Shown here: positions 1-64,000 of the stretch, piece after piece | Position numbering within the stretch: position 1 is the first letter of the stretch | Layout: each line of letters opens with the position of its first letter | DNA from: Bacteroidota bacterium | GTDB taxonomy: Bacteria; Bacteroidota; Bacteroidia; B-17B0; Aurantibacillaceae | DNA length: 64,000 nucleotides | Assembly: GCA_043719555.1 (NCBI GenBank) | Contig: JAYSTR010000085.1 | Span: 672-64,671 of the forward strand | Direction: 5' to 3' | Notes under the pieces: model-generated | What the model saw: only the letters and a program-made list of their open reading frames with translations | The model's database searches: none | Told to the model about the DNA's origin: nothing | Program-made: the position numbers and the translations under genes

Positions 1-1
1 C

Positions 2-616
2 CTATTTTTTTGTCAGGAAAAAAAAACATTTAACTTGTTATTTAATGTAGGATTATCACCTGCTCAAATTCATGGTGATTCTTATAGTGGATTTCATAAG
101 CTAGGTATTATAAGTGGGCTAGGAGTGGAAACTAAATTAAATGATAAATTATCGGCTAGCTTATTGTTTTGGTTTATACAAAAGGGTGCGCAAAAAAACC
201 AAGTTCCCTCAAAAAATGATTTTACTGCCTATTATGTTAATTTAAATTATTTAGAAGTACCAGTTTTATTAAGCTATACATCAAAAAAATATTTATTTGA
301 TATAGGATTATCTGCAGCTTATTTAATAAATTATGTTGAAGGAAATCAGAATGGTGATTTTACAGGTATTTATCCTTTTAGAAAATTTGATTATTCGGTA
401 AAAGTTGGATTAGGATATAATATTAATGAAAAGTGGTTTGTGAATTTTAGGAGCAGTAATTCATTTATTACAACACGGCCCAACAAAATTAAGCAAGCCA
501 TATATTATAACAATATCATTGCTCGTACTTTTAATAAAGGCTATTACAATAATATATTAGAAATTACATTAGGTTTTAGACTAAAACCAACGAAAAAAAA
601 TGAGCAAAAAACATAA
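2..616 (+). CDS. Outer-membrane beta-barrel protein (porin-family/PorT-like), 5' end outside window
   Basis: The reading frame is open to the window edge, so the TTG at 35 is probably not the true start. Alternating hydrophobic beta-strand pattern with a terminal aromatic-rich strand (ILEITLGFRL). Confidence 0.5.
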   Translation, partial: LFFCQEKKTFNLLFNVGLSPAQIHGDSYSGFHKLGIISGLGVETKLNDKLSASLLFWFIQKGAQKNQVPSKNDFTAYYVNLNYLEVPVLLSYTSKKYLFDIGLSAAYLINYVEGNQNGDFTGIYPFRKFDYSVKVGLGYNINEKWFVNFRSSNSFITTRPNKIKQAIYYNNIIARTFNKGYYNNILEITLGFRLKPTKKNEQKT

Positions 617-1169
617 AATAGTAGTAGCAATTACTGGTGCTAGTGGTAGCATTTATGCTAAAGTTTTATTAGATAAGTTATCTCAAATAGCTTCTCAAAT
701 AGAAAGCGTTGGAATAGTAATGAGCGATAATGCAAAAGATGTATGGAAGTATGAATTAGGTAATGAAGATTATAAAAATTATTCATTTGCCTTTTTTGAT
801 AAAACTAATTTTTTTGCACCTTTTGCTTCGGGTTCTGCAAAATACGAAACAATGATAATTTGTCCCTGTAGTATGGGAACTATGGCACGTATTGCATCTG
901 GTATAAGCAATGATTTAACAACACGTGCAGCTGACGTTATTTTAAAAGAACGTCGTAAATTGTTATTAGTAGTTCGAGATACGCCTTATAGTTTAATTCA
1001 TATCAATAATATGCAAACTATAACGCAAGCTGGGGGAATTATTTGCCCTGCATCGCCATCATTTTATAGTAAGCCTCAAAGTTTTGAAGATTTAGCAGCT
1101 ACTGTAGTTGATAGAGTGTTAGATTTAGCAGGTTTAGATATATCATCTTTTAGATGGAGTGAAAAATAA
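600..1169 (+). CDS. ubiX: Flavin prenyltransferase UbiX
   Basis: N-terminal KIVVAITGASGSIYA flavoprotein motif and ~189 aa length typical of UbiX/Pad1. Overlaps the upstream ORF by 17 nt. Confidence 0.85.
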   Translation: MSKKHKIVVAITGASGSIYAKVLLDKLSQIASQIESVGIVMSDNAKDVWKYELGNEDYKNYSFAFFDKTNFFAPFASGSAKYETMIICPCSMGTMARIASGISNDLTTRAADVILKERRKLLLVVRDTPYSLIHINNMQTITQAGGIICPASPSFYSKPQSFEDLAATVVDRVLDLAGLDISSFRWSEK

Positions 1170-1175
1170 TTATTT

Positions 1176-2357
1176 ATGACAAAAAAAGAACGCTTTGAAG
1201 GTGTCATTAATTATTTTAAAAGCCATGTTCCTGTTGCTGAAACAGAGTTGCAATATTCTAATCCGTTTGAATTACTTGTAGCCGTTATTTTATCGGCACA
1301 ATGTACTGATGTTCGAATAAACAAAGTTACACCAAAATTATTTAAGGATTTTCCAACGCCAGAAGTAATGGCTGTATCAAACTCGGACGTTATTTTTAAT
1401 TACATACGCAGTGTGAGTTATCCAAATAATAAAGCTAAACACTTGGTAGGTATGGCCAATATGTTAGTAAACGATTTTGAGAGTACAGTACCTAGCGAAA
1501 TAGATAAATTAATTAAATTGCCCGGCGTTGGTCGTAAAACAGCTAATGTTGTTGCCTCAGTAGTTTACGATAAGCCAGCAATGGCCGTTGATACTCATGT
1601 TTTTAGAGTGTCTAATCGATTGGGTTTAACAAAGGCCACTAATCCATTACAAAGTGAAAAACAATTAATTGCCCATATACCCGAACAATATATCGCAACG
1701 GCCCATCATTGGTTAATATTGCATGGGCGCTATACGTGCATGGCGCGTTCTCCAAAATGCGAGAGTTGTCCTTTAACGCAATGGTGTAATTATTTTAAAA
1801 CAAAAGTGAATAAAAAAAATAATCCAATGGCAGAGAAAAAAGTAGTAATTAAAAAAGTGATTGCAAACTCTAATATTAAACAACCATTTATTCCTTATGA
1901 AACTACTTTAAAAGTAGGGGATAAGGCTCCAAATTTTAAAGCTATTAATCAATATGGTGAAGATATTAAACTAACTGATTTTAAAAATAAAAATGTTATT
2001 ATTTATTTTTATCCTAAAGATAATACGCCCGGTTGTACTTTAGAAGCTTGTAGTTTGCGTGATGATTACAACGAATTACATCAAAAAGATTATGTGATAC
2101 TTGGAGTTAGTGCAGATACAGAAATGATGCATAAGAAATTTTCCGATAAGTTTTCGTTACCTTTTTCGTTATTAGCAGATGTTGATATGGCAATTATAAA
2201 AGCCTATGATGTTTGGGGAAGCAAACAATTTATGGGGAAAATTTACGATGGTATTTTGCGCACAACATTTATTATTAATAAAAAGGGAGTTATATCGCAT
2301 GTAATAACTAAAGTGAAATCTAAAGAACATGCTCAACAAATTTTAGACATTATTTAA
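1176..2357 (+). CDS. nth: Endonuclease III (Nth) fused in frame to thiol peroxidase Bcp/PrxQ
   Basis: aa 1-205 carry the HhH-GPD motif LPGVGRKTANVV, VDTHVFRV and the Fe-S cluster motif C-x6-C-x2-C-x5-C (CMARSPKCESCPLTQWC). aa ~245-393 carry LKVGDKAPNF, YFYPKDNTPGCTLEAC (peroxidatic and resolving Cys five residues apart). There is no stop codon between the two halves. Confidence 0.8.
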   Translation: MTKKERFEGVINYFKSHVPVAETELQYSNPFELLVAVILSAQCTDVRINKVTPKLFKDFPTPEVMAVSNSDVIFNYIRSVSYPNNKAKHLVGMANMLVNDFESTVPSEIDKLIKLPGVGRKTANVVASVVYDKPAMAVDTHVFRVSNRLGLTKATNPLQSEKQLIAHIPEQYIATAHHWLILHGRYTCMARSPKCESCPLTQWCNYFKTKVNKKNNPMAEKKVVIKKVIANSNIKQPFIPYETTLKVGDKAPNFKAINQYGEDIKLTDFKNKNVIIYFYPKDNTPGCTLEACSLRDDYNELHQKDYVILGVSADTEMMHKKFSDKFSLPFSLLADVDMAIIKAYDVWGSKQFMGKIYDGILRTTFIINKKGVISHVITKVKSKEHAQQILDII

Positions 2358-2439
2358 TCTTATAATTTTTATAAATATTTTTTTAGATAATCAAATACTA
2401 TTTTTTTTTAAAATAAAATCATCCCATATAAAAATTGGA

Positions 2440-5289
2440 TTGATTTTTTTTTATTTGGTCATATTTAAAAATGTATCGGCTCAGCATCCAGCTTATTTTA
2501 TTCTTGGAGAAAATCAGTTTAGAGGTATTCAAATTTATGATGTCATTCAAGATAAAGCTTTAAATTATTGGTTTGCAACAAACGATGGCATTTATTATTT
2601 TGATTATCATACCTACGAAAAAATAGAATGTGATAAAGATAAAAGTAATTCTGTTTTTAATTTTGTCAAAAATAATGATGGAACAATCTATTGTCATAAT
2701 TTAAATAATCAAGTTTTTGAAATTAAAAATAAAACCTGCAATTTATTTTACGAACTAATGAAAGAAGAATCTAGCTCTGATATTAGTTTAGCTATTTCAG
2801 ATGATGGTGATTTAGTTGTAGGTGCAAGAAAAATAATTGTGCTAAATAATAATGGAATTGTTGTTAGTAAATTTAATTTTAGTAATTGTTATTTAGGGCA
2901 AGCTTTTACCGATAAGGATAAAAAACTGCATTATCACTTTGGTAGTATGGATTCTGTTTTAGTGTACTCTCATAAAACTTTTTCTAAACATAAATTAAAT
3001 TTATCTAACGATAGATTACAATCAAATGCTGTTTTAAAATTCTTTAAAATTAATAATCAAAATTATGCATTAGATCTTTTTAATAAAGTATTATATAAAT
3101 ACCAGCCATACACATTTGAATTAGAATCTTTACCGAACAATAATTTGTTTGGTAGAAGTGGATCTGTAAGGATTTATGAAGTAGGAAATGATATTTGGGT
3201 AGCTGGCACTTTACCTGGTGTTTTTTATATAAAGGATAATTTAGTTGAAAATAATTATGGGATTAATTATAATGACTATTTTATATCCGATATTTTTAAG
3301 GATACAGAAGGTAATATTTTACTTAGCACTTTTGATAAAGGAGTGATCGTTGTTCCTGATTTAAAGACACCAGATGTAATTAATACTTTTCATAATGATC
3401 CAATAGTATCATTGTATTCTGATAATAAATTAGGTTTATTACTTGGCTCATCAAAAGGAAAATTGATGAATTTTAATAATAAAAAAATAGTTGATATCAA
3501 TACAAATGGTAAAAGACCTATTGAAGCAATTTATGGTTCATTAAACTCAAATTTAATTTTATTTGATGATGGGTATATAAGAGGGTACAATAAATTAACA
3601 GGTGATATATATAATATTGCGCTTGGCTCGTTGAAAGATGCTGTATTTTTTTCTGATCGTGATTTTTATTTAGGTACTAATCTCGGAATTCTAAAATGTC
3701 ATTGGGAAAACGGAAATAATTTTATAATTGAGAGTATACCGAACTTAAATTATCGGATGTATGACTTAGAGTATAATTCTAATAGTAAATGTTTATACGC
3801 ATCTACTTCCAATGGAATGTACATTATTGATTCTATTGGTAGAAGCAGAAAAATTGAATACTTAGGTGAAAGTATTTATCCGACAAGTCTTAGTTTTAAT
3901 GATGATAAAATTTATGCTTGTGATAAAAAAAATGGCATTTTAGTAATTAATCAAAATAAAGTAACCTCTGTTATTAAACCTATTGTATTTGAAAAACAAT
4001 TGGTTTTAAATAAAATTATAATTCATAATAATAGCATTATCGCTAATTCATCTAATGGTTTTTATCAATTTGATTTAAACGGTAAAGTATTAAAATCATT
4101 ACATACTGTATTTGGATTCAATTCAAAACGAGTAATAGATTTTACATTTCACCAAAATAACCTTTGGATTAGCCATTCTGAAGGTGTACAACAAATTCAT
4201 TTAAATTCAAATCAATTTAATGGATCTAAACAAACTATTCGAATTAATAAAATTATTGTAAACGATATAGAAAATACTCATTTAGAAAAAAACAATTTTA
4301 ATAGTGAACAAAGAAAAATACAATTTAGTTTAACATTTCCAACCATAAGAAATAGAGAAACAATACGCTATCATTATAAGTTAGTAGGTTATGATTCGAA
4401 TTGGAATATTAATACCGAAGATGCAAATCAAATAATTTATAACTCATTAGCTTCTGGTAGTTACACGTTTCAAGTTAAAGCTGAAAATCAAGGTGTGTTT
4501 AGTGATGTTGCTTCTTATTCATTTAGTATAGATTATCCATTTTATTTTAGATGGTGGTTTATTTTAATAGTAATTGTCTTATTTATTGCCGTAGTATTTT
4601 TTATTTATCGTTGGCGTTTATCTATTCAACAAAAAAAAATGCAACAAATTAATGAATTGAACGCTTCTAAATTAACGGCTATTCAATCTCAAATGAACCC
4701 TCATTTTATTTTTAATTCACTAAATTCTATTCAGGATTTAGTATTAAAGGGCGATGTAGAAAACTCCTATTCATACATTACTACATTTTCGAATTTAGTG
4801 AGGCGAACGTTGAGTTATTCAGAAAAAGACTTTATTGATTTTGAACAAGAAATAAAATTATTGGAAATTTATCTATCATTAGAAAAATTACGTTTCAAAA
4901 AAGATTTTGAATATGAAATAGTATACAATGATGTGGATGATATTATGCTTCCTCCCTTATTGATACAACCATTTATTGAAAATTCGTTATTACATGGATT
5001 GTTGCATAAAGAAGGTGAAAAACGATTAAAAATATCGTTTAGTTTAAAAGATGTTTTAATATGTGTGATTGAAGATAATGGTGTGGGGCGCGAAAAATCA
5101 AAAGCGATTAAATTACGTCAAAAAAGCGAACACGAATCTTTTTCAGGAAAAGCAATTCACAAACGTTTCGAAATTTTAAGTGATGTTTTTGAAGGAAATT
5201 TTGGTTACGTGTATGAGGATTTATATAACAATGATGAAGCGATTGGCACCAAAGTTACGTTGTCTATTCCTGTAAAACATAAGTTTTAA
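2440..5289 (+). CDS. Sensor histidine kinase, LytS/YehU type, with periplasmic beta-propeller and Y_Y_Y region
   Basis: Y_Y_Y-like YHYKLVGYDSNWN is followed by a TM helix (WWFILIVIVLFIAVVFFIY), the His_kinase box NPHFIFNSLNSIQ and a HATPase region (IEDNGVGRE). The start codon is uncertain; TTG is the only in-frame candidate. Confidence 0.8.
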   Translation: MIFFYLVIFKNVSAQHPAYFILGENQFRGIQIYDVIQDKALNYWFATNDGIYYFDYHTYEKIECDKDKSNSVFNFVKNNDGTIYCHNLNNQVFEIKNKTCNLFYELMKEESSSDISLAISDDGDLVVGARKIIVLNNNGIVVSKFNFSNCYLGQAFTDKDKKLHYHFGSMDSVLVYSHKTFSKHKLNLSNDRLQSNAVLKFFKINNQNYALDLFNKVLYKYQPYTFELESLPNNNLFGRSGSVRIYEVGNDIWVAGTLPGVFYIKDNLVENNYGINYNDYFISDIFKDTEGNILLSTFDKGVIVVPDLKTPDVINTFHNDPIVSLYSDNKLGLLLGSSKGKLMNFNNKKIVDINTNGKRPIEAIYGSLNSNLILFDDGYIRGYNKLTGDIYNIALGSLKDAVFFSDRDFYLGTNLGILKCHWENGNNFIIESIPNLNYRMYDLEYNSNSKCLYASTSNGMYIIDSIGRSRKIEYLGESIYPTSLSFNDDKIYACDKKNGILVINQNKVTSVIKPIVFEKQLVLNKIIIHNNSIIANSSNGFYQFDLNGKVLKSLHTVFGFNSKRVIDFTFHQNNLWISHSEGVQQIHLNSNQFNGSKQTIRINKIIVNDIENTHLEKNNFNSEQRKIQFSLTFPTIRNRETIRYHYKLVGYDSNWNINTEDANQIIYNSLASGSYTFQVKAENQGVFSDVASYSFSIDYPFYFRWWFILIVIVLFIAVVFFIYRWRLSIQQKKMQQINELNASKLTAIQSQMNPHFIFNSLNSIQDLVLKGDVENSYSYITTFSNLVRRTLSYSEKDFIDFEQEIKLLEIYLSLEKLRFKKDFEYEIVYNDVDDIMLPPLLIQPFIENSLLHGLLHKEGEKRLKISFSLKDVLICVIEDNGVGREKSKAIKLRQKSEHESFSGKAIHKRFEILSDVFEGNFGYVYEDLYNNDEAIGTKVTLSIPVKHKF

Positions 5290-5357
5290 TCCATTGCTAA
5301 ATAAAATGAGATGATTACTGAATTTATTTCTTTAGTTTATAAAAAGGAATCTTAAGT

Positions 5358-6110
5358 TTGTATGAAGTGAATAAAATTAAAGCCATATTAGTTGATGATG
5401 AAGAAGGCGCAAGAGATGTGCTTGAAAATTTGTTGCTTCGTTTTTGTCCAGAAGTTGAACTGCTAGCGAAGTGTATTAACTTAAAAGAGGCTGTAGAAAA
5501 AATTAATATCTTAAAACCAAATTTGGTTTTTTTAGATATAGAAATGCCAAACTATGCTGGTTACGAAATTGTAAATTTTTTTGATAAAATCGATTTCGAT
5601 ATTGTGTTCGTTACAGCATACGATCAATATGCCATTAGAGCATTCGAAATTGCAGCCATCGATTATTTATTAAAACCTATAGATATAGAACGTTTGAAAA
5701 AAGCTATTGGTAGGGTAGTGGTAAATGAAAATATAGAGCAACAAGCCGATAGACTTTCATTATTGAGTAGTTCATTGGAAGGTAAACAATTGAAAAATAT
5801 TATCGTTAGCGATAAAGGACAGCAAAATGTCGTTGCTATTGAAAATATTATAGCCATTGAAGCTCAAGAATCGTATTGCGTAATTTACACAATTGATAAA
5901 AAATTTACCGTAAGTAAAAATCTAAAGCATTTTGAAACTATTTTAGATACACTGCCACAATTTTTCAGAGCACATAAATCTTGGTTAATTAATAGTAAAC
6001 ATATCCAACATTACTCAAAATCGGAATTAACGATACAATTGTCTAATGGTATAATTACCAAGCTTTCTAAGTATAAAAAAGCGGAGTTCGAAGAGTTAAT
6101 TATTTCTTAA
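5358..6110 (+). CDS. LytTR-family two-component response regulator
   Basis: The receiver domain has ILVDDE, FLDIEMP and a conserved K in LLKP. The C-terminal LytTR DNA-binding domain has FFRAHKSWLIN. The start could also be the GTG at 5367. Confidence 0.85.
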   Translation: MYEVNKIKAILVDDEEGARDVLENLLLRFCPEVELLAKCINLKEAVEKINILKPNLVFLDIEMPNYAGYEIVNFFDKIDFDIVFVTAYDQYAIRAFEIAAIDYLLKPIDIERLKKAIGRVVVNENIEQQADRLSLLSSSLEGKQLKNIIVSDKGQQNVVAIENIIAIEAQESYCVIYTIDKKFTVSKNLKHFETILDTLPQFFRAHKSWLINSKHIQHYSKSELTIQLSNGIITKLSKYKKAEFEELIIS

Positions 6111-6211
6111 TAAATCCATTAACAAAGTAAATTGTCCGTTCCTGAACTATAATTAATCTTTGTAGGTTTTAGTTCTATGTTTGTTTTTAATTAATTTAAA
6201 AACAAACCACT

Positions 6212-9200
6212 ATGAGAAACTTTTTATTTACCCTATTAACGCTATTTATTGTTACAAAAGCTACTAGTCAATGCACAGTTGCTACCAATTCTTATTCATC
6301 TAATTTTGATAGTAATACAAACAATTTACTACCCACTTGTTGGACAACTCCATACACAAATGGTGGCTCAGAAGTAGGTGTAAATATTAATGGACAAGGT
6401 GTAGGTGGCTCTGTAGGTTATATCTATCTTAGTAATTCCGTTGGAGGGTCTCGTCATTTTGTTATGCCGAAAGTTACAAATGCTAACGGGATATTAAGTT
6501 TAACTGCTAAAAGAGCTATATCAGGAAATACAACTCCTATGGAAATTGGTATTATGACGGATCCAAATAACGTTGCCACATTTAGTGTTATGGCATCTTA
6601 TAATCTACCTCTCGCTTATACTACTTATAATGTTAATTTAGCTAACTACACAGGTACTGGACAATACATAGCTGTTAAATCATATTTTAGTAATACCGGC
6701 ACTGTTGCTTGGATTGACAACGTTAGTTATAATGCCTTTTCAGGATCAGGGCCTGTAATTTATGTTGATAAAGACGCTATTGGATTAAATAATGGTACTA
6801 GTTGGACGGATGCTTATACTGACTTAAATAATGCACTAACAAACTCAACATTTAATGTTGGGCAAGAAATGTGGATTGCAGATGGAACATACAAACCACA
6901 TGCTATAGATAGAAATATTGCTTTTACATTACCTCATAATGCGAAAATATATGGTGGTTTTTCAGGAACAGAAACCTTAAAATCACAAAGAAATCCGTCT
7001 CTATATCCTGTTATTTTAAGTGGAGATTTAAGTGGAAATGACAATGCTGTTTTAGACCCAACCGAAGCAACGCGTCAAGATAATTCATATCATATTTTTA
7101 GTCTTGTTGGAGAAAAAAGAGATATCATCGTGGATGGTGTTACTTTAAGTGGAGCTAATGCCAATGGAACAGGAAATGAAAATACGGCAAGTGTAATTTT
7201 AATGACACATATAGCGGCAAATAATTTAATATCAGTTGATTTTTCTGATGTAATTATCGAAAATAATACGGCTACAAATGCAGCTATTTTTCAAGCTATA
7301 CAATTTGCTACTCAAGGTTCAACTTCAATTTTAAATCTTTCGAAATGTACTGTTAGAAATAATAAAGGAAACAGTGTTTTAGGCAATATGTTATACGTTG
7401 GACATAGAACTTACAATCAAAAAACTTACGGAACAATTTTAAATTCATTGTTTTACAAAAACACATGTGCTAGTGGAACATCATCAGTAATATATAATAA
7501 AGTAAATGGTGGTTCTGGTGTAGTTACTCCAATTTACGTTAGAAACTGTACATTCTCTAATAATTCATCAACTACTGGTAATGTTGTTTATCTTAACAGC
7601 TCTACTGATAGTAAATTTTCAAACAATATATTTTATGGTAATGGAAATACTACACCAGTTGGTTGGGTTAATTCCGGTGTAATAGCATCAGTTTTTAATA
7701 ATTGTATTTCTGAAGATCCAGCATTTGGTTTAAACCAAAATCCTTTATTTAAGGATGCAGCAAATAATGATTATCATTTCGATTGCTCAGGGAATTCGCC
7801 TGCAATTAATGCAGGAAACTCAACTGGAATATCAGTATTGGAAAAAGATTTTGATGGTAATTCCAGATTAGTAGGTACAGTTGATATTGGCGCTTTGGAA
7901 TATAGAAATAGAATTTCTACATCAGCTTCTAATATTTCTGTCTGCCTTGGAAACAATATATCTCTGACTGCAAATTATGGAACTGGGATAAGTTGGTCAA
8001 GTGGCATTACTGATGGTGTTCCTTTTACTCCAACTATTTCACAAAACTATACTGTAACTGGAATAAATGAAAATGGATGTGCAGATCAGGCCGTTTCTGT
8101 AATTACAGTAAAGTCCCCCACATTTTCAATTAATAGTGGTTCGATATGTTTAGGTAAATCTTTTACAATTACACCAACAGGAGCAACTTCATATACTATT
8201 GAAGGAAATACAGCTATAAAAACGCCTACCACAACTACAACTTACACTGTTTTAACAGAATATAGTTCAACTCGTTATGCAATTAATTTTGATGGAACCA
8301 ATGATTATTTATCTGCCGCAATTTCTCCTTCATTTAACTATAATTTAGGGTATAGTTATGAAGCATGGGTAAAATTAGACATTGCGGGTGCAGGTGCATC
8401 AAGAGCAATTTTCTTTACAGGAACAAGTGCTTCAAGTAATATCGAAATCTACACTCAATCTGGGTCAAATTATTTAGTAGTAGTTCATAATAGAGGTATA
8501 GTTGGTTTTACATCAAGTGGGCAGACCTTTCCTATACCTCCAATTAACACATGGTTTCATTTAGCGGTAACTTATGATGGAAGTGCAATTAAAGTATATT
8601 ATGATGGTGTACTAAAAACGCCAAACTCAACAATAGCTGGTTCTCCTTTACAAAAATCAATAGGAGCCGAGTTAAGTATTGGATATATGAAAAGTATGAT
8701 TGGAAACCCAGGATTTGGCTTTTCAACACTAAAAGGTAAAACGGAAGAAGTTAGAGTCTGGAACAATGTAAGAACTCAGTCTGAGATTTTAGCAAATAAA
8801 AATAATTGTGTTCCTATAACTTCAACAGGTCTAGTTAATTATTATCCCTTTTTAGGTGGAAGTGGTGTAAATTCAGTAGATGAAGTGTCGGGTAATAACT
8901 TAACTTTAAATAATATGAATTCGAGTAATTGGGAGGCAGCTACAAATGTTAGTTGTTCAAATGTGTGTGCGATTAATTCAATTTTATCATCTTCAATTAC
9001 AGTAAATCAATTACCGAACATTGGTATAGTTTCAAATAATACTTTGCTTTGTGTTGGCGAAACCACTAGTTTAACTGCAAACGGAGCAACAAGTTATACT
9101 TGGAATACAGCCTCTTCAAATACGATTATTTCTATTTCGCCAACAGTAACAACTTCATATAGTGTTATAGGAACGGATGATAATGGATGTAAAAACACTT

Positions 9201-9475
9201 CAACTATAACACAAAGTGTATCTATTTGTACCGATATTCAACAGATTGAAAAAGTAACTACTGAATTTAATATTTTCCCAAACCCAGCTACATCTTTAAT
9301 AACAATACAATCGAATGAAGTGATAGAAACAATTACAGTATTTAATGTTGCTGGATGTAAAGTTAAATCCGAAACAAAAACAATATTTTCTGTAGATGAA
9401 CTTTCTTCGGGGATGTATTTCTTGCAAATCTCTACTAAAAATGGAATGGTTACAAAACGATTTATAAAAGAATAA
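6212..9475 (+). CDS. Secreted multidomain T9SS cargo protein (beta-helix region, Ig-like repeats, LamG/concanavalin-like domain, T9SS C-terminal sorting domain)
   Basis: Signal peptide is followed by the LamG-type YAINFDGTNDYL...WFHLAVTYDG...EEVRVWN. There are repeated Cys-containing Ig-like modules (CLG...LTA.GA.SY.W). The C-terminal tail FNIFPNPATSLITIQ...GMYFLQISTKNGMVTKRFIKE is typical of type A T9SS sorting domains. Confidence 0.75.
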   Translation: MRNFLFTLLTLFIVTKATSQCTVATNSYSSNFDSNTNNLLPTCWTTPYTNGGSEVGVNINGQGVGGSVGYIYLSNSVGGSRHFVMPKVTNANGILSLTAKRAISGNTTPMEIGIMTDPNNVATFSVMASYNLPLAYTTYNVNLANYTGTGQYIAVKSYFSNTGTVAWIDNVSYNAFSGSGPVIYVDKDAIGLNNGTSWTDAYTDLNNALTNSTFNVGQEMWIADGTYKPHAIDRNIAFTLPHNAKIYGGFSGTETLKSQRNPSLYPVILSGDLSGNDNAVLDPTEATRQDNSYHIFSLVGEKRDIIVDGVTLSGANANGTGNENTASVILMTHIAANNLISVDFSDVIIENNTATNAAIFQAIQFATQGSTSILNLSKCTVRNNKGNSVLGNMLYVGHRTYNQKTYGTILNSLFYKNTCASGTSSVIYNKVNGGSGVVTPIYVRNCTFSNNSSTTGNVVYLNSSTDSKFSNNIFYGNGNTTPVGWVNSGVIASVFNNCISEDPAFGLNQNPLFKDAANNDYHFDCSGNSPAINAGNSTGISVLEKDFDGNSRLVGTVDIGALEYRNRISTSASNISVCLGNNISLTANYGTGISWSSGITDGVPFTPTISQNYTVTGINENGCADQAVSVITVKSPTFSINSGSICLGKSFTITPTGATSYTIEGNTAIKTPTTTTTYTVLTEYSSTRYAINFDGTNDYLSAAISPSFNYNLGYSYEAWVKLDIAGAGASRAIFFTGTSASSNIEIYTQSGSNYLVVVHNRGIVGFTSSGQTFPIPPINTWFHLAVTYDGSAIKVYYDGVLKTPNSTIAGSPLQKSIGAELSIGYMKSMIGNPGFGFSTLKGKTEEVRVWNNVRTQSEILANKNNCVPITSTGLVNYYPFLGGSGVNSVDEVSGNNLTLNNMNSSNWEAATNVSCSNVCAINSILSSSITVNQLPNIGIVSNNTLLCVGETTSLTANGATSYTWNTASSNTIISISPTVTTSYSVIGTDDNGCKNTSTITQSVSICTDIQQIEKVTTEFNIFPNPATSLITIQSNEVIETITVFNVAGCKVKSETKTIFSVDELSSGMYFLQISTKNGMVTKRFIKE

Positions 9476-9492
9476 TTTAGTCTGTTATAATT

Positions 9493-9529
9493 AAACAAAA
9501 ACCCATCAAACTGATGGGTTTTTTGTTTT
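9493..9529. terminator. Bidirectional rho-independent terminator between convergent genes
   Basis: Hairpin aaaaacccatc / gatgggttttt flanked by A and T runs. Confidence 0.6.
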
Positions 9530-9553
9530 ACGAAAAATAGGGTTTAAATCAAA

Positions 9554-10075
9554 TTAGCGCAACAATTCCCATAATACAATACCAACACAAACCGATACAT
9601 TTAACGAATGTTTAGACCCGAACTGTGGTATTTCTAAAATAGCATTGCTACTATTAATAATATCTTGTTCTACCCCATAAACTTCATTACCAACAACTAC
9701 TGCTAAAGGCATATTTGGTTTTGTAAATTTGTTAAGCATTACTGAGTTTTTTGTTTGCTCAACAGAGGCAATAAAATAATTTTGTTGTTTTAATTCTGCA
9801 ATGGCTTCTGCTGTTGTTTTAAAGTATTTCCAATTAACAGTTTCGGTTGCTCCTAAGGCAGTTTTTTCAATATCCTTATTTGGTGGAGTTCCTGTAACAC
9901 CACATAAATAAATGGCTTCAATCAAAAAAGCATCTGAAGTTCTAAAGGCCGACCCAACATTATTTAAACTTCTAATATTATCTAAAACTAAAATGATATT
10001 GTTTTTTTTAGTCGCTTTAAATTCATCTGAACTTAAACGCCCTAAATCATTCATACTTAATTTTTGATTTTCCAT
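9554..10075 (-). CDS. TrmH/SpoU-family RNA 2'-O-methyltransferase
   Basis: SpoU motifs NVGSAFRT, VVGNEVYGV and IPQFGSKHSLNVSV. Confidence 0.75.
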   Translation of the reverse strand: MENQKLSMNDLGRLSSDEFKATKKNNIILVLDNIRSLNNVGSAFRTSDAFLIEAIYLCGVTGTPPNKDIEKTALGATETVNWKYFKTTAEAIAELKQQNYFIASVEQTKNSVMLNKFTKPNMPLAVVVGNEVYGVEQDIINSSNAILEIPQFGSKHSLNVSVCVGIVLWELLR

Positions 10076-10083
10076 TACAATAC

Positions 10084-13000
10084 TTATTGTAAGTTAAATC
10101 GTAAACTAAATCCGGCATTTGTATTTGCTGTTGGAAACGAGTTTGATGTTTGAGGTGTTGTTTTAACCCAATCATAAAACAAGCGTAAGTTTACATTTTG
10201 AGTTAATTGATAATCAATGGCCGTTTTTAGGGATATAATATTTTGTCCGCCCGTTGGTGTACTTATCTCTTCATTAATACGACGAATAATCGACATATTT
10301 CTGCGGTAAGATAAGTCTAATTTAAAGTTTAAATCGCTCTCAACAGGCTTTCCTTTTATTTTAATGGCATTTATTTTTAATTTCGGATAACGGTAACCAA
10401 CGCCTATTACATATTCTCTGCCGCGTGTTTCAATAATTTGCGGTCCTGTAATATTTAAGTTAACCGTTTTATCTTTTTTAATTTCAAAATTTCCACTCAA
10501 ACCAGGTTTATTAAATTTAACATCAAATTTAATTAAAGGGCTAAATGCTTCGGTAATTGTTGCGCCTTGTATGTTATATTTTGGGTTAAAGTTAGCCGTT
10601 TGTCCTGTTGCAGAGCTTTGCACAGGTACACGACTTAAATTATCTGCATACCCATCTTGGTTGCCATCAAAAAATAAGTTGTTGTTTGTAAAATTACCCA
10701 ATGTATACATAGCACGATAGGAGTGACGCAAGGTAACCGATTGAAAATATTTTTTCATGAATTTTAATTTACCTAAACCATCCCATGTTACTGTCCAGTT
10801 TGGCAATGGAATTTGTTTAAACATTTTATCTGTTGCATTATTTCGTAATTTTTTTCCTGTATAAGTTTCAAAAAATGCACCCATTAATACATCTTGTTGC
10901 GTATTAGAATAGCCATCATAATAGGTTCTTTTTCTAATATCCAGTAATTCACCTTTCGAATCACCATTTTTTGAGGCTAAATCTTTGGCAACATCTGGTC
11001 TAATTAATAAAAACTCCTGAAATAATTCAGATGATCCATCTTTAGTGTTTTTATCTTTAAAAGCTTTTCCTAAGGTAAAAACACTAATACTATAATTACC
11101 ACTATTTGTTGGAGTTTCAAATAAATAACCTTTATTTCTATCGTCACTATTTCGTAATGAATCACCACCATATCTTACATATTGAGATGTATTTGATCCA
11201 TAAGTTTTAGTACCATTAAATTCAATTTTTAAACTTCCATGTGGTTCCACATTGGCACGATATGAAAAATTATTTGATTTTGTTGTAGTATATGGCGTTA
11301 ATTGATTTGTGTTTTGCACTAACCAACCATTATCAATAGATTTACGTAAAATACTATCGTTCATACCAGCTATAAATCCAAAGCCTGGTGCTAAATTTTT
11401 TGCAGGGTCTAATCCGATGTATTTTGAGCTTGGTTCAAAACCAGGTAAACCAGTTCCATTTGTTTGTTGGTAAGTTAATGATACTTGTTTGAGCATCATA
11501 ACTCCTCGGGCTAAAAACTCACCAATATCTTTAAAGTTGTTTTCTTTTTTCGGTTTTAAAGAATCTTCTTTAGTTTTTGGAGCTTTTAATAAACTACTTG
11601 ATTTCCCTTTAGATGAACCACCGCCTGAGTTTACTCGCCTGAAATAAGGAATTTTATTATATAACATCGTCATATTAAAATTACCTGTTAAGTTTTTAGT
11701 GTTGGTATTTTGAATGGTATTACCAACGCTTTCTTGTGCAAATGGCCTGCGAGACCAAGTGTATGAGGAGCTATAACGCGCTGTTGAATTAATAAAATCA
11801 AAGGCAGGAATTTTATTAATAGGTATTTGGTAGTTTACATTAGCAGCATGACGGAAGTTTGTGTTTTCTCCTAATTTTCTAATAATGTTATTTCTAATTT
11901 GAACTTTCTCACTATCGGTATCAATTGCATCAATCGATTCCATAATTCGTCCATCATTATTTGCGTTATAATCAAACTTTAAATTTTTGGTGAAATTCCA
12001 TTGTAATGTATAATTTCGGCTCATTAAAAATGTTTTATTAAACTGAGCTTTGGTTAAATTATCCGAAGAGCCAGTATAAAAACTAGTTAAATCTCTATTT
12101 AGTAACTCACTATAATTTCTATTTAAATCAACATTAAATGCAAAGGAACTTGGCAACGGTGTAAAGTTGATATCCTTAATTAATGCAAACCATTTGTTAT
12201 TGATAATTTTGTTGGTTGATTTTTTAAAAGGGGCCCACGGTTTTGCATTTATCGAATAGTTGTAAGCTAACGCACCTCTGTATGATTTAATAATACTTTT
12301 TTGAATATTTACATTATGTCGTTTTACTTCATTGTAAGCATATGTTACCGAAAAATTGGAAACATCCCAAGGCATTGGTTTAGCGCCTTCTTTTCTTAAG
12401 CCATCTATTTTCACATTCGAAAAATTATAACCTTTTCGTGTTGTTTTATCTTGTGCGTTCTCTTTAATTTGTTTTTTTAATTCTTTGCTTATACTAGGAT
12501 TATCAATTTTAATATCTGGATCGTATGGGCTAAACTGAGGAGTAATAATGGTTTGTCCGTATGAGTAGTATACTGGTACATTTACTTTCCATTTTTCAGG
12601 AAAAAATTTGCCGAGTTGTAAAGTTGTAGTCGCATCATACAAAAAGTTTTTTTCTCTGCTACGTTCACTGATTTTTTTCTCAATACTACCAAAAAATGGA
12701 GTGCTGTATGTTGCAGCTAATGAGGCTTGTCCTAAATCGGCTAATTTAGCTTGCACGCGCCCTGTAGTTGCCCAACCACCTTTATTGGTAAAATCAGTTA
12801 AACGTAATTCATTCACCCAAACTTCTACACATTTTGATAAGCCTCCATTATCAATAGGGTTACGGATACCAATCATAATGCTTTTTATACTCGCTAAATT
12901 AGGATTACCAACAACGGTAATTTTATTATTACCATCTTGTTCTGTAAATGGTTTTTGTATAGCAACTAAATCTAAATTTGTTGTCTCATTTCTGTTAATT

Positions 13001-16000
13001 TTTGCCGCAGCAATTTTCTCAAAATCTATAATAAACTCATTATCATCAGGCCATACTATTGATTTATCGGCATCAAGATTATTATCGTAAACTCCTTTTC
13101 CGGTTAATTTTACAGGGATTTCATACTCATAATAGTTATTTGTAAAGTCGGTACCTAATCGCACAAAAACACTAACATCGCCATCATTTAATGGTTGATC
13201 ATTTAATTTTTCGGCATGCATAAATAGTTTCATTTTTTTAAATGAACGTACATCTAATTCTGTGTTTTTAGTAATTGCTCTGCTGTCGCCATCCTTTAAG
13301 CTGCATACTCTTAACGATAAAGCTTGCTCATTTAATAAGGTTTGATTTGTTGTTTGTGCATTTTGTTGTTGTTCTATTTTTGGAGGCAATACATAGTTTA
13401 CAGGTGTTTTCGATCCATTTTCTTGCAAGCTTACACCAGATACATCAAACGTTGTTGTGTTATCATCATTGGCAATGTATTCGCCTGGTTTTAATAAATC
13501 GTATGCATATCGTCTCCAATCACTTCGTACTAATTCAAAACGGGCTAAACGACAGATAATAGGTTTATCAAAGCCTTTCATAAATACACGCATAAAACGA
13601 ATAGAGTTAAACCCTTCTATTTCTCCAACGGATGATTCAAATTCGCTTACAGGAATTTTAAACTGGTACCATTTTACAGTTTTTTGAATATTATCAATGG
13701 TTGCATTTCCATCAGTAACGTTAACAATATAGTTATGTCCCACATTTGCTGGATTTAAATCCTGAGGCGAAATTTTCACATGGTATTGGTAATAGTTTTC
13801 AACTTCATTTAAGGTATTGTCTTTATTAATATCCTCAATATTTGGAATGTTTGATGCTGCGCTTGGTATAGATTTATCTTCGTATTGATTTTCAGTTGGA
13901 CTATTGCCTTCTGGTCCATTATATTTTTTATATCGTCTAATTGTATTTCCTTCTTCTGCGCTTAAACCATCAAATTTTGAAGCACTTCTAAAAAACTGAT
14001 AATTATCTGAGCTTGGGTCATTACGGGCAGCGTCAACATCAGTACCTGTTGCTCCAGGAAACGAATTTAAGTCGGTAATAAAATTTTTAAACTTTCTTGC
14101 TTCCGCTGTATCTGATAAGCCATCATAGCCAACATCCTGAAAAGGTCTATCATTATTATCGTTTACAAATGAGTTAGAAACGGGTGATATTAATGGTGAA
14201 CTTCCAATATTAGATTCGATGACTGGTAAACTTGAATTGGCTGTGCTTGCACCAGGAACACCATTTTCATACATCATTTTCCCATCTTTTAAAATATCTT
14301 CGCTCACGTTACCTAAGTTAAAATACATATCTCCACTTGGCAAACTCCCTGAATTCATATCAGGGTAGGTAGTCGAATTATAATCACTATTAAACGGATC
14401 CATCATCCAAAACTGAATATACTCTACATTGGCGGCCTGAAAATCATTGGTTTCAATACGACGCATAATACCGCCCCAACGCGTGGATGGATCTTTTAAT
14501 CTTCCATTTGATAAAATACCACTCGATTTTGCTAAAGTATTTGGCTTTACATCATAATTATAAGGTCCACGCTCTCCTGGATAAAAAGCCATATCTAAAA
14601 CTGATAATACAACTGGTTGGTTGTTAGCCGGTGTTTTACTAGGGAATAATTCTGTTTCTAAAACCTGACGCATGAAGTTATTAGAATAAGTTTCTTTAGT
14701 TATGTTACTTGGCTTTGAACTATTACTTGTTCCGTAAAAAATCGGATCAATGGTGTACCAGTTAAATTGCGCACGGTTTTTACCTGTATTTATATCGTCA
14801 AATAATGATGCTTCTGGAAACAAACGAGGTTGGCCTTGAGGTATACTTGCCAATTGCCATGCACTAGGGCTTTTTAAATCGATTAAAGAAATACTTCCTT
14901 CAAAATCATCAATGTATGAATTTCCGCTTTTTCCAATAGCTTTGGAATTACCTGGTATTAACTGAGCAAATTCTCCCTGAGTAGTAATACTGCTCATTTC
15001 CTTAGTATTGATTAATGGTATTTTATCAATTAAACGGGTTAAAAAAGGTACGTCAGTTTTGTAGTTATAATCTACACCCCAAATAATATTTGATACAGGC
15101 TCATCACCAATATTTACTTTTTGGGTAATTGGTTTTTCATTTAAACGCAAAAATGTACCCCCTAAAGTTAAATCACGATTAACAATAAAATCTAAACGTG
15201 TACCCATTAAACTTTTTTGTTGCACATTAAATAAAGAGTTACTCTCTGTACTTACCTTAATATTAGCGCCTGAGTTTAAAATACTTTCGTTAATAATTTT
15301 AACACGCCCTAATGTATAATCAACTGTATAATCAACGTTTTCTGTTAATTTTTGTCCGTTAGCAGTAACCACAACTGAGCCTTGCGGTATGTTTAAGGCG
15401 TTTAACGAAATCTCTGATCCGGCCGATGATTTGTATGAACCCTTAATTTTGTAACGATTTTTTTCGGGTAACTGCATCGCGTTAGTTCTTGTTGAATCAT
15501 ACAATTCCTGAAAAATATATTTGTTGGCATTTGGAAAATCAGATGCAGCAAACTTTGATCGTAAGTTATTACCAAAAGGTTCTTTTGATGATAAATAAAC
15601 TCTTCCATTATTTGGATTAATTGTAAAATCTTTAATGAAGTCAAAAACACCATCTGGGCTTCTATCTCCATTCACATTTAATTTATCTAAATCCATTGCT
15701 TGCACTAATAACTTGCCATTAATAGCACCGTATGGAATATATGGAATATCAATTCCTGTTTCGATATTATTATAATAGATATCGCATTTAAAATCTTGAG
15801 CATTTAAATTGTATGCTCCTAAAGAATAAACGTTTTTCATCATTAAATCCCAATTACTGTATTTAGGATTTGTGTTTGAACCACTCTTTAATAATTTTAA
15901 GTATAATGGTCCAGATGTAAACTGATCGCTAAACTCACCTACTTGATAGTTTTTACCGTTATAGGTGTATTGGTAAGCAACTGCAACAGACTGATCATTA

Positions 16001-17481
16001 CTAATAGTTTGGTTAATAGAAATAAAACCCAAACGTGTGTTGTAGGTAAACTCAGTAGGATTTAATTTACGCGCGTTTTGATAAAACTCAAAATCACGAG
16101 CAGGAGTCATAAATTTACCTCCATTACAAGTATTACCAACATTTGCTTGTAAGTTGGAGGTTACTGCAGATGCATTTGCGGATAAACGCGGAGGCATTAA
16201 GTTATTACTAGTATCCGTTAAAATTTTATATAAATTATTGGCATTATTATCTGGAAAATCTCCTGGAGCATCAACAATTACAAAAATAGGATTTGTACCG
16301 CAAGTTGGGTCTCTTAAATCTTTATTAACGTGGGTTGAATCCTCTCCTAAATCAGTAAAGGCTGCGTAGCTTCGCACTTGCTCTGCATTACCAGATAAGT
16401 TAGAAACGTAAACCTCAATTTTAGTAATAACGATAGGCGTTGTAACAACGGGTAGAGTACTCATCCATTGGTCGTAATTATCTCTAAAATAATGTCCTAA
16501 GAAAAAATGTTTGTTAACCTCGTAGTTATCTGCACTAACCGAAAAATATTGTGTTTGTGCGCCGCCTTGTACCGAAACCTCTTGTTTTTTACCACGTTGT
16601 TGCGATAATAAAGCCGTTGCTGTTAAACGCCCAAACTGAAATTTAGTTTTAACACCAAATAAACTTTGGCTACCTTGTATTAACGATGAGTTTAAAGGTA
16701 AAGCAACGTTACCAGCTTCAATTGTTTTTAAAATTTCATCCTCGTAACCGTTGTATTCAATTTTCATTTGATTTTCCCAATCAAAAGAAGCCTCGGTATT
16801 ATAACTTGTAGAGATGCGTAATTTATCACCAATTTTACCAATTAGGTTTAATTGAATACGCATATTAAAATCGAAATTGGTAACCTTTTGCTGACGCTGA
16901 GGAATAGCAGGGTTTAAGGTTTTGTTTCGGTTTAATGCGAAAATTAACTCCGCAGTTCCTGCAGGTTTAATATCAACAGTGTTTCCACCAAAAATACGAT
17001 CAAATAACTCGCTATTAACTTGTAATTTAGGAACTAAACTTTTTTTATTTTGGTTTACTAAATCGTCTGCTTTGATTTTCGATTTCCAATGATCTTTAAC
17101 GGCTTGCTTAAATAATTGATCTTGGTAATCCTGAAACTCCACATAGGTTTCAGGGCGATAATCCATATTACCAATCTTTTGCTTAATGTCGTAGTTTCCC
17201 GTACTTGGATTGTATTCTGTTGATGTATTTACGTTTGCTGGGTTTTCTAAATATAATTTACTCTTATCATCATAATTTGGCTGACCGCCATTATTATCGT
17301 TAAAAGGAAAATGTAATTCGTCTTTGCCAACAATAGGGGAGTCTATTACGGTAGCAAATGGGCTTTTGCTATAGTTTGGTTTTGATAACGGATTGCTTTT
17401 AGCCTTAGAGCTAACTACAATACTCATTAACCCAGCCGAGCAAGTACCAATTACAAGAAATTTTATAACTCCTTTTACCAC
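10084..17481 (-). CDS. sprA: T9SS translocon / gliding motility protein SprA
   Basis: 2465-aa giant outer-membrane beta-barrel protein of Bacteroidota. Size and sequence character match SprA (Sov), and it sits next to ruvA. Confidence 0.9.
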   Translation of the reverse strand: MVKGVIKFLVIGTCSAGLMSIVVSSKAKSNPLSKPNYSKSPFATVIDSPIVGKDELHFPFNDNNGGQPNYDDKSKLYLENPANVNTSTEYNPSTGNYDIKQKIGNMDYRPETYVEFQDYQDQLFKQAVKDHWKSKIKADDLVNQNKKSLVPKLQVNSELFDRIFGGNTVDIKPAGTAELIFALNRNKTLNPAIPQRQQKVTNFDFNMRIQLNLIGKIGDKLRISTSYNTEASFDWENQMKIEYNGYEDEILKTIEAGNVALPLNSSLIQGSQSLFGVKTKFQFGRLTATALLSQQRGKKQEVSVQGGAQTQYFSVSADNYEVNKHFFLGHYFRDNYDQWMSTLPVVTTPIVITKIEVYVSNLSGNAEQVRSYAAFTDLGEDSTHVNKDLRDPTCGTNPIFVIVDAPGDFPDNNANNLYKILTDTSNNLMPPRLSANASAVTSNLQANVGNTCNGGKFMTPARDFEFYQNARKLNPTEFTYNTRLGFISINQTISNDQSVAVAYQYTYNGKNYQVGEFSDQFTSGPLYLKLLKSGSNTNPKYSNWDLMMKNVYSLGAYNLNAQDFKCDIYYNNIETGIDIPYIPYGAINGKLLVQAMDLDKLNVNGDRSPDGVFDFIKDFTINPNNGRVYLSSKEPFGNNLRSKFAASDFPNANKYIFQELYDSTRTNAMQLPEKNRYKIKGSYKSSAGSEISLNALNIPQGSVVVTANGQKLTENVDYTVDYTLGRVKIINESILNSGANIKVSTESNSLFNVQQKSLMGTRLDFIVNRDLTLGGTFLRLNEKPITQKVNIGDEPVSNIIWGVDYNYKTDVPFLTRLIDKIPLINTKEMSSITTQGEFAQLIPGNSKAIGKSGNSYIDDFEGSISLIDLKSPSAWQLASIPQGQPRLFPEASLFDDINTGKNRAQFNWYTIDPIFYGTSNSSKPSNITKETYSNNFMRQVLETELFPSKTPANNQPVVLSVLDMAFYPGERGPYNYDVKPNTLAKSSGILSNGRLKDPSTRWGGIMRRIETNDFQAANVEYIQFWMMDPFNSDYNSTTYPDMNSGSLPSGDMYFNLGNVSEDILKDGKMMYENGVPGASTANSSLPVIESNIGSSPLISPVSNSFVNDNNDRPFQDVGYDGLSDTAEARKFKNFITDLNSFPGATGTDVDAARNDPSSDNYQFFRSASKFDGLSAEEGNTIRRYKKYNGPEGNSPTENQYEDKSIPSAASNIPNIEDINKDNTLNEVENYYQYHVKISPQDLNPANVGHNYIVNVTDGNATIDNIQKTVKWYQFKIPVSEFESSVGEIEGFNSIRFMRVFMKGFDKPIICRLARFELVRSDWRRYAYDLLKPGEYIANDDNTTTFDVSGVSLQENGSKTPVNYVLPPKIEQQQNAQTTNQTLLNEQALSLRVCSLKDGDSRAITKNTELDVRSFKKMKLFMHAEKLNDQPLNDGDVSVFVRLGTDFTNNYYEYEIPVKLTGKGVYDNNLDADKSIVWPDDNEFIIDFEKIAAAKINRNETTNLDLVAIQKPFTEQDGNNKITVVGNPNLASIKSIMIGIRNPIDNGGLSKCVEVWVNELRLTDFTNKGGWATTGRVQAKLADLGQASLAATYSTPFFGSIEKKISERSREKNFLYDATTTLQLGKFFPEKWKVNVPVYYSYGQTIITPQFSPYDPDIKIDNPSISKELKKQIKENAQDKTTRKGYNFSNVKIDGLRKEGAKPMPWDVSNFSVTYAYNEVKRHNVNIQKSIIKSYRGALAYNYSINAKPWAPFKKSTNKIINNKWFALIKDINFTPLPSSFAFNVDLNRNYSELLNRDLTSFYTGSSDNLTKAQFNKTFLMSRNYTLQWNFTKNLKFDYNANNDGRIMESIDAIDTDSEKVQIRNNIIRKLGENTNFRHAANVNYQIPINKIPAFDFINSTARYSSSYTWSRRPFAQESVGNTIQNTNTKNLTGNFNMTMLYNKIPYFRRVNSGGGSSKGKSSSLLKAPKTKEDSLKPKKENNFKDIGEFLARGVMMLKQVSLTYQQTNGTGLPGFEPSSKYIGLDPAKNLAPGFGFIAGMNDSILRKSIDNGWLVQNTNQLTPYTTTKSNNFSYRANVEPHGSLKIEFNGTKTYGSNTSQYVRYGGDSLRNSDDRNKGYLFETPTNSGNYSISVFTLGKAFKDKNTKDGSSELFQEFLLIRPDVAKDLASKNGDSKGELLDIRKRTYYDGYSNTQQDVLMGAFFETYTGKKLRNNATDKMFKQIPLPNWTVTWDGLGKLKFMKKYFQSVTLRHSYRAMYTLGNFTNNNLFFDGNQDGYADNLSRVPVQSSATGQTANFNPKYNIQGATITEAFSPLIKFDVKFNKPGLSGNFEIKKDKTVNLNITGPQIIETRGREYVIGVGYRYPKLKINAIKIKGKPVESDLNFKLDLSYRRNMSIIRRINEEISTPTGGQNIISLKTAIDYQLTQNVNLRLFYDWVKTTPQTSNSFPTANTNAGFSLRFNLQ

Positions 17482-17488
17482 GTATTAG

Positions 17489-18082
17489 TTAAATATTTTT
17501 TAGCGCTGATTTTATCAGCAGTTCAACATTATCAGTAGATACACCTTGCTGTTTAATAGATTTTTCTATCGCTTTTTCGGCTGCCAATTTCTGAAAACCA
17601 AGTGTAACTAGTGCCATTAACGCCTCATCTTTATTTTTATTGTATGCAGGGCTTAAAATTTGAGAAATTCCACCTTCGTGTTTTCCCATTTTTCCTTTTA
17701 AATCAACCACAATACGCTGAGCCGTTTTTTCGCCAATGCCTTTAATGCTTTTTAATAAAGCGACATTGGCCGTGTTAATGGCTCCTGCAATTTCGGGAGC
17801 AGATAACGAGGATAGCATAAGTACGGCACTACCGCCACCAACACCAGATACCGAAATAAGCTTACGGAATAAATCACGCTCCTCGGCATCAAAAAAACCA
17901 AAGTACTTAGGATTATCGTCGCGCACATACACGCTTTCGATATATAATTTAGCCTGAGTAAGAGGTTGAATTTTGGAATAGGTATTTAGCGATATAGTAA
18001 CGCCATAACCAACCCCATGGGTTTCAATAACCACAAAAGCAGGGTTTAATTCAGCAATTTGACCAGATACGTAATTTATCAT
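17489..18082 (-). CDS. ruvA: Holliday junction branch migration complex subunit RuvA
   Basis: MINYVSGQI...VIETHGVGY N-terminus and the HhH motif KGIGEKTAQRIV. Confidence 0.9.
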   Translation of the reverse strand: MINYVSGQIAELNPAFVVIETHGVGYGVTISLNTYSKIQPLTQAKLYIESVYVRDDNPKYFGFFDAEERDLFRKLISVSGVGGGSAVLMLSSLSAPEIAGAINTANVALLKSIKGIGEKTAQRIVVDLKGKMGKHEGGISQILSPAYNKNKDEALMALVTLGFQKLAAEKAIEKSIKQQGVSTDNVELLIKSALKNI

Positions 18083-18281
18083 ACAAGAGTGTGAAAGTAA
18101 CTAAAAATGTACGAATTTTTAAATATAACAAGCATTTTATTGCACTGTAAATCAGTTGTTTGCAAATAAAACAGACGCTTGTTTAACAGCCATTTGTTAA
18201 TATAATTTTAATGATATGTTAATGTAAATAACATTTACGATGTTTTTTTTGTAAATTTGTTGAACTAAAAAATTAAACACT

Positions 18282-18914
18282 TTGGAAATAGTATTAGTTG
18301 TTACTCTTTTAATTGCCGGTTATTTATTAGGTTCGATACCAACAGCTGTTTGGTGGGGGCAAAAATATTACGGAATTGATGTTCGTGAATTTGGTAGTGG
18401 TAATGCCGGAGCTACTAATACTTTTAGAGTATTAGGCAAAAAAGCTGGTATCCCTGTTTTAATTATTGATATAGTAAAAGGTAGCGCTGCTGTGTTACTG
18501 GCTTTCTTTTCTACTTATGAGTTTGATAGCAATGAGTTTGTAAACTTACAATTAGCTTTGGGTATGACGGCTTTAGTTGGCCATGTGTTCCCGATTTTTG
18601 CAGGCTTTAGAGGCGGAAAAGGCGTAGCTACTATTTTAGGCGTAGTTATTTGCTTAACACCAATTACTAGCTTGTTAGTATTATTAGTGTTTTTAACGGT
18701 TTTATTAACTACTCGTTTTGTATCCTTATCATCTATTACGGCAGGTATTAGCTTCCCGATATTATTGAATTTAGTACTTAAAAACCAAAACCAAACTTTG
18801 ATTATTTTTTCGATTTTTGTGGCGGTATTATTAGTAGTGACTCACAAAAAAAACATTACCCGCTTATTTAAAAAACAAGAACCTAAGGTTAATTTGTTTG
18901 CTAGTAAAGCCTAA
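18282..18914 (+). CDS. plsY: Glycerol-3-phosphate acyltransferase PlsY
   Basis: GSIPTAVW, GSGNAGATN and FRGGKGVAT motifs. TTG start, with a TAAATTTG -7-like box at 18252-18259. Confidence 0.85.
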   Translation: MEIVLVVTLLIAGYLLGSIPTAVWWGQKYYGIDVREFGSGNAGATNTFRVLGKKAGIPVLIIDIVKGSAAVLLAFFSTYEFDSNEFVNLQLALGMTALVGHVFPIFAGFRGGKGVATILGVVICLTPITSLLVLLVFLTVLLTTRFVSLSSITAGISFPILLNLVLKNQNQTLIIFSIFVAVLLVVTHKKNITRLFKKQEPKVNLFASKA

Positions 18915-18934
18915 TTTTAAAATTATATATTATG

Positions 18935-18966
18935 AAAAAACCGAAGCTAATAGTTTCGGTTTTTTG
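18935..18966. terminator. Rho-independent terminator after plsY
   Basis: aaaaaaccgaa-gctaatagt-ttcggtttttt hairpin with a T tract. Confidence 0.6.
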
Positions 18967-19006
18967 TTTTTGTGAATAATGTTTTGCGACTACGCGCCCG
19001 TTTTTT

Positions 19007-19070
19007 ACCTGTCCAATTTATGCCTTTTTACGTTAACCCGCAAGAAATTGTGCTTAGGCGTTGTTAGCAG
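19007..19070 (-). repeat. attC-like site A (degenerate), immediately 3' of ORF 19079-19639
   Basis: On the coding strand: CTGCTAAC-AACGCCTAAGCA-CAATTT...AAATTG-GACAGGT. Its right arm (19037-19070) is homologous to 19816-19845. The partner arm is weak, and the predicted R' lacks GTT. Confidence 0.3.
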
Positions 19071-19078
19071 TTGTGGCT

Positions 19079-19639
19079 TTACACAGTCTTAGGTTTCCAG
19101 GTCTTGTCGAACGGTCGATTTTCGCCAGTTACGTTTCCGATGTCTATGGTTACTAAATTATTTGCAGAACCGCCGTTATTTGGTGCGTCCAAGATTATTG
19201 AAACAAGAATTAATGGAATAAAGTCAATATTATTGTCAACTAATAATTGAAATATGTCGTTACTATTAAATGAAATATTATTAAGTTGAACAATTGAAGC
19301 CACTTGTATTGAGTCTTTGAAGATTGACACTTTTTTACCTAAATGCTGTACAATCTCATATCTTGTGTCACCTATTGTGATTTCGTAATGCGGTTTAAAT
19401 CTAGTAAGCTGTGTGAACTGTCCAACTACGTTATTATATTTGATGTCAAATATTCTTTTGCGAAATGGTCTGAAACGGCGTTTAGCTTCTATTAGTTGTC
19501 TGCTGCCTTTATGTATTACAATATTATCAAATATTAAGAAGCCTGTATTTTCTCCTATGAATTTTTCATTGGTTTCATTTACAGTTATTATGTATCGTTC
19601 ACCAATTTCAAGACTTGGTTCTTTGATAATTATTTCCAT
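19079..19639 (-). CDS. Hypothetical protein (orphan, cassette-borne candidate)
   Basis: 186-aa ORF with an ATG start and no signal peptide. I recognise no family by eye. There is a weak resemblance to repeated beta-strand (LURP-one/tubby-like) patterns only. Confidence 0.55.
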   Translation of the reverse strand: MEIIIKEPSLEIGERYIITVNETNEKFIGENTGFLIFDNIVIHKGSRQLIEAKRRFRPFRKRIFDIKYNNVVGQFTQLTRFKPHYEITIGDTRYEIVQHLGKKVSIFKDSIQVASIVQLNNISFNSNDIFQLLVDNNIDFIPLILVSIILDAPNNGGSANNLVTIDIGNVTGENRPFDKTWKPKTV

Positions 19640-19671
19640 AAGTGTCGTGCTTGTGTTTTATCAAGCCATTA

Positions 19672-19845
19672 CTGCTAACGTTTTCGCAATTTGCTTCAGG
19701 CGGGTTGAAACCGTTTCTACCGAAATGCTTATAACAAAGCTAAATGTAATTAGCCAATTGCAAAAGAAAAATAAAAAAAGTTTTCTACCGCTTTTTGCAA
19801 TTGCTTTGATGTCTGCCCCGCTTGAGCAAATTGTGTGTTAGGTGC
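19672..19845 (-). repeat. attC-like site B: 174-nt nested imperfect palindrome between the two orphan ORFs
   Basis: The arms are 19674-19704 (gctaacgttttcgcaatttgcttcaggcggg) and 19816-19845 (ccccgcttgagcaaattgtgtgttaggtgc). They pair CTAAC/GTTAG, then an unequal spacer, then CAATTTGCT (9 bp), a 1-nt bulge and GCGGG. An inner inverted repeat, caattgcaaaag (19755-19766) / ctttttgcaattg (19791-19803), lies inside. Confidence 0.5.
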
Positions 19846-19865
19846 TGGCGATTAGCTCTTTCTAT

Positions 19866-20372
19866 TTATTTCTTTAGAAGATTAGAGTCCTTTTTCATGA
19901 ATGATGTTTGTGTTTTTTTAATTTCCAACAATATTGAATCTAAATTGTTTTTTCTTAACGCTTCAAACTGCTCGATGTTTATAGTTGTCGGATTATTTAA
20001 TTGTTTATTCGAGTAATAAATTGAAATAACTGTCGACAAAATAGATATTAAAATAGCGACTATAGCAAAATAAGTAGCTTGTATAGACGATTTTCTAGCG
20101 CTTTGTAATTCGTGAAATTCCAATAAATGAAAATAACCTGATTGTTCTAAGAAAAATGTCTGATTAGGATTAATTGGTGCATTTTGATTATTTCCACCTG
20201 GGCTTTCCAAAGATATATATAGTGCGGCAAAGAATTGTCTTAAAGCAAATTCTTCGTATTCATAGCCATTGTCCTTGAGATGTTTTTCTAATTCAGGAAA
20301 TTTAAATGGTTTGCCAATATTGTCTTTGCCGAATTGTAATACGGCAATATATAAATCATCATTTGTTTTCAT
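19866..20372 (-). CDS. Hypothetical single-pass membrane protein (orphan, cassette-borne candidate)
   Basis: The ORF track starts at the GTG at 20396. The ATG at 20372 (MKTNDDLY...) is more plausible because the GTG lies inside the flanking repeat. One TM helix (YFAIVAILISILSTVISIYY). Confidence 0.55.
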   Translation of the reverse strand: MKTNDDLYIAVLQFGKDNIGKPFKFPELEKHLKDNGYEYEEFALRQFFAALYISLESPGGNNQNAPINPNQTFFLEQSGYFHLLEFHELQSARKSSIQATYFAIVAILISILSTVISIYYSNKQLNNPTTINIEQFEALRKNNLDSILLEIKKTQTSFMKKDSNLLKK

Positions 20373-20392
20373 ATGCTTGTTGTTTAACGCTT

Positions 20393-20458
20393 GCACCTAA
20401 CTAGGTTATAGACGCTACTTTATAGCGCAAATCCCATCACCGTTAGTTGTATAGGTGC
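20393..20458 (-). repeat. attC/attI-like site C upstream of ORF 19866-20372
   Basis: A 66-nt element closed by GCACCTA (20393-20399) / TAGGTGC (20452-20458), with an inner CTAAC (20397-20401) / GTTAG (20442-20446). It overlaps two ~21-nt direct repeats. Confidence 0.35.
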
Positions 20459-20533
20459 TACTTTGTATCGCATAGTTATTTGTCAAATGTAATGGTTTTG
20501 TTATCGGTATCAAATAGTAAATTATTCAAAACA

Positions 20534-20566
20534 AAAAAGCTTCGAGTTATATACCCGAAGCTTTTT
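20534..20566 (-). terminator. Rho-independent terminator after eno
   Basis: aaaaagcttcg / cgaagcttttt hairpin directly downstream of the eno stop. Confidence 0.6.
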
Positions 20567-20582
20567 ACAATTTATAGTAAAA

Positions 20583-21884
<1,302 letters not shown>

Positions 21885-22042
21885 TTAAAAGTTTGCTAAA
21901 ATTACTTATTCTTTTTAAAATAATGAGTTGTTTTTTTAGAATTAATCTGCAAAAAAAGCGCTATTATTTTTGTAGTTATCAGTTAAATAAAAAATCCTAA
22001 CTCTATTGAGTTAGGATTTGATTTATTTGTTAAAGATAAATC

Positions 22043-22906
22043 TTAGTTTTCGATAGAAATAACTAAGTATTTAGAGTTAGACCAGAATGACTCAGGATTA
22101 GTAATTTCAATTTTTTCAATTGTTTTTTCGCCAATTAATTTATAAGAATTGCTTGGGTGATTTGAAATAACTTTTGCTTTTTTAGCGCCAATATTGATAG
22201 ATGTAGTTGTAGAAGCATCAATTTTAGTAAAGTAATCTTTATTAAAATCATCTTTTAATTTTGTTGATTTTCCTAAACCAATAAATCCGCCTTCTTTAGT
22301 AATGACGTTTTTTTCTTTTAACTCTTTAGTTGTTCCTAAAGCGTAATAAGCTGTATTTAATTTTTCAGTTTTTTCAGTGCTTTCAGCTTCTACGTGCTCT
22401 AAGTTCATTACGATGTTGCTTAACTCAATGTTTTTAGCTTCTAATTGAGATTTTAATTCAGCAATTTCGCTATCCTTAGCTGTAACTTGGCTTTCTAAGT
22501 TTGCTATCATTTCTTCTAAACCAGCAATTTTAGATTTTGCTTTTTTCAATTTAGAACTTAATGATCCAATACGGTTTTTGTTTTTTGCTAATAAATCGTA
22601 AATAGCTTGAATGTCTTCTTTAATTTGACCTTCTTTACTTTTTACATCACCACTTGCTGAGGCGTTTGATACAATTTTTTCTTTTTCTTTAATTGCAGTT
22701 AAATTTTCTTGAATTTCATTAAAAGACGAAATGAATTCTTGAATAGCTGCTTCTTTTTCAGTTAATTTTCCGTTTAATCCATCATTTACAGATGATAAAC
22801 TATCTGCTAAAGGGTTTTCTTCTTTTTCGGCAGTGCCACAAGAAGTATTAAATAAGGTTGAAGCTGATAATACAGCCGCTGCTAAAAATAATTTTATTTT
22901 GTTCAT
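22043..22906 (-). CDS. Coiled-coil lipoprotein conserved in Bacteroidota
   Basis: Lipobox LFNTSC, a central heptad-rich region and a globular C-terminus (AYYALGTTKELKEKNVI). Confidence 0.6.
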   Translation of the reverse strand: MNKIKLFLAAAVLSASTLFNTSCGTAEKEENPLADSLSSVNDGLNGKLTEKEAAIQEFISSFNEIQENLTAIKEKEKIVSNASASGDVKSKEGQIKEDIQAIYDLLAKNKNRIGSLSSKLKKAKSKIAGLEEMIANLESQVTAKDSEIAELKSQLEAKNIELSNIVMNLEHVEAESTEKTEKLNTAYYALGTTKELKEKNVITKEGGFIGLGKSTKLKDDFNKDYFTKIDASTTTSINIGAKKAKVISNHPSNSYKLIGEKTIEKIEITNPESFWSNSKYLVISIEN

Positions 22907-23030
22907 AGTTAATTTTTATAAAGTTCGAATTTAACAATTAATTCCTTAGAGTTATTTTAGTAACCCTAATATTTACATTTTTTATCTTTTAAGATTAGAT
23001 TATATTTGTTTTATCGCCAAATCAAGCCAT

Positions 23031-23624
23031 ATGTTCAACAAATTTTCAGTTTTGCCCTATATAATTGTTTGTGTTTTAACTTTAATTATTGGATGGTTTT
23101 TGTTTTCGAAAAAGGAACCCAGCGAAAAAATTATAGAAAATAACCACATTTTCATTTCTAAAATTCAAGCAATTGGAAAATTAGAGTTAGTAAAGTTATC
23201 CATTAAAGATATTTTGGAATATAATATTCGACGCAAGTTTTTACCCGATTCAAAAGTATTATTAGTTGTTAGTGGTGAAATGGCAGGATGTATTGATTTA
23301 ACAAAAATAGATTCGAGTAAGATACAAATTAATGATTCTGTTGTAATCGTTTCGTTGCCAAAGCCCGAAGTGTGTTATTATAAAATTGATCATCAAAAAA
23401 GTAAAATATATAATGCTCAAACTTATTTTATGTTGGATAACGAAATTGAATTGACTCAAATGGTTTATAAACGTGCTGAAAATTATTTTAAAGGTGATAG
23501 TTTAAATCAAATTGTATTTACTGAAACTGAAAAAAATGCCTATTTAATTTTAAAGCCATTATTACAATCCATCACCAAAAAAGATGTAATATTAAGATTT
23601 AATAAACAGTCTATTAAACATTAA
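23031..23624 (+). CDS. DUF4230-like membrane-anchored protein
   Basis: N-terminal TM helix, then IQAIGKLELVKLSIKDILEY, which is typical of DUF4230. Confidence 0.6.
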   Translation: MFNKFSVLPYIIVCVLTLIIGWFLFSKKEPSEKIIENNHIFISKIQAIGKLELVKLSIKDILEYNIRRKFLPDSKVLLVVSGEMAGCIDLTKIDSSKIQINDSVVIVSLPKPEVCYYKIDHQKSKIYNAQTYFMLDNEIELTQMVYKRAENYFKGDSLNQIVFTETEKNAYLILKPLLQSITKKDVILRFNKQSIKH

Positions 23625-23626
23625 TA

Positions 23627-24160
23627 GTGAGTAATACCTTAAAAAATATTTTAAGTGTTATTTTTTTAACTGGATTATTGATTCATTTTTCGTTTGTTTT
23701 TGTTTTTACGTCGCCTTTATTTAACAATAAACGCTTAAAGGGAATTAGCCAAAATTACTGTTATCCTTATTTTTATCAATCCTGGAGTTTATTTACTCCG
23801 GTGCCAACCTGTAAACACCAAGTGTTTGTGCGGTATTATCAAAATAATGAGTGGAGCCATTTTGAAGACATATTTACTAAGGAACAAAATAAACATCAAA
23901 AAAATCGTTTTTTAGGAAATGAGAATATCGTCTTAATGTTTTCTAACTCCTTAAGTTATTTACAGCCATTTTTACTTTCGAAATCGGCTATACATCTATT
24001 TCCTTCAACAAAAGAAATAGATATTGTATTATTTGAGTTAAATCAATATTTGAAAATGAATATGCATTTAAAGGAAAATACAAATTATCAGGTATTATTT
24101 GTTACGACTCAGAAATCAACGGTTACAACACATTATTTTAATTATCTAACTATTAACTAA
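23627..24160 (+). CDS. Small membrane protein, DUF5819-like (HTTM-associated)
   Basis: N-terminal TM helix, then a QSWSLFTPVP motif. It starts 2 nt after the upstream gene and lies 21 nt before the HTTM-like gene. Confidence 0.45.
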   Translation: MSNTLKNILSVIFLTGLLIHFSFVFVFTSPLFNNKRLKGISQNYCYPYFYQSWSLFTPVPTCKHQVFVRYYQNNEWSHFEDIFTKEQNKHQKNRFLGNENIVLMFSNSLSYLQPFLLSKSAIHLFPSTKEIDIVLFELNQYLKMNMHLKENTNYQVLFVTTQKSTVTTHYFNYLTIN

Positions 24161-24181
24161 CTGAAATTAATTACCACATAT

Positions 24182-25003
24182 TTGTTTAATAAAATGAATC
24201 AATCGCGCGAGGTGAAATGGTTTCAAAATGGCCTAGCGTTATTTTTATTATATAAAATTATTATTTATACCAGTCAGTTTGATCTATTATTTTCGGGTCA
24301 TGCCTTTATTTATAACCAACCATACCATTCGCATTCATATGTTGATATTGCATTTTTATTAACTAATTTTTTTACTCCTCAACTAGCTTGTGTCGCTCTA
24401 TTTGTAGTAGGTTTCATTTCTATACTCGTATTATTTAATATTTCTAATTATGGTTTTAAAATTTTATTATGGCTTACAGTAGTTAATTTAAACAACTATT
24501 TATATCCTATTATTACCTCTGGCGATTATTTATTAAATCAATTTCTATTATTCAATATTTTTCTAAATCCCAATATACTTAAACCATCTTCTGCTCTTGC
24601 TGATTTTAAAATGGCTTTGCATAATATATCGCTATTAGGAATTAAAGTACAAATATGCTTGGCGTATTTAGTTGCAGGTATTTTTAAATTGAAGGATGCA
24701 GATTGGCTTAGTGGACAAGCAATAGCTCAAATTATACAGATTCCTGTTTTTAGCTGTGAGTTTTTACGGACTATACCAACAAGTATTTTGGTAGTTAGCA
24801 CGTGGTTTGTTATTATGTATCAGCTTTTATTTCCGCTATTAGTTTGGAATCGCAATTTTAAAATATACATATTATCTCTGGGAATTATCCAACATGTGGT
24901 AATTGCCTTTGGTTTGGGATTATTTAGTTTTGGAGTACTGATGATATTAAGCTATATCCTATTTTTAAGATACGACTATCAATCAAATACAACTAAGATT
25001 TAA
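24182..25003 (+). CDS. Multi-pass membrane protein, HTTM-domain-like
   Basis: About 7 predicted TM helices. Its position next to a DUF5819-like gene matches the usual bacterial HTTM neighbourhood. Assignment is by eye only. Confidence 0.45.
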   Translation: MFNKMNQSREVKWFQNGLALFLLYKIIIYTSQFDLLFSGHAFIYNQPYHSHSYVDIAFLLTNFFTPQLACVALFVVGFISILVLFNISNYGFKILLWLTVVNLNNYLYPIITSGDYLLNQFLLFNIFLNPNILKPSSALADFKMALHNISLLGIKVQICLAYLVAGIFKLKDADWLSGQAIAQIIQIPVFSCEFLRTIPTSILVVSTWFVIMYQLLFPLLVWNRNFKIYILSLGIIQHVVIAFGLGLFSFGVLMILSYILFLRYDYQSNTTKI

Positions 25004-25655
25004 TTTTTACCGATTTTACTTTTTTAGTTTCTGCTAAAAGTATAGGCATAATAATAACAGTTGGGCCAAGCCACAATACAACTGATGGCAAAGGAATGTA
25101 TTCACTTTGATTAACTATAAAAGCAGTAATTGCACCTATATAGCTACCGCACATATTACCTATATGTACTTTAAGCCATACAAGAGTTTCTTTAGGAGGT
25201 GTAAGTAAACGCACAGTGTTTTTATATACACCATAAATTCCCATAGTTCCGAATACAAATGGAATTAAGGTTTCCATAGAATTATTTTTTATATAATAAT
25301 ATACTGCAAAGACAACCAATCCTAAAAAAGCAATACCTGCAATTACTTCAATAACCCAATCTATTAATTCAGGTTTTTGAGAGATGTTTAATTGTTTTAA
25401 TTTTAATGCGCGATACGCTACACATATAGCGTAGTAGGTAAACACAGCAATTAAAAATAAGAAGATATTGTTTTTGTATAACGAAATATAAACGCCTGTT
25501 ACAAAAATAATAGTCATGCAAACAAAGTATATTTTACCAACGATTCGGTGTTTAGGAGTATTGTTTTTTAAAGCTATAGCTGTTCCGCCAAAAATTAAAG
25601 CGCCAATACCTGCAATAACATGAATAATTAAGGAGATTTTAATAAATAATGCCAT
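24993..25655 (-). CDS. DUF2306-like integral membrane protein
   Basis: IIHVIAGIGALIFGG...KHRIVGKIYF pattern and six hydrophobic helices. Its 3' end overlaps the convergent gene by 11 nt. Confidence 0.5.
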   Translation of the reverse strand: MALFIKISLIIHVIAGIGALIFGGTAIALKNNTPKHRIVGKIYFVCMTIIFVTGVYISLYKNNIFLFLIAVFTYYAICVAYRALKLKQLNISQKPELIDWVIEVIAGIAFLGLVVFAVYYYIKNNSMETLIPFVFGTMGIYGVYKNTVRLLTPPKETLVWLKVHIGNMCGSYIGAITAFIVNQSEYIPLPSVVLWLGPTVIIMPILLAETKKVKSVKIKS

Positions 25656-25662
25656 AAACGTA

Positions 25663-26976
25663 TTACACTAAATCACCATATAAATCAAAATCACTCGCAT
25701 CTGTAATTTTCACGTTTGCAAAATCGCCTATACGCACATAATTTGTATCAGTAGCTTTCACCAATACTTCGTTATCTACATCGGGGCTATCAAATTCCGT
25801 TCGGCCTACAAAATAATCGTTTTCTTTTCTATCAAATAAAACTTTGTATGTTTTGCCAATCTTTTCTTGATTTAAATTATAAGAAATTTCTTGTTGAACT
25901 TTCATGACTGCATCAGCACGTTCTTTTTTCACTTTCTCTTTCACATCATCTTTTAATAAATGCGCGTGCGTATTTTCTTCGTGCGAATAAGTGAAAATTC
26001 CTAAGCGTTCAAATTTAGTATCAGCAACCCATTGTAACATTTCTTCGTGGTCTTGCTTTGTCTCGCCCGGATAGCCTGCAATTAATGTTGTACGAATGGC
26101 AATACCTGGAACTTTATCTCTAATTTGATTTACTGTATCAATCGTTTTTTGTTTAGTAATACCACGGCGCATACTCGTTAACATATTATCTGTAATATGT
26201 TGCAATGGCATATCTAAATAATTACAAACGTTTTTGCGTTTATTCATTACATCTAACACATCCATCGGGAATCCACTAGGGAATGCATAATGCAAACGAA
26301 TCCAATCTATACCTTCTACATCACTTAACTGATCAACTAAATTAGCTAATTCGCGTTTTTTGTAAATATCTAATCCGTAATACGTTAAATCTTGTGCAAT
26401 TAATAATAACTCGCGTGTTCCTTTACTAGCAAGTAATTTAGCGCGTTGAACTAATGCCTCGATAGGTTCTGAAATATGTTTACCACGCATTAATGGTATG
26501 GCACAAAATGAACAAGGTCTGTCGCAACCTTCACTAATTTTAAAATAAGCAAAATGATTTGGAGTGGTTAATAAACGCTCACCAACTAATTCTTTTTTAT
26601 AATCAGCTTTTAAGGTTTTTAAAATTTTCGGTAATTCGCGGGTACCAAAATAAGCATCCACATCTGGAATTTCTTTTTCTAAATCCGATTTATAACGCTC
26701 GCTTAAGCATCCTGTAACATATAATTTTTCAATACTACCTTCTTTTTTCGCTTCTACATAACGTAAAATAGTATCAATACTTTCTTGCTTAGCATTTTCA
26801 ACAAAACCACAGGTATTAATAATAACAATGTTATGATTATCGTCTTCACTTTCGTGTTCAACATCAAAGTTATTGGCTTTTAATTGCCCCATTAATACTT
26901 CGCTATCTACAATGTTTTTACTGCAACCTAAGGTTACAACATTAACGCTATTTTTTTTACGTGTTTTAGTTTTCAT
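25663..26976 (-). CDS. rimO: Ribosomal protein S12 methylthiotransferase RimO
   Basis: MTTase N-terminal domain (VNVVTLGCSKN), radical SAM CxxxCxxC motif (CDRPCSFC) and a TRAM C-terminus. Confidence 0.9.
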   Translation of the reverse strand: MKTKTRKKNSVNVVTLGCSKNIVDSEVLMGQLKANNFDVEHESEDDNHNIVIINTCGFVENAKQESIDTILRYVEAKKEGSIEKLYVTGCLSERYKSDLEKEIPDVDAYFGTRELPKILKTLKADYKKELVGERLLTTPNHFAYFKISEGCDRPCSFCAIPLMRGKHISEPIEALVQRAKLLASKGTRELLLIAQDLTYYGLDIYKKRELANLVDQLSDVEGIDWIRLHYAFPSGFPMDVLDVMNKRKNVCNYLDMPLQHITDNMLTSMRRGITKQKTIDTVNQIRDKVPGIAIRTTLIAGYPGETKQDHEEMLQWVADTKFERLGIFTYSHEENTHAHLLKDDVKEKVKKERADAVMKVQQEISYNLNQEKIGKTYKVLFDRKENDYFVGRTEFDSPDVDNEVLVKATDTNYVRIGDFANVKITDASDFDLYGDLV

Positions 26977-27035
26977 GCTTTTGCAAAGATACCACTTTTT
27001 AAGTTAAGATGTTGTGTGGGTTTTTGTGAAGTCGA

Positions 27036-27779
27036 TTAACTATTTAATATCTCCCAAGCCTTATCCGCCTGAAGTTTTAGCATATTTAAGCCATTAATAG
27101 TAACAGCTCCTTTTTCTTTTCCTAATGCTAAAAATTTTGTTTCGGAAGGATTATAAATTAAATCGTATAATAAATGATCTGATGATATAAACTGATAGGG
27201 AATATCTGGATGCCCATTAACTAGCGGAAACATTCCAATAGGCGTACAGTTCACGATTAATTTAAAGGCATTAAAAACGTGTTCATTTAGCTCATTATAA
27301 TTAAAACTATTAGATTGAGTTTTTTGTTTACTTGTTACAAAATAAACATCAACGCCAATGTTTTTCAACGCATAAGCAATAGCTTTAGAAGCACCACCAG
27401 TGCCTAGTATCAAAGCCTTTTGATGCATTGGCTCTAAAAAAGGTTTGATGCTTTGAGCAAAACCATAATAATCGGTGTTATAGCCGATTAAAAATGGCTG
27501 GTTGTCTTTTTTAATGATTTTAATAAAATTTACCGCACCAATTTCTTTAGCAGTTATATCCAGTTCATTGATAAAAGGAATAATTGATTCTTTGTAAGGC
27601 TTGGTAACATTTAATCCTGAAATATTATTATCAGAAACAATTTGGAGTAAGTTATCCAAAGTATCTAAATCAAAATTTGTGTAAGTATATCCTACAAGAT
27701 TTTCTTTAGAGAATTTTTCTTCGAAATATTTTTTAGAAAAAGAGTGGGCGAGTGATTGACCGATTAAACCTAAATTCAT
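27036..27779 (-). CDS. aroE: Shikimate dehydrogenase
   Basis: SHSFSKKYF and NVTKPYK motifs plus the GTGGASKA NADP-binding site. Confidence 0.85.
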   Translation of the reverse strand: MNLGLIGQSLAHSFSKKYFEEKFSKENLVGYTYTNFDLDTLDNLLQIVSDNNISGLNVTKPYKESIIPFINELDITAKEIGAVNFIKIIKKDNQPFLIGYNTDYYGFAQSIKPFLEPMHQKALILGTGGASKAIAYALKNIGVDVYFVTSKQKTQSNSFNYNELNEHVFNAFKLIVNCTPIGMFPLVNGHPDIPYQFISSDHLLYDLIYNPSETKFLALGKEKGAVTINGLNMLKLQADKAWEILNS

Positions 27780-27783
27780 CTAA

Positions 27784-28443
27784 TTAGTCTCTTTCGTCTA
27801 CAATTTGATCAGCTTTAAAAGGCTTAGTATCAAATACAAAGGCACCATCAGCAATTTCAACATTAGGCTTAAATGTTTTTATCTCATAAGTTTGAGTTGT
27901 ACCATCTTTCATTAACATAGTCATTTTAGCTACCTGTTTTTTTGTTTTATTTACATATAACTTAATTGTATGAAATTTCTTTTTTTCGGGTTTAACAGAT
28001 GGGAATAAATCAATTACTTGACATACAGTTGTACCAACTTTTTCATCATTGATGTATTTATATTTATAACCAGTTTCGTACAAGGTGAAAATTTTAGAAG
28101 GATTTAATTGATCTTCATTTGTAGCATCAAAGTTTTTAATTGTTACTTCGTTAGCATCTTTATTATTTGCCCAAATCGTTTTACCATCGCAAACAATTAA
28201 ATTACCAGGAATTTCCAATTTAAATTTAGAACCTTTAACCTGAACTTTACCAGTTTGTTTTTCTGTTTGTTTTTTTTCTTTATTTAAAATAGTAAATACA
28301 TAATCCGAAACTATAGTTTTGTAGGACTTTGTTGTTTTACTCAAATCATCAAGTATGGTTTTTGCTTTAGCATCATGATCTTGAGCAAAAGAATATTGTG
28401 TAGTAAAGGCAAGAATAAAAAATATAGAAAAAATGTGTTTCAT
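27784..28443 (-). CDS. lolA: LolA-like outer-membrane lipoprotein carrier protein
   Basis: Signal peptide, about 200 aa, and a LolA-fold pattern (GKVQVKGSKFKLEIPG...DGKTIW). Confidence 0.6.
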   Translation of the reverse strand: MKHIFSIFFILAFTTQYSFAQDHDAKAKTILDDLSKTTKSYKTIVSDYVFTILNKEKKQTEKQTGKVQVKGSKFKLEIPGNLIVCDGKTIWANNKDANEVTIKNFDATNEDQLNPSKIFTLYETGYKYKYINDEKVGTTVCQVIDLFPSVKPEKKKFHTIKLYVNKTKKQVAKMTMLMKDGTTQTYEIKTFKPNVEIADGAFVFDTKPFKADQIVDERD

Positions 28444-28582
28444 TATATGTTTGTTTTAAATTCGATGGAGGTATTTCAAGCCCCGTGCCAAATTGGGCTG
28501 TAAAAGTAGATAAAAAAGATTGGATGTGTTAACAAATGCTAAAGTAAAAATTGAAAAAAGTTTACTTTTTTTTGAAAAAAAC

Positions 28583-28612
28583 TTGCAGGAACAAAAATAA
28601 ACCTTAAATTTG
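28583..28612 (+). promoter_or_regulatory. Bacteroidota-type promoter for tRNA-Asp
   Basis: TTG at 28583-28585 and TAAATTTG at 28605-28612 with a 19-nt spacer, about 28 nt upstream of the tRNA. Confidence 0.55.
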
Positions 28613-28639
28613 CATCCTCAATTCGAAAGAGTTGGTGTT

Positions 28640-28713
28640 GGTCCGGTAGTTCAGCTGGTTAGAATGCCGCCCTGTCACGGCGGAGGTCGCGGGTTCGAGT
28701 CCCGTCCGGACCG
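28640..28713 (+). tRNA. tRNA-Asp (anticodon GUC)
   Basis: I folded the cloverleaf by hand. Acceptor GGTCCGG/CCGGACC, anticodon stem CCGCC/GGCGG with loop CTGTCAC, T loop TTCGAGT, discriminator G, no encoded CCA. Confidence 0.95.
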
Positions 28714-28724
28714 CTGAAAAAGTC

Positions 28725-28759
28725 AAAAAACCTTAAGTATTTTACTTAAGGTTTTTTTT
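28725..28759 (+). terminator. Terminator after tRNA-Asp
   Basis: aaccttaagta / tacttaaggtt hairpin plus a T run. Confidence 0.6.
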
Positions 28760-28844
28760 ATTTCCAAATATTTATATTGATTTTAATCAAAGATATTTAT
28801 AACAAAAAATGTAAATTTGTTATCTAAAAAAATCAACTCACATT

Positions 28845-30476
28845 ATGCCTAAAGGAATTTATAAAGTACCCGTTGCGGTTAATGAACCTATAAAAAATTA
28901 TGCTTCAGGAAGCGCTGAGCGTAAAGAAGTACAAGCTATGTTAAAAGAATTACGTAGCAAAGAACTGGATATCCCAATGTATATTGGAGATAAAGAAGTT
29001 CGAAGCGAAAACAAGATTCGTATATCACCACCTCACGATCATAAACATACATTAGGTTATTTCCATAAAAGTGATAAAGCACATGTAACTCAAGCGATTG
29101 ATGCTGCTTTAGCTGCTAAGGAAAAATGGGCTAACTTAAGTTGGGAACATAGAGCAAGTATCTTTTTAAAAGCAGCAGAATTAATTGCTGGACCTTACCG
29201 TTCTAAATTAAATGCAGCTACAATGTTAGGTCAAAGTAAAAATGCATTTCAGGCTGAGATTGACAGTGCGTGTGAAATTATTGACTTCTTAAGATTTAAC
29301 GTTCAGTATATGACAGAAATATATGCTGATCAACCAATATCTGGACCTGGTGTTTGGAATCGTTTGGAGTGGAGACCTTTAGAAGGATTTATTTATGCTT
29401 TAACGCCTTTTAACTTTACGGCAATAGCAGGTAATTTACCAACTAGTTGTGCTATGATGGGTAATGTGGTTGTTTGGAAACCGAGTAATACTCAAGTGTA
29501 CAGCGCTAACGTATTAATGGAGATTTTTCAAAAAGCGGGTGTTCCGGATGGTGTTATTAATTTAATTTACCCAAGCGGACCAGATGCTGCAGAGGTTGTT
29601 TTTAACCACAAAGATTTTGCAGGTATTCATTTTACAGGTAGTACAGAGGTATTTCAAAATATTTGGCAAACTATTGGAAACAATATTCATAAATACAAAT
29701 CGTATCCACGTATAGTTGGCGAAACTGGCGGAAAGGATTTTATTATGGCTCACAAGTCGGCTGATGTAAATGTATTATCCACAGCTATATCTCGTGGTGC
29801 ATTCGAATATCAAGGTCAAAAATGTTCAGCTTGTTCAAGAGCTTACATTCCATCTAATATTTGGCCTACAGTAAAAGAATTAGTATTAGCTGATTTAAAA
29901 TCCATGAAAATGGGTCCAACAGAAGACTTTACTAATTTTATTAATGCTGTAATTGATGAAAAAAGCTTTGATAAATTAGCTAAATACATTGATGCTGCTA
30001 AGGCTGATCCAAATGTAGAAGTTATAGCTGGTGGAAATTACGATAAGAGTAAAGGTTATTTTATTGAGCCTACAATTATTGTTGCTAAAGATCCTAAATA
30101 CGTAACTATGTGCGAAGAATTATTTGGCCCAGTATTAACATTACACGTTTACGATGCAGATAAATTTGAAGATACATTAGCAATAGTTGATTCAACTTCT
30201 ATTTATGCGTTAACGGGTGCTATCATTGCTCAAGATAGATATGCGATTGAATTAGCAACTAAAAGATTAAATAACGCAGCAGGTAATTTTTACATTAATG
30301 ATAAATGTACTGGTGCAGTAGTTGGTCAGCAACCCTTTGGTGGTGCTAGAGGTAGCGGAACCAATGATAAAGCTGGTGCTAAAATTAATTTATTACGTTG
30401 GGTTTCTCCGCGTACCATTAAAGAAGTATTTACACCTCCTACAGATTATAAATACCCGTTTTTACAAGCAGATTAA
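28845..30476 (+). CDS. pruA: L-glutamate gamma-semialdehyde (1-pyrroline-5-carboxylate) dehydrogenase
   Basis: 543-aa aldehyde dehydrogenase with an N-terminus typical of PruA (MPKGIYKVPVAVNEP) and catalytic EYQGQKCSA and GETGGKD motifs. Confidence 0.85.
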   Translation: MPKGIYKVPVAVNEPIKNYASGSAERKEVQAMLKELRSKELDIPMYIGDKEVRSENKIRISPPHDHKHTLGYFHKSDKAHVTQAIDAALAAKEKWANLSWEHRASIFLKAAELIAGPYRSKLNAATMLGQSKNAFQAEIDSACEIIDFLRFNVQYMTEIYADQPISGPGVWNRLEWRPLEGFIYALTPFNFTAIAGNLPTSCAMMGNVVVWKPSNTQVYSANVLMEIFQKAGVPDGVINLIYPSGPDAAEVVFNHKDFAGIHFTGSTEVFQNIWQTIGNNIHKYKSYPRIVGETGGKDFIMAHKSADVNVLSTAISRGAFEYQGQKCSACSRAYIPSNIWPTVKELVLADLKSMKMGPTEDFTNFINAVIDEKSFDKLAKYIDAAKADPNVEVIAGGNYDKSKGYFIEPTIIVAKDPKYVTMCEELFGPVLTLHVYDADKFEDTLAIVDSTSIYALTGAIIAQDRYAIELATKRLNNAAGNFYINDKCTGAVVGQQPFGGARGSGTNDKAGAKINLLRWVSPRTIKEVFTPPTDYKYPFLQAD

Positions 30477-30490
30477 TAATCTGAGTTTTT

Positions 30491-30530
30491 AATAATAAGG
30501 CTGTCTCAAAAGGACAGCCTTATTATTTTT
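30491..30530 (+). terminator. Terminator after pruA
   Basis: Perfect 15-bp stem aataataaggctgtc / gacagccttattatt followed by T residues. Confidence 0.7.
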
Positions 30531-30620
30531 GTCTCATCAAGCGTAGTCGAGATGTTTTTATTATCAATTAGTTTGTTCTCGAGTAAGCTCGAACTGACAC
30601 AATCTATAATTTGAGATACA
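30529..30620. repeat. Palindromic intergenic element (REP-like)
   Basis: tgtctcatcaagcgtagtcgaga ... tctcgagtaagctcgaactgaca ... tgagataca. The arms are imperfect inverted copies, and a related word (tcgactccgctcagggcaaca) occurs at 50975-51000. Confidence 0.4.
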
Positions 30621-30626
30621 GATTTT

Positions 30627-32012
30627 TCACTTAATTTTTGATTTTAAAAATTCTAAAGCGATCGCTCTATCATTTGGAATAAGGCCATCGATGATGGCAT
30701 CTTTTAAAGCATTTTTTAATTCGCCTACTTGTTTGCTTGGAGGTAAATTAAACAGTTCCATAATTTCTTCGCCACTAATGGGTGGTTGCCAGTTACGTAC
30801 TTTGTCTTTTTCTTCTATCTCTTTTAATTTTGTACGAACAATTTCAAAATTTTGCAAATAGCGTTTTACTTTATTCGGATTTTTAGTTGTAATGTCGGCT
30901 TCGCATAATGCCATTAAATCATCCACATCATCACCAGCTTCAAATAAAACACGACGTACTGCACTATCTGTTATTTCAGATTTTGCTAATACAATGGGGC
31001 GTAAGTGGAGAAGTACCAGTTTTTGTACATACTTCATTTTTTCATTTAAAGGCAAACGTAAGTTTTCAAAAATCTTTGGCGTCATACGCGCTCCTTTATC
31101 TTCGTGTCCGTGAAATGTCCAGCCATGTTCAGGTTCAAAACGTTTAGTTGCAGGTTTCGCAATATCGTGTAAAATAGCAGCCCATCGTAACCATAGGTTG
31201 TCACTCTTTTTTGCAACATTATCTAACACTTCAAGCGTATGATAAAAATTGTCTTTATGCGATTTTCCATTAACGGTTTCAACACCATATAATTTAACCA
31301 TTTCAGGAAAAATAATATGTAACAATCCTGTATCAAATAATAATTTAAACCCAACGGATGGAATAGGAGAGAGGATAATTTTATTTAACTCATCAGTAAT
31401 GCGTTCCTTCGATACAATATTTATTCTTTCTTTATTATCTGTAATGGCTTGTAACGATTGCTCTTCAATAGTAAATTGTAATTGAGATGAAAAACGAATC
31501 GCGCGCATCATTCGTAATGGGTCATCGCTATAAGTAATACCTGGTTCAAGCGGTGTACGAATTATTTTTTGTTCTATATCGCTTATCCCATTAAATGGAT
31601 CGAGTAACTCTCCAAAATTTGCTTTACTTAAACCTATGGCTAAGGCATTAATAGTAAAATCTCTACGGTTTTGATCATCTGTTAATGTACCATTTTCAAC
31701 TATAGGTTTACGAGACTGACGATTATAGGACTCTTTTCGAGCCCCAACAAATTCAATTTCTATATCATTTAGTTTAACCTGAGCTGTACCAAAATTTTTA
31801 AATACAGATAGATGAGCTTCGTCGCCTAGTTGCTTGTGAACTAACTCTGCTAACTCGATGCCTTTTCCAACTGTAACAACATCAATATCTTTATTAGTTC
31901 GGTTTAAAAAAATATCTCGAACAAAACCACCAATCACGTAAGCCTCAACATCAAGCTGATTGGCGCAATCGGAAATGATTTTAAAGAAAGGATGAGATAA
32001 ATGCTGTTTCAC
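30627..32012 (-). CDS. cca: CCA tRNA nucleotidyltransferase / poly(A) polymerase-family protein with HD domain
   Basis: GGFVRDIFL...DIDVV nucleotidyltransferase head, RRDFTINA and the HD motif (LHDIAKP). GTG start. Confidence 0.8.
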   Translation of the reverse strand: MKQHLSHPFFKIISDCANQLDVEAYVIGGFVRDIFLNRTNKDIDVVTVGKGIELAELVHKQLGDEAHLSVFKNFGTAQVKLNDIEIEFVGARKESYNRQSRKPIVENGTLTDDQNRRDFTINALAIGLSKANFGELLDPFNGISDIEQKIIRTPLEPGITYSDDPLRMMRAIRFSSQLQFTIEEQSLQAITDNKERINIVSKERITDELNKIILSPIPSVGFKLLFDTGLLHIIFPEMVKLYGVETVNGKSHKDNFYHTLEVLDNVAKKSDNLWLRWAAILHDIAKPATKRFEPEHGWTFHGHEDKGARMTPKIFENLRLPLNEKMKYVQKLVLLHLRPIVLAKSEITDSAVRRVLFEAGDDVDDLMALCEADITTKNPNKVKRYLQNFEIVRTKLKEIEEKDKVRNWQPPISGEEIMELFNLPPSKQVGELKNALKDAIIDGLIPNDRAIALEFLKSKIK

Positions 32013-32034
32013 GTACCAAAAGTACTAGAATTTA

Positions 32035-33660
32035 TTACAAAATATAATCTGTTGATAGAAATTTAGATTTTCGTTCTTCTAAAATTTCGGTCATAATTTT
32101 TTTATTGAGTTCCATATCTTTTACCGCCACCATTGTACGGATAGAGAATACTCGCAAAGCATCACCTACACTTAATGTGCCTTCGGCCGAATCCTTACGT
32201 CCATTAAATGGAAATACATCAGGACTACGTTGGCACTGGCAATTTATATTTACTCTGCAAACTTGATTTACCAATGGATCTATCATTTCGGCTAACTGTG
32301 ATGAATCTGTACCAAAGATGCTTACCTGCTGTCCAAAGTTAGACTCTACCATATATTGTATGGGTTCCGAAATGTTCTTGAAAGATAAAATTGGCACAAC
32401 AGGACCAAATTGTTCTTCGTGGAAAATTCGCATTTTATTTGATACGGGGTACATTACAGCAGGATACACAAAAGATTCGTTAGTAGCCCCACCATTTTCA
32501 TTGATGATTTTTGCACCATTTGCTACAGCATCATCAATTAATTCTTTGATGTATTTTGGCTTTTCTATTTCTGGTAAAGGCGTAATCATTACGTTATCTT
32601 CCCAAGGCATACCACATTTTAAAGATTCTAATTTGGCAACGAAGCGTTTATTAAAATCATCAACAATACTTTCGTGAACAAAAATAATTTTTAAAGCCGT
32701 GCAACGCTGTCCGTTAAATGATAAACTACCAGATATACACTCGTTTACAGCTAACTCAATATCCGCATCTTTTAATACGATAGCTGGATTTTTTGCTTCT
32801 AAGCCCATTACCGAACGTAAGCGATTTGGTTTTGGGTGCGCTTTTTTAAGCACATTTGCAATTTTACTAGAGCCAATAAAAGAAAACACATCAATACCAC
32901 CTTGCTCCATTAATTTCATGGCAGTGTCTTTGCCATGACCATAAATCACATTAATAACTCCTTTTGGAAAACACTCCTTAAACGCATTAAGTAAAGGATG
33001 AATTAATAAGATACCGTGTTTGGCTGGTTTAAAAATAACCACATTCCCCATAATTAATGAAGGAATAAGTAAAGCAAAGGTTTCGTTTAATGGGTAATTG
33101 TATGGGCCCATGCATAAAGTAACACCTAATGGACCACGGCGAATTTGCGCATAGATATCATTTTTCTTTTCAATTTTTGAGTTATCTCTATCTAAGTTTT
33201 TAAGAGCTTCAATAGTATCAAAAATATATTCTACTGTTCTGTCAAATTCTTTTTCGGAATCTTTATAGGTTTTACCAATTTCCCACATCAGGTAATTTAC
33301 AACCGATGATTTTTGTTCTTTCATCATTTTTGTAAAACGTAACATGTGTTCAATACGTTTTTTTACAGGCATTGTTGGCCAAACACCACGCCCTAAATCA
33401 TAGGCTGCTTGCGCTGATTTTAAAGCCTCGAAAGATTCTTTTTCTCCTAATAAAGGATAAGAGCCTAAGCGTTTACGAACAAGGGCGTTGTTTTCCATTG
33501 TGTAAACTGGCGAAAAAATATCTTGTACTGGCCCCGTCCATTGTACTAATTCTCCATTTAATAAATATTCTTTTTGATCTAATTGACTTGGAATTGTCAT
33601 ATTAGTTGGAATTGCAGATGCCTCTGTAAATATGTTTTGTATGTTGTTTGATGATTTCAT
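32035..33660 (-). CDS. Aldehyde dehydrogenase family protein, GapN-like (non-phosphorylating, NADP-dependent)
   Basis: ALDH fold with catalytic [10 protein letters not shown], and EEQFGPV. Substrate was not determined from sequence. Confidence 0.6.
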
Positions 33661-33791
33661 AAAGAATAAACTATTTAACTAAAGATACAATGTTTTAAAT
33701 GTAAATGCAAAGAGATTGAAAATCATTTAGTTTACCAAAGCTGTAAAAATAAATTATTAGATTATAAATATTTTTAAATAATAATAAAATT

Positions 33792-35828
33792 CTAAACTAA
33801 TCCAGAGCGTCTTAATAAAGCTTTAGGGTCAGCATCACGGCCTCTAAAACGTTTGTATAAGATTGATGGATGTTCGCTACCACCAGCTGATAAAATATTT
33901 TTATAAAAAGCAGTGGCTACTTCTTTATTAAAAATTCCTTTTTCTTTAAAAGCTTCAAAGGCATCAGCATCAATTACTTCCGCCCACTTATATGAATAAT
34001 AACCTGATGAATAACCTCCTGGAAAAATATGAGAAAATGAAGTAGAGGTACACGTTTCTGCAACCGATGGCATTAAGTCTGTTTTTGCTGTTACGCTTAC
34101 TTCAAAATCTTTTACACTTGTAATATCTTTTGGGTTTTGACTATGCCATGCCATATCAAGCGTAGCTAAACCAATTTGGCGTATCGTTGCCAAGCCACTA
34201 TGAAAGTTCGAAGAGTCAACTATTTTTTGAATATAATCAGCTGGTATTACTTCGCCAGTTTGATAATGTTTAGCAAATAAATCTAAGCACTCTTTTTCGT
34301 AGCACCAGTTTTCTAATATTTGAGATGGTAGTTCTACAAAATCCCAGTAAACACTAGTTCCCGACATACTACCATATTGTCCGTTGGCACACATACCGTG
34401 TAAAGCATGTCCAAATTCGTGAAACAAAGTTGTTACCTCATCAAAACTTAATAATGAAGGTTTGCTTTCGGTTGGTTTCGTAAAATTACAAACGATCGAT
34501 ACGTGTGGTCTGATGTTTACACCTTTTTCTATTTTTTGATTTTTGAATGAGGTCATCCAAGCACCTTGACGTTTACTAGCACGAGGAAAAAAATCGGCAT
34601 AAAATACCGCTAAGAAATCGCCTTGCTCATTTTTTACTTCGTAAGTTGTTACGTCTTTATGGTATAAAGGAATATCATTACGCTGTGTAAACGATAAACC
34701 ATATAATTTTTTTGCCGTTTCAAAAACACCTTCTATTACATTTTCTAACTTAAAGTAGGGGCGCAGTAATTCATCATCAATGGCAAACTTTTCTTTCTTT
34801 AATTTTTCGGCATAGAAGGGCATATCCCATTTTTTTAATTCTTCGGGACCACCAGTTGATTTGCTATAAATCATAACTTCTGCTAATTCATGAATAGCAA
34901 ACTGTAAAGCGTTATCCAATAAATTTTCTAAAAATGCAAACACTTTGGCTGGCGATTCTGCCATACGTTCCTCCAAAACAAAATCGGCATGCGATTTATA
35001 GCCTAGTAAATTAGCACGTTCGTAACGCAACACAGCTATTCTTTTTAATACAGCTTGGTTATCAAACTCATTGTTTTTAAATGCTTTAGAGCCGTATGCT
35101 TTAAATAATTGTTCTTTTAAATCTCGGTTTTCGGCATACATCATAAAGGGACCATAACTCGGAAAATCCAACGTAAATACCCACGCATGTTCTTTCCCTT
35201 TTTCAGTAGCCGTCATTTTAGCAGCTTCTATAATACCTTCGGGTAAACCCGCTAAATCTTTTTCTTTCGTAATAACTAATTCAAAAGCATTACTTTCTTC
35301 TAAAACATTTTCACTGTAGGTTAACGATAAATCCGATGCTTCTTTATCAATAGCACGTAAAGTTTCTTTTTGTGTATCGTTTAATTTTGCACCATTACGC
35401 ACAAAACTCTTGTAGGTTTTCTCAAGTAAAGTTGTTTGTTCTGGATTTAAGGTAAGTGTGCTTTTTGTATTATAAACAACCTCAACACGTTTAAATAAGC
35501 CGTCATTTAAAATAATATCGTTAGAGTAGTCGCTTAACTTTGGCGAAATTTCTTTTGCCAGGGCTTGCATTTCCTTTGAGGTTTCGCATGAGTTTAAATT
35601 AAAAAAGGCAGAACTTACTTCTTCTAATAATCCACCAACTTTTTCTAAAGCTTCAATGGTGTTTGCAAAAGTGGGAGTTTCAGTATTATTTACAATAGCA
35701 TCAATTTCGGCTAAACCAAGTTTTATACCTTCTTCAAAAGCGGGTAAATAATGGTCGTTTGTTATTTTATCAAAAGGAAATGTATTAAAAGGTGTGTTGA
35801 AGTCGGCTAAAAATGGATTTGATGTCAT
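33792..35828 (-). CDS. dcp: M3-family peptidyl-dipeptidase Dcp
   Basis: HEFGH zinc motif (LFHEFGHALH) and 678 aa, typical of Dcp/oligopeptidase A. Confidence 0.85.
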   Translation of the reverse strand: MTSNPFLADFNTPFNTFPFDKITNDHYLPAFEEGIKLGLAEIDAIVNNTETPTFANTIEALEKVGGLLEEVSSAFFNLNSCETSKEMQALAKEISPKLSDYSNDIILNDGLFKRVEVVYNTKSTLTLNPEQTTLLEKTYKSFVRNGAKLNDTQKETLRAIDKEASDLSLTYSENVLEESNAFELVITKEKDLAGLPEGIIEAAKMTATEKGKEHAWVFTLDFPSYGPFMMYAENRDLKEQLFKAYGSKAFKNNEFDNQAVLKRIAVLRYERANLLGYKSHADFVLEERMAESPAKVFAFLENLLDNALQFAIHELAEVMIYSKSTGGPEELKKWDMPFYAEKLKKEKFAIDDELLRPYFKLENVIEGVFETAKKLYGLSFTQRNDIPLYHKDVTTYEVKNEQGDFLAVFYADFFPRASKRQGAWMTSFKNQKIEKGVNIRPHVSIVCNFTKPTESKPSLLSFDEVTTLFHEFGHALHGMCANGQYGSMSGTSVYWDFVELPSQILENWCYEKECLDLFAKHYQTGEVIPADYIQKIVDSSNFHSGLATIRQIGLATLDMAWHSQNPKDITSVKDFEVSVTAKTDLMPSVAETCTSTSFSHIFPGGYSSGYYSYKWAEVIDADAFEAFKEKGIFNKEVATAFYKNILSAGGSEHPSILYKRFRGRDADPKALLRRSGLV

Positions 35829-35887
35829 GTGAGTTTTTTATAGAAAAATAGGATTGATTGTAAGTTACTATTGAATTAGTTTAATTG

Positions 35888-37045
35888 TTATTCTTTAATA
35901 AATTTAGTTTTAGTAAAAGTTCCCTCTTCTGTTTTAATAGAAATAAAATAAACACCAGGTTTAAGTTTTTCGATATTGATTGAATTCGTAGTTGTTTTTT
36001 CATTTATTAATTCGCTTCCGATTATATCTGTAACTATCACGTAATTAGTGTTTTGACTAACGCTTGATAAATTAAAATATAAAGTGTTTTTTGCAGGATT
36101 TGGAAATACAGTTACTACTTGTTTTGATTGTTTACTTTCGTTTACAGAAGTTAATATTGATAAATTATTTTTGCGAAAAAAACGCCATATTTCATTACTC
36201 GCTTTAAAATCCTGATTTGTATTAATTCCACTTAAAGGATAAGGAGATCCAGGCCACGAATGTCCGCCATTAATTACTTTTAAAAGTTCTACCGAGCTAC
36301 CATTCGTTCCTCCAGTATATACATAATGTTCGGCAGTGCAATTATCGCTTGTGCTAATATTAGGAAAGGCTGTAAACTGTGGAGTAGGGTTGCAGTTGTT
36401 TTTTACAACCCATCGTTTTATTAAGGTATCAACATGTAAGCAGGATACAATGCCACCAACACCAGTGTAAGATACCGTTGCATCATTAGTGCCATGAATT
36501 TGCATAATAGGCATAGGATGTAAAGGATTGCAATTAACAATATGTGTAGAAATCATTCCGCCTGAAACAGAAGCGATAGCAGCAATTTTGTTGCTTAATA
36601 AACAAGCTAAATCGTAACTCATAAAACCACCATTACTTAAACCTGTACTGTAAATTCGATTTTGATTAATGTTGTACTGAGCACTAATCGTTGTAATCAT
36701 ATCTAACGTAAAATTAACATCAACAGAAGCTGAAGCTACAGTTCCAAAGTTTGCCCATCCTGTATTTCCACTTGTTGAAAGCCCTTGTGGATGTACGATG
36801 ATGAAATTGGCTGTGTCTGCAATTGGTCTAAAATCGCCATAAAATTCTTGCTGTGTATTATTAGAAGTGTAACCATGAAAATTAAATACTAATGGAGTTG
36901 GATTTAACGAATTGTATATGGCAGGAACATAAACTTTGTAAGTTCTGGCAATGCCTCCACTTGTAATGGTATATGAAATATCGGTTTGTGCAATTGAAAA
37001 AAAAGAAATTAAAATAATTGAAAAGATGAGTACATGTTTTTTCAT
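35888..37045 (-). CDS. Secreted esterase (PHB depolymerase / LpqC-like) with T9SS C-terminal sorting domain
   Basis: Signal peptide, nucleophile elbow GLSNGG, HGTND, and the C-terminal tail VTVFPNPAKNTLYF...GVYFISIKTEEGTFTKTKFIKE. Confidence 0.75.
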   Translation of the reverse strand: MKKHVLIFSIILISFFSIAQTDISYTITSGGIARTYKVYVPAIYNSLNPTPLVFNFHGYTSNNTQQEFYGDFRPIADTANFIIVHPQGLSTSGNTGWANFGTVASASVDVNFTLDMITTISAQYNINQNRIYSTGLSNGGFMSYDLACLLSNKIAAIASVSGGMISTHIVNCNPLHPMPIMQIHGTNDATVSYTGVGGIVSCLHVDTLIKRWVVKNNCNPTPQFTAFPNISTSDNCTAEHYVYTGGTNGSSVELLKVINGGHSWPGSPYPLSGINTNQDFKASNEIWRFFRKNNLSILTSVNESKQSKQVVTVFPNPAKNTLYFNLSSVSQNTNYVIVTDIIGSELINEKTTTNSINIEKLKPGVYFISIKTEEGTFTKTKFIKE

Positions 37046-37164
37046 AGAAAGGGATTTAATTATAAAGCTAATTTAATTAATTATTCTGTAATTATTTAGT
37101 AATGAATTAACTTCTATTATTAGGTTAAAAATAGTACATTCGTTCTCTTAAAACCGAACGTATT

Positions 37165-39435
37165 ATGGCAAAATTAATAAAACAAGATGCCCTTGATTAC
37201 CACTCTCAAGGTCGCCCCGGAAAAATAGAAGTAATTCCCACTAAACCATATAGCACGCAACGTGATTTAACTTTAGCTTATTCACCAGGTGTTGCAGAAC
37301 CTTGTTTAGAAATTGAAAATAACCCAGAAGATGCTTATAAATATACCGCCAAAGGAAATTTAGTAGCTGTTATTTCAAACGGTACAGCCGTTTTAGGTTT
37401 AGGAGATATAGGCGCTTTGGCATCTAAACCAGTAATGGAAGGTAAAGGTTTACTCTTTAAAATTTTTGCTGATATTGATGTATTTGATATTGAAGTTGAC
37501 ACAAAAAATATTGATGAATTTGTAAATACGGTGAAAAATATTGCCGTAACTTTTGGAGGTATTAATTTAGAAGATATAAAAGCACCCGAGTGTTTTGAAA
37601 TTGAACGCCGCTTAAAAGAAGAATTAAGTATTCCGTTAATGCATGATGATCAGCATGGTACGGCAATTATTTCAAGTGCTGGTTTATTAAATGCGGTTGA
37701 AATTTCAGGTAAAAAAATGGGCGATGTTAAAGTTGTAATTAACGGAGCTGGAGCATCTGCGAACTCGTGTGCAAAAATGTACATAGCTGTTGGTGTAAAA
37801 AAAGAAAACATTTTAATGCTGGATAGTAAAGGTGTTATTAATAAAAATAGAACCGATTTAGATCAGTACAAAACATTTTTTGCTTCGGATAATACTAAAG
37901 TAAATACCTTAATTGAAGCCATTAAAGGTGCAGATGTATTTGTTGGTTTATCTAAAGGAAATGTTTTAACGCAAGATATGGTTCGTTCGATGGCACCAAA
38001 TTGCATCGTGTTTGCGTTAGCTAATCCAACTCCCGAAATCCCTTACGAAGATGCTATTGCTGCTCGCCCCGATATTATTGTGGCTACAGGACGAAGTGAT
38101 CATCCTAACCAGGTTAATAATGTATTAGGATTTCCATTTATTTTTAGAGGTGCTTTAGATGTTAGAGCAACAACTATTAATGAGGAAATGAAATTGGCAG
38201 CGGCTTTAGCAATTGCTTCTTTAGCAAAAGAAAGTGTGCCAGATTATGTGAATTTGGCTTATGGAAGTTCTAATTTAAGTTTTGGTAAAGATTACATTAT
38301 CCCTAAACCTATTGATAACCGTTTAATTTCTGTTGTGAGTTCGGCAGTTGCCAAAGCAGCTATTGATAGCGGTGTGGCAAAACATAAAATAACTGACTGG
38401 GAAGCATACCGAACCGAATTAGATAACCGTTTAGGTAAGGATAATAAATTAATGCGAAGCCTTGCTAATAAAGCAAAATCAAATCCTAAACGTGTGGTGT
38501 TTACAGAGGCTGATACATATAAAATTTTAAAAGCAGCTCAGTTAGCAAAAGACGAAGGTATTGCTAAACCAATTTTATTAGGAAATAAAGAGCGTATTTT
38601 AGAATTAATGACTGAGCATCAAATTGATATGGGGGATACACCTATTATTGATGCTTGGTTGCCAGAGGAAGAAGCACGCAGAATTGAATTTGGAGATATA
38701 CTTTGGAAAAAACACCAACGTAAAGGTTTAACGCAGTACGACTCTCGTAAGTTAATGCGCGATAGAAATTACTTTGGTAGTATGATGGTGGAAACTGGTT
38801 TAGCGGATGCTATGATTTCGGGTTTAACTCGAAAATATGGCGCACCTATCAGACCAGCATTACAAGTTATTGGTACACAAGAAGGAGTTAGCCGAGTAGC
38901 AGGGTTATATATGATGGTTACTAAAAAAGGCCCGTACTTTTTTGCAGATACCACTATGACGGAAAACCCTACCGCACAACAGTTGGCAGATATTGCTGTA
39001 TTAACGGCTAATACCATTAAACAATATAATATTACGCCTCGTATAGCGATGTTGTCATACACTAACTTTGGATCGGCCGATGGTGAGACTCCTAAAAAAA
39101 TGCAGGAAGCCACTAAAATTTTACATAAAAATTACCCAGGTTTAGTAGTGGATGGAGATATACAAGCGAACTTTGCCGTTAATAAAGAATTATTAAATGA
39201 GCAGTTTCCGTTTAGTACTTTAGTGGATAAAGATGTGAATACCTTTATTTTTCCGAACCTAGCAGCTGGTAATATTGCGTATAAATTATTGCAAGAACTT
39301 GGTGGAGCTGAAGCTATTGGACCTGTATTAATGGGATTAAAAAAACCAGTACACATTTTACAATTAGGAAGCTCTGTGCGCGAAATTGTGAATATGATTA
39401 CCATTGCGGTTATTGATGCCCAAAACAAAAAGTAG
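37165..39435 (+). CDS. maeB: NADP-dependent malic enzyme (malic enzyme domain plus phosphotransacetylase-like domain)
   Basis: LAYSPGVA, DDQHGTA and GAGASA motifs, with a 756-aa two-domain architecture. Confidence 0.9.
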   Translation: MAKLIKQDALDYHSQGRPGKIEVIPTKPYSTQRDLTLAYSPGVAEPCLEIENNPEDAYKYTAKGNLVAVISNGTAVLGLGDIGALASKPVMEGKGLLFKIFADIDVFDIEVDTKNIDEFVNTVKNIAVTFGGINLEDIKAPECFEIERRLKEELSIPLMHDDQHGTAIISSAGLLNAVEISGKKMGDVKVVINGAGASANSCAKMYIAVGVKKENILMLDSKGVINKNRTDLDQYKTFFASDNTKVNTLIEAIKGADVFVGLSKGNVLTQDMVRSMAPNCIVFALANPTPEIPYEDAIAARPDIIVATGRSDHPNQVNNVLGFPFIFRGALDVRATTINEEMKLAAALAIASLAKESVPDYVNLAYGSSNLSFGKDYIIPKPIDNRLISVVSSAVAKAAIDSGVAKHKITDWEAYRTELDNRLGKDNKLMRSLANKAKSNPKRVVFTEADTYKILKAAQLAKDEGIAKPILLGNKERILELMTEHQIDMGDTPIIDAWLPEEEARRIEFGDILWKKHQRKGLTQYDSRKLMRDRNYFGSMMVETGLADAMISGLTRKYGAPIRPALQVIGTQEGVSRVAGLYMMVTKKGPYFFADTTMTENPTAQQLADIAVLTANTIKQYNITPRIAMLSYTNFGSADGETPKKMQEATKILHKNYPGLVVDGDIQANFAVNKELLNEQFPFSTLVDKDVNTFIFPNLAAGNIAYKLLQELGGAEAIGPVLMGLKKPVHILQLGSSVREIVNMITIAVIDAQNKK

Positions 39436-39454
39436 TTTTAGTTTTTAATATAAT

Positions 39455-39500
39455 AAACACGTTAGCTTTTTTTAATTGAAAATGGTTAACGTGTTTTTTT
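39455..39500 (+). terminator. Terminator after maeB
   Basis: aaacacgtta / taacgtgttt stem with a long loop, followed by a T run. Confidence 0.5.
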
Positions 39501-39509
39501 GTTTTTAAT

Positions 39510-39794
39510 ATGATAATAAATTTTCCAAATAGTAATTTACCCTCAGTTGAAATAAAAGTTATTTCAAGATTCAAAAAAGGTCTTATTAATTATCTGGAAG
39601 TTGAATTGCCTTACACTTTGTCTTTTTATAATTACAAAAAAAGTATGTATGAAGAAAAATCTAAAGTTATTATAATAGCTACAGGGGTTAAAAAATTTTT
39701 ATCTTTTGAATTTTTTAAGAATTTTGAAATTTATATTATATCAATTGAGGATAATTTTATTTTAGATATAGCAGAATTAGAGTCTTACATATAA
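39510..39794 (+). CDS. Small hypothetical protein (very AT-rich orphan ORF)
   Basis: 94-aa ORF with no recognisable motif. Coding status is uncertain. Confidence 0.3.
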   Translation: MIINFPNSNLPSVEIKVISRFKKGLINYLEVELPYTLSFYNYKKSMYEEKSKVIIIATGVKKFLSFEFFKNFEIYIISIEDNFILDIAELESYI

Positions 39795-39836
39795 AACCAT
39801 TCTCTAACAATAAATAAAAATGCTTAAATTCGCGCT

Positions 39837-40181
39837 ATGGAAAGTGTACGTCAGAGTAAAGTAGCCAAATTATTACAAAAGGAATTAGCCGAAATTTTTA
39901 GAGCTAATGCTAAAACTATGTTTAATAACGGGTTTATTACGGTTACTGTTGTGCGTATAAGTTCCGATTTAAGTTCAGCCAAAGTGTACTTAAGTATTAT
40001 GGCAACACAGGATGTAGATGCTTTGTTTGCGTCTATTAAAGATCAAAAAGTACATATTCGTAAAATATTAGGTTTTGCTATTGGTAAGCAAGTACGTGTT
40101 ATTCCTGAGCTTTCTTTTTTTATTGATGATTCGTACGATTATGCCGAAAAAATTAATGAAATTTTAAATCGCCCTATTTAA
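39837..40181 (+). CDS. rbfA: Ribosome-binding factor A
   Basis: SVRQSKVAKLLQKELAEIF N-terminus and 114 aa. Confidence 0.85.
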   Translation: MESVRQSKVAKLLQKELAEIFRANAKTMFNNGFITVTVVRISSDLSSAKVYLSIMATQDVDALFASIKDQKVHIRKILGFAIGKQVRVIPELSFFIDDSYDYAEKINEILNRPI

Positions 40182-40182
40182 T

Positions 40183-41406
40183 TTGAATTTATCGTTATTT
40201 ATAGCAAAGCGATATTTGGTTTCTAAAAAATCAAACAATGCTATTAATATCATTTCGTGGATTAGCATAGTTGCTATTGCCATTACCACCGCCGCACTTA
40301 TTATTATTTTATCGGCTATGAATGGCTTAACGGCCGTGGTTCAGGATTTGTATCAGGCTATGGAACCCGAATTAAAAATTACGGCTCTTAATTCTAAATA
40401 CATTAAAAACACCGATGCTATTTTAAGTAAAATTAAAGCAACGCCAGGTATTAAAACCATTTCCTATTCTATTGAAGAAAATGCTCTTATCAAATTAGAG
40501 GATAAACAAGCCGTTATTACCGTTAAGGGAGTTGATGAGCAATTTAAAACCCTTACTCATTTTGATACTTTAGTAGAAGAGGGGAGTTATAAATTAAAAT
40601 ATAACGAGCAAAACTTTGGTGTGTTTGGTAAAGGCGTGGTTTATAAATTAGATATTAATATTAATGATTTTATAAGTCCAATTTCTATTTATGCCCCAAA
40701 GCGTGGTAAAACAGAAGGCATCAATCCTGAAGATGCCTTTAATAAATTAACGGTGAGTCCAGCAGGAGTATTTACGATTAATGATGATTTTGATTTTAAG
40801 TATGTGTTAGTTGATTTACTAGCAGCACAAAATTTATTTGATTGCCCTAATGAATTTACAACTATCGAATTAGGTTTAGTTGATGGAACTCAAGTTTTTG
40901 AAATTCAGGAAGTTTTGCAAAATACTTTAGGCGAAAATTACAGCATCAAAACGCGTTATCAAGCAAACGATGTCTTGTTTAAAACACTTGAAACCGAAAA
41001 ATTATGGACGTTTTTAATCCTTGCTTTTATTTTAATTATTGCCACCTTTAATATTATTGGAGCCTTAACAATGTTAATTATCGAAAAGAAAAAAGACATT
41101 AAAACACTTTATAGTATGGGTGCCGATAAGCGATTGGTACAACATATTTTTATGGTAGAGGGATTATTGATAACTGGAGTAGGGGCTATTGCCGGATTAA
41201 TTATTGGTTTTGCTATTTGTTTGGCTCAGCAAAAATTTCATTTTGTAACCTTTGATGAAAAATACGTGATTCCGTATTATCCAATTAAAATGATGGTGAA
41301 AGATTTTATTTGGATTATTACTTTGGTAATGGGAATAGGAACTATTGCCGCTATTTATCCAATTCGTGTTTTTACAAAAAACGATTTAATTAATTCGAAA
41401 GATTAA
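40183..41406 (+). CDS. FtsX-like ABC transporter permease (LolC/E-like)
   Basis: FIAKRYL N-terminus, a large periplasmic loop and the C-terminal FtsX 3-TM module. Confidence 0.75.
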   Translation: MNLSLFIAKRYLVSKKSNNAINIISWISIVAIAITTAALIIILSAMNGLTAVVQDLYQAMEPELKITALNSKYIKNTDAILSKIKATPGIKTISYSIEENALIKLEDKQAVITVKGVDEQFKTLTHFDTLVEEGSYKLKYNEQNFGVFGKGVVYKLDININDFISPISIYAPKRGKTEGINPEDAFNKLTVSPAGVFTINDDFDFKYVLVDLLAAQNLFDCPNEFTTIELGLVDGTQVFEIQEVLQNTLGENYSIKTRYQANDVLFKTLETEKLWTFLILAFILIIATFNIIGALTMLIIEKKKDIKTLYSMGADKRLVQHIFMVEGLLITGVGAIAGLIIGFAICLAQQKFHFVTFDEKYVIPYYPIKMMVKDFIWIITLVMGIGTIAAIYPIRVFTKNDLINSKD

Positions 41407-41410
41407 TTTT

Positions 41411-41511
41411 TAGAATAGAACGCTGATTTCGCAGATATTTATATGATTAAAGTGATTTTTGAGAATAGATCCTTTTTAATCTTAAGCAATCCTATTAATC
41501 TGCGTTCAATG
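41411..41511. repeat. Palindromic intergenic repeat element (Flavobacterium-type REP/MITE-like)
   Basis: gaacgctgatttcgcagat ... gattaaag ... ctttttaatc ... attaatctgcgttc. The outer inverted repeat is GAACGC(T/A)GATT, with inner complementary words. Confidence 0.45.
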
Positions 41512-41606
41512 TTTGTTATGCTAACTTTCTAAACACCGCAGGGTTTAAAACATTTTCACAAAAGTTATTTTGTAGTTGCCTGTTCCTATATATTTAATGC
41601 TTATAG

Positions 41607-44234
41607 ATGGCAACAACAAAAAACAAATTTCGCGAAAAACCGATTGAAGAGTCTGTAATTACAGAAACCTCAAATCCAAATAATGATATTGAAGAAAAAA
41701 TAACTTCCTCATCAAAAAATAAAACTAAATCAGCTAAACCTGATAAAAAAAGTGAAACCAAAGCAACTGAAAACGCTAATAAAATTAGTCTTTTACAACG
41801 TTGGAATAAAACTCTAGAGATTTATAATAATGAACGTACTCAAAAAATAATTGGGTTATTATTAATTTTAGCAGGAGTGTATCTATGCATCGCATTGGTT
41901 TCATATATTTTTACATGGGATAAAGATCAGGATAAAGTTCTGGGGCCTTTATCTGAATTATTTGCAATTGAAACCAAAGTTTACAATTGGTTAGGAAAGT
42001 TTGGAGCCTTAGTTTCGCATTTATTTATGTATAAATGGTTTGGTGTTTCGTCATTTATTTTAGTACCAGTGTTTGTTGTTTATGGCGTTCAAAAATTATT
42101 GATTAAACAAATTACTAAGCCATCATCGTTTAATGCTAAATGGTTATTTGTAATGGTGTGGGCTAGTTTAACTTTAGCATTCTTTTTTCACGATAAATTA
42201 TTTTATTTAGGTGGCGGTTATGGTTATGTATTAAATCAGCAAATTTCTAATTATGTTGGTAACATTGGCACGTTAGCCATATTAGCATTTACAATGTTGG
42301 GCTTTTTAGTGTTAAGTATCAACTTAAATTTTAATGTTAAAAAAGATGTAATTCCTAATTTAGATGATGAACACATTATTGAAAACGAATTAAATCCGAA
42401 TCAAAATACCATTAACCCAAATGCATCTACGGTTTATGATACAACTCAAGAACCTGTTTTAAGTAAAGACGAAGAAACGGAGTTACTAAATTTTGAAGTT
42501 ATATCAAGTAAAGATGAACCTTTAGCAGAAGCTGTTCCGCTTACTGATACTATTCCGTTAGATATTACACCCTCACCTGTTCAGGAAAATAAAGATTTAC
42601 AGTTTGAAATTAATAATCCATCGACCGATGAAATTATTACGGAACCGGCTTTTGTTAAAGAAGAACCAAAAGGTGATACCATTACTTTAGATGATGAATT
42701 AAAAGCTTCGCAATTAGTAGAGCGTTTTGGGCAATATGATCCAACGTTGGATTTAGGAGAATATAAATTTCCGAGTTCAGATTTATTAATTGATTATGGT
42801 ACAGGCAATGCCAAAGTAAGTAACGAAGAGTTAAATGCTAATAAAGATAGAATTGTTAGTACACTTAAAAATTACGGAATTGAAATTGATAAAATATCTG
42901 CAACGGTAGGGCCAACTGTTACCTTATATGAAATTGTTCCAGCAGCTGGTGTGCGTATTTCTAAAATTAAAAATTTAGAAGATGATATTGCTTTAAGTTT
43001 AGCTGCTCTTGGTATTCGCATTATTGCGCCTATTCCAGGTCGTGGAACCATTGGTATTGAAGTGCCAAACCAAACACCTGAAATTGTACCAATGCGAAAT
43101 ATTATTGCATCCGAAAAATTTCAGAACACCACACACGACTTACCAATCGCTTTAGGTAAATTAATTAATAACGAAATTTTTATTGCCGATTTAGCTAAGA
43201 TGCCCCATTTATTAATGGCAGGAGCTACAGGTCAAGGGAAATCAGTTGGTTTAAATGCCGTGTTGGTTTCCTTATTATATAAAAAGCATCCAGCACAAAT
43301 TAAATTTGTGTTAGTTGATCCTAAAAAAGTAGAGTTAACACTATTCAATAAAATTGAGCGTCATTTTTTAGCTAAACTTCCAAACTCCGAAGATGCTATT
43401 ATTACTGATAACACTAAGGTTGTACATACTTTAAATAGTTTGTGTATAGAAATGGATAACCGTTATGCGTTATTACAAGATGCGCAAGTGCGAAACATTA
43501 AAGAGTATAATATTAAGTTTATCAATCGTAAATTAAACCCGAACGAAGGTCATAAATATTTACCATACATTGTTTTGGTTGTGGATGAGTTTGCCGATTT
43601 AATTATGACAGCCGGCAAAGAAGTAGAAACACCGATTGCTCGTTTAGCACAGTTAGCACGAGCTATTGGTATCCATTTAATTATTGCTACACAGCGTCCA
43701 TCGGTTAATATTATTACAGGAACAATTAAAGCCAATTTCCCGGCGCGTATTGCTTTCCGTGTTACAAGTAAAATTGATAGCCGTACTATTTTAGATTCGG
43801 GTGGGGCAGAGCAGTTAATAGGACGAGGAGATATGTTGTTAAGTACGGGTAATGATTTAATACGTATACAATGTGCTTTTGTTGATACACCTGAAGCAGA
43901 AAAAATAACAGAATTTATTGGTTCGCAACGTGCTTATCCATCAGCCTTTTTATTACCCGAATATGTAGGCGAAGATGGATCGAGTGGAAAAGAGGAAGTT
44001 GATTTAAGTGAGCGTGATAAAATGTTTGACGAAGCTGCAAAATTAGTGGTGCAATTTCAACAAGGTTCCGCTTCGTTTTTACAACGTAAATTAAAATTAG
44101 GTTATAACCGTGCAGGTCGTATTGTTGATCAGTTAGAAGCCGCTGGAATTATTGGCCCATTTGAAGGTTCTAAAGCCCGTGAAGTACGTTGCAAAACAAT
44201 GGAAGATTTGCATGAGATATTAAATAGATTGTAA
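41607..44234 (+). CDS. ftsK: DNA translocase FtsK/SpoIIIE
   Basis: N-terminal TM segments, a low-complexity linker, Walker A GATGQGKS, Walker B VVDEFADL and a C-terminal gamma wHTH domain (LQRKLKLGYNRAGRIVDQLE). Confidence 0.95.
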   Translation: MATTKNKFREKPIEESVITETSNPNNDIEEKITSSSKNKTKSAKPDKKSETKATENANKISLLQRWNKTLEIYNNERTQKIIGLLLILAGVYLCIALVSYIFTWDKDQDKVLGPLSELFAIETKVYNWLGKFGALVSHLFMYKWFGVSSFILVPVFVVYGVQKLLIKQITKPSSFNAKWLFVMVWASLTLAFFFHDKLFYLGGGYGYVLNQQISNYVGNIGTLAILAFTMLGFLVLSINLNFNVKKDVIPNLDDEHIIENELNPNQNTINPNASTVYDTTQEPVLSKDEETELLNFEVISSKDEPLAEAVPLTDTIPLDITPSPVQENKDLQFEINNPSTDEIITEPAFVKEEPKGDTITLDDELKASQLVERFGQYDPTLDLGEYKFPSSDLLIDYGTGNAKVSNEELNANKDRIVSTLKNYGIEIDKISATVGPTVTLYEIVPAAGVRISKIKNLEDDIALSLAALGIRIIAPIPGRGTIGIEVPNQTPEIVPMRNIIASEKFQNTTHDLPIALGKLINNEIFIADLAKMPHLLMAGATGQGKSVGLNAVLVSLLYKKHPAQIKFVLVDPKKVELTLFNKIERHFLAKLPNSEDAIITDNTKVVHTLNSLCIEMDNRYALLQDAQVRNIKEYNIKFINRKLNPNEGHKYLPYIVLVVDEFADLIMTAGKEVETPIARLAQLARAIGIHLIIATQRPSVNIITGTIKANFPARIAFRVTSKIDSRTILDSGGAEQLIGRGDMLLSTGNDLIRIQCAFVDTPEAEKITEFIGSQRAYPSAFLLPEYVGEDGSSGKEEVDLSERDKMFDEAAKLVVQFQQGSASFLQRKLKLGYNRAGRIVDQLEAAGIIGPFEGSKAREVRCKTMEDLHEILNRL

Positions 44235-44242
44235 TAGATAAA

Positions 44243-44983
44243 ATGAAATTTTTATTATATATTTTATTGGTGTTTTTTAGTTCGAAGTTAATTTCACAAG
44301 ATGAATTTATTGAGCGTTATGATAATAAAATAACTGATTTTAGTTTAAAAATTAAAACGGTTACAAAAGATACACTAACTTATAAATCATTTGGCAAACT
44401 AAAAAAAATAGCGACCAAAGATATTTATTGTTATCGATACAAAGGAGACTATTGGCTTTATCCGGATTCGTTTTACAATAAATATGGTAGAGTTACCAAT
44501 GGACATTTAGAATTAACATACAGGCGACCCGAAGTAATTTTAAGAAAATTTTATTTTGGAAAAGATGTGAAGAAAATTAAAAAACTACCCGATTATAAAG
44601 TCGTGTTTCATTTAGATTCTAATAAAACTAAAACCTTAAAAGATTATAGGCAAATTACGTTTAGTGTGATTGGAGATAGTTTACATGGAGTTTTTATCTG
44701 TAATTTATATAAAATTATGTTGGATACATTAGTGATAAAAGCAGAATATGGTTACGACGGAAAAACAAAATATTGGAAAATTCCCTTTAATAAAATAAGT
44801 TACATTTTTTTTCAGACAGATGCGCAAAAAGCCCTGAAAATAACATCAGGTATAATTTTTGGTGCCTTAAGCATGGGTATTCATGCTCCTGGTATAATTC
44901 CATCTATAAATATTAACAACAAAATGGATATGAACTCATCCAAAAATTATGAGTTTATAAAGCGCGAAAAAATTGATTGGTAA
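44243..44983 (+). CDS. Hypothetical secreted/membrane-anchored protein
   Basis: Signal peptide plus a C-terminal hydrophobic segment (ITSGIIFGALSMGIHAPGII). I recognise no family. Confidence 0.5.
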   Translation: MKFLLYILLVFFSSKLISQDEFIERYDNKITDFSLKIKTVTKDTLTYKSFGKLKKIATKDIYCYRYKGDYWLYPDSFYNKYGRVTNGHLELTYRRPEVILRKFYFGKDVKKIKKLPDYKVVFHLDSNKTKTLKDYRQITFSVIGDSLHGVFICNLYKIMLDTLVIKAEYGYDGKTKYWKIPFNKISYIFFQTDAQKALKITSGIIFGALSMGIHAPGIIPSININNKMDMNSSKNYEFIKREKIDW

Positions 44984-46297
44984 TTAATGAAATTTCTTTT
45001 TTGCTAGTGGAATTAAGCAAATAAAACCTAAAATAAAAAAAGCAATCAGTGCTAAAATTGATGGTCTCATACCGCCCATTATTTGACTAATAATACCAAA
45101 TGATACTGTTCCTAATATCATTCCTAGTTTTTCCATTACATCGTAAAAGCTAAAAAAGCTAGCACTATCATCAGTTTCTGGTAAAAATTTACTGTAAGTA
45201 CTGCGCGATAAAGCTTGTATACCGCCCATTACCAATCCAACTAAAAAGGCAACGATGTAAAAATGAGCAGGAGTTTTTACAATCAGATAGGTAAAGCAAC
45301 AAATGAAAATCCAAATTAAAATAGATACCATTAAGGATTTAATATTTCCAATAATGGTAGATAATTTTGAAAATAAAAAAGAACCGGCTATACCAACAAA
45401 TTGTATAATTAAAATACTTACAATTAACGACGTAGTTTTCGCTTTTTCGTTTTCCCAAGCTATTTCGTTACGAGCAAATAACACAGCTACAACCATAATG
45501 GTTTGCACACCCATATTATAAAAAAAGTAACCTGATAAAAATTGCTTTAAATCGCCCATCGTTTTTATTTGACCAAACACATTTTTTAATTCTATAAATC
45601 CTTTAGAGAACAATCCTTTTTCTTTTGCCCCTGTGTGCTCATCGTGGTTTTTATTTGGTAAACGTTTAAACGTAATTTGTGCAAAACCCATCCACCAAAA
45701 ACCAACTAATAAAAATGAATAGCGAGTATATTCCTTCCCGATTCCCATAATTATAGCTAAGCAAATAATTAATAATAATGAGCTACCAAAATAGCCTAAA
45801 GCAAAGCCTCGCGCACTTACCTTATCTTGGTTTTCCTCTGAAGCAATTTCGGGTAAATAGGAATTGTAATATACCAAACTGCCCCAAAAACCAATAGTTG
45901 CGGTAATAAATGGAATAAAACTTAACTCTAAATGATTTTTTGAAAAGAAAAATAATCCCATACAAGAAATAGAGCCTAAGTAGCAAAAAAATTGAAGGAA
46001 ACGTTTTTTGTTTCCTAAAAAGTCAGCAATACCACTTAATACAGGCGATATTAGTACTACGATAGATAAAGCAAACGCATACACAAATGAATAGATGTTT
46101 TGATTCTCGAATTGCATTCCCATAAATGTTACGGTATGGCTAATAATTTCGCCAGCTTCGTTTTTAGTAGCAGTAACTGCATCATAAAAATTGGGAAAAA
46201 TTGCAGATGTAATAACCAAAGGAAAAACAGAGTTGGCCCAATCATAAAACGTCCAAGCTTTAATTAATTGTGCGTTATCTTTTTCAATTAAATTCAT
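44984..46297 (-). CDS. MFS transporter (UMF1/Atg22-like family)
   Basis: 12 predicted TM helices and an N-terminal AWTFYDWANSVF motif typical of UMF1. Confidence 0.75.
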   Translation of the reverse strand: MNLIEKDNAQLIKAWTFYDWANSVFPLVITSAIFPNFYDAVTATKNEAGEIISHTVTFMGMQFENQNIYSFVYAFALSIVVLISPVLSGIADFLGNKKRFLQFFCYLGSISCMGLFFFSKNHLELSFIPFITATIGFWGSLVYYNSYLPEIASEENQDKVSARGFALGYFGSSLLLIICLAIIMGIGKEYTRYSFLLVGFWWMGFAQITFKRLPNKNHDEHTGAKEKGLFSKGFIELKNVFGQIKTMGDLKQFLSGYFFYNMGVQTIMVVAVLFARNEIAWENEKAKTTSLIVSILIIQFVGIAGSFLFSKLSTIIGNIKSLMVSILIWIFICCFTYLIVKTPAHFYIVAFLVGLVMGGIQALSRSTYSKFLPETDDSASFFSFYDVMEKLGMILGTVSFGIISQIMGGMRPSILALIAFFILGFICLIPLAKKKFH

Positions 46298-46317
46298 TTC
46301 TACTGTTATATTTATGG

Positions 46318-47406
46318 TTAATTAGCTTTTATAATCTCAAATTCTACACGTCGGTTTTTTTGTTTACCGTCCTCGGTTTCATTACTAGCAATAGGAAATT
46401 TATCGCCAAATCCTTTAAAATACATTTTATTTTGAACACCTTTTTTAATAAGGTATTCAAATACCTCACGGGAGCGTTGCTCAGATAATTTTTGATTTTT
46501 ATGTTTTGTACCTTGGTTGTCAGAATGCCCATTTATTTGTACCTCCATGTGTGGATTACGCATTAAATATTGAGCTAGTTTATTTAATTCTGCATAAGAT
46601 TCTGGTAATAAATAATAGCGTGCATTTTCGAAGAAAATATTTTTTAAAGCAATTTTTTCACCAACTTTTACGTCACGTTTAACTTCTAAAACAGAGTCTT
46701 CTTCATTTACCGAAAAGGAACCAACAATTTCAACTTTTACTTTTTCAACGGGTTCTTTAAATTTAATAAGTGATACATCATCGATAAAATAATAGGCTTC
46801 CTTAAATCCAAACTTAAATTTATTAAGCCTAACCATATCCTTAGATACTTTAGGATGAAAATTACCAATGGTTAAATATTTTTCGCCTCCATCAGCTAAA
46901 TATTTCCCCGATACTTTAAACCATTTATAACCATTTATAAAACTACTTCCTTTTTTACTAATGGTATCTATTAGTGCTGTTTTAACAACATCGCCCTGAC
47001 TTTTATAACCAAGTTTAGTAAATAATGCGCCAAACGATTTTAAACTCACATTACTCCAATAAGCAAATCTTACATACATTTCAAAATCGTAGGTTGTTCC
47101 TCTATGTAATTGTTCTGCAAATTTAACCTGAACAAATTCCTTATATTTTTTTTGGTAACGTAATCCGGCGTAGCAAGTACCGGTTCTTCCGCCTTTTTCT
47201 TTAGTTGTATCATTACTTAAAGTTTCTTGATAGTAATCTACACTGGCAATTTGAGTCCAGGGAATAGCATTTTTAATATTTCCCGATTTTTTACGATAAT
47301 TTTCAAAGCTTCCATTAGGTACAATATTTTTTTGAATTTCAACTGGTTCTTGGGCAAAACAAGCATTTGAAACTAAAATAAGTATATAAGTGGCTAAAAA
47401 TCGCAT
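46318..47406 (-). CDS. OmpA-family peptidoglycan-binding protein with N-terminal carbohydrate-binding-like domain
   Basis: The C-terminal OmpA domain has NIFFENARYYL...INGHSDNQG...LSEQRSREV...NRRVEFEI. I chose the start at the ATG at 47406 (MRFLATYILILVSNACFAQ signal peptide) rather than the ORF-track start at 47466. Confidence 0.8.
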   Translation of the reverse strand: MRFLATYILILVSNACFAQEPVEIQKNIVPNGSFENYRKKSGNIKNAIPWTQIASVDYYQETLSNDTTKEKGGRTGTCYAGLRYQKKYKEFVQVKFAEQLHRGTTYDFEMYVRFAYWSNVSLKSFGALFTKLGYKSQGDVVKTALIDTISKKGSSFINGYKWFKVSGKYLADGGEKYLTIGNFHPKVSKDMVRLNKFKFGFKEAYYFIDDVSLIKFKEPVEKVKVEIVGSFSVNEEDSVLEVKRDVKVGEKIALKNIFFENARYYLLPESYAELNKLAQYLMRNPHMEVQINGHSDNQGTKHKNQKLSEQRSREVFEYLIKKGVQNKMYFKGFGDKFPIASNETEDGKQKNRRVEFEIIKAN

Positions 47407-47465
47407 AATATTGTAAGCAACAAAATTAAATTTTAACATTAAAACACAAATATTTGTTATGAACA

Positions 47466-47495
47466 TTTGTTATAATAAAAAAAAGCGTATATTTG
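47466..47495 (+). promoter_or_regulatory. Bacteroidota-type promoter for rpsT
   Basis: TTTG (47466-47469) and TATATTTG (47488-47495) with an 18-nt spacer, about 36 nt upstream of the ATG. Confidence 0.5.
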
Positions 47496-47531
47496 CAATC
47501 CAAATTCAAAACAGATTAAAATTAAAATAGA

Positions 47532-47789
47532 ATGGCAAATCATAAGTCGGCAATAAAAAGAATTAGATCAAATGACGCAAAACGTTTATCAAATCGTTAC
47601 TATGCGAAAACTACTCGTAATGCAGTAAAAAAATTACGCACTACAGATAGTAAAACAGAAGCAACAGCTTTATTACCAAAGGTAGTGGCAATGTTAGATA
47701 AATTAGCAAAGAAAAATGTTATTCATAAAAACAAAGCTTCTAACTTAAAATCTAAATTAGCTAAGAAGGTTTACGCATTAGCAAAATAG
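47532..47789 (+). CDS. rpsT: 30S ribosomal protein S20
   Basis: [13 protein letters not shown]-terminus; 85 aa and basic. Confidence 0.95.
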
Positions 47790-47808
47790 TAAATTTGTAT
47801 TTATTTTG

Positions 47809-47838
47809 AAAAATCTCACATAATTGTGAGATTTTTTT
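47809..47838 (+). terminator. Terminator after rpsT
   Basis: aaaaatctcaca / tgtgagattttt hairpin. Confidence 0.7.
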
Positions 47839-47919
47839 ATTTTATCTCATTTATTATTATGCTTTAACTAATATTTTTATAATTTTGTCGAACAATAATT
47901 AAACTTTTCAAAAACAGAT

Positions 47920-49659
47920 ATGACTACTAACACTTTAAAAAATTTAACATTAGCAGTAGGTGCTTCAGCTATTTTAGTTGGATGTAACGGACTTGGTAAA
48001 ATGATTAAAAAAGAAAAAACTATTACTTATGATGTAAAACCAAATCCTTTAGAGATGCACGGTGACAGTATAAGATTTACAATTTCTGGAAAATACCCTG
48101 CAAAAGTGTTTGCTAAAAAAGCAACAGTTACTGCAACTCCAGTTATTAAATATAACGGTGGTGAAAAATCATTAAAACCAGTTGTTTTAGTTGGTGATAA
48201 AGCTACAGGTAGTGGTCAAAAAATAAGTTATGATAAAGGTGGTTCTTTTAACTATACATCTGAGCCAGTTGCTTATGATGCTGCCATGAAAGTTGCTACA
48301 TTAGAGTTAAAAGCTCAAGGTGCAGTAAAAAGCAAAACTAAAGATTTTACGCCAGTAAAATTAGCAGATGGAACTGTTGTTACGCCTTTGTTAGTTCGTA
48401 ATGATGAAAAAGCAATTTATGCTAAAGATGCATTTGTAAAAACACAGCCAGCTAATCAAACAGCAAATATTTATTATTTAGTAAATAAATCCGACGTTCG
48501 TTCTTCTGAATTAAAAACTGACGAAGTAAAAAACGTAAACGATTTTATTATTAAAAATGCCTCTAATCCTTGGTATGAATTTAAAGATATTAGCGTATCG
48601 GCTTATGCATCACCAGATGGAGAAATGAGCCTAAACGAAAATTTAGCTAAAGATCGTGCAAAGTCTGGTTCTAAAGCTATTATGACTGAGTTCCGTAAAA
48701 ATAAAGATAAGTCTTTATCTTTTGGTAAGGAAGAAGCATCTTATAAAACTCAAACAACAGCTGAAGACTGGGATGGTTTCAAATCTTTAATGGAGGCATC
48801 TTCTATTGCTGACAAAGATTTAATTTTACGTGTATTAACTATGTATACCGATGGTGAGCAACGTGAAAAAGAAATAAAAAATTTATCAAAAACTTACACT
48901 GAAGTTTCTGAGAAAATTTTACCAAAATTACGTCGTTCAGTAATTACTTTAAACGTAGATAAAAAATCTCGTACTGATGAGCAAATTACAAAATTATCTA
49001 CTTCTGCACCTGATAGTTTATCTGTTGAAGAGATGTTGTATGCTGCTACATTATCTAATGATGTAAATAGTAAAGTTGCTATTTATCAAGCAGCAGAGCG
49101 TAAATACGCTAGCGATTGGAGAACTTCAAATAACTTAGGCGCAGCATTATTAACTCAAAACAAAGTAACTGAAGCATCTGATGCATTTAACCGAGCTGAG
49201 AAAACAGCGAATGGTAATACAATTGTTATGAATAACTTAGGTATTATTGCTTCTAAAGCAGGCGACCGTAAAAAAGCTATGGAATTATATGACAAAGCTA
49301 GCGGTGCAGGAAAAGAAGTATCTTATAACAAAGGTATTTTAAGTGTACGTAATGGTCAGTATGGCGAAGCGGTTGGAAACTTTGGTGAATACAAAGGATT
49401 TAACAAAGCATTAGCTGAATTATTAAGTGGTAATACAGGTGCAGTTGCATCTACAATTAGCGATAGCAATGAAAAAGATATGGCTTTATCATTTTATTTA
49501 AAAGCTGTTGCTGCTGCTCGTGCTAGTAATACTGCTGATGTTATTACTAATTTAAAATCTGCAATTGAAAAAGACGGTTCATTAAAAGCTATGGCTAAAG
49601 ATGACGCTGAATTTATTAAATTACGTGAGAATGCTGATTTCAAAGCAATCGCTAACTAA
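47920..49659 (+). CDS. Lipoprotein with OmpA-like segment and C-terminal TPR-like repeats
   Basis: Lipobox ILVGC, an OmpA-like stretch (SAYASPDGEMSLNENLAKDRA) and TPR-like helices (NNLGAALLTQNKVTEASDAFNRA...). Confidence 0.55.
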   Translation: MTTNTLKNLTLAVGASAILVGCNGLGKMIKKEKTITYDVKPNPLEMHGDSIRFTISGKYPAKVFAKKATVTATPVIKYNGGEKSLKPVVLVGDKATGSGQKISYDKGGSFNYTSEPVAYDAAMKVATLELKAQGAVKSKTKDFTPVKLADGTVVTPLLVRNDEKAIYAKDAFVKTQPANQTANIYYLVNKSDVRSSELKTDEVKNVNDFIIKNASNPWYEFKDISVSAYASPDGEMSLNENLAKDRAKSGSKAIMTEFRKNKDKSLSFGKEEASYKTQTTAEDWDGFKSLMEASSIADKDLILRVLTMYTDGEQREKEIKNLSKTYTEVSEKILPKLRRSVITLNVDKKSRTDEQITKLSTSAPDSLSVEEMLYAATLSNDVNSKVAIYQAAERKYASDWRTSNNLGAALLTQNKVTEASDAFNRAEKTANGNTIVMNNLGIIASKAGDRKKAMELYDKASGAGKEVSYNKGILSVRNGQYGEAVGNFGEYKGFNKALAELLSGNTGAVASTISDSNEKDMALSFYLKAVAAARASNTADVITNLKSAIEKDGSLKAMAKDDAEFIKLRENADFKAIAN

Positions 49660-49680
49660 TTAGTAAAATAATATTTCTAT

Positions 49681-49717
49681 AAAAAAAACTCTCTGAAAAT
49701 TCAGAGAGTTTTTTTTT
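49681..49717 (+). terminator. Terminator after the TPR lipoprotein gene
   Basis: aactctctgaa / ttcagagagtt hairpin flanked by A and T runs. Confidence 0.7.
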
Positions 49718-49867
49718 GAGTAAAATTTGGTGAAATTTTACTTTGATTATATTACTTTTTAATTCGCTCAATACTATGATTATAGAACAATGAGTTGAAA
49801 TTTACTTAGTGTGATAAGCCATATTAAGAATGGGTTTTTAGAACGGAATCATATTTAGGTGAAAAAT

Positions 49868-49900
49868 AAAGAAGCCATCAATTATATTGATGGCTTCTTT
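49868..49900 (-). terminator. Terminator after mdh
   Basis: aaagaagccatca / tgatggcttcttt hairpin 24 nt beyond the mdh stop. Confidence 0.65.
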
Positions 49901-49923
49901 ATTAAAAATATAGTTTATAAAAA

Positions 49924-50865
49924 CTACGCTGGAGTTACTGTAGATAATACAGCATTCATATTTCTAACAGCTTCAGCAGATTTTGCAAATAATGCTTTTT
50001 CTTCGTCGTTTAAGTTGAAATCAACAATTTTTTCCCAACCTGTTTTGCCAACGATTACTGGAACACCGATACAAATATCTTTTTGTCCATATTCGCCCTC
50101 TAATTGAACGCAACAAGTAAATAATTTTTTCTGATCGTTAATGATACTATCAACTAAAGATGCTACTGATGCACCAGGAGCGTACCAAGCAGATGTGCCT
50201 AGCATACCAGTTAATGTTGCGCCACCAACCATCGTATCAGCAGCAACTTTTTTCAAAGTATCAGCATCTAACATTTGTGAAGCAGGAACGCCATTATAAG
50301 TAGCTAAACGAGTTAAAGGAATCATTGTTGTATCTCCGTGTCCACCAATTACATAACCTTGTACGTCAGAAGCGGGAACATTTAATGCTTGAGATAAATA
50401 ACATTTAAAACGGGCACTATCTAAAATACCACCCATACCAATAATACGGTTTTTAGCTAATTTACTTTCTTTTAATGCTAAGTAGGTCATTGTATCCATT
50501 GGATTAGATACAACGATGATAATTGCATTTGGAGAGTGTTTTAAAACATTTTCTGTTACTGTTTTAACAATTCCTGCGTTAATTCCAATTAACTCTTCGC
50601 GAGTCATACCTGGTTTACGAGGAATACCAGATGTAATTACAACTACTTCAGACCCTGCTGTTTTAGCATAATCATTAGTACTACCACTAATACGAGTGTT
50701 AAAACCGTTTAATGTTGCTGTCTGCATTAAATCTAATGCTTTTCCTTCTGCGAAATTTTCTTTAATGTCAAGAATTACTACTTCGCTTGCGATACCTCTT
50801 ACTGCAATATACTCTGCACAAGATGCGCCTACATTACCTGCGCCAATTACTGATACTTTGCTCAT
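49924..50865 (-). CDS. mdh: Malate dehydrogenase (LDH-like MDH family)
   Basis: KVSVIGAGNVGA Rossmann motif, SGIPRKPGMTREEL and VIGGHGD. Confidence 0.95.
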   Translation of the reverse strand: MSKVSVIGAGNVGASCAEYIAVRGIASEVVILDIKENFAEGKALDLMQTATLNGFNTRISGSTNDYAKTAGSEVVVITSGIPRKPGMTREELIGINAGIVKTVTENVLKHSPNAIIIVVSNPMDTMTYLALKESKLAKNRIIGMGGILDSARFKCYLSQALNVPASDVQGYVIGGHGDTTMIPLTRLATYNGVPASQMLDADTLKKVAADTMVGGATLTGMLGTSAWYAPGASVASLVDSIINDQKKLFTCCVQLEGEYGQKDICIGVPVIVGKTGWEKIVDFNLNDEEKALFAKSAEAVRNMNAVLSTVTPA

Positions 50866-51007
50866 TTGTTTATTGATTTTAGATTATTGATTATATATTT
50901 AATTTTTATTTTTTGTTAGTTTGAGCTCTCCCGATAAATATCGACATTAGAATGTTTAAAAACTTCCCAATCGACTCCGCTCAGGGCAACAAGTTTTATA
51001 ATATTTA

Positions 51008-53044
<2,037 letters not shown>

Positions 53045-53180
53045 TTACTAACACTTGTTAACAATAATTTTATATAAAAAGTGGAAAATTTTAGTCTTTT
53101 TTTTGCTTTTTTAGGTAATATATATTTAACAAATTAACTCGGAACAATTAGTACTTTTGCTACCCTAAAAACCAATTTTT

Positions 53181-53960
53181 ATGCAAGATATTTTTTCGAC
53201 TGAAGCCTTATTAAGTTTAATACCATTAACCTTAATGGAAATTTTATTAGGGATAGATAATGTAATTTTTGTTTCAATCGTTTTAAGTCGGTTAGATAAA
53301 GCTGATACTAAAAAAGCCAGCTTAATTTGGATGATAACAGGTATTGCTATGCGTATGGTATTTTTATTTACGCTAGGCTACTTGCTTAAAGGAGCACACG
53401 AATTGTTTCATATATTTTCGCACCCCGTAACTTTAAAAGATTTAATTATGATAGGTGGTGGTTTATTTTTATTAGTAAACTCTACACTCGAAATACATAA
53501 TAAACTTGAGGGCGAAGACCCAGATGAAGCATTAAATAACGACAAGAAAAAACCCACAAATTTTAAATCTATTATTATACAGATGATAATGATTGATATG
53601 ATTTTTAGTGTAGATGGTATTATTACAGCTATTGGAATGGCTAATAATATTACAATTATGATTATTGCCGTGGCGATAAGTATGTTTATTATGTTTTATT
53701 TTGCTCCAAAAATTTCCGCCTTTATACACAAACACCCAACATTTAAAATATTAGCCTTATCATTTTTAGTATTGATAGCTGTATTATTATTAATAGAAGG
53801 TGTGCATATTGATGAAGTAGAAGTACCTAAGGGATACATTTACTTTGCAATGGCATTTTCGTTTAGTGTGGAGTTATTAAATTTAAAACTACGCAAAACA
53901 CACAAGCCTGTTGAGCTACGTTCACCAACAATGAAAGAAGAAGAGAGTAAATTGTTGTAA
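53181..53960 (+). CDS. TerC-family integral membrane protein
   Basis: LEILLGIDNVIF and SVDGIITAIGM TerC motifs with 7 TM helices. Confidence 0.8.
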   Translation: MQDIFSTEALLSLIPLTLMEILLGIDNVIFVSIVLSRLDKADTKKASLIWMITGIAMRMVFLFTLGYLLKGAHELFHIFSHPVTLKDLIMIGGGLFLLVNSTLEIHNKLEGEDPDEALNNDKKKPTNFKSIIIQMIMIDMIFSVDGIITAIGMANNITIMIIAVAISMFIMFYFAPKISAFIHKHPTFKILALSFLVLIAVLLLIEGVHIDEVEVPKGYIYFAMAFSFSVELLNLKLRKTHKPVELRSPTMKEEESKLL

Positions 53961-54001
53961 GGTTTTTTGTAGTTACACCAGCTTTTTTAAATAAAAGTTA
54001 A

Positions 54002-54655
54002 TCATTTTATTTTAGTAATTAGTTTTTTAGGTATTTCAAAAAAATCATCTTTTATTTTTTGAGGAATAATCTCTACGGCATTTTTATTGCAATTATATTC
54101 TCCAATTGTAAAATTTCGAATAAGAGGGATAGAATGAGATAGCATTATAAATTTCCCTAAGTGCTCAGATTTATAATTAGTAAACATTTTATAATCTATT
54201 GAATATTTTTTGTTAAAATAAAAATATTCAATAGAACTCGCTAGAATAAAGACATATTCGTCATATTTTATACTATTTGTGTTACTTGTATTATTATTTT
54301 TATCCGATATAGTTGCACTTTTTCTATAATGGTATTTTTTAAGAATCGCTTCGCTTTCAACTCCAGCATCTATAATAAATAATGTGTCATTGTTTAAATA
54401 CTTTTCGTAAATTTTATTTGTAGAACTTTTATATAAAATCCATTCTTTTTTTAGACCATTTCCTGTCACAAAATAATCACCATTTTTTATATAAAAAATT
54501 TCATTTGTTCCTAAACCAATTAATAAAGAACTATCTCTTATATGTGTCTTATTATGTTGGTAAGAAACAGAATAGACTATTTTACCTTCAAATGTTTGTC
54601 CTTGAGATTTAGTTATTAGAAAACATAATATTAATACTAAAATTAAATCTTTCAT
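54002..54655 (-). CDS. Hypothetical secreted protein (AT-rich orphan)
   Basis: Signal peptide (LILCFLITKSQGQ) followed by FEGKIVYSVSY. I cannot assign a family confidently. Confidence 0.5.
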   Translation of the reverse strand: MKDLILVLILCFLITKSQGQTFEGKIVYSVSYQHNKTHIRDSSLLIGLGTNEIFYIKNGDYFVTGNGLKKEWILYKSSTNKIYEKYLNNDTLFIIDAGVESEAILKKYHYRKSATISDKNNNTSNTNSIKYDEYVFILASSIEYFYFNKKYSIDYKMFTNYKSEHLGKFIMLSHSIPLIRNFTIGEYNCNKNAVEIIPQKIKDDFFEIPKKLITKIK

Positions 54656-54704
54656 TAATTATTGATTTAAAATATTTTGAATATAAGAGTATGATTCAAT
54701 TAAT

Positions 54705-55544
54705 CTACAACTCATTCAAATCAAAACTATTGTTTAATCTAATCCCTTTTTCGGTTTGAGATACGGTGCAACATTCAATCGTTGGGTCGTGCTCAAAAAA
54801 TAACGTCCAGTTATTTTTGGCAGCTTCTCCTAAAATATATTGTTTTTCGGTAAGTGTATTTAAAGGACGCACATCGTAACCCATTACATAAGGAATAGGA
54901 ATATGCCCTGTAGATGGAATTAAATCTGCTAAAAAGGCTACAGTTGTGTTTTTGTATTTAATAATTGGCAACATCATTGCTTCGGTATGTCCGTTTGCTT
55001 CGTATAAGGTAAAGCCAGGTATAATTTCCGAAGTGGCATCAATAAAATTTAGCTGTCCGTTTTCTTGTATCGGTAAAATGTTTTCTTTAAGGAAACTAGC
55101 TTTTTCGCGTGGATTTGGATTTATAGCCCAGTTCCAGTGTTTTTCGTTACACAAGTATTTTGCGTTTTTAAATGCTGGAAATAATTTTGTTCTATCAGCA
55201 TTGTAACTGATACTTCCACCACAGTGATCGAAATGTAAATGTGTTAAAAAAACATCTGTAATATCGTCTCTATGAAAACCATATTTTGCTAACGATAAAT
55301 CTAACGTATCATTACCGTGTAAATAATAATAGCCGAAAAATTTATCGTCTTGTTTATTACCCATACCATTATCAATTAATATCAACCGGTTGCCATCTTT
55401 AACCAATAAGCAACGCATAGCCCACGAGCACATATTGTTTTCGTCGGCCGGATTACTTTTTTGCCAAACAGATTTAGGTACAACGCCAAACATAGCACCA
55501 CCATCTAATTTAAAATGTCCTGTATTAATTGAAAATAATTCCAT
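54705..55544 (-). CDS. MBL-fold metallo-hydrolase
   Basis: HLHFDHCGG metal-binding motif. Confidence 0.85.
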   Translation of the reverse strand: MELFSINTGHFKLDGGAMFGVVPKSVWQKSNPADENNMCSWAMRCLLVKDGNRLILIDNGMGNKQDDKFFGYYYLHGNDTLDLSLAKYGFHRDDITDVFLTHLHFDHCGGSISYNADRTKLFPAFKNAKYLCNEKHWNWAINPNPREKASFLKENILPIQENGQLNFIDATSEIIPGFTLYEANGHTEAMMLPIIKYKNTTVAFLADLIPSTGHIPIPYVMGYDVRPLNTLTEKQYILGEAAKNNWTLFFEHDPTIECCTVSQTEKGIRLNNSFDLNEL

Positions 55545-55558
55545 AACGAGTTTTGGGT

Positions 55559-56458
55559 TTAATATGCATTAAATTTAAACTTTCCTTCACTTAATTCAAC
55601 ATTTGGGAAAGGTATTTTTATAATATTTATCCAACAAAATATGGCACGTAATAGTTTTGATTTTGTTTTTATACGAGTTAAATCAGCATCCAAACTAAAA
55701 TAATATTGAGGATAACGTTTAAAGGTTTTGATATTTCCTTCGTCGTCTTGTATTACAATATTATTGTTTCGAGCGCCAATCATACCATTGGCGCCATAGC
55801 CAAAAGCAAAACTTAACCAGTTTGGGAATTTAGTTTCGTTTTTAATAAATGAAGTAGGGTTAATGCTTAACCAATACGTTTGACCATTATAATCTTTTAA
55901 TAGTTGTTCGCTAAATGATTTACCTAACAAATCTGAACGATACTGCGCATAGGGCGATGGTGAAAACGCAAATTTTAATTGTAGGGGTTGTTTATCAAAT
56001 AGAATTTTTTGGCTAATTGCTAAACTACTTCCAAGTGTATTAGCAGCCATATCGCCCCAGCTAAATCCCCAGCCTTTGCTATAACCATCCATCATTTCAA
56101 TAACACTCATATATGCAAAGCCACTTAATCCACCAATAAGTATTTGATTTTTTTTAGTGCATCCAGCCCAATTCATCGCCTGCATCATTAATCGCCCAGT
56201 TTGATAAGTTGAAAGTGAGTGCCCGCATTTATCCATACTTTTCCACTCATCATTATCATTAAAAGTGTGAAAACTTCCGGAACTGTATTGTTGGTACCAA
56301 GCTTGATTTAAATAGACCAAAGTACCAGCTGTAATTGCAATAGATGCGCTCCCTAAAATTATTTTTTTTGTTTTGTTGTGAGATGGAATACTATCATTGG
56401 TTTGAGCACGAAAAAGAGTAGTGGTAAAAATAAATAGCAGTATGTAATATTTATACAC
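55559..56458 (-). CDS. DUF2279-like (YfiM-like) outer-membrane-associated protein
   Basis: Signal peptide and a DKCGHSLSTY motif characteristic of DUF2279. Confidence 0.55.
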   Translation of the reverse strand: MYKYYILLFIFTTTLFRAQTNDSIPSHNKTKKIILGSASIAITAGTLVYLNQAWYQQYSSGSFHTFNDNDEWKSMDKCGHSLSTYQTGRLMMQAMNWAGCTKKNQILIGGLSGFAYMSVIEMMDGYSKGWGFSWGDMAANTLGSSLAISQKILFDKQPLQLKFAFSPSPYAQYRSDLLGKSFSEQLLKDYNGQTYWLSINPTSFIKNETKFPNWLSFAFGYGANGMIGARNNNIVIQDDEGNIKTFKRYPQYYFSLDADLTRIKTKSKLLRAIFCWINIIKIPFPNVELSEGKFKFNAY

Positions 56459-56466
56459 GTTATTAT

Positions 56467-57810
56467 TTATACTAAATCTTTAACTAACATATTCCCTTTT
56501 GAGTTATTAAGTGCCTCATCTAAATCTTTTAATAAGCGATTAATAGTTTCTAATTCGGTTGAATTATCAATAGGTAAATGATTGGTTCCTTTTTCATCTA
56601 ATTTATCAATAATAAATTTTACTGTTAATTTAGTGTCGGAAATTCCAGGTTGATAGCCGATTTCTTTTTCGATATTTTGCGAGCGTACCTCATTAAACAC
56701 ACCAGTCTCAATAAATTCAAAAATAATAGCATTTGCTAAACGCAGTGGTAAATCTAATTTTTGAGCAATTTGAGAGGCGGTTAAAGCTTCTTTTCCTTCA
56801 TTAAAATTTTTCACAACTACATTTGCCATCATCAGAGCTATTACGCGCTTGTATCGGTCGCTTATATTTGCAATATCATTTTGTAATTCGTAATGCTCCA
56901 CATTTTGATTTGAAAAAGCTAATTCAGCGCCAAATAAAACAACGAACCAAGAATATTGCACCCAAATTAAAAATAAGGGTAATGCCGCAAAACTTCCGTA
57001 AATGGCATTGTATTGTACGGTATAAATTTGAAACGATACATAAGCCCATTGTAATAATTGAAATAAAACTGTAGCAAATATCGCCGCTATGGCCGCTGAT
57101 TTAAATTGAACTTTTGTATTTGGTAAAACAATGTAAATGAATACAAATAATCCCCACAATAATGCAAAAGAAAATAGTTTCATAGCAATAATACTTAAGG
57201 GTGATAAAAATTGTGCATGAGATACAACATTACCTACTTGATTATTAATGATGACCGTTAAACCACCTGAAAGAATTAAAAATAAAGGTGCAATTAACAT
57301 AATTGATAAGTAATCAGTTACCTTGCGAACAAATGTACGGCTACGTTTTATTTCCCAAATATCATTAAAGCTATCTTCTACATTTCCTAACAATTTCATT
57401 ACTGACCACAATAATAATACAACACCAACACCTGCAATAACACCACCTTTAGTAGTTTGCAAAAGAGTATTTGCGTAAACAAAACTTTGTTTTAAAATTG
57501 CTTCTTGCTCATGAAATTTCGCTAAAATATCTGCTTGTAATTTATCCTGAAAATCAAAACCTTTAGCAATGGCAAAAACTAAAGCTATAACAGGTACTAT
57601 AGAAAACAAGGTATAATAGGTTAGGGCAGTAGCATTGTTTACACAGTTGTCTTCCTTAAAACGCTTAATACTTAATATAATAACGCGAAGCTGCTTTAAT
57701 AATAAACCTTGTTTACTACTTAATTTATCAATTCGTAATCGCCATAATTTATTGGTGAAAAAATCGATTATCAGTTTAATAAATGAAATTATTTTTACCA
57801 TAATATGCAC
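56467..57810 (-). CDS. YihY/BrkB-family membrane protein with C-terminal extension
   Basis: NATALTYYTLFSIVP motif, six TM helices and a cytoplasmic tail of about 150 aa. Confidence 0.8.
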   Translation of the reverse strand: MHIMVKIISFIKLIIDFFTNKLWRLRIDKLSSKQGLLLKQLRVIILSIKRFKEDNCVNNATALTYYTLFSIVPVIALVFAIAKGFDFQDKLQADILAKFHEQEAILKQSFVYANTLLQTTKGGVIAGVGVVLLLWSVMKLLGNVEDSFNDIWEIKRSRTFVRKVTDYLSIMLIAPLFLILSGGLTVIINNQVGNVVSHAQFLSPLSIIAMKLFSFALLWGLFVFIYIVLPNTKVQFKSAAIAAIFATVLFQLLQWAYVSFQIYTVQYNAIYGSFAALPLFLIWVQYSWFVVLFGAELAFSNQNVEHYELQNDIANISDRYKRVIALMMANVVVKNFNEGKEALTASQIAQKLDLPLRLANAIIFEFIETGVFNEVRSQNIEKEIGYQPGISDTKLTVKFIIDKLDEKGTNHLPIDNSTELETINRLLKDLDEALNNSKGNMLVKDLV

Positions 57811-57887
57811 TAAAGATAATCATTTCAAGATAATGATAGATTTAATGATAAAAAAAAGGTTGACTAAATGGAGTCAACCTCTACTTC

Positions 57888-58742
57888 TTATTTTTTAGTT
57901 TTTGTTGATGGAACAACTGCTTTATTTGGAGCAGGTATTGGAGCAGGCGCTATATAATATTTTTTCGCCTCTGGCATAAATGCTTTTAATGTTGCAATTC
58001 GGGTATCATCACTTGGATGTGTACTTAAAATTTCTGGTGGTTTTTGTCCGCCGCTAGCATCTGCCATTCGTTGCCAAAATGCCACTGCTGCTTCAGGATC
58101 ATAACCACCCATAGCTGCAAATATTAATCCCATTTTATCAGCTTCTGTTTCGTGATTACGGCTAAATTTTAACATTCCTAATTGAGATCCCATTCCAAAT
58201 GATTGTTGAAATAACGCTTGTGCTGCAGCTGGTTTAGTTGACATAACAGCGCCCAGTGCTTGTCCTCCAAATTGTAATATCATTCCATCACTCATACGTT
58301 CGCTTCCGTGGCGTGCAATGGCATGAGCAATTTCATGCCCCATAACTACCGCTAAACTAGCATCATCAATTGTAACAGGCAATAAACCTGTGTACACAAC
58401 TACTTTACCTCCTGGCATACACCAAGCATTTACAGTGTTTTCATCAACTACATTAAAAGCCCATGCAAATCCATCTAACTGAGTTGATAAGCCTTTATCT
58501 GCATAATATTTTTCAACTGCACCTTGAATTCTTGCTCCAATTTTACGCACAGTAACAACTCTTGTGTCATTATCAGGTAATGGTTTATTTTCCGCTAAAA
58601 ATTGATCGTACTGTGAAAAACTCATCGTCATCATTTCACTTTCAGGAACTAATATTAATGAGCGACGACCAGTAATAGCATTTTTTTGACAAGCAGAAAA
58701 TAGACTACCGACTATTACTGCTGTTAAGATTATTTTTTTCAT
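57888..58742 (-). CDS. M48-family zinc metallopeptidase lipoprotein
   Basis: Lipobox LFSAC, the HEIAH zinc motif and a downstream ETEADK. Confidence 0.85.
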   Translation of the reverse strand: MKKIILTAVIVGSLFSACQKNAITGRRSLILVPESEMMTMSFSQYDQFLAENKPLPDNDTRVVTVRKIGARIQGAVEKYYADKGLSTQLDGFAWAFNVVDENTVNAWCMPGGKVVVYTGLLPVTIDDASLAVVMGHEIAHAIARHGSERMSDGMILQFGGQALGAVMSTKPAAAQALFQQSFGMGSQLGMLKFSRNHETEADKMGLIFAAMGGYDPEAAVAFWQRMADASGGQKPPEILSTHPSDDTRIATLKAFMPEAKKYYIAPAPIPAPNKAVVPSTKTKK

Positions 58743-58755
58743 TTATAAATTTCGT

Positions 58756-59037
58756 TTAATTAATTTCTGCACTCAAACCTTTCTCTAGCAAAGCTTCACA
58801 AATAGGTTTCAATTTTTTTAATTCTCCTTGTTTTACAGAACATTGTCCTGTATAATGCACTAATGTAGCACATTGCTCTGCCTGAACAAAGTCGTGCCCA
58901 CAATATTTCGTTAAGCATTCAATTACCCATTCGAATGTATTTACATCGTCATTATATAAAACAATATGATTTTCTTGTTTTTCTTTAGTTAGAATTTCTT
59001 CTTCTAATAAAGTATCTGTATCAAAATGATTATTCAT
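58756..59037 (-). CDS. clpS: ATP-dependent Clp protease adaptor ClpS
   Basis: VVLYNDDVNTFEWV-type core (HIVLYNDDVNTFEWVIECL); 93 aa. Confidence 0.9.
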   Translation of the reverse strand: MNNHFDTDTLLEEEILTKEKQENHIVLYNDDVNTFEWVIECLTKYCGHDFVQAEQCATLVHYTGQCSVKQGELKKLKPICEALLEKGLSAEIN

Positions 59038-59059
59038 TTTACAAAATTAATTCTAAAAT

Positions 59060-62000
59060 TTATTTATTCAAATATGAAGTTGCTTCTGCTCCATATAATT
59101 TTTTTCCGTCTTTGTATACCACAATAAATGCGTCAGTAATTCCAACCGAAATAGCTTCGTCACGTAATTTTTTAGCAAAATTTGCTGCGTTAAAACTACC
59201 AATAGTATAAATATATAAACCATTGATAGGTGTATTATTCACTGGCCAAGTTTTGATGTTTAAGAATTTGGAAGCGACATCATTAGGCACTTGATTTTTG
59301 TAAGCGCCAATTTGTACTTTATAATTTACACCTGCATCATCTGTTTTCACGCCGTTATCTGCAGTTGGAGCTGGGCCCGATGTTATACCGTTGCTAAATG
59401 GAGCAATTGTTGGAGTTGCCGCTGTATATTGTTCAGAGGCAATTGTATTAGTCTGCACAGCAGTTGAATTAATAATTGGAGCAACAACACCACCAAAAAT
59501 AATAGGATTTTCAGTTTCCATTTTCAAGGCATTGTTTTCGGTTTGTATTTTTTGCCCTTCCGCAAATGGAACTCGTTTAGCATTATAATAGGCCGATACG
59601 AAAGCATCTTTAACCCCTAAATCAACTACTTTACGTTTATCACCTAATAAATTACTTGTTTGATTGTAAATACCTGCAGTATATCTATATAATCCGTTTG
59701 GTAATTTTTCTGTATAAATTGGTCGTAAATTATATAATTGAGAACGTTTTACTTGTTTAGAAAATACTCCAATTTGAACCGTAAATAATAAACCATTCAT
59801 TTGTTCTAATTCTTTTGTAACTTCTACAGGTTGCGTATCTATAGCATTTACCGGTGTAGTAGCAACAATTGTATTACGAGGAATATTTGCATTATCAGTT
59901 AAGCCAGCACTAGCATCATTTGGCAATTCAACATTTTTTCCATTTGATTTAGCTTTATCAATTGCATCATTCATTTGAACTCGTTGTCCATTATAATATG
60001 CAACTACAAACGCATCAGCATAACCTAATTTTCTTAAATCATTTTTTACTGCAGCGGCATCTTCAATTTCCTCAAAACTGCCAGCCATATAACGCAAATA
60101 ACCATTTGGTGTTGTTTGAGCAGACACTGGTGTTAATCCTTTAAATGTTCCATTTGGTAAAGGTGCTTTAAAGGCTCCTATTTGAACTTTAAATACTAGT
60201 CCATCTGGCATTTTTTCATCAATTGGTATAGGTTTATCAGCAGTATACGCATCTATATTTTTTACTTCCAAGCCTTTAACCGATAATGTTGTAGTGTTTT
60301 TTGTAGAATTATTTTTCGGAGTAGTTACCGTGTTTTTTGCAATCGAATTATTATTTTTTATTACAATATCAGGATTTGTAATTGCATTTAATTTCGCAAT
60401 TGCTTCATCACTATTTTTTGTAGCTTCAGTTAATAACATTTTTTTTCTTGCTCCATCAGATGTTGCATTAGCTTGAGTTTTTAAATCTTGACTCTTTTTA
60501 AAACTTGCTTGCGCCTGAGTTTTTAAAATTGAATTGGTTTGTGGTAATGTTAAAAAACGAGTTTTGTATTCTTTTTCGTTTGCATCATTCAATTGAGTTA
60601 AAGCATCTGTTTGTTTTTTAGTCACAGCATTTAATTCTGTATTTAATTCATTTTTCTGTGTTAATTGCTCGGGTGTTAAACTAGTAACTGCTGTTTGTTT
60701 AGGAACAAAATTAGAGAAATATTTTTTGTAAGTCGTTAATAAAGCGTCTTGTTTTGCAATAGCTTCTTGTTCTTTTTCATTAGCATTACTATACCCTCCA
60801 AGTTTAGCTGCAGCATTAGGATAAGCATTCGCTTCAATACGAATATTTTTTGCTTGTTCATTTAACTGATTAATTTCAGATAGTTGAGTATCAACAGATG
60901 CAAGCTCAGGAATGTTTTTTCCTTTAGCCATTTCTGCCAATGAAGTTAAATTTTCTTTATTGTTTTCTAAAGTTGAAGTATTTAATTGTTGCTGAGAATC
61001 AGCTGCTTCCACTTTTTTGGATACTGCTTGTGTATCTAATTCTTTTGCTTTTGTTAAATCAATTTCTTTTTCAGCTCCTGTTTTAGAATTTGCTAATTTT
61101 CGTAATTCAATTGCTTCCTTCGATAAATTTTCAGCTTCTGTTTCTATACTTGAAATTTTATCTTGAGTAAGCGGTGTGCCATCAGAAGAATTTTCATTAT
61201 TTAGAGAGATTAGCTTTTCCTTAATGTTTTTTTCTTCATTATTTGCTGTTACTAAATTTTGTTCAGCCGTTTCCTTATTAGCTTTTGCCTCGCTATTTTG
61301 ATAAGTTAACGAATTTGCTGTTTTAAGATTATCTCCACTTGTAGTTATATTATTAGTTGTTTTAGGATTTGTTACAGGAGTTTCATTATTCGTTTTAGGA
61401 TTAGGTACTGAACCATCCGTAATATTAGTTTTACTATTATCCGTATTAGCTACCACTGGATCATTGGTTATAGCGTTCACTGTATTATTACTTACGGCTT
61501 TTTCGGTATTGGTTACTGAGTTTGCAGGAGTATTATTTTTTGGAGTTTCATTTACAGTAGTTGTTGTATTTACTGCACTCGTCTCATTATTACTAACCAA
61601 ATCAGTTTTAAATAAACGATCATTGGCTTCATTTAATAATTTTAAAGTTTCAATTTCTTTATTATTAGCATTTAATAATGATTGAGCTTTTTCACTTGTC
61701 GTTTTTGCAATGAGAGATTCTCCAATAAAGTTTTTTGCTTCTTTATTTAAATTATCAGCATTTATAACGATATCTTTTAATTTTTGATCATTACCTGAAA
61801 TGAATTTTGGACTTTTTTGTATATTGTCTGTTAAAGTTTTTATTTCAGTTTGATTTGCTTTACTTAATGCAAAATAGGCATCAAGCTGGTTTTGCGAGCT
61901 TTTATTAACTTCAGTATTTACTTTAGCAATTGCCTCGTTTGGTGAAATTGCACTAGTTGTTGATTTAGCTGTATATGTTGGATTAACTTTAGTATATAAT

Positions 62001-64000
62001 TCTATAGATTTATTTTGTTTTGCTAAAGCTTCATTTTCTTTATCCTGAGCATTGCTATACCCACCAATTTTAGAAGCATCAGTTGGATAACTATCTGTTT
62101 CTTTTCTGATTTTTTGTGCTTGTTTAAAGTTTAAAGCTGCCTCATCAGCTAACATACTCGCTTGCGATAATTCATTACTCGATTTACCCTCTGATAACTT
62201 TTGTAACTCAGTAAGTGTTGTTTGGTTTTTTGTAAATTTTTGTTGATTTTGATTTTCAGCAACTGCTGATGCTTGAAGTTTTTTTATAGTCGCATTTTTT
62301 TCATTTTCAATTGCATCTGCAATTAATTTTTCTCTTTCAGCACCAGTTTTAGTTGCGGATAATTTTCTTAATTCGAAAGCTTTATTATTTAAATCTTCCG
62401 CAGCTGTAGTAAGCATTTCTGCATTACCGTTATTTTCGGCTCTTAAACTATTTTGAGTAGATGTAATTAGGTTATTTAAATTACCTTCTGATTGTTTTGC
62501 TATATCAAATTGTTTTTGAGCATTTTCTTTTAATGATTTCGAAACAGGATCTGAATATTTATTATAAGCAAAAACATCCTCTGCTAAAGAAGTACTTGGT
62601 TTTAAATTATTTTTTATTGCAGTTAATTCATCTATATAATTATCATTGGCTGTTTTAGGAGTTTCATTATTTGTAATTGCCGTCTCATTATTTACAGTTG
62701 GATTAATTACTGAGTTTGTTGTGGTATTGTTTGCTACTGGTTGCTCTTTAGTTATTGGAGTCGTTGTATTAGAAATAATAACTTCCTCATTAGCATTTGT
62801 TTTGTTAGTTACAACTTCATTATTAGTAATAGTATTAGTTGCAATAGTTTGGTTACTTGCTATTGGAGTTGCATCCAGTTGTTTTAATTTAGCAGTATTA
62901 GTAGCAATTACTTTATCGTTATCCGTTTTTTGTTTTTCTAAATTTTTGATTTCGTTGTTGAGTTTCTTCTTATCTGTTAAATTATTTGTTTTAGATATGG
63001 CATTTTTATCCAATGCAATTAAATCAGAAATTTCTTTATTGTAGTTTTTTATTTCAGTTGATTGTTTAGTTATATCATCTTTAGTTGAAGGTGCATTTGA
63101 AATTGCAACTGAGGATGAATACTTATTTTTTAAACCATCAAAAGATAAATTAGAAGCTAGATTATTGTTAGTTGTTTTCGGAATTGTTGAGTTTGTTGAT
63201 GTATTAACTGCAACTGCTTCACTTACAACAGAATTTTGCGCTTCATTTAATATTTTAGATGCAACCGCTAATTCTTTATTAATAGCTTTAATTTCGTTAT
63301 TTAACGTTTCAATTTTTTTATCGTTCGTTGCTAATTGCGTATTGTTTTGTTCAATATCAGCGTTTATCTCTCTTATTTGAGCTTTGATATTATCTTTAAG
63401 TGAATTATCATTTTCATTCGCTAAATCATTTTCTAAAGATTTTAATTCACTTTTTACTGTACCAACTTCTTTTCTAATATCATTGTTTTTGTTTTCAGTT
63501 TTGTTTATTTCATTTTGTTTAAAATCAATTTCAGCTTTTAACGACGTCAACAATTCATCCGATTGATTTTTTTGTTTTGATAGCACGTCTAACTCTTTCT
63601 GAATTTGTTCTAGTTTGGTTAACGCCTCTTTATTATTTTTATTTTTTGTAACAGTTTCTAATTGTTTAATATATTCGTTTGTTAAATCAGCTTCTTTTTG
63701 TTTTTGAGTCGCGTCAACTTCTAGTTTCTTAGCCAAATTCGTGGCCATAGTTGCAATACTAGATGTAGTTTTAGCATCTTCTTTAATCGCATTTGCTTTT
63801 GCAAGCTCTTCGTTTCGTTTATCAACTTCTGTAATTGCGTTAGCACTTGTTATAGCATTATCAGCTAGTTTTTGTTTTTCAGTTGCCTCTGCTGTTTTTT
63901 GTGTAGCTAAATCAAAAGCTTCCTGAGCTTCCTGTTTTAATTTCACTGCATCACTCTGAGCTTCTTTAGCGTCCTCTTTAGCAATATTTAATAATTGTTC
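59060..64000 (-). CDS. Giant coiled-coil protein with three C-terminal SPOR-like repeats; 5' end outside window
   Basis: The frame stays open beyond the GTG at 63946 to the window edge, giving at least 1647 codons. K/E/Q/N-rich heptad segments are interrupted by N/T-rich linkers. The C-terminus carries three repeats of [FY]KVQIGA[FY]K...Y.Y..G.F....A......L...G..DAF[IV]V.Y (about 59100-60200). Confidence 0.8.
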   Translation of the reverse strand, partial: EQLLNIAKEDAKEAQSDAVKLKQEAQEAFDLATQKTAEATEKQKLADNAITSANAITEVDKRNEELAKANAIKEDAKTTSSIATMATNLAKKLEVDATQKQKEADLTNEYIKQLETVTKNKNNKEALTKLEQIQKELDVLSKQKNQSDELLTSLKAEIDFKQNEINKTENKNNDIRKEVGTVKSELKSLENDLANENDNSLKDNIKAQIREINADIEQNNTQLATNDKKIETLNNEIKAINKELAVASKILNEAQNSVVSEAVAVNTSTNSTIPKTTNNNLASNLSFDGLKNKYSSSVAISNAPSTKDDITKQSTEIKNYNKEISDLIALDKNAISKTNNLTDKKKLNNEIKNLEKQKTDNDKVIATNTAKLKQLDATPIASNQTIATNTITNNEVVTNKTNANEEVIISNTTTPITKEQPVANNTTTNSVINPTVNNETAITNNETPKTANDNYIDELTAIKNNLKPSTSLAEDVFAYNKYSDPVSKSLKENAQKQFDIAKQSEGNLNNLITSTQNSLRAENNGNAEMLTTAAEDLNNKAFELRKLSATKTGAEREKLIADAIENEKNATIKKLQASAVAENQNQQKFTKNQTTLTELQKLSEGKSSNELSQASMLADEAALNFKQAQKIRKETDSYPTDASKIGGYSNAQDKENEALAKQNKSIELYTKVNPTYTAKSTTSAISPNEAIAKVNTEVNKSSQNQLDAYFALSKANQTEIKTLTDNIQKSPKFISGNDQKLKDIVINADNLNKEAKNFIGESLIAKTTSEKAQSLLNANNKEIETLKLLNEANDRLFKTDLVSNNETSAVNTTTTVNETPKNNTPANSVTNTEKAVSNNTVNAITNDPVVANTDNSKTNITDGSVPNPKTNNETPVTNPKTTNNITTSGDNLKTANSLTYQNSEAKANKETAEQNLVTANNEEKNIKEKLISLNNENSSDGTPLTQDKISSIETEAENLSKEAIELRKLANSKTGAEKEIDLTKAKELDTQAVSKKVEAADSQQQLNTSTLENNKENLTSLAEMAKGKNIPELASVDTQLSEINQLNEQAKNIRIEANAYPNAAAKLGGYSNANEKEQEAIAKQDALLTTYKKYFSNFVPKQTAVTSLTPEQLTQKNELNTELNAVTKKQTDALTQLNDANEKEYKTRFLTLPQTNSILKTQAQASFKKSQDLKTQANATSDGARKKMLLTEATKNSDEAIAKLNAITNPDIVIKNNNSIAKNTVTTPKNNSTKNTTTLSVKGLEVKNIDAYTADKPIPIDEKMPDGLVFKVQIGAFKAPLPNGTFKGLTPVSAQTTPNGYLRYMAGSFEEIEDAAAVKNDLRKLGYADAFVVAYYNGQRVQMNDAIDKAKSNGKNVELPNDASAGLTDNANIPRNTIVATTPVNAIDTQPVEVTKELEQMNGLLFTVQIGVFSKQVKRSQLYNLRPIYTEKLPNGLYRYTAGIYNQTSNLLGDKRKVVDLGVKDAFVSAYYNAKRVPFAEGQKIQTENNALKMETENPIIFGGVVAPIINSTAVQTNTIASEQYTAATPTIAPFSNGITSGPAPTADNGVKTDDAGVNYKVQIGAYKNQVPNDVASKFLNIKTWPVNNTPINGLYIYTIGSFNAANFAKKLRDEAISVGITDAFIVVYKDGKKLYGAEATSYLNK

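Follow-up and report, generated by a model that had tools for sequence, protein, structure and literature searches.

Two integron-type gene cassettes probably make up a short, partly decayed array between plsY and eno in a Bacteroidota genome

How did two small orphan ORFs (ORF1 and ORF2), both on the minus strand, come to lie between the core genes plsY and eno, and are they gene cassettes of the kind mobilised by integrons? The question is raised by the 64-kb stretch of DNA analysed here (‘the window’), for which an integron-like origin had been proposed from the sequence alone; an interpretation supported by our analysis of the unit ends, of the turnover of ORFs between relatives, and of a conserved family of sites with covarying stems. 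We consider it probable that two integron-type gene cassettes, both on the minus strand, occupy the plsY–eno interval as a short array that has partly decayed; the features of the interval are listed in Table 1. In none of 80 related genomes does eno lie within 6 kb of plsY.

Table 1. Features of the plsY–eno interval, in window coordinates.
Feature	Position	Strand	Description
plsY terminator hairpin	18935..18965	.	Arms of 15 nt, 93% complementary, then a T run; lower edge of the inserted interval
Site A	18974..19071	-	Decayed attC-like site of cassette 1; R'' ACTGCTAAC (19071→19063)
Cassette 1	18980..19678	-	699 nt; TTAGCAGT... + ORF1 + site A; 3' end approximate
ORF1	19079..19639	-	186 aa; orphan; weak Tubby C-terminal-like / LOR similarity
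Site B	19672..19845	-	Intact attC-like site of cassette 2; 174 nt
Cassette 2	19679..20400	-	722 nt; TTAGGTGC... + ORF2 + site B as far as the G of R'
Bacteroidetes-type promoter in site B	19735..19764	-	-33 TTTG (19764→19761), N18, -7 TAGCTTTG (19742→19735); aimed at ORF1
ORF2	19866..20372	-	168 aa; orphan; one predicted membrane-spanning stretch near the C-terminal third
Left junction	20393..20401	-	Core-type word GTTAGGTGC, opens cassette 2
Site C	20402..20475	-	Sequence that precedes the first cassette
Promoter-like site upstream of cassette 2	20484..20514	-	TTTG (20514→20511), 19 nt, TACATTTG (20491→20484)
eno terminator hairpin	20534..20566	.	Arms of 14 nt, 93% complementary; upper edge of the interval

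The four repeat words on which the original prediction was built are found exactly where it had placed them in the window as given (GTTAGCAG, 19063–19070; CTGCTAAC, 19672–19679; GTTAGGTGC, 19837–19845; GCACCTAAC, 20393–20401), and each ORF is indeed bracketed by its own inverted repeat; a repeat finder lengthens the two pairs to 17 nt for ORF1 (19063–19079 / 19663–19679, 88%) and 14 nt for ORF2 (19837–19850 / 20388–20401, 86%). The G+C content of the three sites also lies above that of the window, as had been noted (41%, 38.5% and 40.5% versus 31.7%). Short inverted repeats are by themselves not exceptional here, and fall within chance expectation: 75 inverted pairs of 8 nt or longer fall within the 1.7-kb interval, and a crude rule that asks for TAAC, an L box of 8 bp and GTTA produces about three chance matches per 64 kb. 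We dropped that rule as a site detector on account of its lack of specificity, and also a stricter, energy-filtered version of it, which missed known sites in two related loci (L001 and L008). The composite pattern GCAAATTG-N(1–12)-GTTAG occurs at both arms of site B and nowhere else in the window (0.1 expected). A scan of positions 18500–21000 against Rfam, which has no attC family, returned at a permissive threshold only sub-threshold, terminator-like matches. It is comparison with related loci that lifts the repeats above chance.

If the ORFs are cassettes, the start of each should be complementary to its own inverse core, with the crossover at G/TT, and this feature of the prediction is borne out across 19 units drawn from the window and from loci L001, L002, L008, L011, L089, L092 and L095. 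When the five variable positions behind GTTA are compared with the complement of the xxxxxTAAC that ends the same unit, 4.16/5 agree, versus 1.76/5 for unrelated units and 1.86/5 for R'' against R' within one site (permutation p ≤ 1e-5), with eleven units matching 9/9 between start and own end. In the window, the start of cassette 1 (GTTAGCAGT) agrees with its own R'' (ACTGCTAAC) at 9/9 positions, or 15/17 over the extended pair, and that of cassette 2 (GTTAGGTGC) with its own R'' (GCACCTAAC) again at 9/9.

The same units are found beside different neighbours, with the ORFs of relatives swapped at breakpoints that coincide with the cores, as anticipated: the ORF2 unit occurs in four contexts and the ORF1 unit in three. 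Throughout its four contexts the ORF2 unit retains its start (GTTAGGTGCAAG.G) and its end (CGCCAG(C/T)ACCTAAC), both being kept in L096/L097, L098 and L099 despite different flanks; the homologues share 78–81% identity, and the neighbours on both sides differ right up to GTTA. The 11 homologues of ORF2 come without exception from short metagenomic or MAG contigs, and those of 168 aa bear out the position of its start; ORF2 has no Pfam family above cutoff. For ORF1, whose relatives amount to five proteins in a database of 5.8 billion and whose match to Pfam Tubby_C_like (E = 0.008) is below the curated cutoff, homologues adjoin different ORFs in L002 and L001, with AAGCCACAACTG(C/T)TAAC kept after the stop codon; in L002 a 73% homologue is flanked by the ends of cassette 1. 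The number of cassettes after plsY also varies: two in the window, one in its closest relative (L011), and none in L009 and L010, likewise among the closest genomes, where other genes follow plsY.

Stop codons in the related arrays often fall within the inverse core (GGTAAC and GATTAAC in L001; CTGCCTAAC in L008; GCGCCTAAC in L011), as is also seen in classical cassettes. The opposite assignment, in which each site is owned by the ORF downstream of it, was rejected: the L boxes upstream of the ORF1 unit differ between the window and L002, and stops lie inside R''. Directly after CTAAC-A, the site behind ORF2 takes a different sequence in the window, in L096 and in L098/L099; mosaic sites of this kind call for site homogenisation inside a host or for a crossover at the inverse core too.

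Of the three sites, B is the intact one. Along the minus strand it runs from R'' (GCACCTAAC, 19845→19837) and L'' (CAATTTGC, 19833→19826) through a long variable middle to L' (GCAAATTG, 19694→19687), the spacer CGAAAAC and R' (GTTAGCAG, 19679→19672); an inner inverted repeat of 18 nt (78%) joins 19687–19704 with 19816–19833. As single-stranded DNA, site B has a predicted fold of −33.7 kcal/mol versus −21.6 ± 3.1 for shuffles (z = −3.9; 0/200 shuffles as good), with the non-coding strand folding 3.4 kcal/mol better than the coding strand and the sole bulged stem base located in the L' arm, not the L'' arm. Sites A and C fold no better than their shuffles (z = +0.2 and −1.2, respectively).

Site B belongs to a family of sites, about 175 nt long, that is common to several uncultured Bacteroidota (nhmmer E = 4e-38 for site B); eight further loci have it between ORFs, one of these copies lying directly behind plsY in L011. 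A seed search with the exact 20-base core of site B led to seven metagenome loci, and nhmmer at E < 1e-6 gave 15 family matches, every one of them between ORFs; plasmid and phage collections contained no match. Arrays hold up to four sites (L089) or three (L092), with L089, L092 and L095 having two to four intact sites each; one of the L092 cassettes encodes a protein of class C beta-lactamase fold. One independent assembly breaks within the family repeat.

Members of the family range from 136 to 190 nt and all share one orientation, their constant words CTAAC and GTTAG being about 165 nt apart. All of 12 sites keep TAAC and 11 of them GTT, the remaining one having ATT; the spacer between R'' and L'' is a single invariant A, and that between L' and R' is 4–5 nt (AAAAC). 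In the 12-site alignment (A1) compensatory changes affect 8/9 of the L-box pairs, and 85% of cells are paired versus 24–40% when the partners are slid, with 0/500 shuffles reaching the observed values. In 11/12 sites the better fold belongs to the strand complementary to the ORFs (mean −2.8 kcal/mol), which argues against a structure in sense-strand RNA; attC sites, too, are reported to fold better on the bottom strand, the one that recombines (PMC5027507). Canonical attC sites are described as having extrahelical bases on the L'' arm, opposite the AAC of the bottom strand (PMC5027507); only 3/12 members have extra bases in L'', 2 nt in each case (CCAAGC-AG-TTGC versus GCAAGCTTGG).

At the two ends of the array the picture is different from that at site B. 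The terminal site A, whose predicted R' had been noted to lack GTT, has ATT in that place, its terminus reading GCAAAAC/ATTATTC with A replacing the G of the GTTA found in other sites; we regard it as a decayed site. On the minus strand its initial 70 nt or so resemble the site behind the ORF1 homologue in L002 (L002 2018–2117), and it gives no nhmmer match to the family at E ≤ 10; because of this degeneracy the 3' end of cassette 1 is approximate. Site C contains two 23-nt direct repeats 43 nt apart (20407–20429 and 20450–20472), has no nhmmer match to the 175-nt family and lies outside it; it could be either the docking (attI-like) side of the array or ordinary flank. Homology of an attI-like kind between this left flank and the first junction flank in L011 was considered and rejected, Smith–Waterman scores against shuffles being not significant (p about 0.25). 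With site A decayed and site C outside the family, one intact site is therefore left in the window, and for the same reasons the array is probably no longer freely mobile.

Site B also carries a promoter consensus. Its boxes fit the TTTG / TAnnTTTG consensus of Bacteroidetes promoters (PMC2483708), and the same arrangement, with a spacer of N18–19, is present in 9/12 family sites, where the -7 box corresponds to invariant alignment columns; this is the best-conserved part of the entire family. The consensus is absent from the site families of L001 and L008, and is thus specific to the family found in the window. Judged by its sequence, the site B promoter is presumably active. The promoter-like site upstream of cassette 2, recognised by the same published consensus (PMC2483708), sits just beyond the coordinates of the original prediction and may likewise be active.

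The window holds no tyrosine recombinase, in agreement with what had been claimed: tblastn with IntI1, XerC and XerD gave no match in the window or in 99 loci, and Pfam detected no Phage_integrase domain in the 20 window ORFs of suitable size (197–461 aa). Nor was this domain found in the Pfam-scanned or precomputed-Pfam ORFs beside the arrays of L001, L008, L090 and L092, and none of the related arrays with readable flanks adjoined an integrase, which a complete integron would have together with attI and Pc. For this reason we can only infer the recombinase, which we would expect to be a tyrosine recombinase of IntI type whose gene lies elsewhere. Among sequenced Bacteroidetes complete integrons are a great rarity, surveys of complete genomes having yielded only In0 elements and a single complete integron, and true integron cassettes commonly occur as attC clusters that lack an integrase (PMC9024848).

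In the mechanism that we propose, a cassette would comprise one ORF together with its own hairpin-forming recombination site behind that ORF, and would move as a unit through site-specific recombination; the site would presumably recombine as folded bottom-strand DNA, with the crossover inside GTT, or directly adjoining it, in the core GTTAxxxxx at the 3' end of the site. In the excised circle the beginning of the cassette would be joined again to the site that belongs to it, its first bases pairing with the inverse core xxxxxTAAC, and it is because of this rejoining that a cassette-specific inverted repeat would surround each ORF. The outward-facing promoter of site B should then transcribe the next cassette, ORF1.

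Set beside class 1 cassettes (such as aadA2, aadB, dfrA5, blaVIM-2), for which eight attC sites of 60–112 nt were retrieved, the units described here show the same plan of one ORF followed by an imperfect hairpin site. The inverse core (xxCTAAC, in site B ACCTAAC) fits RYYYAAC, the core at the other end of site B reads GTTAGCA, and the start of cassette 2 (GTTAGGT) fits GTTRRRY exactly; also shared are a start complementary to the cassette's own inverse core, R and L boxes, a bottom strand that folds better, the presence of the same cassette in different arrays, and a stop codon that often falls in the inverse core (L001, L008, L011). The differences concern mainly the site: the 174 nt of site B, in a family of 136–190 nt, exceed the length of the class 1 set and, as the prediction had cautioned, that of classical attC sites (about 57–141 nt); the R''–L'' and L'–R' spacers are 1 nt and 4–5 nt, whereas the eight class 1 sites have 5 nt and 5–6 nt; site B either lacks extrahelical bases or has them on the opposite arm; and the complementarity between the start of a unit and its inverse core extends over 9–17 nt rather than 7. 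The promoter within the site, the lack of a linked integrase and a host phylum poor in integrons further set these units apart.

With the sedentary chromosomal integrons of Vibrio cholerae our loci have in common a lineage-specific, highly similar long site after every cassette, a content of mostly orphan genes, and assemblies that break at the site repeats. Vibrio arrays are single and very long, adjoin intIA and have repeats of about 120–130 nt, whereas those described here are short (1–4 sites), are scattered beside housekeeping genes and have neither an integrase nor attI within reach. The pdif modules of Acinetobacter plasmids (XerC/XerD) are also small gene modules bracketed by inverted recombination sites and found in various contexts; pdif sites, however, are 28-bp duplexes of 11-6-11 organisation and alternating orientation, and the sites here are hairpins of about 175 nt with a single orientation and covarying stems.

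In having cassettes and sites without a nearby integrase the locus resembles a CALIN, a type of element read as a degraded or fragmented integron (PMC9024848), although the default of IntegronFinder 2 is at least two attC sites for a CALIN and, in the window, site B is intact and site A a remnant. Promoters inside an array have precedents in the cassette-borne promoters of cmlA, qac and toxin-antitoxin cassettes and of ORF-less oral and Vibrio cassettes, which, according to three reports (PMC8876359; PMC6557892; bioRxiv 10.1101/2023.11.21.568050), express cassettes far from, or without, Pc. Unlike those promoters, which passages of one review (PMC8876359) place in 5' UTRs or coding regions and not in attC, the consensus here is inside the recombination site, such that each cassette would supply the promoter of its downstream neighbour.

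Several other explanations have to be weighed. The units might be genuine mobile cassettes moved by a recombinase foreign to integrons (a Bacteroidota-specific tyrosine or serine recombinase, or one of Xer type as in dif modules), their sites being analogous to attC. Absence of IntI near six arrays and in the window would fit such an enzyme, as would a geometry unlike that of classical attC (1 x 5 nt spacing, 136–190 nt, bulges often on the other arm), the great rarity of complete integrons in sequenced Bacteroidetes genomes (PMC9024848), and two terminal sites that end AAC/ATTA, not AAC G/TTA, consistent with a crossover one base off the canonical position. We nevertheless think it unlikely: the hallmarks of integrons are all present (GTTA/TAAC cores, complementarity of start and own end, R and L boxes, bottom-strand folding, one ORF per unit), a dif-like 11-6-11 organisation is missing from sites whose constant words are some 165 nt apart, and clusters of attC without an integrase are in any case a common state of true cassettes (PMC9024848). 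An invertase acting on the GTTAxxxxx...xxxxxTAAC repeats, flipping each ORF relative to a promoter in the upstream site and so giving phase variation, would account for the 9–17 nt inverted repeats around each ORF with a promoter just outside, and for the L002 unit at 715–1182, in which a reversed ORF lies between repeats of the same kind; invertible promoters are reported to be common in Bacteroidales (PMC8748976). It leaves unexplained, however, the occurrence of one unit beside different neighbours, the covarying 175-nt hairpin between units and the arrays with up to four sites, and neither ORF in the window faces away from an alternative promoter, making inversion a very improbable account.

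We find it more improbable still that site B is a self-spreading, promoter-carrying intergenic repeat (MITE- or REP-like) lying between ordinary lineage-specific genes. The family is certainly multi-copy at about 175 nt, has terminal inverted words, is strictly intergenic and promoter-bearing, and interrupts an independent assembly; but such a repeat predicts direct target duplications across itself and not, as is found, flanking words that are cassette-specific inverted complements across the neighbouring ORF, the R'' word matching the start of the preceding unit (4.2/5) and not the R' of its own site (54%), and the ORFs travelling together with their flanking words. Least credible of all is a chance origin of the inverted repeats in AT-rich intergenic DNA beside two orphan genes: the abundance of inverted pairs in the interval, the rate at which the crude attC-like rule is matched in random sequence and the unremarkable folds of sites A and C are what it would lead one to expect, whereas the permutation test on 19 units, the recovery of the site family from independent metagenomes and the clean covariation controls are not.

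Returning to the integron-type cassettes, we put forward tentatively, as a possibility that is on balance doubtful, that some uncultured Bacteroidota harbour a distinct branch of integrons, with sites of about 175 nt, a one-sided bulge of 4–5 nt that replaces the symmetric central spacer, and a built-in, outward-facing promoter (TTTG-N18–19-TAGCTTTG) for the cassette behind. With each cassette delivering the promoter of the next, arrays without a platform promoter, and small clusters beside housekeeping genes, would become possible; the altered geometry of the sites may reflect a divergent or non-IntI recombinase.

For the annotation of the window the practical message is a modest one: a decaying array with two accessory orphan genes lies between core genes. 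It is in Proteobacteria that integrons are best known, and Bacteroidetes are poorly sampled; this locus and the 15 related to it point to uncultured Bacteroidota exchanging orphan genes as cassettes, by way of a site family that now has an alignment and a consensus usable for searches. If the promoter is active, it would provide one route to expressing cassettes distant from any platform promoter, and standard attC models, tuned as they are to shorter symmetric sites, may under-count the cassettes of Bacteroidetes.

The plsY–eno interval, bounded by the convergent terminators of the two genes, holds two small orphan ORFs (ORF1 and ORF2), each read in the original prediction, together with the site that follows it, as an integron-like cassette. 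The four short words offered there as inverted repeats are all present where they had been placed, a repeat finder returning inverted pairs of 17 nt at 88% (19063–19079 / 19663–19679) and of 14 nt at 86% (19837–19850 / 20388–20401), and the G+C content of the sites exceeds the window's 31.7%. Within this one window the short repeats do not exceed what chance would give, since the interval contains 75 inverted pairs and the crude attC-like rule yields ~3 chance matches per 64 kb. One further match to this rule, TAAC...TTTAAAAC / GTTTTAAA...GTTA at 50399–50558, inside a malate/lactate dehydrogenase gene (49924–50865), was judged to be chance, in line with the background rate expected.

Features of the plsY–eno interval, in window positions
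Feature	Position	Strand	Description
plsY terminator	18935–18965		convergent with eno terminator; one edge of interval
Cassette 1 (ORF1 and site A)	19678->about 18980	-	699 nt; site A at its end
Promoter consensus in site B	19764->19735	- (coding)	TTTG-N18-TAGCTTTG; Bacteroidetes -33/-7 match
Cassette 2 (ORF2 and site B)	20400->19679	-	722 nt; intact site
Site C	20402–20475	-	two 23-nt direct repeats; not a member of the site B family
Second promoter consensus	20514->20484		TTTG-N19-TACATTTG; precedes cassette 2, slightly beyond the originally predicted coordinates
eno terminator	20534–20566		convergent with plsY terminator; other edge of interval

The question of cassette identity is instead decided by the contexts in which relatives of the two ORFs are found. 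Among 5.8 billion proteins, ORF1 (186 aa) has five relatives and ORF2 (168 aa) eleven, nearly all on short metagenomic contigs. In one of these related loci (L002), a 73% ORF1 homologue has a homologue of site B before it and AAGCCACAACTGCTAAC after it, just as ORF1 has in the window, yet the next ORF upstream is another one and runs on the opposite strand; in another (L001), a 61% homologue lies within a run of small ORFs on one strand, each followed by a site of the form ...TAAC / hairpin / GTTA.... Around the ORF2 homologues (78–81% identity; loci L096/L097, L098 and L099), the unit start GTTAGGTGCAAG.G and end CGCCAG(C/T)ACCTAAC are kept, and the flanking DNA diverges on both sides right up to GTTA. 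Boundary polymorphism with swapped neighbours, the test named in the original prediction, is thus found for both units. In L098 (3–119) and L099 (65–568), an extra 167-aa ORF lies ahead of the ORF2 homologue in the same unit; cassette 2 of the window is without it, yet its first 14 nt are identical to those of the L098/L099 units (GTTAGGTGCAAGCG), which suggests that the window copy may have lost this ORF by internal deletion.

A second line of evidence comes from the ends of the units, their first bases having been predicted to complement their own inverse core. Across the 19 units for which both ends could be taken (from the window and loci L001, L002, L008, L011, L089, L092 and L095), the five variable bases that follow GTTA agree with the complement of that same unit's xxxxxTAAC at 4.16/5 positions, against 1.76/5 between unrelated units and 1.86/5 for the two ends of one single site (permutation p <= 1e-5). 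In eleven units the match is 9/9, with a different word in each (for example GTTAGTGCC/GGCACTAAC, GTTATGCGT/ACGCATAAC and GTTAGGGGC/GCCCCTAAC). This is exactly what the cassette model predicts: in a circular cassette, the first bases of the linear form would be the outer half of the R' box (GTTAxxxxx), paired with R'' (xxxxxTAAC).

Site B (19672–19845), which lies between the two ORFs and contains an extra inner inverted repeat of 18 nt, folds as single-stranded DNA at -33.7 kcal/mol, compared with -21.6 +/- 3.1 kcal/mol for shuffles (z = -3.9); neither site A nor site C folds better than shuffles. Its exact 20-base core retrieves seven metagenome loci, and a family profile built from these gives 15 matches at E < 1e-6, always between ORFs, the largest arrays having four (L089) and three (L092) sites; searches of the plasmid and phage collections gave no member of the family. 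An independent Logan assembly (L004; SRR22198338) is identical to window 17548–19697 and runs out within site B, which is what a repeat should cause and is consistent with further copies in that sample. In L092, the product of one cassette of the family (7816–9282, + strand) is 488 aa long and has a domain of the class C beta-lactamase fold (PF00144, E = 2e-66). Some eleven ~22-nt repeats (GTGTTTTTTCTTATGTACGGA-like) stand in tandem at ~6050–6400, ~400 nt ahead of the first of the three sites in the L092 array, with no ORF across 5800–6800; these could be binding sites at the array start.

Aligning 12 family sites, we see that TAAC plus an invariant A, the second stem (TGCGGGC / GCCGCA), the inner hairpin (GCATTTGCAAAA / TTTTGCAAATGC), a block TTAGCTTTGTTA.AAGCATTTCGGTAGA and a 3'-terminal AAAAC-GTTA are constant. 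The L boxes, 10–12 nt adjoining either end, vary in sequence from site to site with their complementarity maintained: 8/9 L-box pairs contain compensatory changes, and 85% of alignment cells are paired versus 24–40% with slid partners, the observed values being reached by no shuffle. Pairing between the four bases outside TAAC and those beyond the GTTA of the same site is seen in only 54% of cells, as expected if the outer part belongs to the next cassette. In 11/12 sites it is the strand complementary to the ORFs that folds better (mean -2.8 kcal/mol), as has been described for attC sites, where the bottom strand recombines (PMC5027507), and this argues against a structure that forms in the sense-strand RNA.

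Compared with eight class 1 attC sites from plasmids (aac(6')-29a, aac(6')-29b, blaVIM-2, arr-3, aac(6')-Ib4, dfrA5, aadB and aadA2), family members are longer (136–190 nt, site B 174 nt, versus 60–112 nt) and have 1 nt and 4–5 nt, rather than 5 nt and 5–6 nt, in the R''–L'' and L'–R' spacers, giving a one-sided bulge where the classical site has a symmetric unpaired spacer. Only 3/12 members have additional bases in the L'' arm, a feature of classical attC, and the one bulged base of site B sits on the other arm. Length, asymmetric spacing and promoter set the family apart; it is not a new principle.

The promoter in question is a match to the Bacteroidetes -33/-7 consensus (TTTG / TAnnTTTG; PMC2483708), found with an N18–19 spacer in 9/12 family sites, its -7 block falling within invariant alignment columns, and absent from the other site families (L001, L008). 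In site B it points at the downstream cassette, ~95 nt before the ORF1 start codon. Activity of this and the second predicted promoter is inferred; in one review (PMC8876359), the passages dealing with cassette-borne promoters locate them in coding regions or 5' UTRs, not within attC.

At the other end of the array, site A, similar over its first ~70 nt to the site that comes after the L002 homologue of ORF1, now lacks the middle and the second stem and ends AAAAC|ATTATTC, with A where G is expected. Terminal sites elsewhere are also degenerate (AAC|ATTAGTC in L090/L095; truncated in L091), and two arrays close with a site ending in AAC|ATTA, not AAC-GTTA (window 18974–18987; L095 1296–1312), reflecting either terminal-site decay or a crossover shifted by one base to the 5' side of the canonical G|TT. 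In the closest available genome (L011, PlsY 78% identical), one cassette with a family site comes directly after the plsY terminator, oriented the other way round from those of the window, and two other relatives (L009, L010) have no cassette there; the presence of cassettes 3' of plsY thus varies within this clade. Site C resembles the L011 junction to no significant extent outside TATAA(C/G)CTA|GTTAGG, and eno adjoins plsY in none of the relatives examined. Downstream of the single L011 cassette lies a flavodoxin-like NAD(P)H dehydrogenase pseudogene with in-frame stop codons (7667–8240).

As originally claimed, the window holds no tyrosine recombinase: tblastn with IntI1, XerC and XerD finds none there or in any of the loci, and Pfam assigns only housekeeping families to the 20 window ORFs of suitable size. 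ORFs beside related arrays are housekeeping or associated with the type IX secretion system (T9SS) of Bacteroidota. Elsewhere in the window, a single 393-aa ORF (1176–2357, + strand) fuses an endonuclease III-type DNA glycosylase (HhH-GPD + FeS motif, residues 35–204) to an AhpC/TSA peroxiredoxin domain (residues 247–375), a 2465-aa ORF beside ruvA (10084–17481, - strand) looks SprA-like (type IX secretion / gliding component) by size and sequence, and an esterase (35888–37045) carries a Por_Secre_tail domain, a feature that assigns the window to Bacteroidota.

Taken together, unit ends, context swaps and the site family support the integron-like interpretation: the window holds integron-type gene cassettes in a short, decaying array without an integrase. 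As to what moved them, we consider a mechanism of the IntI type probable. An analogous system run by another recombinase would account for cassettes of this kind with no integron integrase detected in the window or near the arrays, and we regard it as unlikely. Invertons, a self-spreading intergenic repeat and chance receive only small weights; family sites do always lie between ORFs, and the short words of the window are by themselves at chance level, set against the start-to-own-end complementarity and the exchange of neighbours at GTTA.

Integrons have been listed for Bacteroidota (PMC8618304); complete genomes of the phylum are reported to have yielded a single complete integron, in Salinibacter, and otherwise In0 elements alone (PMC9024848). 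Our data provide a defined, searchable site family for a phylum whose integrons are poorly characterised, and the promoter consensus within these sites offers a testable idea of how cassettes may be expressed without a platform promoter.

Follow-up and report, generated by a model that had tools for sequence, protein, structure and literature searches.

A probable attC-like cassette recombination site with an internal promoter consensus in a recombinase-less array of a Bacteroidota chromosome

The DNA analyzed in this study is a stretch of 64 kb (the window) containing, between two small genes of the same orientation, a long imperfect palindrome at 19673..19843. The question raised by this locus is whether the palindrome is a site at which gene cassettes are recombined, a dispersed repeat, or a structure that acts in transcription or as RNA. 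The local gene order is ruvA (-), plsY (+), ORF3 (-), palindrome, ORF4 (-) and eno (-), and the palindrome starts about 20 nt past the stop codon of ORF4 and ends 33 nt ahead of the start codon of ORF3. SprA is also encoded in the window, as is a protein bearing a type IX secretion sorting domain; the window is part of a Bacteroidota chromosome. The original prediction read the palindrome as an attC-like site located at gene ends, and the comparative evidence (structure, arrays, cassette boundaries and linkage to a recombinase) supports this reading. We consider it likely that the palindrome is an attC-like cassette recombination site of a Bacteroidota integron-like system and that the window holds a remnant array without recombinase.

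The array has been inserted between two housekeeping genes. In a close relative (locus L135, 87% DNA identity over 3.4 kb), the gap between plsY and eno is 62 nt long and contains one common terminator and no insert. Positions 31-3400 of L135 align to 15550-18919 of the window and positions 3463-3651 to 20577-20765. The intervening 1.66 kb between the convergent genes plsY and eno (18920..20576) are therefore an accessory insert, comprising an attI-like leader, two cassettes and two sites, with eno and its terminator directly upstream of the array head.

Both cassette genes are orphans located on the (-) strand. ORF4 (19866..20372, about 168 aa from the ATG at 20372) is the gene of cassette 1 (approximately 19679-20400). 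It contains one predicted transmembrane helix and has no family match, and an exact look-up found no copy on record. The GTG listed as its start at 20396 overlaps the attI-like junction described below and is probably not the real start. ORF3 (19079..19639, 186 aa) is the gene of cassette 2 (approximately 18980-19678) and has only a weak Tubby-C/LOR-like match (Tubby_C/LOR), beyond which searches against Pfam, NCBIfam and PADLOC were uninformative for both ORFs.

We found only four homologues of ORF3, all of them metagenomic, and three are located in cassette contexts (L002, L003 and L004). The homologue in L003 (73% identity) is preceded by the same type of site; compensatory changes are found in its outer stem (AAGCTTGC/GCAAGCTT) as well as its inner stem (CATTTGCAAA/TTTGCAAATG). 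L003 is an array of ORFs with GCTAAC...GTTAGC palindromes between them. The homologue in L002 (63% identity) lies within an array of small co-oriented ORFs, which also contains a hipBA pair, and the palindromes of this array share the layout but not the sequence (TAAC aac AGGTTTAA ... TTAAACCT gccaaag GTTAGAA). The homology between the window and L002 around ORF3 starts exactly at GTTAG upstream and stops at agccacaactG[C/T]TAAC downstream.

The architecture of the palindrome was described by the original prediction, whose coordinates for arms, spacers, stems, bulged T, inner repeat and internal palindrome were all verified in the sequence. The outer arm CTAAC (19675-19679) pairs with GTTAG (19837-19841). 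Unequal spacers of 7 nt (19680-19686) and 3 nt (19834-19836) separate these arms from a 9-bp stem, in which CAATTTGCT (19687-19695) is paired with AGCAAATTG (19825-19833). Inside this stem follow an unpaired T (19696), a CA/TG pairing, one mismatch and, as the next paired block, GCGGG (19700-19704) with CCCGC (19817-19821). The site further contains an inner repeat (19755-19766 with 19791-19803) and a GAAACCGTTTC palindrome at 19707-19717. Read in the sense of the ORFs, i.e., on the (-) strand, the intact site (‘type A’) consists of R'' (CCTAAC, 19842-19837) with the spacer aca, L'' (CAATTTGCT-CA-a-GCGGG), the conserved core, L' (CCCGC-c-TG-a-AGCAAATTG) with the spacer cgaaaac, and R' (GTTAGCA, 19679-19673). 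The crossover is inferred to take place at G19679|TT.

The assignment as a type-A site rests on sequence, single-stranded DNA folds, a profile match and covariation. A stable long-range stem, without which the original prediction would have failed, is indeed formed by the (+) strand as single-stranded DNA (-33.7 kcal/mol, z = -4.33, equaled by none of 200 shuffles), while the (-) strand folds at -30.1 kcal/mol (z = -2.57). A scan of the 64 kb for the layout TAAC-spacer-stem...stem-spacer-GTTA returned the palindrome as the sole strong match, with weak matches at chance level (two observed, 2.6 expected). A family profile built without the window sequence has a single match in the window, at 19674-19841 (E = 4e-28). 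Fixed-pattern searches of the palindrome arm gave matches at chance level only, and a within-window repeat search found no repeat family and a single copy of the palindrome in 64 kb.

The conserved core of the palindrome was used as a search pattern, which included part of the -7 box discussed below, to collect related sites. At least 120 metagenome loci and three genome loci bear this core, and about 90 of the metagenome loci are true type-A sites of the same layout (TAAC, 3 nt, stem, conserved core, stem, 7 nt, GTTA) with a length of 165-180 nt. The family includes a four-cassette array amid housekeeping genes in a Bacteroidota MAG (L006) and contigs with long arrays (L007 and L008). An alignment of 60 distinct type-A sites (alignment A1) was analyzed further. 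TAAC and GTTA are invariant in 59-60 of the 60 sites. The pairing cells of the alignment are occupied by pairs in 95.3% of cases, compared to 82% after shuffling and no more than 42% when the partners are slid, and L-box cells are paired in 91.6%. Compensatory changes were found for all seven outer L-box pairs tested and for three out of ten inner-hairpin pairs. Covariation as such cannot separate single-stranded DNA from RNA.

The two strands of these sites are not equivalent. The bottom strand is more stable in 49 of the 60 sites, with a mean difference of -2.0 kcal/mol (in the same comparison, the window site gives -31.8 kcal/mol for the bottom and -28.4 kcal/mol for the top strand), and where the sense strand has a conserved A.C mismatch, its complement forms a G.T pair. 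Folds of the bottom strand show a 4-nt bulge on one side only, the AAC arm, in all 57 sites scored (57/57). Single bulges vary across the family, being found on either arm (24 vs 13) or replaced by 1x1 mismatches (49); the bulged T19696 of the window lies on the bottom-strand AAC arm. We also considered an attC polarity that is inverted relative to the ORFs, as the bulge position could suggest, and rejected it: the bulges are not conserved, and both the breakpoints and the strand-stability bias give the usual polarity.

These data refine the four attC hallmarks named by the original prediction. R and L boxes are indeed kept by structure, but the bulged T is not conserved as an extrahelical base. 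The unpaired central spacers exist, but they measure 3 and 7 nt and not the canonical 5-6 nt. What had been taken for a variable terminal structure is actually a conserved core that bears a promoter consensus.

In this core, the window site has a -33 box TTTG (19764-19761), a spacing of 18 nt and a -7 box TAGCTTTG (19742-19735), together spanning 19735..19764 on the (-) strand and directed toward ORF3. The predicted transcription start lies near 19730, which would leave a 5' UTR of about 90 nt. The TAnnTTTG -7 box and the consensus as a whole are those of the flavobacterial sigma-A promoter (PMC9723704). Of the 60 sites, 54 have TTTG-N18/19-TAnnTTTG in the sense orientation at a fixed place, which precedes the G of R' by 55-58 nt, compared to 0 on the antisense strand and 0.04 in shuffles. 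Both strands of the window taken together contain only ten matches to the consensus, two of which are those assigned as cassette promoters. Since the search pattern included part of the -7 box, the conservation of this box is partly due to ascertainment; the TA of the -7 box, the spacing and the -33 box were outside the pattern. We interpret the conserved core, from its sequence, as a putative Bacteroidota sigma-A promoter toward the next cassette, the activity of which is inferred.

A promoter consensus inside a structured element between co-directional genes also fits a role in transcription alone, in which the element would be a terminator or insulator combined with a promoter and a structured 5' leader, without any recombination. 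Its hairpins could block read-through, and the covariation is equally compatible with an RNA. We nevertheless regard this as very unlikely. A sense RNA would fold worse than the antisense DNA, given the A.C mismatch in place of the G.T pair and the better-folding bottom strand of most sites, and there is no T-run terminator. A search of 18800-20700 against Rfam 15 at permissive E-values returned only sub-threshold noise, with no match near its gathering score (the best match overlapping the palindrome reached 22.5 bits where 60 are needed), leaving the structured RNA that the original prediction had listed as an alternative without a known family. Moreover, this role leaves the invariant TAAC/GTTA ends, the shuffling at GTTA, and the linkage to a recombinase and an attI-like junction unexplained. 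A promoter in the site is in itself compatible with recombination and is part of the explanation as a cassette recombination site.

The behavior of the sites in arrays is that of cassette boundaries. A sense ORF of at least 60 codons ends upstream of 52 out of 72 sites, at a median distance of 22 nt, and coding is co-oriented on both sides of about 80% of the sites. We compared different contigs for matches of at least 250 nt with at least 90% identity. Of the internal ends of these long inter-contig matches, 20 cluster at +3/+4 relative to the G in GTTA, and no clustering was found at R''. In 14 explicit pairs, one cassette is present next to different neighbors and the homology stops right after GTTA. 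The common part consists of an ORF and its site over up to 2.1-2.6 kb at 91-99% identity, followed by unrelated sequence; for instance, L011 and L070 have 2116 nt in common at 95.5% and diverge after GTTA. The homology thus breaks at one end only, after GTTA, which indicates that the ORF and the site after it move as one unit.

In two sediment metagenomes, a unitig corresponding to 19676-19835 has a depth of 19-21x, compared to 5-7x for its flanks, and ends at the R boxes, and another contig carries the same kind of site joined at the R box to a different upstream sequence. Assemblies break inside the palindromic element. No excision or circle junctions were seen in assembled contigs, the only material searched, which is no evidence of their absence.

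A dispersed non-autonomous repeat (a MITE or a REP/BIME-like palindrome), intergenic by chance and without relation to any cassette boundary, could look similar in some respects: the element is repeated and palindromic, measures about 170 nt and has inverted TAAC/GTTA termini; it is present at greater depth than its flanks, and assemblies break within it. Such an explanation is extremely unlikely in our opinion, as it does not provide for the fixed orientation and distance of the sites to ORF ends, the regular ORF-site-ORF-site arrays, the breaks of homology at the R' end only, the covarying arms with invariant termini, or the single copy in 64 kb. The original prediction would have been refuted by a high-copy dispersed repeat unrelated to gene ends; this is not the case because the repeated element always sits at gene ends.

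A tblastn search of the 64-kb window with IntI1 found no tyrosine recombinase (best E = 3.3), a result that covers the window only and not the remaining genome. Related loci do combine sites and recombinase. In four of the fetched loci, a tyrosine recombinase adjoins a type-A array, and in total six loci contain a recombinase followed by a co-oriented array, three of them found via the sites (L119, L083 and L084) and three via the recombinase (L129, L131 and L133). The latter three have a co-oriented array of small ORFs downstream of the recombinase and different genes upstream (dxs, phaC and dnaK); L129, located on a 1.2-Mb contig (GCA_040384225.1, JAWVHC010000002.1), has ten type-A sites.

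The array-head recombinase (377 aa) combines Phage_int_SAM_4 and Phage_integrase domains, preceded by roughly 100 additional N-terminal residues. Its score exceeds the cut-off of the XerA-type model NF040815 (230 bits, cut-off 220) but not that of the integron integrase model TIGR02249 (205, cut-off 265), which is matched only in two pieces. Aligned to VchIntIA (2A3V), its residues 110-278 and 299-376 correspond to IntI4 residues 11-179 and 242-319. The recombinase has 20 residues where VchIntIA has 62, and a gap of about 41 aa is found relative to IntI1; the IntI-specific additional domain (about 42 residues, around patch III) is therefore absent from the array-head recombinase. Its best solved relative is the archaeal XerA (5HXY), and relatives are named ‘site-specific tyrosine recombinase/integron integrase [Bacteroidota]’ by NCBI.

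These observations bear on whether the window simply holds an ordinary attC in a CALIN, on which a canonical IntI encoded elsewhere in the genome acts, with the Xer-like neighbors being incidental. There are reports of integrons in Bacteroidota (PMC9668308, PMC8618304), and CALINs, for which off-target insertion has been proposed as an origin, are common. The R and L boxes, the GTT boundaries and the bottom-strand bias would all fit a canonical attC. We consider this reading unlikely. None of the approximately 139 fetched loci encodes an IntI with the additional domain, whereas all six array heads have the domain-less recombinase in co-orientation and a conserved junction after it. The spacer geometry and the extrahelical bases deviate from the canonical description, and IntegronFinder surveys, which rely on the IntI-specific domain, report almost no complete integrons in Bacteroidetes.

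The conserved junction, TATAAGCTAGTTAG.GGTAA, precedes the first cassette in L129, L133, L131, L119, L084 and L083, where it lies between the recombinase gene (or a Bro-N gene after it) and the first cassette, with a hairpin and a TAnnTTTG block upstream. The window has a counterpart (TATAACCTAGTTAGGTGCAA, 20393-20412) directly before ORF4. The attI-like junction as a whole (TCTATAACCTA|GTTAGGTGCAAG) spans 20390..20413 on the (-) strand, has GTTAG at 20401-20397 and matches the six loci. Upstream of it, a leader promoter consensus (TTTG-N19-TACATTTG, 20484..20514 on the (-) strand) is directed toward ORF4. Its function is inferred, and it would be the counterpart of Pc. With both the junction and the leader promoter consensus in the window, an attI-like head has thus been kept without the enzyme.

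A third, short attC was considered at 20397-20446 (CTAAC...GTTAG, 50 nt) and rejected; its fold is weak (z = -2.2), and its GTTAG end fits the attI-like junction. We tentatively note a possible relic of the last codons of a recombinase next to the eno terminator (TTTGAATAATTTA vs TTTGATAATTTA), together with a ATTTGATA block. The terminator of L135 contains a similar string.

The array ends with a second, decayed attC-like site of a different sequence type (18974..19068 on the (-) strand), which was recognized by its alignment to a site of L008. The original prediction had noted a direct copy of the right arm at 19037-19070. The similarity is real (CCCGC, AAATTGTG and TGTTAG are in common) but gapped, and judging from the alignment, 19037-19070 is the first half (R''-L'') of this second site. 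Over its full length (99 nt), the site aligns with 74% identity to an intact site at L008 2953-3051. It has retained R'' (GCTAAC, 19068-19063), while only five out of seven L-box positions pair and R' is ATTATTC (18980-18974) instead of GTTATAA, with GTT mutated to ATT. The L008 counterpart folds on its bottom strand (-21.1 kcal/mol, z = -4.8), whereas the decayed site shows no long-range fold (z = 0.2 and 0.7). Because the terminal site of the window array is dead, ORF3 at least is probably fixed in place.

How do these sites compare to known systems? Canonical attC sites have spacers of 5-6 nt in each arm, a length of 57-141 bp, a crossover at the G|TT end and two or three extrahelical bases, 6 bp apart, opposite the bottom-strand AAC, and canonical cassettes are mostly promoterless and dependent on Pc (PMC5027507). 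Type-A sites agree with this description in their AAC/GTT core sites, L boxes kept as structure, R'-end crossover, co-oriented arrays and better-folding bottom strand. They deviate in their spacers (3/7 nt), the lack of fixed extrahelical bases, their length of 165-180 nt, and the conserved promoter consensus in their center. Sedentary chromosomal integrons such as the VCR arrays of Vibrio cholerae also have long sites that are alike within a lineage, and their ORFs are likewise small and for the most part orphan, with toxin-antitoxin cassettes present in both (here hipBA in L002). In both systems, an ORF and its downstream site travel together and the bottom strand folds better. The asymmetry differs, with a one-sided 4-nt bulge on the AAC arm in type A and 5-6 nt in each arm in VCR-type attC.

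Like IntI (VchIntIA, PDB 2A3V), the array-head enzyme is a tyrosine recombinase of the Xer/IntI branch located at the head of the array, but it has no IntI-specific additional domain and carries an extra N-terminal domain of about 100 aa. As in integron platforms, a promoter-like block and a conserved junction ending in GTTA follow the recombinase. Integron platforms in which the integrase is co-oriented with the cassettes exist in Treponema and the Chlorobi group, and the array-head recombinase is likewise co-oriented with its cassettes.

Compared to a complete integron, the window has no adjacent intI and has kept the attI-like junction and promoter block, whose function is inferred. Like a CALIN, it has cassettes and sites without a recombinase within reach, and it is chromosomal and located between housekeeping genes; it differs in having one intact and one decayed site plus an attI-like head. 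The window array has lost, or never had, its recombinase, and since one intact site and the attI-like head are still present, it resembles a platform deprived of its recombinase, or a head that was transplanted, more than a set of stray attC sites. The pdif modules of Acinetobacter plasmids are bounded by short double-stranded dif-like sites of 28 bp in inverted pairs. Small gene modules bounded by sites for Xer-type recombinases in varied contexts are common to both systems, but type-A sites are folding palindromes of about 170 nt in head-to-tail arrays with a dedicated recombinase.

Based on the comparisons above, we propose the following mechanism, in which the cassette unit is an ORF with the site after it. 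The site would fold on itself as a single strand, most likely that antisense to the ORFs; such single-strand folding in vivo is inferred. The pairing of TAAC with GTTA would form the R box and the pairing of the variable arms the L box. A tyrosine recombinase would then cleave within AAC/GTT, and strand exchange with a second site or the attI-like junction would follow, by which cassettes may be excised, inserted and reordered. The acting enzyme is inferred to be the 377-aa Xer-like recombinase without IntI-specific domain found at array heads in related genomes; recombination itself and the activity of the window site are also inferences. If the conserved center of each site is a promoter aimed at the next cassette, each cassette would bring along the promoter of its downstream neighbor. 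The window array would accordingly be read, between eno and plsY, in the order attI-like leader with its promoter, ORF4, intact site, ORF3 and decayed last site.

Integrons are the classic gene-capture system, and their definition rests on a special integrase domain and on cassettes without promoters. The system proposed here differs from canonical integrons in its recombinase, site geometry and cassette expression. Whether it represents a widespread integron analogue of the Bacteroidota, with an Xer-like recombinase lacking the domain that reads extrahelical bases, an asymmetry given by the one-sided 4-nt bulge and a promoter in every site, is a broader claim that we put forward only tentatively, with slightly less than an even chance of being correct. 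We found no description of this pairing of recombinase and site in the literature; our search was incomplete and is no proof of novelty.

For the window alone, the analysis provides an annotation of a 1.66-kb accessory insert with two cassettes, one intact site (its activity being inferred) and one dead site. If the proposed system is true, surveys relying on the IntI-specific domain would miss it, and cassettes would be expressed anywhere in the array. Its confirmation would mean that the IntI-specific domain is dispensable for cassette recombination via folded sites, and would provide a compact module of promoter and recombination site for Bacteroidota genetics. It would also give access, in a phylum abundant in the environment, to a large pool of mobile, mostly orphan genes, with hydrolase, beta-lactamase-family and toxin-antitoxin cassettes among them.

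The first bases of the cassettes, compared over many loci, tend to follow the consensus GTTA[G/T]N[G/C]N[A/T/C]AA (for example GTTAGCGGTAAT, GTTATAGGTAAT, and GTTAGGTGCAAG). Conservation thus extends about 5 nt past the canonical 7-nt R' motif, and this extended conservation is also shared by the attI-like junction. Upstream of that junction, the leader in the window contains a direct repeat, GCTACTTTATAGCGCA (20411-20430) and GCTACTTTGTATCGCA (20454-20473). On the minus strand, the repeat consists of two units of about 44 nt, one ending in CTAAC and the other in GTTAG. These units may represent paired repeats to which the recombinase binds, or else a degenerate site of short length.

Some type-A sites, the attC-like sites that follow the cassette ORFs, combine the 5' arm of one stem type with the 3' arm of another (related loci L016, L040, L050, L052, L060, and L115). 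Because the two arms are of different stem types, the L box of these sites is unable to pair. Such sites may have arisen in assembly, as chimeras joined across the conserved core, or through homologous recombination of one site with another.

The terminator hairpins of plsY and eno are separate in the window, one on either side of the insert (18936-18965 and 20533-20566). The close relative without the insert (L135) has a single bidirectional terminator common to both genes (3401-3462), whose sequence differs from that of the two hairpins in the window.

A small ORF of 88-90 aa lies directly upstream of the array-head recombinase in three loci (L119, 828-1100; L133, 9721-9987; L134, 1055-1321). 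It has no match in Pfam and, judged by eye, resembles the N-terminal extension (about 100 aa) of the recombinase itself; this ORF may encode an accessory factor or represent a domain duplication. In two loci, the attI-like junction is separated from the recombinase by a gene with a Bro-N domain (L119, 2243-3070; L131, 11147-11974). A second, more divergent domain-less tyrosine recombinase (341 aa) is encoded in L064 (contig Ga0208884_100004, 4496-5521), where it lies at the distal end of an array that spans 13 kb or more. It is convergent on the cassettes, whereas members of the array-head clade are co-oriented with theirs.

The cassette cargo of four loci (L007, 3746-5212; L008, 899-7198; L119, 3204-4964; L002, 5346-6873) includes a serine hydrolase of the beta-lactamase family (PF00144), a glycosyltransferase, an S9 peptidase, a transglutaminase-like protein, and a hipBA toxin-antitoxin pair. 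These genes are bigger and better annotated than the orphans ORF3 and ORF4 of the window. Two of the cargo-bearing loci, L007 and L008, are CAZPSQ01 contigs labeled ‘uncultured Brevifollis sp.’ Both are cassette arrays with a G+C content of 34-36%, and their site family is the same as in the Bacteroidota loci. This leaves two possibilities: the contigs were misbinned, or arrays of this kind extend across phylum boundaries.
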